Below, one piece after another: positions 1 to 64,000 of a stretch of DNA of 64,000 nucleotides; position 1 is the stretch's first letter, and every line of letters begins with the position of its first letter. This stretch comes from Dipteris shenzhenensis (taxonomy: Eukaryota): assembly GCA_047967505.1 (NCBI GenBank), contig CM106538.1. One strand, written 5' to 3'. The position numbers were made by a program, and so were the translations under genes. The notes under the pieces were generated by a model. It was not told the origin of the DNA, did not search any database, and was given only the letters and a program-made list of their open reading frames with translations.

Positions 1-660
1 TTCATCACATTTATATCGCAATATGTATAAAGAGAGATTCCCACTTTGAGATAAAAGTGGAAGATTTGAAGGTAAATGCAATGTGCAAAGAAAAGCATTT
101 GAAACATAAGCAAGACATTGCAAATCTTAGTATCATCCAAAAAATAGCTCTCCTGTTAGGAGCCTATTCCTAATTAGAATGAAGTGTATTCAAAATTGAT
201 TTGTCAAGGTGATGCTTTTGAGGAGGACCGACATGGAACACTTAAAACTTCAGAGTAGGATTGTTAGGTTATTGGAGAAGATCCTCTAAAAATGTGAGAT
301 TTGTAGACAATAAGTGTTCAAGGACTGATGTTGCTTCTGTCACATCTATATCACAATATGTGGAAAGAGAGATTCTCACTTCGAGATAGAAGTGGAAGAT
401 TTGAAGGTCAATGCAATGTGCAAAGAGAAGAATTTGAAACATAAGCAAGACATTGCAAATCTTAGTATCATCCAGCAAACAACTTTCCTCTTAGGAGGCT
501 ATTTCTAATTAGAATGAAGTGCATTCAAAATTGATCCGTCAAGGTGAAGCCTCCGAGGAGGAGCTACATGCAACACTTAAGACTTCGGAGTAGGATTGTT
601 AGGTATATTGGATAAGATCCTAAGAAAATATGAGATTTCTGGACAGTAAGTGTTGAAAGG
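1..660. repeat. Diverged tandem repeat, ~335-bp unit, ~2 copies visible (may extend beyond the window start)
   Basis: AAGATTTGAAGG at 61 and 396; GAGTAGGATTGTTAGG at 253 and 588 (both offset 335). Confidence 0.85.
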
Positions 661-885
661 TACTCAGACCCCACGTTGAAAGGTATTTAGAAATCACTTA
701 GAACGAGACAACTACAAGGTATGAGAGCACCTCAATTTCTAATTTACCATCTCAGATAAAAAATACCAATTGGAACTTCAAAATAATGGTTAATGATTCA
801 GAATTTGCACTTGCAAGCTTGAACAAACCTACTAATAATTTCAAGTCACCTTTGAATGAAGAATCGTCCCAAATTCCCATCTAAC

Positions 886-905
886 TTCAAACACACACAC
901 ACATA

Positions 906-936
<31 letters not shown>

Positions 937-940
937 TTGA

Positions 941-1026
<86 letters not shown>

Positions 1027-1046
1027 CACACACACACACACACACT
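886..1046. repeat. Compound (CA)n/(TG)n microsatellite with an internal inverted arrangement
   Basis: TTCAAA(CA)n-TATGTA-(TG)n-TTTGAA followed by a long (CA)n tract. Confidence 0.95.
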
Positions 1047-3073
1047 CTTATTCCTAACCTAATTAGCACACACATTCGGTTATGGGAGTAAGTGTGTAAT
1101 GCCTTTTCCTTATGAGTCCTCACTATTTTGCCATGGTAAATTCCCTATACAACTATTGGTGGCATACTTTCCTATATGTTGATTCCAGGGGTCTCCTCCA
1201 ATCTAGGCTTGTCATCCCTATATATGTCATAATAAGTCATCAAATAGGTGACATACAATATCTGTGGATGACACACTTTCCTTCCGCATGATATGCTTTC
1301 CTTCCTATGAATTTTGACATCAATGAGCCTTCTTAGTCACGGCTATTGTCCTTGAAATTAGCTAATTATGTAAGAGAACTATGCTAACGTAATACCTTTG
1401 GCTACCTAAATTTACCCCTCATGTAAGCTAGTCCTCTCATGAAAGAGACCTTTTGAAAGGGACCTCTTTGTTACTCTACTCTAACTTATGGCTTGTCATT
1501 ACTTGACTGTGGGAAAAGGTTGGACCTTTAACTATAAGTAATCCTCTCGATAAGTGATTAATCCTCTCTTGACTTCAATTTCCTTGTTATCACTTAGCAA
1601 ACTGCGTCCCTTGGTACCAATTTATGATATGTCCTTTTGTTGTGTTTCCTTTAGAGTATGGGGAACTCTTAATCCCTTGGTAGGAGATTCTCTCTGAAGG
1701 ATTGGATGTACCTTGGTATATTGGCATGGAGCCAAAAGGCCATTCAGTTTTTTTGTACTTTCTAAAAGTTGAGGGCCAAAAGACCATTAATGTATGTACA
1801 CTCTTGTGTACCTTGGAGCCATCCCTCCTTTTTAAAGAAAGAGGTACATGGTAAATCAAAGCATAATGCCAAAAGGCTTAAAGGGTTGTCCTTTAAATAA
1901 TCTGCATTCTTTCATTGCAAGATAAGCTAGCTAGAGGCGCATTCTTCTTTCATCTTCGAATCCTCATTCATTAATAGCCTACTTTGGTAGGTTAATTAGG
2001 TACATATTCCCTTTCTTTGCATTTGTGTGAGGTATTGCCTCATTTCTACTCTCATTTCACTCCACGGAACCTACATAATCTCCTCTCATGTGAGCTCAGT
2101 TCCTCTTGGGATCTTCCCTTCCCCCTTTCTCCATTCCTCACTTTTCTCTCCGTAAATCTCCCAATAGGCTCAATGCATCTCCTACTCTCTTCCCCTAGAC
2201 TCCTCCTTTCGAGCTCTATGAACATCCCACTCTCTCTTGTTGGGGTCCTCCTTCTAAATAGGCCATCCTCCTCTCTTTCTCTCTCGTAGGTCCTTAGCTC
2301 TTCTTCCTCATGCGGCCTTCCCTGTAGGTATAACAGCTCCCCCTTCTTCCCCAACTATGCTCCTCGTAGCTCCTCCTCTCTCCGCTGGCTTGAGGGAATA
2401 CCCTTCTTCTTTCATATCATATTACACACCCCCATCTTCGTTGTTCGTAAAAGCCACAGTTCTTTTGCATTATTTGGCCCTTACCCTGCGTTGCTTTCTC
2501 TACCCCTTCCACAAGACTTTCCATAAGAATAGCTTGAAGTCCCCTAGTGCTAATCCCCTTTCCCTCGACTCTTTGAAGCTTTGATCCCCTAGGGATCTAT
2601 GAATTGTGATGGAGATCTCAGTTATCCTCTACACTCATCTACCAAAAGAGATGGTTTTCTTGGTTGCCACAACTAGACTCCAACTTGCTCCTCGATTCCC
2701 AGAGCCTGGCTTTTCTCACTCTAAGTGGATGATTTGTCAACTACTTATGAGCGCCTGTGTCTATTCTACCCCTAATTCCTCGGCTATGGAGAAAAGCTTT
2801 GCAATTGGAAAAAAGTTATGAAGGGATGTCACACCAAAGAAGATTGCTATAGAATCTAAAGATATAAGTGTAGAATTGATGGGGCCTTCTTTATGTAGTA
2901 AAATGCCACAACAAGTCCATGACAGTAATTCCACAGGTATTAAAGTAGTCATAGAGGGCATTGAAATATCCAAATACATGAGACTTTGCATACTCTTACT
3001 AAAAGTAAAGAGTTGCTCACCACAAAATTTTGCATGGGCATGACATAGAAGCTTCCAATTTGCAATTCAAAAA

Positions 3074-3480
3074 TTGTTGAGGTTGGTGATCGTTGAAACT
3101 TTCAGAATGATCATCAGATTTGCATGGAAACAATGCAATGTATTTAATCAATTGTCTGATTGTGATGTGGTTTCATGGACTATTATGATCTTGGGATATG
3201 CCAAGCAAGAAGATGGGATGTTGTCTTTGGAATTATATGCACCGATGCACCAAAAGGGTTTCAACCAAATTATTGAACTTTTGTTGTTGCCTTCAATTCC
3301 TACAATAGCATGGTAGCACTATAAGAATGGGATTAAGTGGATGTAAGCTATGTGAAAACAGGGTGCCTAGCAAAAGGCGCTATGCACTCCCATGTAGTGA
3401 ATCGTGGATGTGAGTCAAATGCATTTGTTGGAACCATTTTATTGGGCATGTATGCACAGCATGTCTTTGGTCATATCCAG
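3074..3480 (+). pseudogene. PLS-class pentatricopeptide repeat (PPR) gene fragment, frameshifted and truncated
   Basis: Motifs VFNQLSDCDVVSWTIMILGYAKQEDGMLSLELY and MHSHVVNRGCESNAFVGTILLGMYA in successive frames; runs into an integrase relic. Confidence 0.8.
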
Positions 3481-4200
3481 AATAGTACTGTTTGTAACTT
3501 TAGTTTGTCCATTCGATTCTAGATGAAAAGTTGATGAGAAATCTAACTTAGTGCCTAGATTATGAAATAATGCAGTATGTAGCTCAAGGGAAAGGTCGAA
3601 GAATCCTCGGTTTCCCACATAATAAAAGAGTGATGGACCAAGAGTAGCATATGCTCTATCAAGGTGTTTCAAGTTTTCCAAATTTACAAACAACAACGAG
3701 GAAACTTTATGATTGAGGTCGTCATACATTGGTATGCAAAAGTAGAGACTGCCTCAATGGGTCATGTGCTGTTGATTCTAGCCTTCTTGCTTGTGGTCTT
3801 GCATCCTTCTTAGTGATGTCCATAGCCTTGGACTACACGAAGAAATCTTGCTTGTAAAGTTTCATAGGAGATGGTTGTTCTGACAAGACACTTCACGAAT
3901 GTTTGTGCTCCCCTTCTACGTTTGACTAGATCATTCTATCTATGTGAGGAATTCCCAAGGCATATATAGAGATCCTTCTACTAGGTGGACATTATGTTCT
4001 TCTTTACGGCAAGTAGCCTAAAGGGAAGTTCCCCTTTTCTTAGTCCTCATTAAGCCACCTGTCATAATAAGAGGCATTGATCTTTGTGAAGATCCAACAA
4101 TCTAGCACCCATGTGTCACAAAAAGAAACTCGCCTTGTATGCATGCTTTTTAGGATGAATCTTTCTCGGCTTAAGCTTTTCACGCTTTTGCAGACTTATA
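3480..4200 (-). mobile_element. Degenerate Ty3/Gypsy integrase relic
   Basis: HTALFHNLGTKLDFSSTFHLESNGQTKVTN resembles the Gypsy integrase core (..LGTKL.FS.A.HPQ.DGQTE..N). Upstream boundary approximate. Confidence 0.7.
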
Positions 4201-4714
4201 TGCATATCATAAAAATGGGTAGCCATGGGTTGTAGCCAGACATATCCATCCACCACAGGTATCTATTTCTTGAGTATCTTGAGGTTCTTGATCGAGGTAT
4301 TTGGAAGTGGCAAAATAATCAAATTATCATGGTTTATCACATAGGTTATTCTCAAATTGCATTAATGAAAATATTAATCAAGATAGGCACATACGTTATG
4401 TGAATATTAAACTCAAATAAAATCAAACGATGAAAATATTCAAAATTAACATTGGATTCCATGTATAAATAATATGATTAAAATCAACTTATTGAGTAGA
4501 CCACAAAAATTAGTTTCAAAACAAAATCAAATGGAATTTTAGTAGCCAATTATTTTCAATCTTAGCACCTTCTCCACCAATAATAATCAAGAGCAATCTA
4601 GTGGATGAGTTCAAGCTCTCTATAAGAAACTGCGTTTTGGTTCATTTCACCCATTCTTAGCCATTCTTGCCTCCCCATCACTTTGTCACACCTTCCATCC
4701 TACTTTCATTAAGA

Positions 4715-7645
4715 ATGGGTTCTCAAAGCCGTAGAGCTAGTAGACATGAAAGATGTAGGAACCCCCCCCCCAAATCTCGTTGACAAGGAGCACAAGCAAA
4801 AGGCTCACAAGCGCAAGAGAGCCTCTAGAGCTAGAGCTCATGCTGCCACCATCGATCCACCTCCACCTCTACATCCCACCTCCACCTCCACCTCCACCCC
4901 CACCCCCACCTCCACCTCCATTATCTCCCTCTCCACATCCTCATCTGCTCCCCTACCTCTAGCCTCTGCCGTTCCCCTAGCCACCGACATTTTTCCCTCC
5001 ACCTCTACCTCTTCCCGTCCACCCTCCCCCCTCCCCCTCCCCCTCCCCCTCCCCCCCTTCCCCTTGGTGCCTCCCTTCCCCCCTCCATCCTACCATTTCC
5101 CATTGATCCCCTTGCCCCACCTTATAGTAGTAGTGTTGCTTCACGACGTGACTTGCTGAAGTCCACTACCTGTCGTCATGCTAGCAAGATTGTGCAGTCT
5201 TTTTTTAGTGACCTTACACTAGCTTTGCAGTCTACTCTTCTCACATCCCTGATTGATCACCCTAACTTGGTAGAGTGTAGGAGGCTTGTTGGTCTTGGTG
5301 CACATAGAGATAGGGTTGTATGTAGTGAGGTCCTTAGCAGTGTTCGACGTTCCTATGCTTCTATTAAGCATAGGAACTCTGATGATGCCTTGGCAGTACG
5401 TCGTGCTATTGTGGCGCCATTAGTAGACCTTAGATGATAGGCCATATGTGTACCGCTTCACGTCTTCTTTAGATTGCACCGCGCACATTGCGAGTAGGCA
5501 TGATTAGGAGGCAGAGTCTAGAGGATAGTGAGACTGATGCTCTTTGGGCATCGAGTGGGTCATGCACCTCATAGCGATCAATTGTTAGATGATTCCACTA
5601 GGTCCATACAGTAGTTTTGGGAGGAGCATTGCAGAGCATCCCTGGTGTTCAAAAGGCATTGTGAAAGAGGGTGTCACATCGAGCATGGTGCATGTTTTTT
5701 GGAGTGTACCCAGACTGAGTTGTACAGTCAGTTTGTAGAGGTGCATCCAGAGTTCAGGATTGGGTAGAGGTCATTTGAGCAATGCAGGCCATGGTTTGTG
5801 TGATGCTCTTAGGAGCATGATACATGCTGTTGTTGCTACCATGTGGATTTTGGATTGATGTATGACGTATCCCATTCCCTTGATGGTCATAGGGGAGTGG
5901 TTCCTACTAGCCCTCGTGACTTCATTCATTCCATATTGTGTACATGAGATGGCGATGTTTTATTCCACTCCCTTGATTGTGTGGAAGGCAAGTGTACTTT
6001 GTGTGGTGACTTTGCTAGAGTGCCACGAGTTGCATTAGATACTTGTGACGTGCAGATGGTTCTCGTTGGTAGCAATATGAGTATAGTACCTTGACATTAG
6101 ATGGTGGTGCATAGTCAAGGAGGTTGCAGCTTGTGGGGAAGGAGACTCCATGTGTTGTATTCATTGACAGTTTTCGAGGGAAGTTGTACCACTACATACG
6201 CCACTCGCACACTATGAAGTGGGAGGATCGTCATTTCTGTGCATGTTTGAGCACATTTCCTATACGGGTGGTTGTCTCAGTGGTGGACTTTGCAGAGAAT
6301 TATACCTTTGCACCACAGCATGAGATCCAATTGGAGTATTATTTCTCCGAACAAGTGACGTGTGATATAGTTATTGGTTTTTTAATGGCCTCATTATATT
6401 GAATTATTTCAATAGTCATTTAAAAAAAAAATGCAATATTGTAGGTTGCTATATTTGTGTACATTAGCTATCGTCATGCACATGCTCATGTGGATGGCAT
6501 TGATAGCACCATGGACCCATGCGTCATTGTGCGAGAGTATCACTTCTACATCAGTGACGATGATCGATCACATGATGCCCATTTTGTGCAGCACTGCTTC
6601 ACTTTGCATGATAGTTTATTGAGGGATCGTGGTGTCACATGGTAGTGGCATTGGATCTGGTCAAACGGTTGTGGTGGCCAGTTCAAATCTACCAAATAGT
6701 TTTATTAGTTCTACAGATGGCACCATGAGACAGGCATTTCGATCACATGGAGCTACTTCGAGATAGGGCACAATAAGGGAGAGCATGATGGTGCAAGTGC
6801 TTGCGTGAAGCATGCTTTGCATCGATACCAGTTGCGTCATAGTGCCGATCGCTTCAAGGATGCACATGATGTGGTGTAGTGGTGCAGCCCCCAGCAGTTA
6901 TCCACTAGTGCTATCTCCTCATTTCAGTCGCATGATGATAGGGCGGTGAGATGGGACTTTTGGTGCATGGACATTGGGAGTATTGATTGGTCTAGGCCTT
7001 TTGATTGTCATTCAATCTGGCACTCTTGATTTCCATTCCATCAGGAGCATAGGTGAGTCTCACCCTGTGATCTTTTCTCGACAGTTTGCATGTTTTTGCT
7101 CTGCATGCATTGATGATGATTGGGGAGGATGCTCCATGATACCATGGGCCAATCCATGGGCACGGCAAGTGCTTTCTCCCTTCAAGCCTTGGGAGGAGGT
7201 ACATGATGATCAAGAGATGCGGGATTTAGTCCCTCTAGAGATTACGACCAGCTTACAGATATGTTGCATATTGGTGATATCTTCGCGGTCATTGCTTCGG
7301 AGGGCAATGAGGAGGGTGTGGATTATTACTTATTGCGATGCCCTATGGTGAAGTGTGTTGAATGAGGATACAATGGATGGGCATGGGATGCACTTCGATG
7401 CTAATAGCATGATCGTAGGTGGCTGCTATTTTCCATAGATATAGAGGCATGGTCATTATATTGAGTTCCAGGAGTACATGGTGGATTAGGAGGCATACAT
7501 GTATTCTCATCTTGTTGTTGCGATCAAGATTACTTTGAGTCGTGTTCGCACTCTCAAGGCAACGTCCACTCGACGATGGCACCTTGCAGTGGAGGTCACG
7601 AGAGCATACTTGAACTATTGGCATGAGAGCCGATCTTGAGGAGTA
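4715..7645 (+). pseudogene. Sola2-like DDD transposase pseudogene with a 90-bp phase-0 intron (6355-6444)
   Basis: CRPWFV..HDTCCCCYH, VVDFAENYTFAPQHEIQ..SEQ|VAIFV, YISDDDRSHDAHFVQ, WSNGCGGQFKS, GHNKGEHDG, and C-terminal RQFACFCSAC. Removing GTGACG..TTGTAG joins ORF 6124 to ORF 6457 in frame. Many stops and frameshifts. Confidence 0.8.
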
Positions 7646-10600
7646 GCACATTACATATCATAGTTTTGGGGATTATTAGTTGATCATATAGATTTTTATT
7701 GGGTATCACTAGTTGATTACATATTTTTGTATTCGATATGTATAGGCTCACTGTGTGAGCATACCATTGTAATTTTCATGGACTCATATTTTGTATTTCA
7801 CTATGATGGTTTTATACATGTTCATACACATCATTTTATTAGATTATATTTTATACATGATGTTCATTGTCTTCTCAATGGGATTTGTTGTTTTTGTAAA
7901 ACAAAAAATTGTTTATTAGTAGTTATGTTGTAATTCTGTTTTATGCTTTATGACATTTTAAAAATGTGACTAAGAAAATTTGTGCATGTACTAACCAAAT
8001 ATGCATGTGGACTTATCTGTTGGGGATAAAACTTTGCATGGCTCTTAGGCTACCCTAGATATACATCCATGAAAGATTTTGTTTGCCAAATGATTTCGTA
8101 TGTGCCACATGGAAGGTATAATGCATACATTTTTGCAAGCACTCACTACTAGTGACTACATATTAAAAATGGCGCACGTACTAACCAAATACACATGTGG
8201 ACTTTGATGATGAAACTTTGCACGGATCTTAGGCTACCTTAGACCTACATCCATGCAAAATTTGGTTGCCAATCGATTTGGTATGTGCCATGTGGAAGGT
8301 ATAATGTGTACATTTTTGCAAGCACTCCCTACTAGTGACTACGTATGAAAAATGGCACACATACTGATGACCAAATAGGCATGTGGACTTTGAGGGGGGA
8401 GAGAGAGAACTCTAAAAGGGATAAGAGACACCGTATATGGTGGAGCAAAAGCTACTCTAGCTTATTCCTCTATCATATATATATGAGTATACATGGGCAT
8501 TGTACGAGTGGGTGGGCACACTGCCCTTTACCGGAACAACCTCCCACTTAAAGGCAATGTGCCTTTAAGGGAGTATAGTACACATATAATACAATAAGCC
8601 ATAGGCTGAAAAACAAGATGACCATACCGTCATCCTATGCCCATCGGCACTTTACAATGTGCAAAGTGCATAGAGGATAAGCCAAAGTGCATAGAGGATA
8701 AGCTACTAGCAGACATCAGGTTTGCAGGATAGAAAATGACAAGCTGTAGATGCCTATCAACAAAGGTCTCATGCCAGATCTCACTAGGAGAGTAAACTCT
8801 CACCACCACATGCTCCTGTGCTAAGTCCATAGCACCGGAACTGTCATTGTGCAAAGAAAATGTCTCTGTACCACCTGTGACCATAAGCACATACCCTATA
8901 ATAGACCTCTGCTGGTCTACCCAACCTGCATCACTTGCATGCTGCTCCTGGAAGCATAAGGACTTGATGTCCACAACCGCTTCCCTACTACCAAAATCTG
9001 CCATAATCATGCTACCAACTCCCACTACAATGGAAGCAAGAACCGGAAGTGTAGCCCCAATGGCAAACATGTGAGAACCAAGTCTCAACAAAGTCATGGA
9101 TGCATGAAGTATTATGGCTGCCATATCAACCATAACTTGTTGCTCAACTGATCTGTGATCGTCAAACCTACTGTGTTTCAAGTATGGAGCCAATATAGGC
9201 AATGGAGTACTCAGTAACTTTCCCCTCTCCATATTGAAACAACCAAGTATCTGACAAACATCATCAAGACCATGTAGCTCCCACTGCAAAGCATCCCTGT
9301 CCATAAGGAACCATATGGCAAGTAACCTCAAAAGGATAGCAACCTCCTGAATATTGAGACCATAACCTGTCTCACTGCGCATCACATCCTGAGCTCTCAT
9401 AATGGTATCAAACCTATGAAGCCAAGCTCGAGGGGATTGCTTTGGCCATGGAGGCACTTACAAAGCAAACATATCAATGATTCCTGCCCATGCGCAATAT
9501 GACTCGAGTCAATAACTGCAGAAACCACATCTGTCTTGGCATAACCAGCTGATGGCCGGGCATCATTAGCCAAGGTATCCTCCTCACCATGCATAGCCTC
9601 ATCCTCATTTGCAAGAGGCACTCTGCATCTTGGGAGTAAACTGTAACTATCCATAGAAGATGCATCAACAATCTCCATAGAACTATAAACCTATGGAATA
9701 CTCGAGACATCTGACCATCTCTGACCAAAATTAGGAAGTAATCCTAGCTGTCCCAATTTTATAACCTGCTCACCGTGGGAAAAACCTCCCACTCCAAGGG
9801 ATATGGGCTGCCCCTGTAAAGAATTCAGAGGTATCAGTGCACTTACACCCTCCTGGAACACCACTCTCCTGCTATTCATAGTCCTGGGCTTTGTCTAAAC
9901 ATAGCATCCTCTCTGAAATAGACATCTCTCTAGTTGAAGAATCCCATAACTTGTAGTCCCTACTGGACTCATTGTATCCAAGGAAGAAACAGCTCCTCGA
10001 TGAGCATAAGCCTCATAGCCAAACATGCGTAAATGCTCATAACATGGTGCCCTGCCTGTCAAGAAGTCAAATGGCACTCTACCATTTAGAGATCTCCTGG
10101 GTGACCTATTAAGCAAGTATGCAGCTGTCTTACATGCCTTAGCCCAATAGCATTTGGTAAGACCTGCATATCGTAGCATGCTACCAATCTTATACAATAG
10201 AATCTGATTTATGCCTTCTGCCAAGGCATCATGAATAGAAAGATGAGGAGTGGTCAACACCCTCCTGATACCAAATGTATCACATAGATGCTGAAATCTA
10301 GGAGAGGTAAACTCTGCATCACCATCAATCATCAAGCTCAATAGCTTCTTTCCTGATTGATTTTTAGCATTACCCAAGAAGCGCTGAAATGTATCATATA
10401 CATCATGCTTTTTACGAACCGGATATACCCATATGTACTTTGTAGCAGCATCAATAAATGTCACAAAGTAAGAGGTGCCACCCAGTGAAATGGTAGGCAT
10501 AAGCCCACAAACTACACTATGAACCAACTACAATGGCTCCACATACCTCTCACTGATTGTCTTCCTCACAAAAGAAATCGTGACATAAAATTTGAGAGAC

Positions 10601-13299
10601 ATCCATAACAGGAATGTTTCTCAATGTTGTAAGGGCTTCCATACCTGCAATAGACATATGTCCAAGTCTGGCATACCATAAACTAACTGATGGCTGCTTA
10701 CTAATCATAAGCATCTTATCCTGGACACCTGATACATGCAATGCATAAGAAATCCAACCCATGATCCCCTAGCCATAATCAGATTGCCTCTAGCAATCTT
10801 CCATGCATGATCACCCAAAGAGACATGATAACCTACCTCAACCAACGGTCTAGTACTGATCTTGCTCGTAGCAAGTCCTGGTATATGTCTAACCCTTTGT
10901 AGAACAAGAATAGAGCCACTAGGCATAACAAGGTGGATATCCCCATAACCATATACATCCATAGAATGATCAATGCCCATCAAACCACTCTCCACAATGT
11001 ATTCCTAATATGCACTGAACCATGACCTATGAGGGGTCATATGACATGAAGCACAAGAATCTAGCATCCAATCATTGAGAATGGGTACATCAGTGGCCAA
11101 GAAGGAGGTGTCAGGCATAGACAAAAGAATGCCTTCATCACTGCTACTATCATTGGAAACCCTAGCATCCACGCCTTGAAGCTCAACATGTTTCTTCTCC
11201 TTCTTCCTGTCATTCCAAACCTTGCTTTTCTTCTTGCATTTTCTTAGCCATTTCCAGCAATACTTTTTCATGTGGCCATACTTTCCACAATAGAAACATC
11301 TAATACAAGTCCGAGAGCTAGACTTGCTCTTGGAATTCCCCCTTTAACATGACCTATTTCTACCGATTGATCTACCTCTGGAGTGCATATCAAGGCTGTA
11401 TTTCAGCACATCAAGGCATTTCAACCCATCATGTTGTAACATAACACTATCATGGTCATACATCCGGCATATACGAGTATAGAACTCATATGCATGGTAG
11501 TCTACACCCTGTACACCATCTTGTACCTGCAAGTAGACTGACTTCAAGAGTGATGATTGAATGATAGAGCATGCTTGCTCATCCATGTCATCCCAATCAC
11601 TCTATTTAATCCCAATCACACCTTTGCATTGAATGGGCTTATGCTCCCTCTTCTGCACTAACACATCATAAATCTGCTCTTTCCAATACTGAAAGTTTGA
11701 TCCATCCAACCTCTCAATATCAAAGAGGGCACTACCAGCTGTAGATGCCATATCTGTGGCATAATAGCTCACAACCAAAGAGTAGTATAGTGCAATAGGC
11801 AACCCAAATGACCAAAAAATATAGTGTTATCCAGACCAATCAAGTCTCCAAACAAACTGGCTGATCCAATGCTCAAAAGCACTCAGCCATAAAGAGGCAT
11901 AAACAAGAATATATGCAACCCAGTAACCTGCCAATGCCTAGCAATCCAAGTAAAGAAATGCACTGAACCAAATGAGCAATGCCTGCTCAACCAATGGCAA
12001 TAGGAGCCTAGGTCAACTATCCATAAACATCAGTGTCGCATCCACCAATGCAAATCCATAATGCATCGAAATGGCATTTATTGCATCACCAATGCATCAC
12101 CTCAAGTGTGCAATCCTTTGGCAACAAAATCAAGCATTCACCACTTGCCAAATGTGCCAAAGTGACTTGCCAAAATGCCAATAATTCCCTTGGATTGAAG
12201 TGAGATCCCAATCACTTTTTGCAATTTATTGTTGTGCAAGAGAAATCACATCCACTTTGGGCAAGGTAACACGTTGTCTTTGTCTTTGGATAGTGATATC
12301 TTTTCACCGAAAGACCAGATGCCAAAGCTATAAGCAGCAAAGTTGTAGCTTGTAGAAAGATCTACAACTTGTCAGTTGACCTCAAGAGCCAAATCCTTGT
12401 GGATTCTTAGATATTCTCACCTGAAAAACAGCTTCCTACACATTGATCACAAATAGACAGTAGAGTGCAACTTTTTGTGGTTTTGCAAAGGCTGTAACTC
12501 CTGCAGCTTATACCGGATCAACTTGCTTCCAAAAGCAAAGTTGTAGTATGTTCTGTGAACTACAACTTTCCAGTTTGGCACAAAGTGCAATTCTGCACCA
12601 GGAAAGAGATATTCAGTCTTGAAAATGACTGAATAGCAGCAATTGTAATGTCTTGACCAATGGCAAACACAATGTCATAAAATCAGCCCCGAATACGGTA
12701 ACAAATCAGCCCCAAAATGCTGACAAACCAGCCTTGAAATAGCTCCAAACAATGTTAATCTGACAGGATCTCAATACATCACCGTACCACAGTATGTATC
12801 CAACATAGGCAAGTAACCATGCATCCAACGAACTGTCAATGCATCTCAACCAGGCATGTACCACTGTCAAAGCATGTGTCACTGCCACTGCCAAAGTGAT
12901 GTACCTGCAAGAAAGATATGCAACCCACTGACTAGAAAGAGAGAGCCGAGCTCTATGATGAGGGAATGAAAGAGGCCTAGGAGATGATTGTATGGTATGA
13001 ATGCAGGGTGCTCGAAAAGAAGAGTGTCGATGAAGACCACTTGCTGGCCAAAACCACTCAATTCCATAGTATAACTAGTGCCAAAAGCATCTGAAAATAA
13101 ATGCATTAGCCTTGCAATCCACTGCACTACATGATCAATGCATACAACATCCAAACCGGCCCAAAACAACATCAAATTGCATCCAAAAAATGCATCAAAC
13201 GGGGGCTCGAAATGCAACACTTTTGCACTTTGAAAATCAGCAAAAAATTGCTCAAAACAATGCCCGAGATGCCCTTCCTCTTCGCCGAACATAACAAGT

Positions 13300-13750
13300 A
13301 CAACAGCCCCAACGATTACTGTAAATTCAATAGCCAAATCTTCACCACTTTCACTTCTTCACTTTACATCGTTGGCCTCATTGCATCTTTCTGTGCTTAC
13401 ACTATTACTCACGCATTTGGAAGAAAACCGTCCATGCTCACTGGTGGAGTTAGCTTCCTCGCTGGTGCTGCCATCAATGGTGGCACTAAGGATGTTGCCA
13501 TGCTTATCATCAGCCGCATCTTGCTCAGTGTGGGTGTTGGGTTTTCCAATCAGGCCATGCTTGTGTATCTTTCCGAGATAGCTCCCCCAAAGATTCACAG
13601 AGCTCTCAATATCATGTTCCAGCTCCATCACCATGCGAATTCTATGCACAAACCTGATCAATTTTGGAACCGAGCACCATACACCCTGGGGATGGCGAGT
13701 CTCTCTGGCACCAGCTATTGTTCCAGTGGTTATCATGACTATGGATTCCA
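13300..13750 (+). pseudogene. Captured fragment of a sugar transport protein (STP/MST hexose transporter, MFS) inside element A
   Basis: NDYCKFNSQIFTTFTSSLYIVGLIASF..FGRKPSML.GGVSFLAGAAING..MLIISRILLSVGVGFSNQAM.VYLSEIAPPK..ALNIMFQL; after a frameshift, NLINFGT..PWGWRVSL. Confidence 0.92.
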
Positions 13751-13844
13751 CGCTCGCACTTGGTGATGGCAATCATGATCCCATTCTTTCTTCCTAACGC
13801 TCGCACTTGGTGATGGCAATCATGATCCCATTCTTTCTTCCTAA
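13751..13844. repeat. 47-bp tandem duplication at the end of the STP fragment
   Basis: CGCTCGCACTTGGTGATGGCAATCATGATCCCATTCTTTCTTCCTAA x2. Confidence 0.9.
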
Positions 13845-14697
13845 AGGCTCGAACTCAAGAAAATGCAGCAAGATTGTTTCAAATCTGCTCCAACCTTGCA
13901 TCAATAGCAAGCTCCATAGTAGCTGGATCTAGACTTGTGCATTATTCTCAACGATGGCCATCCTTTTCACCTAAGCTTCATAAAATCAAAGATGGAGTTC
14001 TTGTAGAGTGTAGCCCACATCATGAATTCCAATCATGCACCTCCTACATCAGCTCCAAATCCAGCTACTCCATGCCCAAAATGCTTGAAGCTCCATTGAA
14101 CTCTCTCCTCAAGCTCTTCTCCTTGAGCTCCTGAGCTCAGATCAGCATAGCTATGGCTTCCCTATCTTCTCCACGAGAGACATCGATCCAAAGCTCTTTC
14201 AATGCTTGATCCACACACACCACAAGCCCTCACGAAGCTCCCCGTAGATCGAACACCATGACCTGCTCTGATACCAGTTGTGGGAGAGGAGAGCACACAC
14301 AAACGGATAAGGAGACACCAAAAGTGGTGGAGCAAAAGCTACTCTAGCTTATTCCTCTATCATATATATATGAGTATACATGGGCACTGTACAAGTGGGT
14401 GGGCACACTGCCCTTTACCCCAACAAACTTATCTGTTGGGGATGAAAATTTACATGGCCCTTAGGCTACCCTAGACCTACATCCATGCAAGATTTGGTAT
14501 GTGCTGTGTGGAAGGTATAATGCATACATTTTTGCAAGCACTCACTACTAGTAACTACGTATGAAAAATGGTGCACATATTGACCAAATAGGCATGTGGA
14601 CTTATTTGTTGGGGATGAAACTTTGCATGGCCCTTAGGCTACCCTAGACCTACATCTTTGCAAGATTTGGTCTCCAACTGATTTGGTATGTGCCGTG

Positions 14698-17600
14698 TGT
14701 TAAATTACACGATGCAGCGGAATAGAAACTTAACAAACAATAGAGAGTATACAACAAACTGGAGAGGAACAAACTTTTCCTTCAATACTGATGTTGTACA
14801 GATGATGGCTCCGTCCACCCGTGCACTCCCATAGTGGAGCTTAGATGGCGATCTAGACAGATAATAGGTGAAAAGCTACTAGCTGGAAGATCTGATCTGA
14901 TCTAAACTGATCTGATACATTAGACTGGGGAGGTCGCCTCTTTATAGCTATGAGGGTGGTAGTCGGATCAACATAATCAGGGGAGTCGACCAGTCGACCT
15001 AGTCGGTGAAGCCGACTAGTCAACCTAGTTGGTGGAACCAACTAGTCATCCATGGAATATTCAAGGAATATTTCCTATACTATCGCCTCAGGGCTCACGC
15101 CCCCGAACCCCCACCAGGGGAGTCGCTGGCCCCTTGGGACCCCCTAGCTGGAGGCCAGCTGGCCCCCAGGCCCCAGCAAGAATAAGGGGCCCCCATGCAA
15201 TCACCTTTCTACCATCACACAGTCTCATTGATAGACCTCATCTGACATGCAAGTCAGGATCCATCCAGTGTCTCGATCTCACACATGGCTTCTGCTCATA
15301 TGGGGGCCTTACAACTTGAGCACCTTGGACCACTGGTGGTTACCAAGAGGGTGGGGCATTGTGCATATCTAACACCCCCCTCAATGTCCACCCGTAGGTG
15401 AACTAACTTCTCGGCCCAATGCCGAGTCTTTGAAGATGACCCTGAAGCTGATCCTTCCCAAGTGCCTCGGTGAAGATATCTCCTCCATTTTGCTCTGTTG
15501 GATAGTAGACCAATTCCACTATGCTGTCCTTAATCAAACCATGCACATAGTGATACTGAATCTCTATATGTTTTGTGCGTGCATGAAACACTGGATTTTT
15601 AGCAATGGCCATGTAACTTTGATTGTCGCACCTCAGCATAGTTGCCTCATCCTCTTGCACTCCCATGTGCCATAAGATCCTCCTCAGCCAGACTACTTCA
15701 CATGTAGCAAAACATGCTTCCTTCTTGTACTCAGCCTCGGTAGAAGACAATGCCACTGTTGGTTTTTACTTACTGATCCAAGAGAAGATACCTGAACCTA
15801 AAGAGAAACAATATCCAAAAACTAATTTCCTAGAATCAACATCTCCAACCCAATTTGAGTCACAATGACCAGCCAAGGAAGTGCCTGTACCATAGGTGAT
15901 GCCATAATCAACAGTACCCTTCACATACCTGAGCACCCACATCCCTGCATTCCAATGATTCTCTCGGGGTTTATTGGAGAACCTACTCAAAACGCCAACA
16001 GCAAAACTGATGTCCGGTCTGGTGTTACACAGGTAGATGAGACTACCGACCAACTTCCTATACCTCCCGATGTCTATTGGTGGTGTGAGGCATCCTCCAT
16101 AGACAACCTCGCATTTACCTCCACAAGTGTAGCTATCTCCTTGCACTCAAACATACCAAAAGCCTACAAGATCTCCCTTGCATATTTTTGCTGAGAGATG
16201 AAGATCTTGCTTGGCTCTTGCAAAACTTCAATCCCCAAATAATAGTGCATCAAGCCTAAGTCTGGTCATCTCAAACTCCGTGCTCAACGCCTTTCTAGTC
16301 TGCTGGATCATGTCTTCATAGTCACCTATAATAAGGAGATTATCAATAATAGCAGTTTTTCCACCTTTCCTATACACATGCAAGTTAGCATCTGCAGCAC
16401 ATCTTTTGAAGTTTAATTTATGAAAGAATTTGTCTATCCATTGGTACCGTTCTCTTGGGGCCTGTTTCAGCCTGTACAGAGCCTTCTTCAGCTTTACATA
16501 CCTTGTTCTTAGAATGGGGGGCCTCAAACCCAGGTGGTTGATCTCTCCTTGAAGTCACCATTCAAGAATGCTGATTTAACATCCATTTGATAAACTGGCC
16601 ACTTTTAATGAGCAGCCACTGATAGTACTGTGCGAATAGTGGTCATTCTAGTAGTCGAAGCGAAAGATTCTAAAAATCAAACCCTTCAACCTACGAAAAT
16701 CCTTATGCAACCAATCTGGCTTTGTACTTTTCCAAAGTCCCATCGGCCTTGTACTTTACCTTCCAAACCCACTTGGTGCCAATAACCTTTCTATTAGGTG
16801 GTCGATCTACTAGCTCCCAAGTTTCATTCTTCATGATACTATCATATTCTGCATGCTGCTCAAGAGACATAGGCATTTGGTTATCATGGTCATAGAGCTG
16901 TCTTACCCATCATGGAAATGGCTTTTCCGGTGGTGTAACAATTGGTTGGTGACTTATACCTTCATCATCTGATATTTCCTCCTCCTTTATAGCTCTTGGG
17001 ATAGGTCCATAGTGAATTACCTCTTCGCTTGATGATAAAGTGGAAGAGCTCTTCTCTGCCTCCATTGCATGTGGCTGCTCCTTGAACACACATCGTGGCT
17101 CGTTATGATCTTCTTTGCCTCTTGGTCATACAACTTATAGGCTTTCTTCTCATCACAATAGCCTAAGAAGATACATTTGGTGCTTTTTGGTTGTAGCTTG
17201 TTTCTCTCTTTGTTCGGTACATGCGCATAGCATTCACACCCAAACGTTCTGAAGTGGGAGATAGATGGCTTCTTACCACTATAAGCCTCATGTGGTGTTT
17301 TACCTTTGAGTGCCTTTGTATAGCTACGATTAAGGATGTAAATCACAATACTGATAGCCTCAGCCCAAAAGTGGTTTGGTAGTCCAGCACCTTTCAATAT
17401 ACACCTCCCCATCTCCATTGTGGTCCACATTCGGTGTTCAACAACTGAATTTTGCTGAGGCGTATGTGGTGTCATCATTTGTCACTTGATCCCTTTGCTC
17501 TTGCAAAAATCTCCAAACTCTGTAGAAACAAACTCACCACTACCATCCGATTTGATTTTCTTCACTTTTCTCCCTGTTTCATTTTCAACAAGATGTAGCC

Positions 17601-19780
17601 ATTCTTTAAATTGCCCAAAAGCTTGAGCCTTTTCATGAAGAAAGTACATGCACGTCTTCGTACTATAGTCATCGACAATTAATAAAAAATAGGAAGATCC
17701 CCCCAAGGCCTGTGTAGGCATCTTACCGAACAAGTAAACATGCACCAACTCTAGAGGAGAGTTTGCTCTATTCTTGCTTTCTTGTGGGAATGCCTTTCTT
17801 TATTGCTTGACCATCATGCAAGCTTCACATGGTTCTTTGATTTTTGTGACTGCAAGTAAGTGAACGGAACATACAACACATTAGATAGTTTCTTAACATC
17901 TCCATTCATAGAAACTAATGAAACCATACCTCTACCCTCAATAGGGCATTTTGCGTTATTACCAAACCGTCACAGTGATGGGTTCTTGTAGAGGCTACAT
18001 GGAATAATATAGACCCTTCTTGCAAGTCATGTGACGAGAGGCACCACTATCCAACACCCATGAATCAGTGGTTGAAGGTACTTGAACTGAGGAATACTCT
18101 TCCTCAATGGCCAGAAGTAGATCCAACTCTGCTTCTGCTATGTTAGCTGTCTCTTTCCCCTTATTTGTCTTCTTCAGGATACCATTCTTTACATCTGCTT
18201 TCTTGACCTGACAATCTGCAATCATATGGCCCTTCTTTTTGCAGTAGAAGCATTCTCCTTGAAACTTCTTCTTGTCGCCCTTCTTCTTTTTGTCACCACT
18301 AGTAGAGGACTCACCTTTGGTGGAGGAACCACCTTTGCCTTTTGCAGTGGCAGAGAAAGCATCATCCCCATTGTTGCCTCCATCTTGAGCTTTAAGCCTC
18401 AATTCCTCCTCCATAAGTAAACCATAGAACTCCTCAAATGACAATGGTTGGGGTCTCACCTGAGTGTTAAGTGCTATTACCACTCCATCAAACCTTGGTG
18501 GATATATCTGGAGACACCGCTGAGCTAGCTCTTCGCTAGTCTTTTGTATCCCAGCACCAACCATCTCGTCATGTAGATTTTTGATTTGGGTTATGAACAC
18601 CTCCGCTGTCTCTCCTTCATTAAACTTCTCTGCTACGAGCTAATTCTCTAGGTTCTGGATCCTTGTCTGATTCCGCGTCTCATACTAACCCTTCAATATG
18701 TTCCAAGCCACAGTTGCCTTAGATGTAGGTTGAATCAAGGTCAAAACACTATCAGTAATACTTGTAACCGGGGCACACAGAGCATCTGCATTCTTACATT
18801 TCCAAGCTCGTAGAAGGTCAGCATTAGGAGGTATCATACTCCCTGGATTTGTTGGGTCGGGGGTTCCTTGTGGTTTTGGGTCAGTCCCCAGTACTATCTC
18901 TAGAAGCTCATATGAATCTAGAATAGCAGTAATTTTAAACTTCCACAAAGTGTAGTTTGTACCATCTAGCTTGCCTTCAGTGAAGGCTAGTGGGAAAATC
19001 CTCAATGCCTGGATTGTTGGTGTAGTAGCAGCTGATGAACTCGAGCTGCTTCCTATTGAGCTACTTCTTGTTGCCATCACTCTGTATGTTATTGAAGCCC
19101 TCAGCTCTATTCTATTCTTCGATCCTTAGAGCTGCCTGGGGGCTCTGATACCATGTTAAATTACATGGCACATCAGAACAAAAACTGAACAAAGAATAGA
19201 GAGTACACAGCAAACTGGAGAGGAATAAACTTTTCCTTCAATATTGATGTTGTACAGATGATGGCTCCATCCACCTGTGCACTCCCACAGTGGAGCTTAG
19301 ATGGCAATCTAGATAGATACTAGGTAAAGAGCTACTAGCTGGAAGATCTGATCTGATCTGAATTGATCTGATACAATGGATTGGGGAGGTCGCTTCTTTA
19401 TAGCTATGAGGGCGGTAGTCAGATCAATGTAGTCACTAGAGTCAACCTAGTAAGTGGAGCCGACCAGTCAACCTGTGGAACCGACTAGTCATCCATGGAA
19501 TATTCCCTATACCATCGCCTCGAGGTCTCCTGCCCCCGAACCCCCACCAGGGGGGCCATTGGCACCCTTGGGACCCCCCCCCAGCAAGAATAAGGGGTCC
19601 CCACACAATCACCTTTCTACCATCAACAGTCTCACTGATAGACCTCATCTGACATGTAAGTCAAGATCCATCCAGGGTCTCGGGCTCACACATGGCTTCT
19701 CCTCATATGGGGGCCTTGCAACTTGAGCACCTTGGACATTGGTCATTACCAGGAGGGTGGGGCATTGAGCATATCTAACA
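14698..19780 (-). mobile_element. Ty1/Copia element B, full-length but mutated; LTRs 14698-15374 and 19154-19780
   Basis: TG..CA LTRs; TSD CCGTG/CCATG; iMet PBS (rc) 19141-19153; PPT adjacent to 15375. gag KLDGTNYTLWK, CFYCKKKGHMIADC, WVLDSGASRHMT, integrase, RT (LKQAPR), RH (HARTKHIEIQYH). Confidence 0.95.
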
Positions 19781-21912
19781 CCATGTGGAAGGTATAATGC
19801 GTACATTTTTGCAATCCCTACTAGTGACTACGTATGAAAAATGGTGCACGTACTAACCAAATAGGCATGTGGACTTATCTATTGGGGATGAAACTTTGCA
19901 CAGCCCTTAGGCTAACCTAAATATACATCTTTGCAAGATTTGGTCTTTAACTGATTGGGTATGTGCCACGTGGAAGGTATAATATGTACATTTTTGCAAT
20001 CCTTACTAGTAACTACGTATGAAAAATGGTGAACATACTAACCAAATACGCATGTGGAATTATCTATTGGGGATGAAACTTTGCATTGCTCTTAGGCTAT
20101 CCTAGACCTACATCCATGCAAGATTTGGTTGCCAATCTATTTGGTATGTGCCATTGGAAGGTATAATGCGTACATTTTTGCAATCCCTACTAGTGAATAT
20201 GTATGAACAATGGCACACGTACTGACCAAATAGGCATGTGGACTTATCTGTTGGGGATGAAACTTTGCACGGCCCTTAGGCTACCCCAGATATACATCTT
20301 TGCAAGATTTTTTCTTCAATTGATTTGGTGTTTGCCACATGGAAGGTATAATGCGTACATTTTTACAATCCCTTCTAGTGACTACGTTTGAAAAATGGCG
20401 AACGTACTCACCAAATATGCATATGAACTTATTTGTTGGGAATGAAACTTTGCACAACCTTAGGCTACCTTAGACCTACATCCATGCAAGATTTGGTTGC
20501 CAATCAATTTTATATGTGCCGCGTGGAAGGTTTAATGTGTACATTTTTGCATGCACTCCCTACTAGTGACTACGTATGAAAAATGATGCATGTACTAACC
20601 AAATATGCATGTGGACTTATCTATTGGGGATGAAACTTTGCACCACTCTTAGGCTACTTTAGACATACATATCTATAATATTTGGTCTCCAACTGATTTG
20701 GTATGTGCCATGTGGAATAATGCGTACATTTTCGTAATCCCTACTAGTGACTACGTACGAAAGATGGTGAATGTACTAACCAAATACGCATGTGGACTTA
20801 TTTGTTGGGGATGAAACTTTACATGGCTCTTAGGCTACCCTAGACCTACATCCATGCAAGATTTGGTTGCCAATCTATTTGGTATATGCCGCATGGAAGG
20901 TATAATGCATATATTTTTACATGCGCTCCCTACTAGTGTCTATGTATGAAAAATGGCGAACGTACTAACCACCGATGCATGTGAACTTATCTGTTGGGCA
21001 TGAAACTTTGCACAGCTCTTAGGCTACCCTAGACCTACATCCATGCAAGATTTGGTTGCCAATCAATTTTGTATGTGCTACGTGGAAGGTATAATGCATA
21101 CATTTTTGCATGCACTCCCTACTAGTGACTACGTATGAAAAATGGCGCACATACTAACCAAATCTACATGTGGACTTATCTGTTGGGGATGAAACTTTGC
21201 ACGGCTCTTAGGCTACCCTATACATACATCCATGCAAGATTTGGTTGCCAATCGATTTTGTATGTGCCACGTGGAAGGTATAATGCATACATTTTTGCAA
21301 GCACTCACTACTAGTGACTACGTATGAAAAATGGTGAACATACTAACCAAATACACATGTGGACTTATCTATTGGGCATGAAACTTTGCACGGCTCTTAG
21401 GCTACCTTAGACATACATCCATTGAAGATTTGGTTGCCAATTGATCGCGTGGAAGGTATAATGTGTACATTTTTGCAAGCACTCACTACTAGTGACTACG
21501 TATGAAAAATAGCGAACATACTAACCAAATACACATGTGGACTTATCTGTTGGGCATGAAACTTTGCACAGCTCTTAGGCTACCCTAGAAATACGTCCAT
21601 GCAAGATTTGGTTGCCAATCGATTTGGTATGTGCCAGGTAAGGTATAATGCGTACATTTTTGCATGCACTCACAACTAGTGACTACTCATGAAAAATTAT
21701 ATACGTATTATATGATTTTGGACCAATTGTACAAAATCATGTATTAATGCTTGACACATGTTACTACCATTGAGCACCATTCCATGCTAAACATTGACAT
21801 TTTTTCTTAATCTATAATTTACAAAAATTATTGACAATATTAGTGTAATAATTGCAAGCATTGATATATATGAAATTCAATATGATATTCAAAATGATAA
21901 AGTTCATAGACG

Positions 21913-21917
21913 AGAGA

Positions 21918-21970
<53 letters not shown>
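21913..21970. repeat. (GA)n microsatellite
   Basis: Directly visible. Confidence 0.95.
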
Positions 21971-21974
<4 letters not shown>

Positions 21975-22619
21975 TACTTGAACACCTTTTTAATGCTTAA
22001 TGTTTAGAATCACTTCACACAGAATTATTTTTAAAATACCTTATATATTAGATGTGTGAATTGAGATATCTAAAATTCAAAATGATACTCCTAATTTTAA
22101 ATGTTTATGTTAGATTTGAACAAAATTTAAACTGAGATAAACAAAGTAAGAACAGCATCATGAAAGTACCAAAATGCTTTATTGCCAAAGGGATTTAGAT
22201 GTACATCCTTGGTCTTATTTCATTTTCAAAGAATATCAAACTTTGTGTTAAAGATGCCACACTTTCTATTGTATGGTTAGTGGTCACGTACATGGTGATA
22301 ATATATGCCAAGAGAATAACCATTTTGGCAAATACACTAGAAGGACAAGTTTAGTAGACCTATGTTCTCTAAAGTTGAACACTTCATTTACAATTTATTA
22401 CACATTGAGTTTCCCATCAATATATTTAAAGTTCCATGGCTTGGTAATAGCCCTTTAAGGTACTAGCTTCTATATCACCTATTGCTTGGTTCTCTTACAA
22501 CCCTACACATCGATCGATTGCTTGCATGATGGTTGTAGACTAGATGCGATGAATTTCTATATGATTGATCGCATGATGGTTGTAGACTACATCCTTTAAG
22601 TATAGAGTATAAAACCTCA

Positions 22620-23700
22620 CCTTTGAAAAATAATATAAAAACTACGTTAAACTCTTGTTTTCTCTTTTTTTTTAATATATGATTTTTAAAAATAAACCAT
22701 ATACGTTTTTACAACTTCCCTAATTTAAGAAATATATAAAAACTACTTTAATCTCTTTTTTTAAATAAAAAAATAGATGATTTTGAAATAGAAAATATAT
22801 ACGCTTTGACATTTAATTTAAAACTTCACTAACTTAAAAAATAGTATAAAAACTACTTTAACTCTTGTTTTCTTTTTGTTTGATAGATGATTTTTAAAAA
22901 TAACATAAAAACTACTTTAATCTCTCTTTTTTTTTAAAAAGATGATTTTAAAATACAAAATATATGTGTTTTGACATTTAATTTAAAACTTCACTAACTT
23001 GAAAAATAAGATAAAAACTACTTTAAACTCTTGTTTTCTTTCTCTTGATAGATGATTTTTAAAAACAAAATTTAAACATTTTTATATTAAAAACTTCACT
23101 AATTTAAAAAATAACATAAAAACTACTTTAATCTCTCTTTTTTTTAATAGATGATTTTAAAAAATAAAATATATACATTTTGATATTTAAATAAAAACTT
23201 CACTAACTTGAAAAATAATATAAAAGCTACTTTAAACTCTTGTTTTCTTTTTTTTTAATAGATGATTTTTAAAAATAAAATTTAAACATTTTTATATTTA
23301 AATAAAAAATTCACTAATTTAAAAAATAACATAAAAACTACTTTAATCTCTTTTTTTTAAATAGATGATTTTAAAAAACAATATATATACATTTTGACAT
23401 TTTAAATAAAAACTTCACTAATTTAAAAGATAATATAAAAACTACTTTATTTATTTTTAAAAGATGATTTTTAAAAACAAAATTTAAACATTTTTATATT
23501 TAAATAAAAACTTGGTTAATTTGAAAAATAACATAAAAACTACTTTAATCTTTTTTTAAAAATAAATGATTAAATAAAATAAAATATATACATTTTGACA
23601 TTTAAATAAAAACTTCAGTAATTAAAAAAATAATTTAAAAAAACTTTAAAATGCATTAAAAGTTTTTAAATATTTTATAATTAAATTACATTTTCCTATA
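22620..23700. repeat. AT-rich tandem array, ~100-110-bp unit, ~10 copies with alternating subtypes
   Basis: AAAACTACTTTAA-like motif at ~22638, 22739, 22849, 22908, 23015, 23119, 23223, 23335, 23438, 23536; subtypes continue ..AATCTCT or ..AAACTCTTG. Confidence 0.9.
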
Positions 23701-23917
23701 AACTAAAATTTAAATAAATTTTCACAAAAAAAAATGCTACACTTAAAAAAACCTTACATGGAATCTCTCGCTCCATCCATCTCCATCGCTCTGTTGTTCT
23801 CCGTCCGCCGTTCTATGTCACTCCAGCAATTCCGTTGATTTCGATGAGGAGGAGCTCGATCGAGGTTTGAACAATGAGGGGCTCCCTCTCTTTATATACG
23901 AAAATTTAGGGTTTCAA

Positions 23918-24484
23918 AATACCATGATCGTGGTATTTCACACGAACATATCATGCCATGCATTGCCATGTCTATACATGCATACGTGGCTATCCACGTG
24001 CGTTATCATGGTCGTGGTATTTGTGCCATGTATAATCCTAGATGTTTCTCCACGTAAGGAAATCGTTCCACGTCAAATCCAGCCACTAGCCATGTAGGAT
24101 ACCACATACCTCGATCATGGTATTTGACATGCCCCCATGTCATTGGTCTAGCATGCCACGATCGAGGCATGTGGACTTGCCATAATACTTCGATCGAGGT
24201 ATGTCAGCTGTCAGCACACTACGCTGAATACCATGTCGGATGCCACATAACTCGATTGTGGTATTTGACATGCCTCCATGTCATCGGTCTAGCATACCAC
24301 GATCGAGGTATGTGGACTTGCCATGATACCTTGATCGAGGTATAGTTGTCATGCCATGATACCTTGATCGAGGTATAGGCTCGGTTCGGTTGATTAAAAT
24401 GCAAGACCTTGATTGAGGTATTAGCTCAGTTCGGATGTCCACGTGTGCCAATTTTATTGGACACAATACCTCGATCGAGGTATT
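23918..24484. repeat. Cluster of ~10 palindromic ATACCTCGATCGAGGTAT-like motifs (probable transposon subterminal sites)
   Basis: Perfect palindrome AATACCTCGATCGAGGTATT near 24465-24484; variants near 23918, 24106, 24154, 24185, 24248, 24294, 24326, 24359, 24405. Confidence 0.85.
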
Positions 24485-24524
24485 GCACATCGAAGCACAA
24501 CATTTGTATTTTCACTTGAGGGGG

Positions 24525-26922
24525 TGTCACATTCCCCCGTGGGTGGTCCGAAAGTGGACACCCTTGTGCAATTGTCGCTCCTCCGATTAATAGAGATCAC
24601 GGCCTACAATGGAAGGCAACTTTGGGCCAATTTCTCCTTTGTCATGTTGCTTCATGTCTGTCTCTGTTCCTCCTCTTGTCTTGTAGTTATTACATCTCTT
24701 TGTGGTGGAGATGCTGGGCATCATGGAGTATGAGGAAACCAAACACTCTTCTCCTTCAATGAAGCAAGCCCCCATCCCTACCGATACCTTGGCAACTCTC
24801 CTCTATGAACTCATTCAATCGAACATGCAGGTCACTAACCTCACAGCATATCATAGTGCAAGACAATCAGTGAGTTTGGGACATGACTCCCAAGTGAGTT
24901 CTCAGGCACTCTAGACAAAGATGTGTACTTATGGTTGGGCCATTTCCATAATCTGGCTGAATATCACCATTGGAGCAACGTGCAAAAGATCGTGGAGATT
25001 AAACCTTCATTTCAAGGTTTAGCTGATGCTTGGTACCATCACAGCTAGAGGACAATGTGAAGGATTCTTGGCCACATCTCCATCACGCTTTAATGATGGC
25101 ATTTGGCAACACAGATATTATTAAGGATGCCCTGACTCAACTCAATTACTAGCAACAGCTTCCAGGCGAATCTGTCTTGCAATTCGGAGTTAAGCTTACC
25201 CACCTTCTCCTGCGGGTTGATCCTAACATGGTGGAGGACCTTAAGCTTTTTTTCTTATGGCCCAAATTGAAGTAGGACGTGTCCCAGTGCATGCAAGATC
25301 AAGGTCCTCGGACCCTAAGTAAAGCCCTTCTCATTGCTCAGTGCATTGAGTTCCCAAAGAATAAGCCAAGTGCTAAACTTCCACCTCTTCCTCCTTTGCT
25401 CCCAGCTCCATCGTCAATGTCTTTTCCTACCCCAATGGAGATTTATCATTTGGAAAACTCTACTCGCAGCTACTTTTAGCCTCACTTAGCAAACACCTGT
25501 GATTATCAAAGTAGACCAAAGCTCTCTGACTATGATGAACAAGGTAGACCTTGTTGCTTTAGATGCAACTGCTATGGATATGTCAAGAAGTACTATTGGT
25601 CATCTCAGTCCATGCAGAATGCCCAAGCATCCGCCAACCTTCTTGTCTCAAAAAAAGAGTTACTAGCAACCTCTTCTTGTTCTTATCGACTTGGGTAGCT
25701 CCATTACCTCGGTTCAGCAAGCACTGGTGCTTGATGCACAGATCCTCCTATTCTCGTTGCCTCACAACTAAATCAACTTCGATGACAATCTGGCCACTGT
25801 CGATTTGTCCAGGGTGCCCATCTTCACATAAACCTTGCTGGTTGTTCCCACTTAGTGCCAACAACTGTCCTTCCTCATCAAATTTTCCCTCTCACAATCA
25901 GATGAAATTGGTAAGCCGACCAAAAAGCAATCATCGACTTTCAACATCATTGTCTAAGGTTGCCTAATTCTCCCCCAGTCCCTTGGTCCTCTTTTCGTTC
26001 GAATGCCTCCTTGTTTGTTGCTACATCCATGATTCAAGATGACCTTCTCAGGCAGGCGGAAATCAAATGGATCCTCACTTTGTTGCCCCAGGCATTTGCC
26101 ACTGATGTATTGTCTACCACCTTGGTCTACTTCTATCATGAGATCCCCATAGGGGAAGCACGACCCAATCATGGTTGCACAACGTCACCACTCTAGTTGG
26201 GAGGTGGATATTCTTTACAGCCACATCGACACCATGCTCAAAGATAATGTGATGAGTCACTCCAAGAATCCATGGGTATCAGAACCACACTTGGTGAAAA
26301 AAACAGATGGCTCGTATCAACTTTGTGTGGATTTTCACTCCCTCAACAAAGTCACAACCAGAGACCAATATCCTCTTCCACAAAACGATGACATCCTCAA
26401 TTCTTTGGCTCATTCCAACTTTTTTAAAACCCTAGATCTAAAGTCTAGCTATTGGCAGACCTCAAGATTTCCACACTCCGTTCGGCCTTTACCAATTCAA
26501 CGTCATGCCGTTTGGATTAAATAACACCCCCGGCACATTCCAACATCTCATGAACCTCATCCTACATGATCTCATTCTTCAAGGCAAGGTCTTGGTGTTT
26601 CTCGATGATGTGTTGATCCATACAGCCACTTGGCTAGAGCACAAAGAGGTGCTGTGACAAGTCCTCAAATTGCTACATAGTTTTAATCATTACTTAAATG
26701 CTAATAAATGCCATTGGGTGCAAAGCAGTATTAAGTATTTAGGTTTCATCATGTCGAAAGATGGCATCCACCTTGATCCTCTCAAAGTCACCCGCAATAC
26801 ACAATTTCCCAGTCCCTACGAACGTCAAAGCTTTGCAACATTTCTTGGGTTTAATAGGATTCAGTTCTCGTCATGTCATTGATGATTTGGCCATCCTGTC
26901 AGCTCCTTCGCATCGTTTACTA
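24525..26922 (+). mobile_element. Ty3/Gypsy element G1, 5' part (putative short LTR ~24525-24694, tRNA-Ala PBS, decayed gag-PR-RT), interrupted by a Copia
   Basis: PBS TGGTGGAGATGCTGGGCAT (24703-24721) resembles the complement of the plant tRNA-Ala 3' end. RT motifs PW..LVKKTDGSYQLCVDF..LNKVT.RDQYPLP, LDLKSSYWQ, FLDDVLI. Confidence 0.8.
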
Positions 26923-29270
26923 TGTATTAAGAAAAACAAGAAGAGAGATATAGGAAGAAACCAAGAGGTAGCAATAGTCTCCTCCACAATCAGCTCATAT
27001 TCACCCCACACAGTACAATTGAACATACAATTGAACACTACTAAGGTCACACCCATACATAGTAGATAAGAACGAGTCAGTGTGACTCACTTTATTCACC
27101 TACTCACACAACAACAAGAACAATAACCGAGAGCTTGATTCCCAACACTCCCTCTCAAGCGCAAGTAGGGAGCATAACACCAAGTAGCTCTCTAAAGTAT
27201 GTAAACTTATCTCTACCCAATGACTTGGTAAAGATATCTGCAACCTAATCTTCAGTCTTCACATGTATGAGATCAATCTTCTTTGATAACACCATCTCTC
27301 TGATGAAATGGTAGTGTACCTCAATATGCTTAGCTCTAGCATGATAAATTGGATTACTTGCCAATTGTATACTACTCATGTTATCACAATAAAGTTTGAT
27401 TGGTTTTTCCACATGCAGTCCCAAATCCTGCAAAAGCCTCTGAAGCCAAGCAATCTCACATGTAGCCAATGCTGCACCTCTATACTTTGCTTCTATACTA
27501 GACAATGCCACTGTGGGGTGCTTTTTACTACTCCAACTCACCACTGCACTACCAAGGCTGAATGCATAACCACTGGTGGATCTCCTATCATAGGCACATC
27601 CTACCCAATCTGCATCTGTGTATCCAACTAATTCTATATCCTTTCCATACTCATAAAAGAGTCCATACTGATATGTTGCCTTGACATAGTGCATAATCCT
27701 CCTCATTGCATCTGAGTGAGGCTTCTGTGGCTTTTGCATAAACTGACTAATGAGTCCCATAGCATATATTAAATCAAGCCTGGTAATAGTCAGATAAATC
27801 AAGCTTCCAACCATCTGCCTATACATGGTAATGTCATCAATCTCAGCTCCAGAATCAACCATCATCTTCAAGTTTTGATCCAAGGGAATATCCATTGGTT
27901 TGCAATCCTTCATGCCAAACCTCTCCAGCATATTCAAGGAATACTGCCTCTGCATAAGCCAAATGCCATCAGGTGTTCTCAACACCTCTATGCCAAGAAA
28001 GAACTTCAAGTCCCCTAGATCCTTCATATCAAACTCCATTTTTAGCTTGCTCTTAATTTCAGCAATGCCATCATCATCACTATCAGTCAAAATTAGATCA
28101 TCAACATAAATCACAATCACAACATATCCAGCAATTGTCTTCTTTGTGAACAGTGAATGATCAGCTTTACCAACTACAAAACCAAGCTCCTATAGGTATC
28201 TACTGATCCTTTTATTCCATGCTCTAGGTGCTTGCTTCAGCCCATAGAGAAATTTCTTCAACCTACAAACATAGTTGGGATAGTCAAGGTGCACATAACC
28301 CTCGGGCTGAACCATATAGACTTCAACAAGTCACCATTTAGGAAAGCAATCTTGACATCCATTTGCTGCAATTTCCACCCATTTGTAGTAGCCAATGCTA
28401 TGACAGTTCTCACAATTGCCATCTTGGCAACAGGGCTAAAAGTTTCCTCATAATCTAGCCCAAATTATTGTGCATACCCTTTGGCAACCAGCCTTGCTTT
28501 AGACCTTTCCATTGATCCATCAGACTTGCATTTTACTTTGTAGACCCATTTGCAACCAATAGGATTCTTGCCTTCAGGCAACTCCACCAAATTCCAAGTC
28601 TGATTAGTGGCAAGAGCATCCATCTCCTCATCCATGGCATTCCACCAATGACCATGTTGCACAGCCTCACCAAAGATAGTTGGCTCAGTATGTCCCATAA
28701 CTTTTTGTCATATATGCAATAATGCCGAGTAGCATAACCACTATAAGTTAACCTATCAATAGGATACCTGACTCTCTGTGACCTTCTCACTGGAGTGCCT
28801 GACTCTCCTCATTCATGAGGAGGTATGTACCTACTTTCCTTAACTCCAGGTGTAGACATAGATGGTATACCCAACTCACTATCCAAATTGTCACTACATG
28901 ACGAATCATAGCCACAATTTGATGGCCCAGGGACATCATTTTCAGCTTGTGAAAGCACCTCAACAACCTTGTCTTTCCCTTTATCTCTCCCCCTCACTGA
29001 CATAGCTGTGTTAGTGGAATTGCATAACCTACTAGACCAAGGATTCACTGTAGTCAAACCAGTAGATGTAGGCCCAGATATGGATGTACTAATTTGCTGA
29101 TTTTTATCATATGCATGACTTGCAGATGCATCATTTGGAACAGCCACTTTCGGCTTGCCATACCAAGATTCCAGCTCATAAAAAACAACATCCCAACTCA
29201 CCATAGTCTTCTTGGTCGATGGGTTGTGGCATTTATAGCCCTTCCAGTTCTATGCATAGCCAATAAACAC
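26923..29270 (-). mobile_element. Ty1/Copia 3' half (3' LTR 26923-27147, RH, RT, integrase C-terminus), same lineage as the element at 51804; cut by LTR-X1
   Basis: PPT GCTTGAGAGGGAG then TGTTGGG on the minus strand; YVDDLIL, DADWVG, HIEVHYHFIRE; spacer motifs RRSQRVRYPIDRL and ELGIPS shared with 51804-57331. Confidence 0.92.
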
Positions 29271-30469
29271 TGTTATGGATAAATTTGTCTAAGGAAAAAG
29301 GCATTAATATGTGTGTGTGTTTGTATGTGTGGCAATAGTATAATAAAATATGGTGTGCATAGGGCCCAGGGTTGAGGTGGTAGGGCATGACCATGTGCCA
29401 CCCTTCCACGTAAGAGGACCTATAAGGTGTGATCCATGGTAGTAATATTATAAAATGTAAGGTGGCATGGATCCTCCATGTGCCACCCCTCCACCTAGGT
29501 TGCATCTAGTGAGATATGGCTCAAAGTCCATGGGAGAAGTAATAAAAGGATGCATTTATTGGGAGAGACCCTCTCTCTTGGCTATAAAAGGAGGGGGCTA
29601 TTCCTTGATGAGACATGCTCATTCTTGTAAAGCCACCTAGCTAGTACTTTGATTTCTCCCTTCCCTTCCTTTCAAAATAAAGCATGGTCCTCTTCCCTTG
29701 ATGTCTCCATCTTTACATTCCTCCTCCCATCATGTACACGCTTCTCTTCCCCCTCTCCCTTTCCCCTTGTGTCATAGTCTCCTTCTTCATTCCCTCCTCT
29801 TCTAATTCCTTTTCCCCTCCCATGATAACGTTTTGCCCTCACGTTCTCCTTTCCTCTATGGCCCTCAAGCATTGCCATGCTTAGCCTCTAGCCTCTGGTC
29901 CTGATTTCTTTTTCGGCTAATAGAAATGGAGTGGCTGCTGGGATCGAAATCTCCACGGCTAGTGGTATAAAATCTGTTACTTCTATGACTGGGTGCAGCA
30001 CTGCGGCCTCTTTCGTGTGCAGTTCTCTTCTTTTGCACCTCCAAACTGCATGCCTTCCCTATCTCTATGACTGCAAAACCACCTTGCTTCTGCGCTTCCA
30101 GTTCTCTTCTTTTGCACCTCCAAACTGCATGCCTTCCCTATCTCTATGACTGCAAAACCACCTTGCTTGCTTTTTGCTTGTGGTTCCCATGTGTATTCTG
30201 GCTAGTGAATCTTCTACTCGTACCGATTGCAGCTGCAGAACTGCAACATCTATGCTCCCATGCGTGCATCCACTATGTACACCCATGCGCATCGCAGACA
30301 GAGCGTGACATTTTTTTGGGCTCTCGCATCTTCTAGTCGCGGACTGCTATTCTGGGTTTCTGCAAAACTGTAACAGATCCCGCGCCCCCCTCTCTTCACT
30401 TCTCTTCTGGTTCTCCTCCTTCTCTTTCTCTTTCTCTTTCTCTTCTCCTTCTCCTCTCCTCTCTTTTTA

Positions 30470-30540
30470 TTAAAGAGTGGGATTTGAACCCAAGACCTCC
30501 CCCTTCACAAAAGGGAGACTTACCATTGGGCCAACAGATA
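30470..30540 (-). ncRNA. tRNA-like (His-GTG-type, degenerate) Pol III cassette, antisense in the leader of X copy 1
   Basis: rc TTGGCCCAATGGTAAG (A box) ..CCCTT-TTGTGAA-GGGGG.. GGGTTCAAATCCC (B box); acceptor stem imperfect. Confidence 0.65.
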
Positions 30541-30746
30541 AGAATTGATGAAAATGTAATGATTCTTACTTATATATTGAAATCTCGAAAACTGTAACTC
30601 TCTAATTGTAGGGAGTTTTCACATGCTATAAAAAGCAAAAGTACTTCACTTCATGAGCTCTACTCATATCTCCTACTAGATCATAGATTTTGAACTTTTT
30701 CAAGTTCACTTCACGGATGCACACCACACGAAGAGGGTGGATAATT

Positions 30747-31157
30747 ATGTCACTTCTCGATGAGTTCAAGGATTTGGTGCTTGGTCCTCCGTGCCTTACG
30801 GCTACCAATGGGCGAGACCTCTTTCTTGATCTTCATGTCGATCTGCAACAACTGATTGTACAGTGCATTGCTTAAGGAGACGATGGGTGGGATGATACAC
30901 CATGGATGATTCAAGGTAAAGAACTACTGATACGCTGGGAGAACTTTGATTTCAATTCTACTCATTATATGGTGATCTAGATACTTGCTGCTTCGGAGGT
31001 AATTAAAAGGGTGTCCTTCTTCGAAGGGTGGGATGCTCCCCAAGCTTGGGGGGAGATTTGGCACATTTGCTTATTAATTCCTATGGATAAGCTCGTCTTG
31101 AATGGTTTATTCTCAATCTCACTACCAAGATTTCTAGGCCTTGGCTATGGTTGGTAA
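30747..31157 (+). pseudogene. X leader ORF1 (copy 1), 136 codons, unknown function, two premature stops
   Basis: Same length and frame as 40315-40725, with many synonymous differences. Confidence 0.7.
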
Positions 31158-31378
31158 TGTTTCGACCAAGGAATCCATTTGTACCTAATCAACCCTTTGT
31201 GCCTCATTTTGAGCTTCAAGTCGTAATTTTTTGGTCTAACGATAAACTATCAACAAAGGATTGCCAGTTTATTTGGTGTTGAATGTTTGGCTCAAGTATT
31301 GAATTCTCCCCACCCTCTCCTTCTACCTATCTTAGACTACTGAGAAACTTGGGATGTCTCGATTTTAGTCTTGGTGTG

Positions 31379-31629
31379 ATGACATCTTGGATCCTTCAAT
31401 TTGATGGAGCTTACAAACCTTCGACCAAGGCTGTTGGCATGGGTGTGAAGCTCACTTCATTGGGTGGTGAGAAGTATTGTTATAGCAAGTCTGTCCCTGC
31501 AAGTACATGCAAACAAGCTGAGTACTTAGCACTCATTTTTGGGCTACAAAAGGCACAAGAGCATCACATCAAGCAACTTGAGGGGCAAGGAGATTCTCAA
31601 CTAGTGTGTGAACAAGTTAGTGGAAGGTG
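31379..31629 (+). pseudogene. Archaeal-type RNase HI (aRH), truncated by the inversion
   Basis: WILQFDGA..TCKQAEYLALIFGL..QGDSQLV.EQVSG. Confidence 0.9.
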
Positions 31630-34324
31630 AGGTCTTGAAAGGGAAGAGAATGATGGTCCCTCTTGGTGGCTGCATTGAGTTTCTTATAGTCAATGCAGAC
31701 CCGCCACTTGTTGTTTTTCTTTGGGGTGACACCACTTACCTTCTCAAGAATGAGGTCTTGAAAGGGAAGAGAATGATGGTCCCTCTTGGTGGCTGCATTG
31801 AGTTTCTTATAGTCAATGCAGACCCGCCAGTTGTTGTTTTTCTTTGGGGTGACACCACTGGTGAATCCCATTCAATATTGTGAACCGGAACAATAAACCA
31901 AGCTTCTACAAGCTTTTGCAACTCCGAGCGCAAAGCATCAGTCTATAGGGGCTAATCTCTGATACTTTTGAGCCACAGGCTTCGCATCAGGCTTCAGCTC
32001 TATCTTGTGCTCTATGGCAGTCACATGGCGAAGGTGGTGGTAGCTAGTTGCAAAGAGGTCAGGGAAATCCTTGAACATTTCTACGAACTCGTCTTTCTCA
32101 CTTGGAGTGAGGTCTAGGGAAAGCATAGATTCAAGCTGTTGAGGACTAGTAGTTACCTTTTATACAGGTGGCGGGGTCAGAGACACCCCCATCATGTAAA
32201 CTTTCTCCTATGAGAAACACCCCCCCCCCCCCCATTCGATTCTTCCATTGATTCAGACACCGAGGATGAGAGAGTATCACTGTCTTTCTCCTCTTCTTCT
32301 TCTGGTTTTGTGGCACCTGGTTGCACCGGGATCTTCTCCTTAGAAGCACCAAAAGACATGTGTCTTGTCTTCCAATAGCTGACTGCATCACTCTTTCTCG
32401 ACCATGATCTCCCGAGTATGGCTGGGTAACTCCTACCTATATCTTCAATGTCCACTACATAGAAATTGACGGTGGTGGTCGACCCATTGACAGATGGGCA
32501 AATCCTCAATGACTCCTAAGGTGGCGAGTTGTCGACCATCTTCTACCTTGATTCGAGTGGAGGAACACCTTGTACATTTCAAATTCAATTTCTTCATGAT
32601 TCGGGGCACCATGATATTACATGCAGCTCCCCCATCAACACACACATTTTTGACATGACAATTATCTATGATGACATCGACTGTATGTGGGTGCCGATCA
32701 ATTTCTTCAGAGATAGAAGATACAGGCTCTCTTACCTTTCCCTTTTTCTTGTTCCTCCTTGTTGAGAGCCCTTGCTGTAGCTCACGTCTCACCTTAGGGC
32801 TTAATGCTATTAGTTGAGGGAGTGTGATGCTCAAAGAACGATGAGCAAGGTCCTGAATGACCGAATAGTCTTCTTGCCCCGAGCCGATGGGAAAATCCGA
32901 GGGTGACCACTTACTCCTGCGAGATCTTTTAGTCTTCTCTATTGGTGGGTCTACCATCTCAGCATCTGAGGGCTCTGAGAAGGACACCTTCTTCCTAGGG
33001 TGGCCTGGTCCACAGTTTGGAGAGGGGTCCGAGGTGGTTCTTTTCTCGAGGTCAAGGATCTCTACATCAAAATCCTCAGTGCCAGATTTACTTAGACAAT
33101 TCACCATTGGAATATTGGGACATTCTATGCAATAATGACCTTTCTAGTGGCATCGTAGCATACAACATTAGCTCGGCGGTCTCTTGGAGGGCGGTTGGCT
33201 TGATTTCTGATGCCCATCATCTCAAGCCAAAGATCATTCAGGGCCTTGGCTAGATCATTGACTCCGAGTTCTTTTGCAGGAGGGGCCTCTTTAGCTAGAG
33301 GGGCCGAGGGAGTAGAAAGGAGGGGGGCTCGTGGGCAAGGCTGGGGAAATCTTTGAGGCAAAGGGTCATGAGATGTATACTTTCTGTGATTGTTACTCTG
33401 GGTTTTATCAAATCAGAATTGCCGAAGAAGATGTTCTTAAAACCACATTTGCCACACCCTGGGGGACAATTGCATTCAAAGTATTGCCATTTGGCCTCAT
33501 TAATGCTCCTGCTACCTTTCAAATATTTATGCAGATGGTGTTTGCTCCTTATTTGGGGGATTTCTTGGAGGTGTTTTTAGATGATTTTTGTATATTCTCG
33601 TCATGTAAGGAGCACGTCATGAAGGTTAGGTTAACCTTCCAAAGGGTCAATGATGCAAATGGCAATCTCAACCCAGAGAAATGCACCATTGGAGCCACTC
33701 AAGGGAGGTTACTGGGACATATTGTCTCATCCAAGGGTGTCAAGCCTCTGACCCCGAGAAGGTAGAAGCCATCCTCAAGCTCTCCCCGCCAACAACCAAA
33801 CATTAGGTATGCTCATTTGTCAATCTAGCAGGATACTATCGCCACTTCATTGATCAATATGCTGCTTTGACACGACCCATGACTATGCTATTGAAAGATG
33901 GGGTTGATTTCTCTTAGGATGAGGATTGTGATCATGGGATTACACAAATCAAGAATGCTCTAGCTTCGGAACCCATTCTATTCAATCCAAATTGGTCAAA
34001 GACTTTCTATATCAATCTTGGGTTTGGTGAGCACACTCTGGCACGTATTCTTCTTTAGCAAGGGGAGGATCGATTCATGTATCCTGTTCAATTTACTTCT
34101 CGACAATTGCTCGACACTGAACGATGCTACTCAGAGGCTGACAAGCATGCTTTGTCTTTGGTTTTATACATTGAGAAATTTAAGCATTATGTGGTTGGAA
34201 AGTCCATTATAATCTCTAGCAATGGTCTTGCAAAGTAGGCTCTTCAATCACCAAATCCCATGGGCCGATTGGCCAAATGGTTGGCAGTTCTACAAGAATA
34301 TGATTTTTCTTTCAAAATTGTAAG

Positions 34325-35978
34325 ATTTCGCATAGATCGTCGAACCTATCTTCCATAATTTCTCTGAGACTACTCCATGTTTCTCTAATTCCTCTCAGAG
34401 GGAGCTTCTCCATACCTTGAGCTATCCTGTGCTGAAATCTGAGCAGTAATGGCTGCATATTCAAGGTGAAAATAGAGAAAAACAAGTCAAAATTGAAGAA
34501 GCGAGCTATGGCGATCTGATGTAGATTTGCACTCCTCCTCCTCAATGGTCCTTCTATGGTATATGAGCTTTCTTTTGCTTCAAAAAGCCCCTTCTTGTTT
34601 GCTTTGGAGAGTGAGATACAAGCCCTCCAAGTTCAGGCCTTTGCTTTTGACAGTTTTGATAAGGTTTTGAAAGTGATGCTACATTAGATGCTACTTTAGC
34701 ATTTCTGAGGTTTTGAAGTTTTGAAAAGCATTAGTACAACTGTGGCTACAACTTTCTTTTAAGTTGCTATACCTGGTTTTGATTGGAAAGCTTTCATTTA
34801 ACCACCTCTGTGAAGCATGTAAGTGAAAGCATCATTGATTGAAATTTGATCACAAGTCTTTGCTACATTAAATGCTTATATTTTGAAGCTTTTTAGTTAT
34901 TTTTCTAGCCTTATAAGAGAGAAGGCACTGCCTAATACCTGGGTTAGACCCTCTCATGGCTACCATATTGAATATATATAAGTTCAATGGTAAGGGTTTC
35001 CACACATGGTAGATGAAGGTGAAATTTGCATTGATGAGGGAAAACCTCTGGGGACTTGTCAAACTAGCTTCAACTTCTTCTTCAACAGCCTCCAATGCTG
35101 GAGAATCCTCAGCTCCGACATGCCCAACAAGGGATCTTGCTAAAGAGGAGAAAGCATATGGTATCATTGCTCTTGCTTTAGGAGATGATTATATTCATCA
35201 CATCTCTGACTTAGAGTCTCCTTCAGAAGCTTGGCAGAAGCTTGACATGATTTTTGGTGTTAGCTCTGACATCTCAAAATTATCACTTAAAATTTCTTTC
35301 TTTGAATTGAAGATGGTTAGTGGCACTCCTTTGGTTGCCCATGTCAATTACATGCGGAGTCTCATGACTCAACTTGCTTCTATCAATTCTCCTATCACTA
35401 CAGATGATGCTATGGTAGTGTTGCTCAAGAGTATGCCCGAAGATTATGATCATGTTGTTACCACTTTGAAAAATCTTCCTAATCCTAATCTTGAAGGTTT
35501 ATCTCTGCTCTTCAAGAAGAAGAAAGGCACATGGAACTCTGGAGAGGCAATGACATAGCCTCTGCCATAAAAATCTAGAAGGGCAAGTTTTCACCTTGCA
35601 ACCATTGTGGGAAGACAAATCACCTCTCAAAAGACTGCTTCAAGATCAATCCATGCAAACACTGTGGCAAAAACAATCATCATGAAAAGTTTTGTAGAGC
35701 CAAAAAGGCAGCAACTTCAAAGACAGAAAATGCCAATCTACTTTCAGTTGATGTGCCTCCACAAGATGAGGCATCCTTTGAAGATTATGCTTTTTGAATC
35801 ATCTCTATTGTGCTCCAAATCTCTCTTTTATTGAGTCAAGGTACTCAGCTTGGTCCTCCAAAATGAATGAAATAAACTATTGTGTGTTTTGTAAACACCT
35901 CTGGTCACCATATGATGTAGGCCATGTGTATGTGTTTTTTGCTCCATGGTACCTCCTGCAGACATTGTGTGCATGTAC
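34325..35978 (+). mobile_element. Gag-only Copia-type element Z (partial, no LTR seen); gag pseudogene 34956-35797
   Basis: KFNGKGFHTW*MKVKF..LALGDDYIHHI..; two CCHC knuckles; ends EDYAF*; close homolog of gag 49557-50348. Confidence 0.8.
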
Positions 35979-36312
35979 TGTTATGGATAAAATTGTCTAA
36001 GGAAAAAGGCATTAATATGTGTGTGTGTTTGTATATGTGGTAATAGTATAATAAAATATGGTGTGCATAGGGCCCAGGGTTGAGGTGGCGGGGCATGACC
36101 ATGTGCCACCCTTCCATGTAAGAGGACCCATAAGGTGTGTTGTACATAATCCATGATAGTAATATTATAAAATGCAAGGTGGCATGGCTCCTCCATGTGC
36201 CACCCCTCCACGTAGGCTGCATTTAGTGAGATATGGCTCAAAGTCCATGGGAGAAGCAATATAAAATAGGTGGAGATAGATATTATATTGAGTTATTCCC
36301 TCCATATGGGAT

Positions 36313-38909
36313 TGAAGGCACAGGAACGGAATGAAAATGGAAATGAAATGACAATACAAGTGCAAAGCAATGATAACCAAGAGTACTCACATGTAGGCCA
36401 AGAGAGCTTGATGTTGATTGATGTGACAAAACTAGAAAGTACAATGCCTTTATAGAATAGGCACACACACTCTAGCTGTCACATGTATATGGGATAAGTC
36501 CCATAGTGACACATGGCACTCTAGGATATAAAGTAGTCTAGTACTATTCTAGAACACTAGAAAACACTCACTTTGGCTTCATGTTCCAACACCCCCCCAT
36601 GAAGGCAAGGTGAGAGATTACTAGAATGGAGCCAAGAACAAGACATGACATGATGAATCTACTAATCTGTACATCCCAAATAGCTCAGAGGCTCAAAAGA
36701 GAAGCATGGCTACTTGACCCAACAAAACAGTCTAGGGAGTGCACCAACATCCTGGAAGTCGGCCAGGCCTGATAACAAAATCCATCAATGCCAATAATAG
36801 GGCTCCCATAGTACATCCCCCCCTGGCTTCATAACATGAATGGTAGGAAGCCACACACAAATAAAGTAAAAGAGAATAACATCATTTTAGGAGGACTATC
36901 CAAGGCTGAGAACCTTTATTGACTCAACACACATGATTTATTTACATTCATTTTAGGGGGACTCCCAAGGCAGAGTACCTTCGACACACTCAAAAAACAA
37001 AGTCAAGATCATCTGGTGCATAGACCTCTTCATCTAGAGAGAGATCTTGAGCAGTGAGAGCATGAATTGGAGTAGAGATGTCTGCATCGTCTTCGTCTTC
37101 CTTGGATATAGTCCCAACCAAGTTGGCATGGTCTTTAGATTGTTGTTTGGCCAGCTTCTGGAAGCAACAAACTTTGGTGTGACCAAGCTTCCCACAGTTA
37201 AGTGCACTTGATAGGTTTGAAGTTACCTTTTCCTTTAGGAAACGTCCCTTTAGAAAATAGTGCATTGGCGTCAGGAGTATCAATATGCCTTCTTTCATGA
37301 TCAAGAAGCATAGCAACCATGTCATGGTAGCTCATGCTTGCCACTCTTAATGCTGGTATAATCTCCCGATACTTAGGAATGTCTTAAATGCTTGTGAGGA
37401 GCACCGCGACCTGGTCATCATCCCCAACTGGGGCCTTCAACGCAGCAAGTTGAGTGATGAGAGACTCCATATGATTCAGATGGGCGAGAAGAGAGTCCTC
37501 ATGCTTCATCTGGAGTTTGAAGAATTCTTGGCGGAGAAAGACCTTAGAATTGATTACCTTATTGCCGAAAAGACCTTCAAACTTCTCCCATAATTCTTGA
37601 GCAGTGGAATCAAAGTCAAGATGATGAATAACTTCATCACCCAAACCCAAACCAATGAGAGAAAGGGCTTTGTCGTTTAAATTCTCCCAGTGTAGAATTT
37701 TCTTCTCATCCGATTGTGGCTTTTTATCCTTGCCACAAACCACATTCCACACCCCGTCTTTCATAAGGATAAGACGCAGCTTTGTTTGCCATGTCAGAAA
37801 GTTCTTACCCGTGAACTTTTCAATAAAGGCACTTGACTTCGAGGACTCCATGGCAATCAACTTGCAAGTAGCAAATTCAGAGGTGGAACCTTGTGATCAT
37901 TAATATCTCAAGTAGGAAATGAAGCAGGGAGCCACGAGCTAGATCCAGGAGTAGCCACGAATTAGAGCAAGATAAGACATCACGGGCTGTTGGAGAAATG
38001 TGTGGGGCAGCATGTGGGGCAGCTCCGAATCAGAGAATCATGGGCAAAATTGGATGACAGCCAGCTTCAAGTAGGCGAAAGCTACGTAGGAGAGGGAGCA
38101 ACTTCAGAAATTCGTGGGCAGCTCCTTCAGCATCACGAACAGATCAGCATCAATGCAGGACAGCAACGTGCGGCAGCTCTTCCATTGTCTCAAACAAAAA
38201 AATGCTGGGCAGAGTGGCGGGCTATTCACAGTGGCAATGGGCAGAACTGAAGCGGCCTTTGGAGCAAAAAAATGGGCAGCCTCAGGAGGTCTCATACAGC
38301 AGCAAATAGCACGGGTAGATCTACAGCAGGAATGTCAAAGAAGAGGTTCACGGGCAGCATCAAATAATGCAGGCAGATCTGTAGTAGGAACAAGAGCGTG
38401 GCAGCCTAAACAGGAGCAGAATCTGGGCTTCAACACGGGCAGATTGATGGGCAGTAGGAGCAATTCGTAGAGCAAAAATCGGGGCAGCAGCTGGAGATGG
38501 CCTTGTCTTCAAGATGTCGGGAGAGCATACTCTCTTGCACTTAGAGAAAGAGAGAGAGGGCATGGCTTCTCTTTTTGGCCTCCCTCTCCTCAATCTCTAG
38601 GAGCGAAAGAGCAGTGGCTCTGATACCACATGAAGGCACAGGAACGGAATGAAAATGGAAATGAAATGACAATACAAGTGCAAAGCAATGATAACCAAGA
38701 GTACTCACATGTAGGCCAAGAGAGCTTGATGTTGATTGATGTGACAAAACTAGAAAGTACAATGCCTTTATAGAATAGGCACACACACTCTAGGTGTCAC
38801 ATGTATATGGGATAAGTCCCATAGTGACACATGGCACTCTAGGATATAAAGTAGCCTAGTACTATTCTAGAACACTAGAAAACACTCACTTTGGCTTCAT
38901 GTTCCAACA
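36313..38909 (-). mobile_element. Gag-only LTR element Y (TR-GAG-like); 279-bp LTRs at 36313-36591 and 38631-38909
   Basis: TSD GGGAT on both sides (empty site visible in the 44460 LTR); iMet PBS; G-rich PPT; gag EKFTGKNFLTWQ..CGKLGHTKVCC..DLDFVF*, frameshifted; no pol; ~2 LTR mismatches seen. Confidence 0.95.
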
Positions 38910-40037
38910 GGGATAGGCCCATGTGGGGGAGGTATAGAAGGACTAAGAGAACTAGTTAAATAATGGGGAAAGTAGGATGAGGTGGCAAGATTCCTTGTGC
39001 CAACCCTCCACTTGTCCTCCTAGAGGTTTGAACATATTATAAAATTGGAAAGAGACCAAGGGAGTATCATAGACTTGAGATATGGGGCTTGATTTATGTG
39101 GAAAATTGAGGCAAAGGGTTGTCGCACACAATTGAAAGTGCGTAACCACCTAGCCCATGTGGGAGACTTTTCCACACACACCATGCATGTGGGAGGATAC
39201 ATTAATGTGGAGAGACCCCCTCTTTTGGCTATAAAAGGAAGGGGCAATTCCTTGATGAGACACGCTCATTCTTGTAAAGCCACCTAGCTAGTATTTTGAT
39301 ATTTCCCTCTCATCCCTTCTTTCAAATAAAGTATGGTTCTCTTCCCTTGATGTCTACATCTCAACATTCCTCCTCCTATCATGTACATGCTTCTCTTCCC
39401 CCTCTCCCTTTCCCCTTGTGTCATAGTCTCCCTTTTCCTTCCCTCCACTTCTAATTCCTTTTTCACCCCTATGACATCCCTTCGCCCTCTTGATCTCCTT
39501 TTCTCTAGGCCTTTGAGTGTCGCCATACTTAGCCTCTAGCCTCTGGTCTCGATTACTTTTTCAGCTAAAAGTTTTGGTGTGGCTACTGGGATACGAATCT
39601 CCACGGCTAGTGGCGAATCTTCTACTCGTACGGGTTACATCTACAAAACTATACCATCTATGCTCTTTCTAAGCTACTGCACGTGCATTCGATTCGTGCG
39701 TCTCCTGTGCGACAGTTCTCTGGACTGCTGCGATTTCTGGTTGCGGACAGTTTTCTGCGTTCACCCGCACGACAGTTCTCTGGACTGCTGCGACTTCTGG
39801 TTGCGGACAGTTTTCAACGCTCACCCGCACGCTCACCCGCACGACAGTTCTCTGGACTGCTGTGACTTCTGGTTGCGGATAGTTTTCTGTGCACACCTGC
39901 ACGATAGTTCTCTGGACTACTGCGACCTCTGGTCGCGGACTGTTTTCTGAGCCCCTGCAAAAGAGTAACAGCAGATCCCGCGCCCCCCTAACTCTTCTCT
40001 TTCTCTTCTCCTTCTCCTCTCCTCTCCTCTCTTTTTA

Positions 40038-40108
40038 TTAAAGAGTAGGATTGGAACCCAAGACCTCCCCCTTCACAAAAGAAAGTCTTATCATTGGGCC
40101 AACAAGTT
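40038..40108 (-). ncRNA. tRNA-like Pol III cassette, antisense in the leader of X copy 2
   Basis: rc TTGGCCCAATGATAAG..TTTTGTGAAGGGGG..GGGTTCCAATCCT. Confidence 0.6.
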
Positions 40109-40314
40109 GGAAGTGGTAAAAATGTAATGATTTTTGTTCATATATTGAAATCGCAGGAGCTGTAACTCTCTAACCATAGGGAGTTTGCTCTTGCTGTAAA
40201 AAGCAAAAATACTTCATTTTATGTGCTCTATCCACATCTCTTGCTAGATCGCTGATTCAGAACTTCTCCAAGCTCACTTCACGGATGCACGCCTCATGAG
40301 AAGGGTGGACATTT

Positions 40315-40725
40315 ATGTCACTTCTCGACGCGTTTAAGGAATTGATGCCTGTTCCTCCACACCTTACGGCTACCAATGCACGAGATGTCTTCCTTGATCT
40401 TCATGTCGACCTTCAACGGCTGATTGTCTAGTGCATTATTGAATGAGATGACGGGTGGAATGATACACCGTGGATGATTCATGGTGAAGAACTACTGATA
40501 CGCTGGGAGGATTTTGATTTTACTTCTACTCATTGTGCGGTGATCGAACTACTTGCTGCTTCAGAGGTAATTAAAACGGTGTCCTTCATTGAAGGGTGGG
40601 ATGCTCCCCAAGCTTGGGGGGAGATTTGGCACATCTGCCTTTTGATTCCTGTGGAAAAGCTCGTTCTGAATGGTTTATTCACAATCTCATTACAAAGGTT
40701 TCTAGGCCTCGGCTATGGTTGGTAA
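40315..40725 (+). pseudogene. X leader ORF1 (copy 2), 136 codons, unknown function
   Basis: MSLLDAFKEL..DDGWNDTPWMIHGEELLIRWEDFDF..EGWDAPQAWGEIWH..GLGYGW*; its internal stops are sense codons in copy 1. Confidence 0.7.
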
Positions 40726-40949
40726 TGTTTCGACCAAGGAATCCATTTGTACCTAATCAGCCTTTTGTGCCTCATTTCGAGCTTCAAATTGTAATTCTTT
40801 TTGGGCTTAAGATAAACTATCAATAAAGGATTGCAAGTTTATTTGGTGCTGAACGTTTGGCTGAAGTGTTGAATTCTCCCCACCCTCTCCTCCTACCTAT
40901 CTTGGACTATCGAGAAACTTGGGATGTCCGAATTTTAGTCTTGGTGTGA
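40725..40949 (+). pseudogene. X leader ORF2, 74 codons, unknown function; starts in TAATG and ends in TGATG
   Basis: MFRPRNPFVPNQPFVPHFELQ..RIASLFGAERLAEVLNSPHP..WDVRILVLV*; TAA at 40824 is CAA in copy 1, which instead has a 2-nt deletion. Confidence 0.6.
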
Positions 40950-41413
40950 TGACATCTTGGATTCTTCAATTTGATGGAGCTTACAAACCTTCGACCAAGG
41001 CGGCTCGCGTGGGTGTGAAGCTCATTTCACTGGGTGGTGAGGAGTATTGTTACAGCAAGTCTTCACCTGCAAGTACTTGCAATCAAGCTGAGTACTCGGG
41101 GCTCATTTTTGGGCTACAAAAGGCACAAGAACATCATGCCAAGAAATTGGAGGTGCAAGGAGATTCTCAACTAGTGTGTGAACAAGTTAGTGGAAGGTGG
41201 AAGGTGCGGAGCAAAGGCTTGGTTCCACGATATCAACAAGCCTTGGAACTTTGCAACCAATTTGAAGAGGTAAAAATTCAGCATATCCCTCGAACTCGAA
41301 ATCTTGTTGCTGATTTCTTGGCACGTGAAGCTTGTACTTCAATCACGCATGACGCGAGTGGAAGCGCCACCCCAACAAAGCCACAAGCCACGAAGGAGGG
41401 TGATCATTTGTAA
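40949..41413 (+). CDS. Stand-alone archaeal-type ribonuclease HI (aRH) upstream of gag, 154 aa, open
   Basis: All four acidic catalytic motifs: FDGA, NQAEY, GDSQLV, HIPRTRNLVADFLA. Confidence 0.9.
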   Translation: MTSWILQFDGAYKPSTKAARVGVKLISLGGEEYCYSKSSPASTCNQAEYSGLIFGLQKAQEHHAKKLEVQGDSQLVCEQVSGRWKVRSKGLVPRYQQALELCNQFEEVKIQHIPRTRNLVADFLAREACTSITHDASGSATPTKPQATKEGDHL

Positions 41414-41549
41414 GGAATGCAAAGGTTGTGGCCATCATGAAACTAAGTGTTGGGCATACTTGATACGAGTTCACCGACTTCGGCAGATCATCAGGAGGGT
41501 TCTCAAGGACATTGCTCAAAAGAAGGATGCCAGACCGCACACCCCTTGA
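41349..41549 (+). CDS. Small basic CCHC zinc-knuckle ORF (66 aa) overlapping the aRH 3' end
   Basis: CKECKGCGHHETKC fits C-X2-C-X4-H-X4-C; Arg/Lys-rich flanks. Confidence 0.55.
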   Translation: MTRVEAPPQQSHKPRRRVIICKECKGCGHHETKCWAYLIRVHRLRQIIRRVLKDIAQKKDARPHTP

Positions 41550-41828
41550 AGAAATTGTTTGCCTTGATGAACAACCTCATTCAACGCCGCGCCTCTAACC
41601 CTCGCTTGTAATGATCGATGTGATATCATGAGGGTTGGTCCTTTTAAGATTGTCTATGTGCTATTCTATGCTGAAGATTCTTCTCGTGTAATATTTCACA
41701 CTACACCCTAGTCACACCCTACCCTGCCTATGTGTGCTTTTTGGATGTATCTTCACCCGATTTTCAGTTCAAGCTTCCTCTTACTATTGTTCGTCCATAG
41801 ATAAGCCCCTCTTTTCCATCTTCTAAGC

Positions 41829-44450
41829 ATGGCTAACATTCCCGTGTTTTGTGGACAGGTAGAAGAAAATCCAAATGAGTATCTTGTGGCCTTCAAGCGC
41901 CATTGTGTTTCTCTCAACTTTCTTACTGAAGGCAGATGGCTATTGGTTCTTCCCACATTTCTAGAGGGTTTGGCTCAAGTGTGGTATGAGAAGCAAACCG
42001 AAGACGTTCGCCAAAGCTGGCCAAGGTTGACAGCAGCTATGATTGAGTATTTCGGCAAAGAAGAGGAGCCGGAGAATGTGTACCTGCAGGTGGCAGACTT
42101 GAAGCAGTCAGAAGGTGAGATGGCACGTTGATATGTGGATCGAGCGGCCGTGCTCCTAGACCATTTGATTGCCACACAGGAGGACAATGCCGGATTTCGT
42201 GCCGGAATGACTCAGCATGTGCTGGGCTACCTTGTAGCAGGAGCGAGTGATGAATTCTGCCTCAAGCTTAAATGGGAGAATCCAGAAACTATGGTGCTAG
42301 CGCATGAGACTGCTCAAAAGTTTGATAAAGTTCAGTCTGACCCCGCTTCAAAGAAGATGATTGTCCCTCCGCATCCCCCTCAATTCTTGCAACAACAACC
42401 TGGGGGGTCTGACTTAGGGGCATACCCCCACCCCTCATCACGGATGTATCCACCGCCTCCACCTCAGATGTATGGTCCTCCCTTAGATGCTTACCCTCAA
42501 CAAGGTGGATATCCTCATCCTCTGCCTCGAAGATTTCCCCAGCCTCGCCCACGAGCCCCCCTCCTCTCTACTCCCATGGCCCCTCCAACTAAAGAGGCCC
42601 CCTCTGCAACAGAACCTAGAGTCAATGACCTAGCCAAGGCCCTAAATGACCTTTGGCTTGAGATGGTGGGCAACAGAAATCAAGCCAACCGCCCTCCAAG
42701 AGATCGTGCTAATGTTGTATGCTATGAGTGCCACCAGAAGGGTCATTATTGCACAGAATGCCCCAATATTCCAAGGGTGAATCTTCTAAGTGAGTCGGGC
42801 ACTGAGGATTCTGATGTAGAGATCCTTGACCTCGGGAAAAGAAGTCGTGCCACCTCGGACCCCTCTCCATACCGGGCTGCCCCAGGAAGAAGGTGTCCTT
42901 CTCAGAGCCCTCAGATGCTGAGATGGCAGACCCACCAACAGAGAAGACTAAAAGATCTCGCAGGAGTAAGTGGTCACCCTCGGATTTTCCCATCGGCTTA
43001 GGGCAAGAGGACTATTCGGTCGTTCAGGACCTTGCTCATCGGTCTTTGAGCATCACACTCCCTCAAATAATAGCATTAAGCCCTAAGGTGAGACGTGACC
43101 TACAGCAAGGTCTCTCAACAAGGAAGAGCAAGAAAAAGGGAAAGGTACGAGAGGTATCTTTAATCTCTAAAGAAATTGATCGGCATCTGCATACAGTAGA
43201 TGTCATCATAGATAATTGCCGTGTCAAAAATGTGTGTGTTGATGGGGGAGCTGCATGTAATATCATGGTGCCCCGAATCATGAAGAAATTGAATTTGAAA
43301 TGTACAAGGCGTTCCTCCACTCGAATCAAGGTAGCAGATGGTCGACGACTCTCCACCATGGGAGTCATTGAGGATTTGCCCATCACTGTCAATGGGTTGA
43401 CCACCACTGTCAATTTCTATGTAGTGGACATTGAAGATACAGGCCAAAGTTACCCAGCCATACTTGGGAGACCATGGTTGAGAAAAAGTGATGCAGTCAG
43501 CTATTGGAAGACAGGACACATGTCTTTTGGTGCTTCGAAGGAGAAGATCCCAGTGCAACCTGGTGCCATGGAACTGGAAGAAGAAGAGGAGCATGAAAGT
43601 GATACTCTCTCATCCTCAGTGTCTGAGTCCATGGAAGAATCAGACGGGGGGGAGGAATTCTCAGAGGAGGAAGTTTACATGATGGGGGTGTCTCCGACCC
43701 TGACACCTACAGAAAAGATAACAGCTAGTCCTCAACAGCTCGAATCAATGCTTTCTCCAGACCTCACTCCAGGTGAGAAAGATGAGTTTCTTGAAATGTT
43801 CAAAGATTTCCCTGACCTCTTTGCAACTAGCTACCACCACCTTCGCCATGTGACTGCCATAGAGCACAAGATAGAGCTGAAGCCTGATGCAAAGCCTGTG
43901 GCTTAGATCAGTTCACAATACTGAATGGGTTTCACCAGTGGTAGTCATCCCAAAGAAAAACAAGTGGCGGGTCTGCATCAACTATAAGAAACTCAATGCT
44001 GCCACCAAGAGGGATCATCATCCCCTGCCCTTCATTCTTGAGAAGGTAAGTGGTCATGAGATGTATACTTTCTGTGATGGTTACTCTGGGTTTTATCAAA
44101 TCAGAATTGCCGAGGAAGATGTGCTTAAAACCACATTTGCCACACCCTGGGGGACATTTGCATTCAAAGTAATGCCATTTGGCCTCACCAATGCTCTTGC
44201 CACCTTTCAAAGATTTATGCAGATGGTGTTTGCTCCTTATTTGGGGGATTTCTTGGAGGTGTTTTTAGATGATTTTTGTATATTCTCATCATGTAAGGAG
44301 CACATCATGAAGGTTAGATTGGCCTTCCAAAGGGTCCATGATGCAAATGGCAGTCTCAACCCTGAGAAATGCACCATTGGAGCCACTCAAGGGAGGTTAT
44401 TGGGACATGTTGTCTCATCCGAGGGCATCAAGCCTGACCCCGAGAAGGTA
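41829..44450 (+). pseudogene. Gypsy gag-protease-RT of X copy 2 (stop at 42129, frameshift near 42880, deletion near 43907)
   Basis: ORFs 41829, 42135, 42893 and 43887 give gag, zinc knuckle, aspartic protease and RT in order. Confidence 0.92.
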
Positions 44451-45220
44451 GGGGGGAACTGTTATGGATAAAATTGTCTAAGGAAAAAGGCATTAATATG
44501 TGTGTGTGTTTGTATATGTGGCAATAGTATAATAAAATATGGTGTGCATAGGGCCCAGGGTTGAGGTGGCAGGGCATGACCATGTGCCACCCTTCCATGT
44601 AAGAGGACCCATAAGGTGTGTTGTACATAATCCATGATAGTAATATTATAAAATGCAAGGTGGCATGGCTCCTCCATGTGCCACCCCTCCACCTAGGCTG
44701 CATTTAGTGAGATATGGCTCAAAGTCCATGGGAGAAGCAATATAAAATAGGTGAAGATAGATATTATATTGAGTTATTCCCTCCATATGGGATAGGCCCA
44801 TGTGGGGGAGGTATAGAAGGACCAAGAGAACTAGTTAAATAATGGGGAAAGTAGGATGAGGTGGCAAGATTCCTTGTGCCAACCCTCCACTTGTCCTCCT
44901 AGAGGTTTGAACATATTATAAAATTGGAAAGAGACCAAGGGAGTATCATAGACTTGAGATATGGGGCTTGATTTATGTGGAAAATTGAGGCAAAGGGTTG
45001 TCGCACACAATTGAGAGTGCGTAACCACCTAGCCCACATGGGAGACTTTTCCACACACACCATGCTTGTGGGAGGATATATTAATGTGGAGAGACCCCCT
45101 CTTTTGGCTATAAAAGGAAGGGGAAATTCCTTGATGAGACATGCTCATTCTTGTAAAGCCACCTAGCTAGTATTTTGATATTTTCCTCTCATCCCTTCTT
45201 TCAAATAAAGTATGGTTCTC

Positions 45221-47850
45221 GCAAATCAAAGACCAAGGCATCCCAGTCTAAACCTCCTCATAGTCCTATGAATTGAATCGAGATATGTGGCCTTGTAAAA
45301 GCCCCAAGCCAAGTACAGGAATAGTGAGGTCTATCATATGTATCAATCTAATTTAAGGATATGCATGCATCAATGTGCTTAGTTCTCATTGCACTTCCTT
45401 TGAGGTGAACTAGTAGTTGGAATTTAGGATCCTCTGGAAGGTTTTTCAAATCCTTACAAAAGCGCATAAAGAAAGTAGGAGACCTCTCCCATTTAGACCA
45501 TTGCATATAACAGAAACACCAACTCATCTACCATGATCATCAAATATATTATCATTCCACGACATAATACCTATCAATCCCTTCTAGATAGAAGGGGGAA
45601 CTCTCCAAAGACTACTCTTGAAGCCACCCCAACTTTTTAGGATAATAACCATGAGAAGCCTGATAATGAGCTAAAGTAAAAATCCACCTAGTACTATCGA
45701 TCAAATCCCCAAGCATGGATGGAGAACATGACTGTATGTAATGGATGAAAAAATACCTTGAAGCCTATTGTGCTAGCAAAAGCCCTTTAACAAACACCTC
45801 GCTAGTGAGGCCTTGCACTGTAAGTCTAGATCAATGATATTGATGCCCGCTTCTTGCATGGGGAGAATCAAGGTCTCGCATCTCTAGTATTTGTTGAACC
45901 ATATATCCTTTGTGAGGCCCTCCTTTGCATATAAAGGATCTCAAATACTAATACCAATAGAGCATCATCTCACAAAAGGCTCATAGATTATTAGAACCAT
46001 CAAAAAGTGATATGAGTTGGAAGCCCCCCGTGAAATGCATAATGAGCCACCTCTTTGCCATATCCCTCTAATGCCTAATTTTCAACATTAAATCGATCAA
46101 TTATTGCATGGATGGGCATTTTTCATCTCTTATTCAACCATGTGAGCAAGAGTGAATGAGGCAGAAATGTAAAAGGCATCATCTATCCAAGCATCTTTGC
46201 CCCTAAACTAGATAAGGAAAGCATCCCAAGTTGGTCTCTCAAGTAAATGAATGCTACCTTATCTTTCCCCACTTTTATGTGAGGGAAAATCCACCATGCT
46301 TAAGTAACCTCCAATAATCTATGAGTCTACAATCAGGGCCAAGATAGAAGTTTCTTCCAAAAAATGACATGATCCCATCTATTGTTGGGGGCATCAATGC
46401 TGAGAAGACCAATCTTATGTCCCCAATCCAAATTAATTCTATTGTGATGTAGATCTCCCAACAAGGGGAAGAGAATTTGAAACAAAAATTCAAGTTCCTC
46501 CCCTAGTCCCTAAATAAAGAGACCAAAATGCATAGCTAGAAAGCAGTTTACTAGACTTTGCACAATCTTTAATTGTGTTCTTGAATGAAGAGAATGTCAC
46601 TAAGGCCCCTAGTGACACCTGGATGAAGCTAATTAAAAATTAGCTACTTGTAGTGGATATGAGTTACAACACCAAGGCCTTGAATATTCTAGCTAGATCC
46701 TTATTAGTGAAAGGTAGTAGGATAGAGAACTTATTGGACCTATCGGTAGAAACACCTCCCTCCTATGTAGAAGTTCTCATTGAGTGGTGCAAAGGAGGGA
46801 AGTCCATAGGGGAAATAACCCACACACCTATGGAGGAGGATGCTCTATCGATAGGAAAAGCAAGCACCATGTCACCAAAGGTAGAGGTCAGAAACTTTAC
46901 AACTCCAAAATTAGCTAGAGGATAGATTCTAAAAGAGTTTCTCTAAATCAAGCATGATGTCGAAGGACATAAGCTCCCTACTTGTAAGAGAGCTATGTAG
47001 GAGACACATTCGTTCCTCAATCAATGATGGATTTTTGAAGACTAATATGGAAGGGGTATTGTTAAATGGTTTGGAAAAGAAACTAAAGGAACATCATCAT
47101 TAGTCTTGATCAAAGCTAGGTTAGGGGCATCACTAGTCATGACTTGAATTGGGTCAAGGGAATCATTAGCCATGACTAGAAGGGGAATATCACTAGCCTT
47201 AACCAAAGAAGGGTCCAAGGCAAGAGAAGGGGTCTCCTATCTATAGGTGGGTGGATGAGCACCAGATCTAACTGCAACCCAACACATGGTAGTAGCTACA
47301 AGATGTGTAGTAGCTACATGACATGTAGGAGGTGCTAATGAATTACTTTAATGAGGACGAGGAGAAGCCACAATAGAAGAAAATTTGGGCCTTTTCTTCT
47401 TCTTTGATAAATCTCTAGTGAAATGCCCAAAGGTCCTACATATTCAACACTAATATTTCTTGACTGTGATCTCAACTCTCTCCCAAAAAAGAGATCCATA
47501 AAAACACTACAGCATGATGTGGGAACTGAGAGTATTAGTTTAAGATATCATGACCCTAGCTCTAATTTTTTGCCTTTTTCGTGGAAGAGGGTAGGCCAGG
47601 GAGGGGGTGATCTCTATGACCAGTCGAGAAGAAGCTCTAATCCTAGCTAAAAGCTGATGGTAAACTTGAGGTAGACTTGGAATCTAGTGAAAACTAAAGT
47701 CACCTACTTGTACTCCTCTACAAGGTGAAAAACTAACAATAATGGTTTGAAAAAGGTCTTCTTGGAACAAGTACTACAAGACTAGCATTGAGCACCATGC
47801 TCATAGTTCTAAGAGAGCCAAAAGCCACCTAAAAGGAACATGTCTCAGTA
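45221..47850 (-). mobile_element. Probable highly degenerate non-LTR (L1-like LINE) relic
   Basis: Minus-strand fragment LIDYWR..GGFSLT resembles an APE endonuclease segment; S/P-rich ORF1-like stretch upstream. Weak motif support only. Confidence 0.4.
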
Positions 47851-48407
47851 ATTAAACATTAAATTGAATATCCATCTATCACTTGGCAAAGGTTGAAAGG
47901 TGAGATTGGTGGGAGAGGGAAAGTGAGAAAGAGGTTGAATGGGGAGGATCCTAGTAATCAAACATTAAATTGAAGACCCATCTATCACTTGGAGAAGGTT
48001 GAAGGGTGAGGCTAGGAGAGGGAGATGAAGAGGTTGAATGGGGAGACAAAGGGAGGTAGGGGTCGAGAGGAGGTGGCTGAGATGGAGAGAAAAGGGAGAG
48101 GAGGGAACATCTAAGAGGAGGAGGGGCTGAGAGGGAGAGAGAGGGGAGGGGAGGATAGGGGCTGAGAGAGGGAAATATTTAGAGATGAAGGGCAAGGAGT
48201 AAGGAGAAGGTGGAAGGTGCTGAGAGGTGGGTTAGCAATAGGTTAGGCAAGGGGAGTGGGGGGTAGAGAGGTAGGCTAGCCGGAAGCGAGTGAGGGGCAA
48301 AGAGATGAGATAGTAGGCAATCAGGAAGTACAGTGAAGCAGAAGAGAGGAGTAAAGAGAGGTTTCTAGTAGTAGGGGAAAGGAGAGAGAGAGAGAGAGAG
48401 AGAGAGA

Positions 48408-50969
48408 TGTTAGAACATGAAGTCAAGTTGAGTGTTCTAGTGTGTACTAGGAACTAGTATTTGTGTGAGAGTGCCACGTGTCATATTGGGAATAATCCCA
48501 TATACACTAGGTACTTTAGTTTGTGTATGCACTCTATAAGAGTGTTGTACTTCCTTGTGTCAAATCAGAGGAGTCAACATCTACATCAAGCTTTCTATCA
48601 TGTGAGTACTTTGGTTATCTTTGCTTTGCTCTAGCTTTTTCATTATCTTTCCATTCCATTCTTGCACCTTCATGTGGTATCAGAGCCAGCAGCTCCCCTT
48701 CCTCTTTGCCTTTCAAGGAATTGAGTTGAGAGAGGCCAGAAAGAGAAGCTTCTCTCTCTCTCTCTCCTTGGAAGGCTTCCCTTCCCGTACCCCTTCATGT
48801 GGAGCTGGAGCTTCCCTGTGGTCTTCATCAACATGTAGCTGTTCATGATTTCCCTCTTCATTTGCCATCTTCTCCTCCAAATCTGGCCGCTCCCCTCGTG
48901 TTTGCTGCCCGCCACCTCGCCATTCTCTTGCTGCTGCCCGCCACCTCTTACCTTGCCATTCTCTTACTACTGCCCGCCACCTCTTCTCACCTACCTCGCC
49001 ATTCTCTTGCTACTGGCCCGCCTCTACATTAGACTGCCACTACCCTGCTGCTGCTCACCTCTACATCATGTCGCTCCTATTTGTCCCTGATGTTGCTCAA
49101 AATCTGCGCGAAGTTCTGTCCCATCCTTCAGCTTTTACTATAGTCCTCTCTGAAAAAGCAGGCATGGAGCTAGTGGAGGTGTACGTTTTGCGAGTTAAAC
49201 TTGCTTCGACGTGCTTGCCATGCTTGTCGACCGTTTCACAATGTGCACTCAAAGCGCAATCGTGGGAAGATCTTCAGTGCGTTGTTTGTCGAAGAGGATT
49301 TTTTTTTCTGCTTGTTTGTGAATAAGACATGTTGGCTGCTTTGGAAAGCTCTCCTCAAGGATCGTGAAGCGTTTTTGCTGTCTCCGAGGATGTAATTGTT
49401 CGACACACAGCAGTGTATGGAGGGATGTGATCATCTTACTTTTGAAAATTGTAAGATGAGCATGATTGCCTTTTGATAGCTCTTGAAGGATGAACACCCA
49501 CGTTGCCATTGAACTTTGTAAGATGAGCATGATTGCCTTTTGATAGCTCTTGAAGGATGAACACCCATGTTGCCATTGACAAGTTCAATGGCCAAGGATT
49601 CCACACCTGGCAAATGAAGATCAAGTTCCACTTGATGAAGTACAATCTATGGAATCTGGTCAAGGGAACTTCTTCATCAAAAGAGAGGGAAAAGGAACCT
49701 CAATGTCTCGAGCAAGCATTCGCAATCATTGCATTGGGTCTTGGAGACAATTATCTGCATCACATTGCCAATCTTGAAGATCCTGCTGAAGCTTGGGCTG
49801 TGCTTGACCACTTATTTGGTGCAAGTAGCAAGCATTCTAAGCTGTCACTCAAGATTGAGTTCTTTGAGTTAGAGCTGACATCTGGAGCACCTCTTGATGC
49901 TCACATCAACAAAATGAGAAGTCTCATGAACCAGTTAGCTTCGGTTGATTCACCGGTGATAGAAGATGATTCTATGGCAGTGCTTCTCAAAAGCATGCCA
50001 AAAGAATACGACAACCTGGTAATCACGCTAAAATATGGTCCTAATCCTTCATTTGAAGGAATCATAAGTGCATTGCAGGAAGAGGAAAGGAAGAAAGAGA
50101 AACAGAAGGATGAGGGAGAACTAGCTTTGGCAACCAAGTTCAAAAGGATGAATTTTAAAGCTTGTAAACATTGTGGCAAAAACAATCATGATGAGAAAAA
50201 TTGCTTTCACATCAAGCCATGTGGGATTTGTGGCAAGAATGGCCACTCTGAAAGTAACTGTTTCTCAAAGAAAAATTCAGCAAATATGGTGGAGGACACA
50301 AGTGATGAAAGGGCATATATGGTAGATGATAAAGATTTTTGTTTCTAAGGTTCCTTGCCTGGATCATGTTTCCAAAAAGGATTTTGTAAACCTATTGCAA
50401 CCGCTATGAGTATGCAAAGGTATCTTGTCTTAATCTGTTTGACCTCTTAGAGGTATCTATTATGTTTTGTGTGTTTATCCTGGTATATCCCATATTATGT
50501 ACCTATCCAAGGATGTCCAACTTGCATGAGAGACTAGAGCCGTGGATTTATACTTGACCAGAGACCCCGGCATGAGAGATCATGAGCCTATGATTTATCC
50601 TTGCAGTATGAGGCATTTCCTTGAGGGGGGATTTGTTGGGAATATCAAGGAACTACATTTTTTTATGGACTCATGCTATCACTCACCTTTCCTTCATGGG
50701 GGGGTGTTAGAACATGAAGTCAAGTTGAGTGTTCTAGTGTGTACTAGGAACTAGTATTTGTGTGAGAGTGCCACGTGTCATATTGGGAATTATCCCATAT
50801 ACACTAGGTACTTTAGTTTGTGTGTGCACTCTATAAGAGTGTTGTACTTCCTTGTGTCAAATCAGAGGAGTCAACATCTACATCAAGCTTTCTATCATGT
50901 GAGTACTTTGGTTATCTTTGCTTTGCTCTAGCTTTTTCATTATGTCTTTCCATTCCATTCTTGCACCTT

Positions 50970-50971
<2 letters not shown>
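48408..50971 (+). mobile_element. Gag-only LTR element W (TR-GAG-like); LTRs 48408-48672 and 50705-50971; inserted in a (GA)n tract
   Basis: TG..CA, near-identical LTRs; PBS TGGTATCAGAGCC at 48675; G-run PPT; (GA)n on both flanks; no pol. Confidence 0.95.
49557..50348 (+). CDS. gag: Intact Copia-type Gag with two CCHC knuckles, 263 aa
   Basis: DKFNGQGFHTWQMKIK, UBN2-like core, CKHCGKNNHDEKNC and CGICGKNGHSESNC, ends DKDFCF*. Confidence 0.9.
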   Translation: MNTHVAIDKFNGQGFHTWQMKIKFHLMKYNLWNLVKGTSSSKEREKEPQCLEQAFAIIALGLGDNYLHHIANLEDPAEAWAVLDHLFGASSKHSKLSLKIEFFELELTSGAPLDAHINKMRSLMNQLASVDSPVIEDDSMAVLLKSMPKEYDNLVITLKYGPNPSFEGIISALQEEERKKEKQKDEGELALATKFKRMNFKACKHCGKNNHDEKNCFHIKPCGICGKNGHSESNCFSKKNSANMVEDTSDERAYMVDDKDFCF

Positions 50972-51006
<35 letters not shown>

Positions 51007-51803
51007 CAAAGTTAAGGTGAGCAAGGGAGAGAGCAAGGAGGTGGAGAGTGGTGTAGAGGATGCAGCGGGCAGTAAGGAGGGAGGGGGAGCAATGGGATGT
51101 TAGTTAGATTCAAGTTCCAAGTCATCTTTCTCTCAATTCATAGCAATCTAAAAATTCATGTAGTCAAAATGAGTGTTCCCACTTAAAAATAGCTCAATTG
51201 AATTTGCAAGGTGCTTTAAAAATTAGATAGTGGGTGTTAAAATTCCAACTATTTTTCTTTGTAAGAAAACAAATACAAAGGTAGAACATCATAACAAATT
51301 GCTAAATGAATTTTCAAATAAAATAATTTGCTTGGTCAATGGTTATTATTGCATAACTATTTTCTTTTTAGTACATGTAATAGTATGCATGAAGGAATAA
51401 CATGAGCTAGATAGGTAGGTTCCAATATCTATTTGCTTTGTTGTAATATTTGAATCAAGTATACAAATTCAAAAACCTATAAATACATTTATCCAATTGC
51501 AAAATCAAAGTTCAATTTAGAGTCATGTTTCTCTAAATTTGCACCATATGCAAAATCCTAAATTGTGCATACTTAGAATGAGTTTGTAAGGTGCTTGGAT
51601 TTAAAACTAGGATGGACATGAATATTATTATTTCCCACATTAAAATACTATGCATTGATCCTTGCATAGGAGTACTTAATAAATTGGATACAATTTTGTT
51701 TTCTGGAGACAATGTCCTACTAGAAACATTTGGTTATTTGTTTAAAAGAAATTTCTTAGACTTTAGTGTCAGATCTGAATTTATAAGGAGCTGATCTTAT
51801 TAT

Positions 51804-54800
51804 TGTTGAGATATCGAGCTCCACTCGAGATATGCCAGGGTGACCGTTGTGTACTTATGTCATCGACTTGTTAGCTGGAGATGCGGTTGGTACGCCGCCC
51901 ACGAATAATAGCTGGATGACAGCTATCCTTATCTACTATAGTTTGTGGCTCAGTTAGTATGCCACCTTAGTTAGTTGAGTTTGGTTTGAGACCCACATAT
52001 AGGGTTCTTCTATTTCTTTGTACTAGAGTTCTTTTGGCTTTCACAACTAAGAAGAGGAAAACTGTTTTTCAGCCTCCACCTTCGTGTGTATTCCCCCATT
52101 GTGCATGTGAGAAAGCCTCAAGTGAGACTCCTTCCCTCTCTCCCACAATCTTCACATGGTATCAGAGCCTTGTTCGTGGTAAGGAGCTCAAGAAAGCAAG
52201 CCAAGTTCATGGTGTCCTGGTAAGAGGACCAGTGTTGCTTTCCTATTTCGAGTTTGGGAGCAAATCTCTGCAGGTAGCACAGCCAGAAGTGCAGGAGTGC
52301 ACTGTTTCAGATTGAGACGCCCTTCGCGGTGTGACTTTATTTTTCTGATTTGAGGCCGTTTCGGGGCCCGTTTTGAAGGCGGAAGTTCTTCGCAGGCACT
52401 CAAAAAAAGGCCCTATTTTTTGCTATGCGACCACTGCGCGACTAGTCGGTGGAAAGGTGCCGCGCAGAAATTGCATCGTATGCCTGTGTGCAGAGATATT
52501 GGGAGTTGCAGATTCATGCCTATTGCCTGTTGATGCAAAATCGTCACTAGGAAGTGACTGTGTGGTGAAATACCACTCTCGTCGGTTTTGCAGATCTGCC
52601 CGTGTGAGGCAGAAGCTGTGTTTTTTGCAGTGACAGAATATTTTGCAGTGTTCTATAATGGCATCTGATTCTCTTTCACAGATTGTCACTGAAAAGCTTG
52701 ACAAGAACAACTTCCAGGCATGGAAGTTTAGAATGACGAATTTCTTGATGGGAAAAGGCTATTGGGAATTCATTACAGGAAATGAAGAAGAACCTGTTCT
52801 TCCTAATGTTCCCAGTCAACAGGAAATGCAGGCATTCAAAGGATGGCATGAGAGAGCCAGGAAAGTTATGTACTGGCTGTCTATCAGTATTTCGGACTCC
52901 ATGATTGTGCATATTCAGGATGCAAATACGCCAAAGGAGGCATGGGATACTTTGGCAAAAATGTATAGCACAAATACGCAAGCCAGGAAAATGCAACTCA
53001 AACAGGAGTTGCACAATGTGCAGAGAGAAAATTTGAGCATAAATGACTACCACATGAAAGTGAAGAAAATTGCAGATGCACTTGCTTCCATTGGGTCGCC
53101 AGTGGATGATGATGATTTGGTTTCTGTGACCTTGAATGGTCTAGGAAAGGATTATGCACAGTTTCGGACATCGATTGCCGTCCGTGAAAACTTTCCTGAT
53201 TTTGAGGAGTTGATTGCTCTTCTAATTCCTGAAGAGCAGAGAAATGGGGGTGCATCTTCTTCAGCAGGAACTTCAAAAGAAACTGTCTTCTACTCAAATG
53301 CTGGAGGTAGAGGTAGAGGAGGCCGATCTGCAGGCCGTGGTAGAAATCAGAATATGCAGCAAACGCAAGAAAACCAGTCCTATGCAGGAGGACGTGGTAA
53401 CTCTAGAGGCAAGGGGAGCCAAAGAGGCCGTGGTGGATGGCAGAGAAGCCAAAATGCAAACAGCAATGTTGAATGCTACTATTGTGGCAAAATGGGTCAT
53501 ATGGCTAAAGACTGCTACAAAAAGCAGAATGACATTATGAGTGGAAAATTGCAGCAAGGCAATTATGCATCCTCTAGTAGACAGGGCGATGACAGAAATG
53601 AGCATTTGTTTATGGTGCAGCATATGACAAATTCTGTAACAAGTGCAGAAGAAAGCAATGATGTGTGGTATGTTGACTCGGGTGCATCAAACCACATGAC
53701 AGGTCACGCTGAATGGATGCAGGATGCAAGAAAAATGGAAAAACCAGGATTTGTGGAGACTGGTGATGATACTGTACATCCTATTGTGCAGATTGGCAAA
53801 ATTCCTTTGTCTATGCAGGATGGGAAAAAGAAATACTTGTCTGATGTATTTCATGTCCCGAACATCACCAAGAACCTGGTTTCTGTTGGTCAAATGGTTG
53901 AGCAGGGCTTGCAGGTTAGATTTAATCCTCATGGATGCTTTGTTGAGGATATGAAAAATAACGGTCGCTTGATAGCAAAAGGAAAGAAGAAGGGCAGGAT
54001 GTTTACGTTGGATGCAGACATGCCTGAATTGAGTGCAGCAATGTTTGCACATGGGACCGGTGTAGTTGCAGATATTGATATCTGGCACAAACGCATTGGT
54101 CATGTTAATATACAGCGACTAAAATCAATGCAAGCCCAAAATATTGTTGCAGGATTGCCTAAATTTAAGGTTGCAGAAATGCACAAGGTTTGTGAAGCCT
54201 ATCAATTTGGGAAACAGGCAAGGAAACCTTTTCCTAAGCATGTTCAAGAGAGTAAAAAGCCATTGGAATTAATCCACTCTGATGTGTGGACTACAAAAGC
54301 TGCATCTATTGGAGGCTGTCACTATTTTGTCACATTTATTGATGACTTCAGCAAAAAACTGTGGGTGTATTTTATGAAAAAGAAAAGTGAAGTGTTTGGG
54401 CACTTCAAAGCTTTCAAAGCTATGGTTGAAAAAGAAACAGGCCTGCAAATAAACTGCCTAAGGTCAGATGGAGGGGAGAGTACCTCTCAAATGAGTTTGC
54501 AAGGTTTGCAGGAGCATGGTATAAAGCAGCAATATTCATACAGTCATACCCCACAGCAAAATGGAATTGCAGAAAGAAAAAACAGGCATATTGGAGAGGT
54601 ATCTCGGGCTATGCTAAATGAAAAAGATCTACCAGATTATTATTGGGCTGAAGCAGTTGCTACAGAAGTCTATATAATGAACAGGACTCCCACTACAGCA
54701 ATACATGGCATGACGCCAGAGGAGATGTATACTGGTAGGAAACCAGAAATTTCTCATTTGAAGATTTTTGGTTGCATTGCCTATGTCCATGTGCCAGATG

Positions 54801-57331
54801 AGTTGAGGTCCAAGTTGGATCCAAAAGTTGAGAAGTGCATCTTTATTGGTTATTCTCTGCAGCAGAAAGGGTATAGATGCTATAACCCTTCTACACGTAA
54901 GTTCACAGTGAGTAGAGATGTTGTTTTTGATGAGATGAGCAGCTGGTATAAACCAGTAAATGTGATGATTGATGTAGATGCACAAAATGGTATTGCTGCA
55001 CAGAATTCACAGCAGCAATCACAAAATATCAGTGGACCTGCAGTGTCCTCTAGCAGTGGTTCACATACTTCACCATGGACAGGTAGATTGAGATCAGGAG
55101 AATCTCCTCAAAGCAATGCAGATAGTGGTATCACGAAAAGGAAAAGAGAAGGTAGATCAGCCCATGTTTGATGTGAATGCAAGTCACTCTTATGTGGATG
55201 GTGAATCCAGTGGCTCAGAACAGAGCATTGATGATGAGTTGGGTATTCCTTCTGTTGTTACACCTGGAGTAAGGAAGACCAGGGATGTTTTGAGAGCACC
55301 TGGAAGTGAGCCTATTTTGCGCAGGTCTACCAGGGTTAGGTATCCTGTGGATAGGCTAAAATATGATGGATTTACAGCCATTCACTATGCCTATATGGTC
55401 AAAGTGATACAGGAACCAGAACCCACTTCTTTTGAGCAAGCCATGGGAAATGAAAAATGGGAGAAAGCCATGGATGAAGAAATGGATGCCTTGGATGCTA
55501 ATGCTACATGGGAATTGGTGCCTTTGCCTAAAGGCAAGAATGCAATTGGTTGTAAGTGGGTTTATAAGATCAAGCACAATGCAGATGGTTCTGTGAATAG
55601 ATACAAGGCAAGATTAGTTGTCAAGGGGTATGCACAAACATATGGCATTGATTATGAAGAAACTTTCAGCCCGGTTGCAAGGATGGCAACCGTAAGAGCA
55701 GCCATTGCTATGGCTGCATCAAAGGGATGGTCTTTACATCAGATGGATGTAAAGAATGCCTTCTTGCATGGTGATTTGCAAGAAGAGGTCTTTATGGAGC
55801 AGCCAGCAGGTTATGTTCATGCTACTCATCCTGAGTTTGTTTGCAGGTTGAAGAAAGCCTTGTATGGCTTGAAGCAAGCACCTAGAGCATGGTCTGACAA
55901 GATAGGACAGTATCTTGTCACTATTGGCTTTCAGATTTCCAAGGCAGATTTCTCACTCTATGTGAGAAAAACAGAGAAAGGGATTATGCTGCTGGTCATT
56001 TATGTTGATGATTTGATCATCACAGGTGATAGTGATGAAGATATCCTTCATGTGAAAATGCTATTGAGGCAGAAGTTTGAGATGAAGGATTTGGGAGAGC
56101 TGCGTTATTTCTTGGGCATTGAGGTGATTAGATCACCAAGTGGGATACAGCTCTTGCAGAGGCAGTATGGATTGCACATGCTGTCCAAATATGGGATGAG
56201 AGGCTGTAAGCCTATTTCAGTTCCTTTGGAGCAGAATGTGAAGCTGAGCACAGATGCAGGTGAGCTTCTGGAAGACCCTACTATGTACAGACGCATAGTA
56301 GGAAGTTTGATTTACATGATTATTACCAGGCCATATTTGAGCTATGCTGTTGGGTTGGTAAGTCAGTTTATGCAGGCTCCAAGGAAACCGCATTTGGATG
56401 CGGCTAGACGCATACTCAGGTATGTGAAGTCCACATTGCAGTATGGACTATTTTATGAGGCTGGGGTTCAGATACAGTTGCATGGATACACTGATGCTGA
56501 TTGGGCTGGTAGCATTTCTGATAGACGATCTACCAGTGGATATGTGTTCTCTTTTGGGAGTGCTGCAGTCACTTGGAGCAGCAAGAAACAGCCTACAGTT
56601 GCCTTGTCGAGCACAGAGGCTGAGTACAGGGGTGCAGCAATAGCTGCATGTGAGGTAGCTTGGTTGCATAAGCTACTCTATGATATGCATCAGGCAGTCT
56701 ACAGATGGGTCGGTTGTCATTTATTGTGACAACATGAGCAGTATACACTTGGCTATACACTTGGCAAAGAACCTAGTCTTTCATGCCAGAACAAAGCACA
56801 TTGAGGTGCATCATCACTATGTGCGGGAGAAGGTTTTACTAGGTCTTATTGATCTAGTTTATGTCAGCACAGAGGATCAGGTAGCTGACATATTCACGAA
56901 AGCATTGGGCGCAGAGAAGCTGCGCAAGTTCAGAGACCTGCTTGGTGTGCAGGATTTGGGATTGAGCTCGAGGGGGAGTGTTGAGATATCGAGCTCCACT
57001 CGAGATATGCCAGGGTGACCGTTGTGTACTTATGTCACCGACTTGTTAGCTGGAGATGCAGTTGGTACACCGCCCACGAATAATAGCTGGATGACAGCTA
57101 GCCTTATCTACTATAGTTTGTGGCTCAGTTAGTATGCCACCTTAGTTAGTTGAGTTTGGTTTGAGACCCACATATAGGGTTCTTCTATTTCTTTGTACTA
57201 GAGTTCTTTTGGCTTTCACAACTAAGAAGAGGAAAACTGTTTTTCAGCCTCCACCTTCGTGTGTATTCCCCCATTGTGCATGTGAGAAAGCCTCAAGTGA
57301 GACTCCTTCCCTCTCTCCCACAATCTTCACA
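51804..57331 (+). mobile_element. Young full-length Ty1/Copia element V; 353-bp LTRs at 51804-52156 and 56979-57331
   Basis: TSD ATTAT on both sides; iMet PBS 52157-52168; PPT GAGGGGGAG; ~4 LTR mismatches seen. Confidence 0.97.
52658..57018 (+). pseudogene. Copia gag-pol polyprotein with frameshifts near 55130 and 56700
   Basis: EKLDKNNFQAWK, CYYCGKMGHMAKDC, WYVDSGASNHMT, integrase, YVDDLII, DADWAG, HARTKHIEVH across three long ORFs. Confidence 0.93.
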
Positions 57332-59599
57332 ATTATTTCAATCAAAATAGATATTTCAATAATGTTTCTTAACCTTCATTTAAGTTGGCATGGAGACATG
57401 CTGGGGTAAGAATAATTAATTCAAATGAGAACCTACATTATGAGGAAAAAATGTGATGGCTCCATAGAAACAAAGGGGACTAAAATTTCACGTAAGTCCA
57501 ATTTTCAATTTATAGAGTTTGAGGGCTAGAAGTTGGAGTAGGGTAAAATAATAATGCTTATCTGTTTTTTGTTGTGACATGGATCTTCAATACATTCAAC
57601 CATAACACATTATAACAAAAAACCAGCATGGATCTAAGTATTTCATAGTGATTCATGAAAAACATGAATGAGAACATGAATAATGGAATTGCAAATCTAT
57701 AATGTGGTAGCATGATGGGAAACCTACCACAATCTAGAGAATCACATGAGATAACAATAGGAGACCCTATCATGAAAGATAAGTTGAGATAACAATAGGA
57801 GAGCCTAGCATGAAAGATAAGTTAAGATAATGCATGAGCCTATGAAGCTTTGTAGAGGCTTGGTGATAGACACACTCAATTAACATCTAGAGCTAATGAG
57901 AAGAGAAGATGTGATCATGAGTTGTTGAGGATTTGCATAGGGAGTAAGTTGAGTCCTAGGCTATTGTTGGGAGAGGGGGGCGTGTAACATTGGTATTGAA
58001 CAAGGGCTTTGCTATTAGTAGCTAGAAATTCTGATTGAGGTTAAGTCACTTTAGAGTTGACAAGCTTGAACATTCATTGTGGCAGGCCTGTATTTACTAA
58101 TTAGAGCTCTACATACAGGCAACAAGTTCATAGAGTAGCAAACACATGGATAAAAATCTCAACAATCAAGCATAAAAATTAATTAATGTGGAAAGTTTAA
58201 GGAGCAAGGTCTTAGGAGTTAGGCTTTTACATCTTCAATACTTGGATGTAAAAGAGTGTTTTAGACCATTGTGAGCTTTTGGACTCTTTTAGCATTCAAA
58301 TCTATGCTATGCTTTATTGTACCCTAGGCTTTATGAACTACATTGTGCAACACTTCTTCTTTAAATTCATAGCATTTCCTTTTGACAATGTATGTCCATC
58401 AAAGGGTCTTATCTTGCTCAACTTATCTTCTTTCAGTTTCTCAATTGAAAACATATTATCTTGTTTGTCATAGCTTTGTGTCTCCCTTGTATAAATATAT
58501 GTGCACTTCCACAATTTTGAGACGGCCTTGAAGTGTCACGAGTATTTACAACTTTCTTAGTTTTAATTTAAAATATGGATGTAACTTGTTTTCTAATGAA
58601 CGCATGTTTGCAATGCAACATAGAGATCACTTACACATGGAGGACATATGACAAATTGGCTCCACAAGAAAAATTTGCACTAAAAAAAGGGACTCAATAG
58701 ACTCAGACCACAGAATAAGGTGCTATTTTGAGAAGTGGATAGCAAAGATGAAGAGTAAGGAAAATTGCTGAACAAGAAGATACCAAGTTTGAGAACAAGG
58801 AATGAAAGAGTCTTTAAAGGAATGAGAATTGAAGGTATCCTTGAAAGGGCAAAGTATGGTGCTGCAAGTCTAAGGTGGATTCCCATACAATGAATGAGTG
58901 TCGATTGGGTAAGTAATACAACATTTGCCATTGCTTGGGCCACACGACCAGAGTGTGTTGGATTAACAAGCACAAAATAACTATAGATGGCCATCAAGTG
59001 GAAAGAGAGACCAGAAGACCCTACTAAGGGGACAATAAGCCAAACTCAACATGCTACTTCTATGGCAAGGAAGGCCACCACAAGAGCAAATGCCAGTTGT
59101 GGAACAAGCACTTGTACATGCTATAAAAGGCATGTGACCAATATGATTGTGCATTGATGGCATGAGTGCTAGCAAAAATGGATACACCATGATCACAAGC
59201 AACGAGTCCAAAGAAGTCAAATGAGAAAAGAATTGCTGGAAGGAAGGGAAGAAAATGGAAAATAAAATTTGAAATCAACCACACCCTTAAACAAGAAGAT
59301 CCCCTCATGGAGATAGGGGAGCCATTGTGTCGCCAAGCAAGGACCAACCGATCAAAGGAATTGGAGAATAGAAAAATAGAGGATGGAAATGAATCAAAGA
59401 GAAAGGATGAACTAGAAGGAAAAATAGTGTATAATCAAGTCCATATAATCTAAGAGAAATTTCAAGAATTGAACATGATGATTTCCATTAGCCAAGTATT
59501 GGAACTTTCTTGCCACTATGCAAAGTTTTTCCAATGCCCAACAATAAGACATGACTTGCTACAAAGCCATTGGCCACAAGGGTGGAGGTGACTAGAAGT

Positions 59600-61150
59600 A
59601 AACATCATCTTTGAGGAAGTCCAAAAGAGGATCAAGTTGAAAAACTTGAAGCCTTATCTATTCAAAATTCATATGATGGATCAAAGGTTGGTGATGCCGA
59701 CATGCATGTTCAAGGATGTATGCATCAAAATTAGGAGGGCATGCTTCACAAACATATCAAGATGTAGAGTGAATAGGGATACCCCATGCTATTGCAATGA
59801 CCATTGCTGAAATGTGCCAAGGTACTACACAATTGGCATGATTGGTGCCAAAGTATTGGATGATTGGGAGGGACCCTCATCATTGCACACAATGGTCAAT
59901 ATATCTAAACATCGATGGGCAAAAGCAATCCAATCTTGAGTCATTGAAATTAAAAGATGCATATGCCTCATACATTTAAAATTATATAGTCACTTTCAAC
60001 ATTGGGCCCCTTTTCAATGATTGACTTGATGTTAGTAGCCACCAAGATGCTAGTGGAAGACAACGAGCCCAAGATTGCCTTCCTAAAAGGTTTTGTAGTG
60101 GATGAAGAGTTACACAGAGTAGTCCAAGAAGATATAGCCTACTAGATCACATGAATTGGGAAAGTGCGATAGCAGCGGGTGGCTAGATTATGAAAGAGAA
60201 AACTAGCAAAGAAATCAATGTGCATTTGTAGGAAGCATTGAAGTTGATCCAAATAAAAAAAGGACTACCACAACTCTTGCAAGAGATGGAAATAAAAGCT
60301 CGTATCCTTAGGAATTTAAAATGGACCTAATATTTCATGTGCATGTGGATGCATTTGGGATGGTAATTGGGTCATTATGGCTCAACCAAATGAGAGCTTG
60401 GATTTCCCCATGTACTGTGTGAGCTGAATGTTTCAATGGAGAAGATGAACTATTCAACTATTAAAAGGGAAGCACTTGGGATGGTGTACAATTTTGAAAA
60501 GATAAACTATTTGACTATTGAAAGGGAAGCACTTGGGGATGGTTTACAATGTTAAAAGGCTTAAGCACTAGCTTTAATCCAGACTACCAAGTGTTGCTAT
60601 ACCTCATTAACAAATCAATGATGAAGCCAAACTTGATCAGATGGACACTATTGCTACAAAGTTAAATTTCAAAATCATCCACAAGCCTAGTTTTTCTCAC
60701 CGATTAATTGTTCGGCACCAAAGGTAAGAAACCCAACAAAGGGATGGATAATAGTCTTCCCACTGTCAAACTGCATGTGGTGTCAATTTATTAGGATAAG
60801 CATAAAGAGATCATGCATTATCTATCTATGGGAACAATGAACATTCCTTGAAGATGTAGCCATAGATTATTGGCAAAGGATAACTCAGAGATCCTACAAC
60901 CACAAATTGACAGAGGCAACCACTTCTACCCAAGAAGGGTACATGGTCCTATAGTAATGCATCTTTTTGTATGAAAAAGAAATCATCATGGATGAAGTGC
61001 ATCAAGGCAAGGTCGAAGATCAATTTCCCACCAAATTCATAATCCAAAAAATCCTAAGAGCAGGGCTATGTGAAATACCATCTATGCACATGTTGCAAAC
61101 ATTGTAAGATTGTGATGCACACCAACAAGTCAAAAGTCCCACCTTCCCAA
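59600..61150 (+). mobile_element. Very degenerate Ty3/Gypsy pol relic
   Basis: FHVHVDAF (~60333), NYSTIKREALGMVY (~60448), EVHQG (~60994); no long ORFs. Confidence 0.65.
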
Positions 61151-61289
61151 GATTAGATGCTTGAGCAGTGGACTTCTGATAAGCAAGAAAATCCTAAAAG
61201 AAGGAGGCCAAGGCATTAAAAACCAAAGAAGCTTAGCACACCAAAGCAAGCACCAAAAGAATAGTGCTAAAGTTGACAAAGTGAACAAT

Positions 61290-64000
61290 GATCAAGTGGA
61301 GAAAGAAAACATTAAAAAGGAAAGAAGCTCAAACACCAAAGAAAGCATCAAATGAACAATGGTGAAGTTGACATAGCGAACAACAATTGTGTCGAGAAAG
61401 AAAATATCGAGTTCAAGAGCCTAGGTCGGCATATTGGAAGCCCAAGACAACAATTATTTCAGACAAGGTCCATGTTGCCATGTCCAAACTGACAAAGGTC
61501 CAAACTCACGAGCAAGGGAAAAGACATCTTCAAGGACGTTTGGTGGCACCATGACAATTAGGCAAGGATAGAAGAGCTCCTATCAATGCTGACCCACCCA
61601 ATGGAACCCGTTAGCCCAAAATTTGGATTATAAGATGACATCAAAGGAAGAGGGTCATCTACATTGACAACCCAAGGATCATTTCTAAGGCCACCTCCAC
61701 CAAACTCCAAGTGCCAAAATGAACCAAGGTGGGGACACGAGGCACAGAGGCAAGAAGAGATTGTGGCCAAGTTCAATTGGAGAAGTAAGGGCACAAGAGC
61801 TTTGAGAGTAGGATCGAAGGTGGTGGGTGTCCTTGAAGGAGGAACCCATAGAGTTTGATATACCCTCAATTCCCACTATGCTAAGAACCTAACAACAAAC
61901 CTTGCTCACCATGCATCAATCAAGATAGAGAGAAGTCCAAATGAGGGGAATAGCTTCTCCAATATTCCTCACCATCTCATTGAATATCAAGTAGGCTTGG
62001 CAAAGGGCAATCAAGATTTTCATTGAAAAGGCAAACAAATTTTAGGAGGTGGTGGCAAACAAATCAACATATGAGTAGGTTTATTTGAGCGTGTTTTTCA
62101 AGAGATTTAAAAAATTGTCTTCTTTAGGAAACATGATTTTTACACCTTTATTTTCACTAGAACTAGATCCCTTTATCATAAAAATATAGAGACTAGTCAC
62201 TCATTCATTTTTACATAAAATAAATTTTCTTATTCATAAATAGCCCTCTGTGCCCCTGTTATTACCTAAAAAAAGTGTTGAAAAATAATTCCTTTATGAA
62301 ACATCCCTCATAATCACTTTCAATGTAATAATATTATACAAATATAATTACTTATTAAACACATTTATATGAATATGACAAAACCTTTCTAGTGTTTTTA
62401 TAGCATAATTAACAAGATATTTATGAATATGTTTCTAAAGAAGTTTAAATTACTATAAATAAGTATTAACTTGGGCTTATATATCACTCTCATAAAATAC
62501 ATGTAATATTTAATACTATATATGCAAGTTTTTCCAAAATATAACCCCATAGATGTGCTCAAATGGATTTTTTGATCAATTTGAGTGGCTGAATGACTAT
62601 ATTTAGACATTGGATGTGAAAGTTATGTCACTTTTAAAAGTGCTAAACTACCTTGGAAGACCTACTTCAAAGAGGTTTCGCTGGCGAAACTACCTTGATG
62701 GCTTGCTTCAATGAGGTTTCTTTGGAGAAAACCTTACATGAAGATAGGTTGAGAGAGGGTTTTCAACGTCACCCCCTATTAAGTAAAAGTTGTAAGGAGC
62801 ATAAGGGAATTTTAATAGAGAAGTCTACTCTACATGTGGGTTTCTTCAAACGCCATCCCATTACCATGGATGATTTTTTCAAGTTAGTTTCATTAATAAG
62901 CTAAACTTTTATATTCATGTCAAAAGTTTGTATGCCTTAATAAAATAAACTTTTGAAAAATTCGACAAGATTTGAAACTTTTATGCAAAAAAAAGTAAAG
63001 TTTCGCTTGGTTTTTACATTTTTTACTTCAAAATTCAAAAGGAAATATATAATAGTATACTACATTCTATCAATATTGTGAAACTGAAAAAGGGAGCTCA
63101 ATAAACTTTTGCCAGGATTTTATATTAATTTATAATCATAGCTTCGATAAAACATCCATGCCCATTATGTTACTCACCATTCCCAAAGATTCATGTAAAG
63201 ATTTGTATATAAAATAGGAATTGCTATAATACTTTGCATATTTCTAAGTGAAACTATGTTTTCTTCCGATCCATTTTTGCCATATTTTTACATAGTTGGA
63301 AGGCTTTTTTTTTCCTTCGCTCGAATACTTGAAAGATTTCGCTCAAAAAATGGCTGTCCCCATGGACAAAGAGGTCAACTAATACTACAACAACTATAGC
63401 TTCGTGTTCCAATAAGAACATACTCTACCACATCCTAGAAAAATTCCTTCTCCTAGAGTGGCAGATACAAGGACAAGCATAGTAAAGAGCAACCTATGCT
63501 TCCTTTAGAGATACTAAAAACAATAACAAAGGGACACAATGCAGGTGGTCTAGGAACTAGTAGTGCCAATTCCAAAAGTAGATGAAGCCTGAAAGGAGGC
63601 CAGTGCATTAAATTAGAAAGTCAAGAAACTCAATCAGTGGAGCAAGTAAGAATAGAACCAAGACAATAGAGAGAACAATGTCCAGATGGAGAAAGAAAAC
63701 ATTAAATTGAAGACCCAATAGCTAGCATATTAGAAGCCCAAGTTGACAATGACTCAAACAAGGTCCCTGTCTCTAACTCCAAACTAGCAAAAGGACAAAC
63801 ATGACTCATGAGTGAGGGGATAAACATATTCAAGGGAGTTTTTCACCACCACAAAAAATTAAAGCGAAAGTAGAAGAGATCCTACCATTGTTGATCCCAC
63901 CCACTAGAGATTATTATCCCGAAACCTTGATGATAAGATGGGTGAAGGTGGAGTGGGTATGATAGGAGGGGCCTCTACATCAATGATCCAAGTACATCAT
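61290..64000. repeat. Diverged direct repeat pair, ~61290-61700 and ~63680-64000
   Basis: Colinear shared blocks TGGAGAAAGAAAACATTAAA, ATATT.GAAGCCCAAG, ACAAGGTCC, TAGAAGAG.TCCTA.CA.TG.TGA.CC. Confidence 0.7.

Follow-up and report, generated by a model that had tools for sequence, protein, structure and literature searches.

An archaeal-type RNase H (aRH, or aRNH) was described in plant Tat elements by Ustyantsev et al. (2015; PMC4408406), where the core of the native enzyme (gRNH) is given as degenerate except for its last Asp. In the layout known as structure #1, described in the same paper for flowering plants, ferns and hornworts, the order is RT, native RNase H (RH), aRH and integrase (INT); the degenerate RH serves as a tether, and the active archaeal-type aRH is fused downstream of it in Pol and acts in cis. 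A second layout, structure #4, was reported in Tat B of four mosses and in Tat C of Selaginella tamariscina (Biryukov & Ustyantsev, 2023, PMC10508981; Prokopeva et al., 2026, PMC13468544), and was named 'pre-capsid' in the latter report. According to the account in PMC10508981, the native RH is degraded in every aRH-bearing Tat structure, whatever the position of the aRH.

Two further systems bear on the comparison. In retroviral RTs (MMLV, HIV-1) the thumb is followed by an RNase H-fold connection, or tether, without catalytic residues, and the activity comes from a second, acquired RNase H; the origin of this arrangement is independent (convergent), the RNase H is covalently linked, and it is of the fungal/metazoan type, with His where aRH has Arg (PMC4408406). 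The RT/RNase H of Ty3 (PDB 4ol8 and 7q5b), in contrast, keeps the catalytic D-E-D(-D) residues and has no additional RNase H. Asp at those RNase H positions is required for two-metal catalysis.

Here, a family of LTR retrotransposons (family X) is described from a 64-kb window, which is the whole stretch of DNA analysed. Its native RH has lost both readable catalytic Asp residues, and an intact aRH is encoded by a separate gene ahead of gag. Both features are already published, and family X is an instance of a known arrangement and of a known rule, not a new kind of system.

Results

Two copies of family X in the window

The window is eukaryotic DNA packed with nested LTR retrotransposons, among which two copies of family X were recognized by self-comparison and tblastn (Table 1). 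The 5' LTR of copy 1 (U1) was matched in two parts: 29269-29547 corresponds to 35977-36264 (91.7%) and to 44458-44745 (92.7%), and 29547-29692 corresponds to 45073-45220. The left boundary is identical in all three X LTR copies, against three different flanks. The canonical TG...CA was not found at the ends of the X LTRs, and a continuation of the LTR past 45220 was sought and not found. The tRNA-iMet primer-binding site has five exact matches in the window, all in other LTR elements and none beside the X LTRs. The surrounding Copia elements carry plant-typical Pfam domains, and one sugar-transporter exon lies nearby.

Copy 1 is a relic: its sequence carries four TAG stops and one frameshift, part of it is inverted, and it is cut short after the RH. 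The breakpoints of its inversion show microhomology, the inverted block contains a 123-bp tandem duplication (31628-31859, detected with TRF), and the RT and RH then follow on the plus strand; the counterpart of 41199-42519 of copy 2 is missing. In copy 2 the RT ends at a purine-rich stretch that touches the 3' LTR, and this copy is therefore a deletion derivative without the RT C-terminus, RH and INT. Its protease (PR) ORF, compared with protein clusters, gave a best score of 0.87, to generic retropepsin clusters. Integrase is absent from the sequence of both window copies. The Ty3/gypsy order PR-RT-RH was recovered in two parts, PR-RT in copy 2 and RT-thumb-RH in copy 1, with a pair of LTRs around copy 2.

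Table 1. Coordinates of family X features and of the element nested in copy 2 (positions in the 64-kb window).
Feature	Coordinates	Strand	Evidence
Copy 1 5' LTR (U1), shortened by internal deletion	29269-29692	+	Self-blastn
Copy 1 aRH ORF; start codon and first ~84 codons kept, 3' part lost at inversion breakpoint	31379-31629	+	Pfam RVT_3 2e-11 (profile 2-79 of 123); tblastn/HMM; breakpoint sequences
Copy 1 block in inverted orientation, carrying the gag C-terminus (CCHC knuckle), protease and RT N-terminus	31617-33364	-	Inverted blastn to copy 2 42519-44054, 84.6-89.5%; ORFs
Copy 1 RT palm region	33316-33765	+	Pfam RVT_1 9.4e-22 (profile 62-205 of 205)
Copy 1 RT thumb/linker, two TAG stops	33732-33995	+	Translation; alignment to Ty3 275-360
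Copy 1 native RNase H-like domain lacking two catalytic Asp, two TAG stops, cut off before fourth catalytic position	33996-34322	+	PF17917; Ty3 alignment; 140-row alignment; model and fold search
Copy 2 5' LTR (U2: 35977-36312 plus 38910-39341)	35977-39341	+	98.8% and 97.9% identical to U3
Nested 2.6-kb LTR element splitting U2	36313-38909		279-bp LTRs at 99.3% identity; GGGAT target duplication
Copy 2 leader, LTR to aRH, 1607 nt; 60-bp tandem repeats 39710-39949; 25 ATG triplets	39342-40948	+	Homologous to copy 1 leader; TRF
Copy 2 stand-alone aRH ORF (154 codons and a stop), all four catalytic residues (D-E-D-D) intact	40949-41413	+	Pfam RVT_3 3.7e-25, RNase_H 7e-07
Copy 2 gag, capsid-like region and CCHC knuckle, in-frame stop 42129-42131	41805-43001	+	ORFs; Pfam Retrotrans_gag 6.5e-4, under curated cut-off
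Copy 2 protease-containing ORF	42830-43906	+	Pfam gag-asp_proteas 8.4e-05 and Asp_protease_2 1.3e-4, both under curated cut-offs
Copy 2 RT, begins right after PR, breaks off after DPEKV	43881-44451	+	Pfam RVT_1 1.2e-23; junction sequence
Copy 2 3' LTR (U3)	44458-45220	+	Self-blastn; junction sequence

The native RNase H-like domain of copy 1

Frame 3 of 33732-34349 (plus strand) translates as an RT thumb and an RNase H-like domain, and a frameshift near 33740 connects the frame of the RT palm to that of the thumb. The read-through translation of this segment (P0001; 206 residues, with X at in-frame stops) contains four stops, all TAG. Against Pfam, P0001 matched PF17919 (RT_RNaseH_2; 1.1e-18, profile 3-100 of 100) and PF17917 (RT_RNaseH; 1.8e-14, profile 3-105 of 105, covering residues 89-190), and both matches exceeded the curated cut-offs. 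A phmmer search of the PDB returned Ty3 RT (4ol8_A, 3e-13) and Ty3 Gag-Pol (7q5b_A, 1.1e-11), colinear over query residues 10-195; Ty3 is the closest solved relative by sequence and has an equal thumb-RH arrangement. An AlphaFold2 model of P0001, built from a 27-row alignment, had a mean pLDDT of 82.2. Its best Foldseek matches were to the thumb together with the RH (or the connection) of CaMV RT (8r0s, 2.6e-12), Ty3 RT (4ol8_B, 1.0e-09) and MMLV RT, with further matches to foamy-virus RT and HIV-1 p51, so that the model also resembles the thumb plus connection of MMLV RT and p51 of HIV. Given the agreement of the Pfam and Ty3 matches, the model and the fold search, the RH fold of copy 1 is real, as the sequence-only reading, which had claimed a colinear RH fold at this locus, had it. 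The RH similarity stops near 34322, short of the fourth catalytic Asp, and three catalytic positions are readable. With the RH region as query, tblastn across the 64-kb window gave the self-match only, which makes copy 1 the one RH-bearing copy.

The catalytic positions were located with HMMER by alignment to wild-type Ty3 (7q5b). The Asp of the Ty3 D-A-S motif lies opposite the Gly of G-F-G in copy 1, the first Glu of E-L-E (E-K-E in most homologues) opposite the Asp of D-K-H, and T-D-H opposite S-N-G. A MAFFT alignment of 140 RH regions was also prepared, consisting of P0001 and 139 of 157 BLAST hits; hits spanning the query from position 60 or before to position 185 or beyond were kept, together with six named close relatives, and 18 were dropped. 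The column of the second Asp was taken from this alignment, pairwise BLAST read-outs having wavered by one position there. The first catalytic Asp is replaced by Gly in copy 1 (codon GGG, 34020-34022), in a column that holds D in 132 of the 140 rows (G in five, R in one, S in one and one gap). The catalytic Glu is replaced by Asp (codon GAC, 34140-34142); across the 140 rows this column reads E 121, D 10, H 3, K 3 and R 2. At the second catalytic Asp, copy 1 has Asn (codon AAT, 34221-34223), as do six other rows, against D in 131 (Y in one, one gap). The motifs DAS, ExE and TDH had been read from the sequence as GFG, DKH and SSN. The first two were borne out; the third was one residue off, being S-N-G in both the Ty3 and the MAFFT alignments, and I-I-I-S-S-N-G is free of acidic residues whichever register is used.

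A stand-alone aRH gene ahead of gag

In copy 2 the 5' LTR ends at 39341, the aRH ORF occupies 40949-41413 and gag begins at about 41805; the order is the same in copy 1. The proposed replacement RNase H is thus encoded as a separate protein upstream, as had been claimed: in each copy a 154-codon ORF stands after the 5' LTR and before gag. The best PDB matches of the copy 2 protein were archaeal-type RNases HI (3hst, 1.8e-17; 4e19, 7.7e-15; 2ehg, 4.3e-12), namely the N-domain of Rv2228c and the RNases HI of Halobacterium and S. tokodaii. It aligned with archaeal-type RNases HI at the D, E, D and R...D positions, P-R is present before the last Asp, and the DEDD core is intact. Two relatives (P0160 and P0161, from clusters of 25 and 8 members) are 154-aa ORFs with identical start and stop and 80-81% identity. 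D9, E48 and D72 are invariant in five of five aligned rows, and D124 in all three of the full-length rows. The proposal that the loss in pol matches an outsourcing of the activity agrees with this intact active site in copy 2 and its relatives, found alongside a native RH devoid of both Asp.

Between copies 1 and 2, dN/dS was 0.50 for the aRH (marginal; one-sided Fisher p=0.06), 0.40 for the gag C-terminus, 0.40 for RT and 0.34 for the PR region (p=3e-6). A fusion of the aRH to a knuckle, by way of a short CCHC-knuckle ORF over the aRH 3' end, was considered and rejected, as the aRH stop is conserved in the relatives.

In the window the aRH is present at two loci, one ahead of the gag/PR/RT block in each copy. 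The junctions from PR to RT and from RT to RH leave no room for an aRH, since PR abuts RT and RT runs on directly through the thumb to the RH. A second, active aRH could nevertheless be encoded further along pol, after the native RH (the arrangement of the retrovirus-like Tat structure #1 or #5); working in cis, it would leave the upstream ORF as an extra copy. In favour of this, copy 1 has no pol past 34322 and copy 2 has lost that part by deletion, and there is precedent in PMC10508981, where structure #1 appears as the commonest Tat layout and a two-aRH layout is recorded for hornworts. Against it, a search of the six frames of the 64-kb window with an HMM of the family aRH gave the two upstream loci only, with the next best match at E=1.5. 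In PMC13468544 (figure 3 legend), structure #4 is depicted with one aRH, a solo one. An upstream copy that was redundant would moreover be expected to decay, yet the catalytic residues are invariant in the relatives. As for a retrovirus-like dual RH, an apparently dead RH-fold domain is present, the aRHs of the window are upstream ORFs only, and the sequence after the RH is absent. A second aRH in pol is judged unlikely.

Reverse transcription of LTR elements proceeds within a capsid-like particle, and this argues against supply of the activity by a host RNase H, with the upstream aRH ORF having another role or not being packaged. The strict conservation of the aRH active site argues against it as well. 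Elements without an RNase H of their own can rely on the host, and RNase H2 is described as promoting LINE-1 retrotransposition (PMC6068448); among Tat elements, however, the native RH is reported as intact in the aRH-less Z1 and Z2 and as degraded in all aRH-bearing lineages (PMC10508981), which ties loss of the native RH to the presence of an aRH. A host source was accordingly considered distinctly improbable.

Loss of the catalytic Asp residues across family X

Stop-free relatives of the RH region, from other contigs, were found as a cluster of eight ORFs in ENA/Logan (P0152-P0159; 48-198 aa, 59-70% identity to the window copy) and as P0048 (66% identity); those included in the alignment are ORFs of 116-198 aa. 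The contigs of the relatives are at most 2109 bp long and, like copy 1, do not show the fourth catalytic Asp, the integrase or the post-RH part of pol; the P0152 cluster may, but need not, come from elements that bear the upstream aRH. In searches with the RH region, P0152 was the single matching cluster among proteins of near length, and none of 420 candidates among longer proteins matched at 1e-10. A search of representative proteins gave 36986 matches at E<=0.001; among the 150 listed, P0048 was the one close relative and the others were generic Ty3/gypsy proteins of at most 39% identity. Scans of metagenome contigs gave 203 pattern matches with the RH alignment and 45 with the aRH alignment, none of which was confirmed as a relative.

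Seven of the 140 rows belong to family X (P0001, P0155, P0152, P0153, P0159, P0154 and P0048). At the first Asp position these rows have G in five cases and R in one (one missing), and at the second N in six (one missing); Asp occurs at neither. P0158, outside the 140-row alignment, has G and K at the first two catalytic positions. The neighbouring substitutions are common to the relatives as well, with F and G in place of the A and S of D-A-S and the second E of E-K-E replaced by H. At its three readable positions the native RH core beside RT thus has Gly, Glu and Asn, the Glu being replaced by Asp in the window copy. The claim that the pol RNase H of family X has lost its catalytic residues accordingly holds for both Asp residues, which stop-free relatives have lost as well as the window copy, but not in general for the Glu: Glu is kept in six of the seven rows and Asp is specific to P0001. 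Younger copies with D-E-D in the pol RH, which would speak against the claim, were sought among the stop-free relatives and were not found, and alignment of the X copies to the Ty3 RH, extended to the 140-row set, likewise gave no X-family row with Asp at either Asp position.

These comparisons bear on whether the residues were lost merely in a dead copy after its insertion, in a family whose active members have D-E-D-D. The window copy is plainly decayed, with four TAG stops and one frameshift, and its Glu-to-Asp change is its own; where it has its stops the relatives have Q, W, Q and Q, and these changes are transitions of the kind that decay typically produces. The Gly (one Arg) and the Asn, however, are present with the neighbouring substitutions in stop-free relatives, and the RH part is as well conserved as the thumb (65/95 and 59/83 identical residues, respectively, between P0001 and P0155). 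Decay confined to this copy is very improbable. Since Gly or Arg and Asn are common to independent stop-free relatives, the loss of both Asp is older than the split of these subfamilies, and the RH domain has stayed under constraint. With both metal-binding Asp lost across the family, the native RH is very probably catalytically dead.

Discussion

The domain order, the intact active site of the aRH and the family-wide loss of two Asp were observed directly. The least credible of the alternatives is that the aRH ORF is foreign to the element, a neighbouring host gene or a LINE fragment: RNase H domains of the RVT_3 type are also noted in host genes and in the non-LTR elements of plants (PMC4408406), but both copies have the identical order and a homologous flanking leader, the copy 2 ORF is located within a pair of LTRs that are 97.9-98.8% identical, and the multi-copy relatives have equal ORF limits.

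Family X is like Tat structure #4 in its degraded native RH beside RT, in its archaeal-type aRH and in the position of the aRH ORF between the 5' LTR and gag, and no difference was found in the features compared, which were the layout, the RH and the aRH. The earlier interpretation of family X is supported in that it matches the published structure #4 and the degraded-RH rule. The family differs from structure #1 in that the aRH is a separate gene ahead of gag, and from Ty3 in that its native RH lacks both Asp. Family X thus probably belongs to the Tat-type Ty3/gypsy LTR retrotransposons with the 'structure #4 / pre-capsid' layout, an assignment made by layout and RH/aRH features, in a genome that is probably that of a land plant; its dead RH would be kept as a tether, and its aRH would cut in trans.

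The order in family X is 5' LTR, long leader, 154-codon aRH gene, gag, protease, RT and native RH. The native RH is kept as a folded domain fused to RT and probably holds the substrate in the manner of a tether or connection. The aRH protein, made as a separate product, would have to get into the virus-like particle and there serve the RT-tether in trans, cutting the RNA strand of the RNA/DNA hybrid during reverse transcription; we infer this action in trans from the separate gene. The 25 ATG triplets of the 1607-nt leader argue against simple scanning translation of the aRH from the full-length RNA.

It is conceivable, though doubtful, that the dead native RH has been kept as a docking site for the free 154-residue aRH, the two together forming, inside the particle, a split counterpart of the retroviral RT-tether-RNase H enzyme that is held together non-covalently. 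The host may also lie outside the mosses and Selaginella.

Family X is an independently verified instance in which a Tat element with an additional archaeal-type RNase H loses native RH catalysis wherever the new gene sits. With its many aRH and RT-RH ORFs that contain no stop, the family would be suitable material for the study of how a separate RNase H reaches the reverse-transcription complex. If its host lies outside the mosses and Selaginella, the known range of structure #4 would widen, and if the docking reading is true, family X would be a natural system for parting the tether role from the nuclease role.

Composition of the window

Features located around and within the two copies of family X, a Tat-type Ty3/gypsy LTR retrotransposon, are listed in the table. 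The candidate exon is, from its sequence, probably part of a host sugar transporter / MFS gene. The nested element carries LTRs of 279 bp (99.3% identity) and is flanked by a 5-bp target duplication, GGGAT; the LTRs of the nearly intact Copia element are 353 bp long and 98.9% identical. Exact tRNA-iMet primer-binding sites were found in both (38617-38628 and 52157-52168, respectively), and a tRNA-iMet primer-binding site lies at 48675-48686 in the small LTR element.

Features of the window (window positions)
Feature	Position	Strand	Details
Shorter blocks related to the 189-bp unit	7984-8393; 14426-14699
Host gene exon candidate, sugar transporter / MFS	13110-13763	+	Sugar_tr 8.1e-21
Satellite-like tandem array, 189-bp unit	19781-21697		10.3 copies, 83% matches
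Separate AT-rich array	22892-23649		~104-111-bp units
Ty3/gypsy RT fragment other than X	26469-26768	+	36% identity to X RT (tblastn)
Copy 1, inverted block (gag-PR-RT N-terminal)	31617-33364		breakpoints near 31629 and 33356-33364
Copy 1, 123-bp tandem duplication	31628-31859
Copy 1, thumb/RH in-frame stops	33804-33806; 33915-33917; 34056-34058; 34236-34238		TAG, 4/4
Nested gag-only Copia-type LTR element, 2.6 kb	36313-38909	-	inside copy 2 5' LTR
Retrotran_gag_2 of nested element	37387-37896
Copy 2, short open frame in gag frame	41274-41549	+	overlaps aRH ORF 3' end
Small LTR element	48408-50971		LTRs 265 bp, 98.5% identity
Copia-type gag ORF of small LTR element	49554-50345
Copia element, nearly intact	51804-57331
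Long ORF of Copia element	52634-55168		gag, knuckle, protease, integrase
Long ORF of Copia element	55092-56726		RVT_2 1.3e-79

Decay of copy 1

The stops of the thumb/RH region were compared with stop-free homologous ORFs (relatives), which have Q, W, Q and Q at the four sites. Each TAG is one transition away from the relatives' codon, and these transitions fit, as expected, deamination of methylated cytosines. Copy 1 is also rearranged: about 1.3 kb, comprising the 3' end of the aRH (the stand-alone archaeal-type RNase H ORF upstream of gag) and the 5' part of gag, is gone, and the gag-PR-RT N-terminal block is inverted, with short, purine-rich microhomology at the junctions.

Coding capacity of copy 2

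The short open frame overlapping the aRH ORF codes for a perfect CX2CX4HX4C zinc knuckle. A simple fusion of aRH and knuckle was considered and is unlikely, since the relatives end their aRH ORF at the same stop codon.

At the other end of copy 2, in the region 44440-44460, the RT coding sequence ends at a purine-rich stretch that directly adjoins the 3' LTR; the LTRs are still 98-99% identical. This arrangement looks like a deletion between a polypurine-like site inside the RT and the true polypurine tract, which would have left copy 2 a non-autonomous element.
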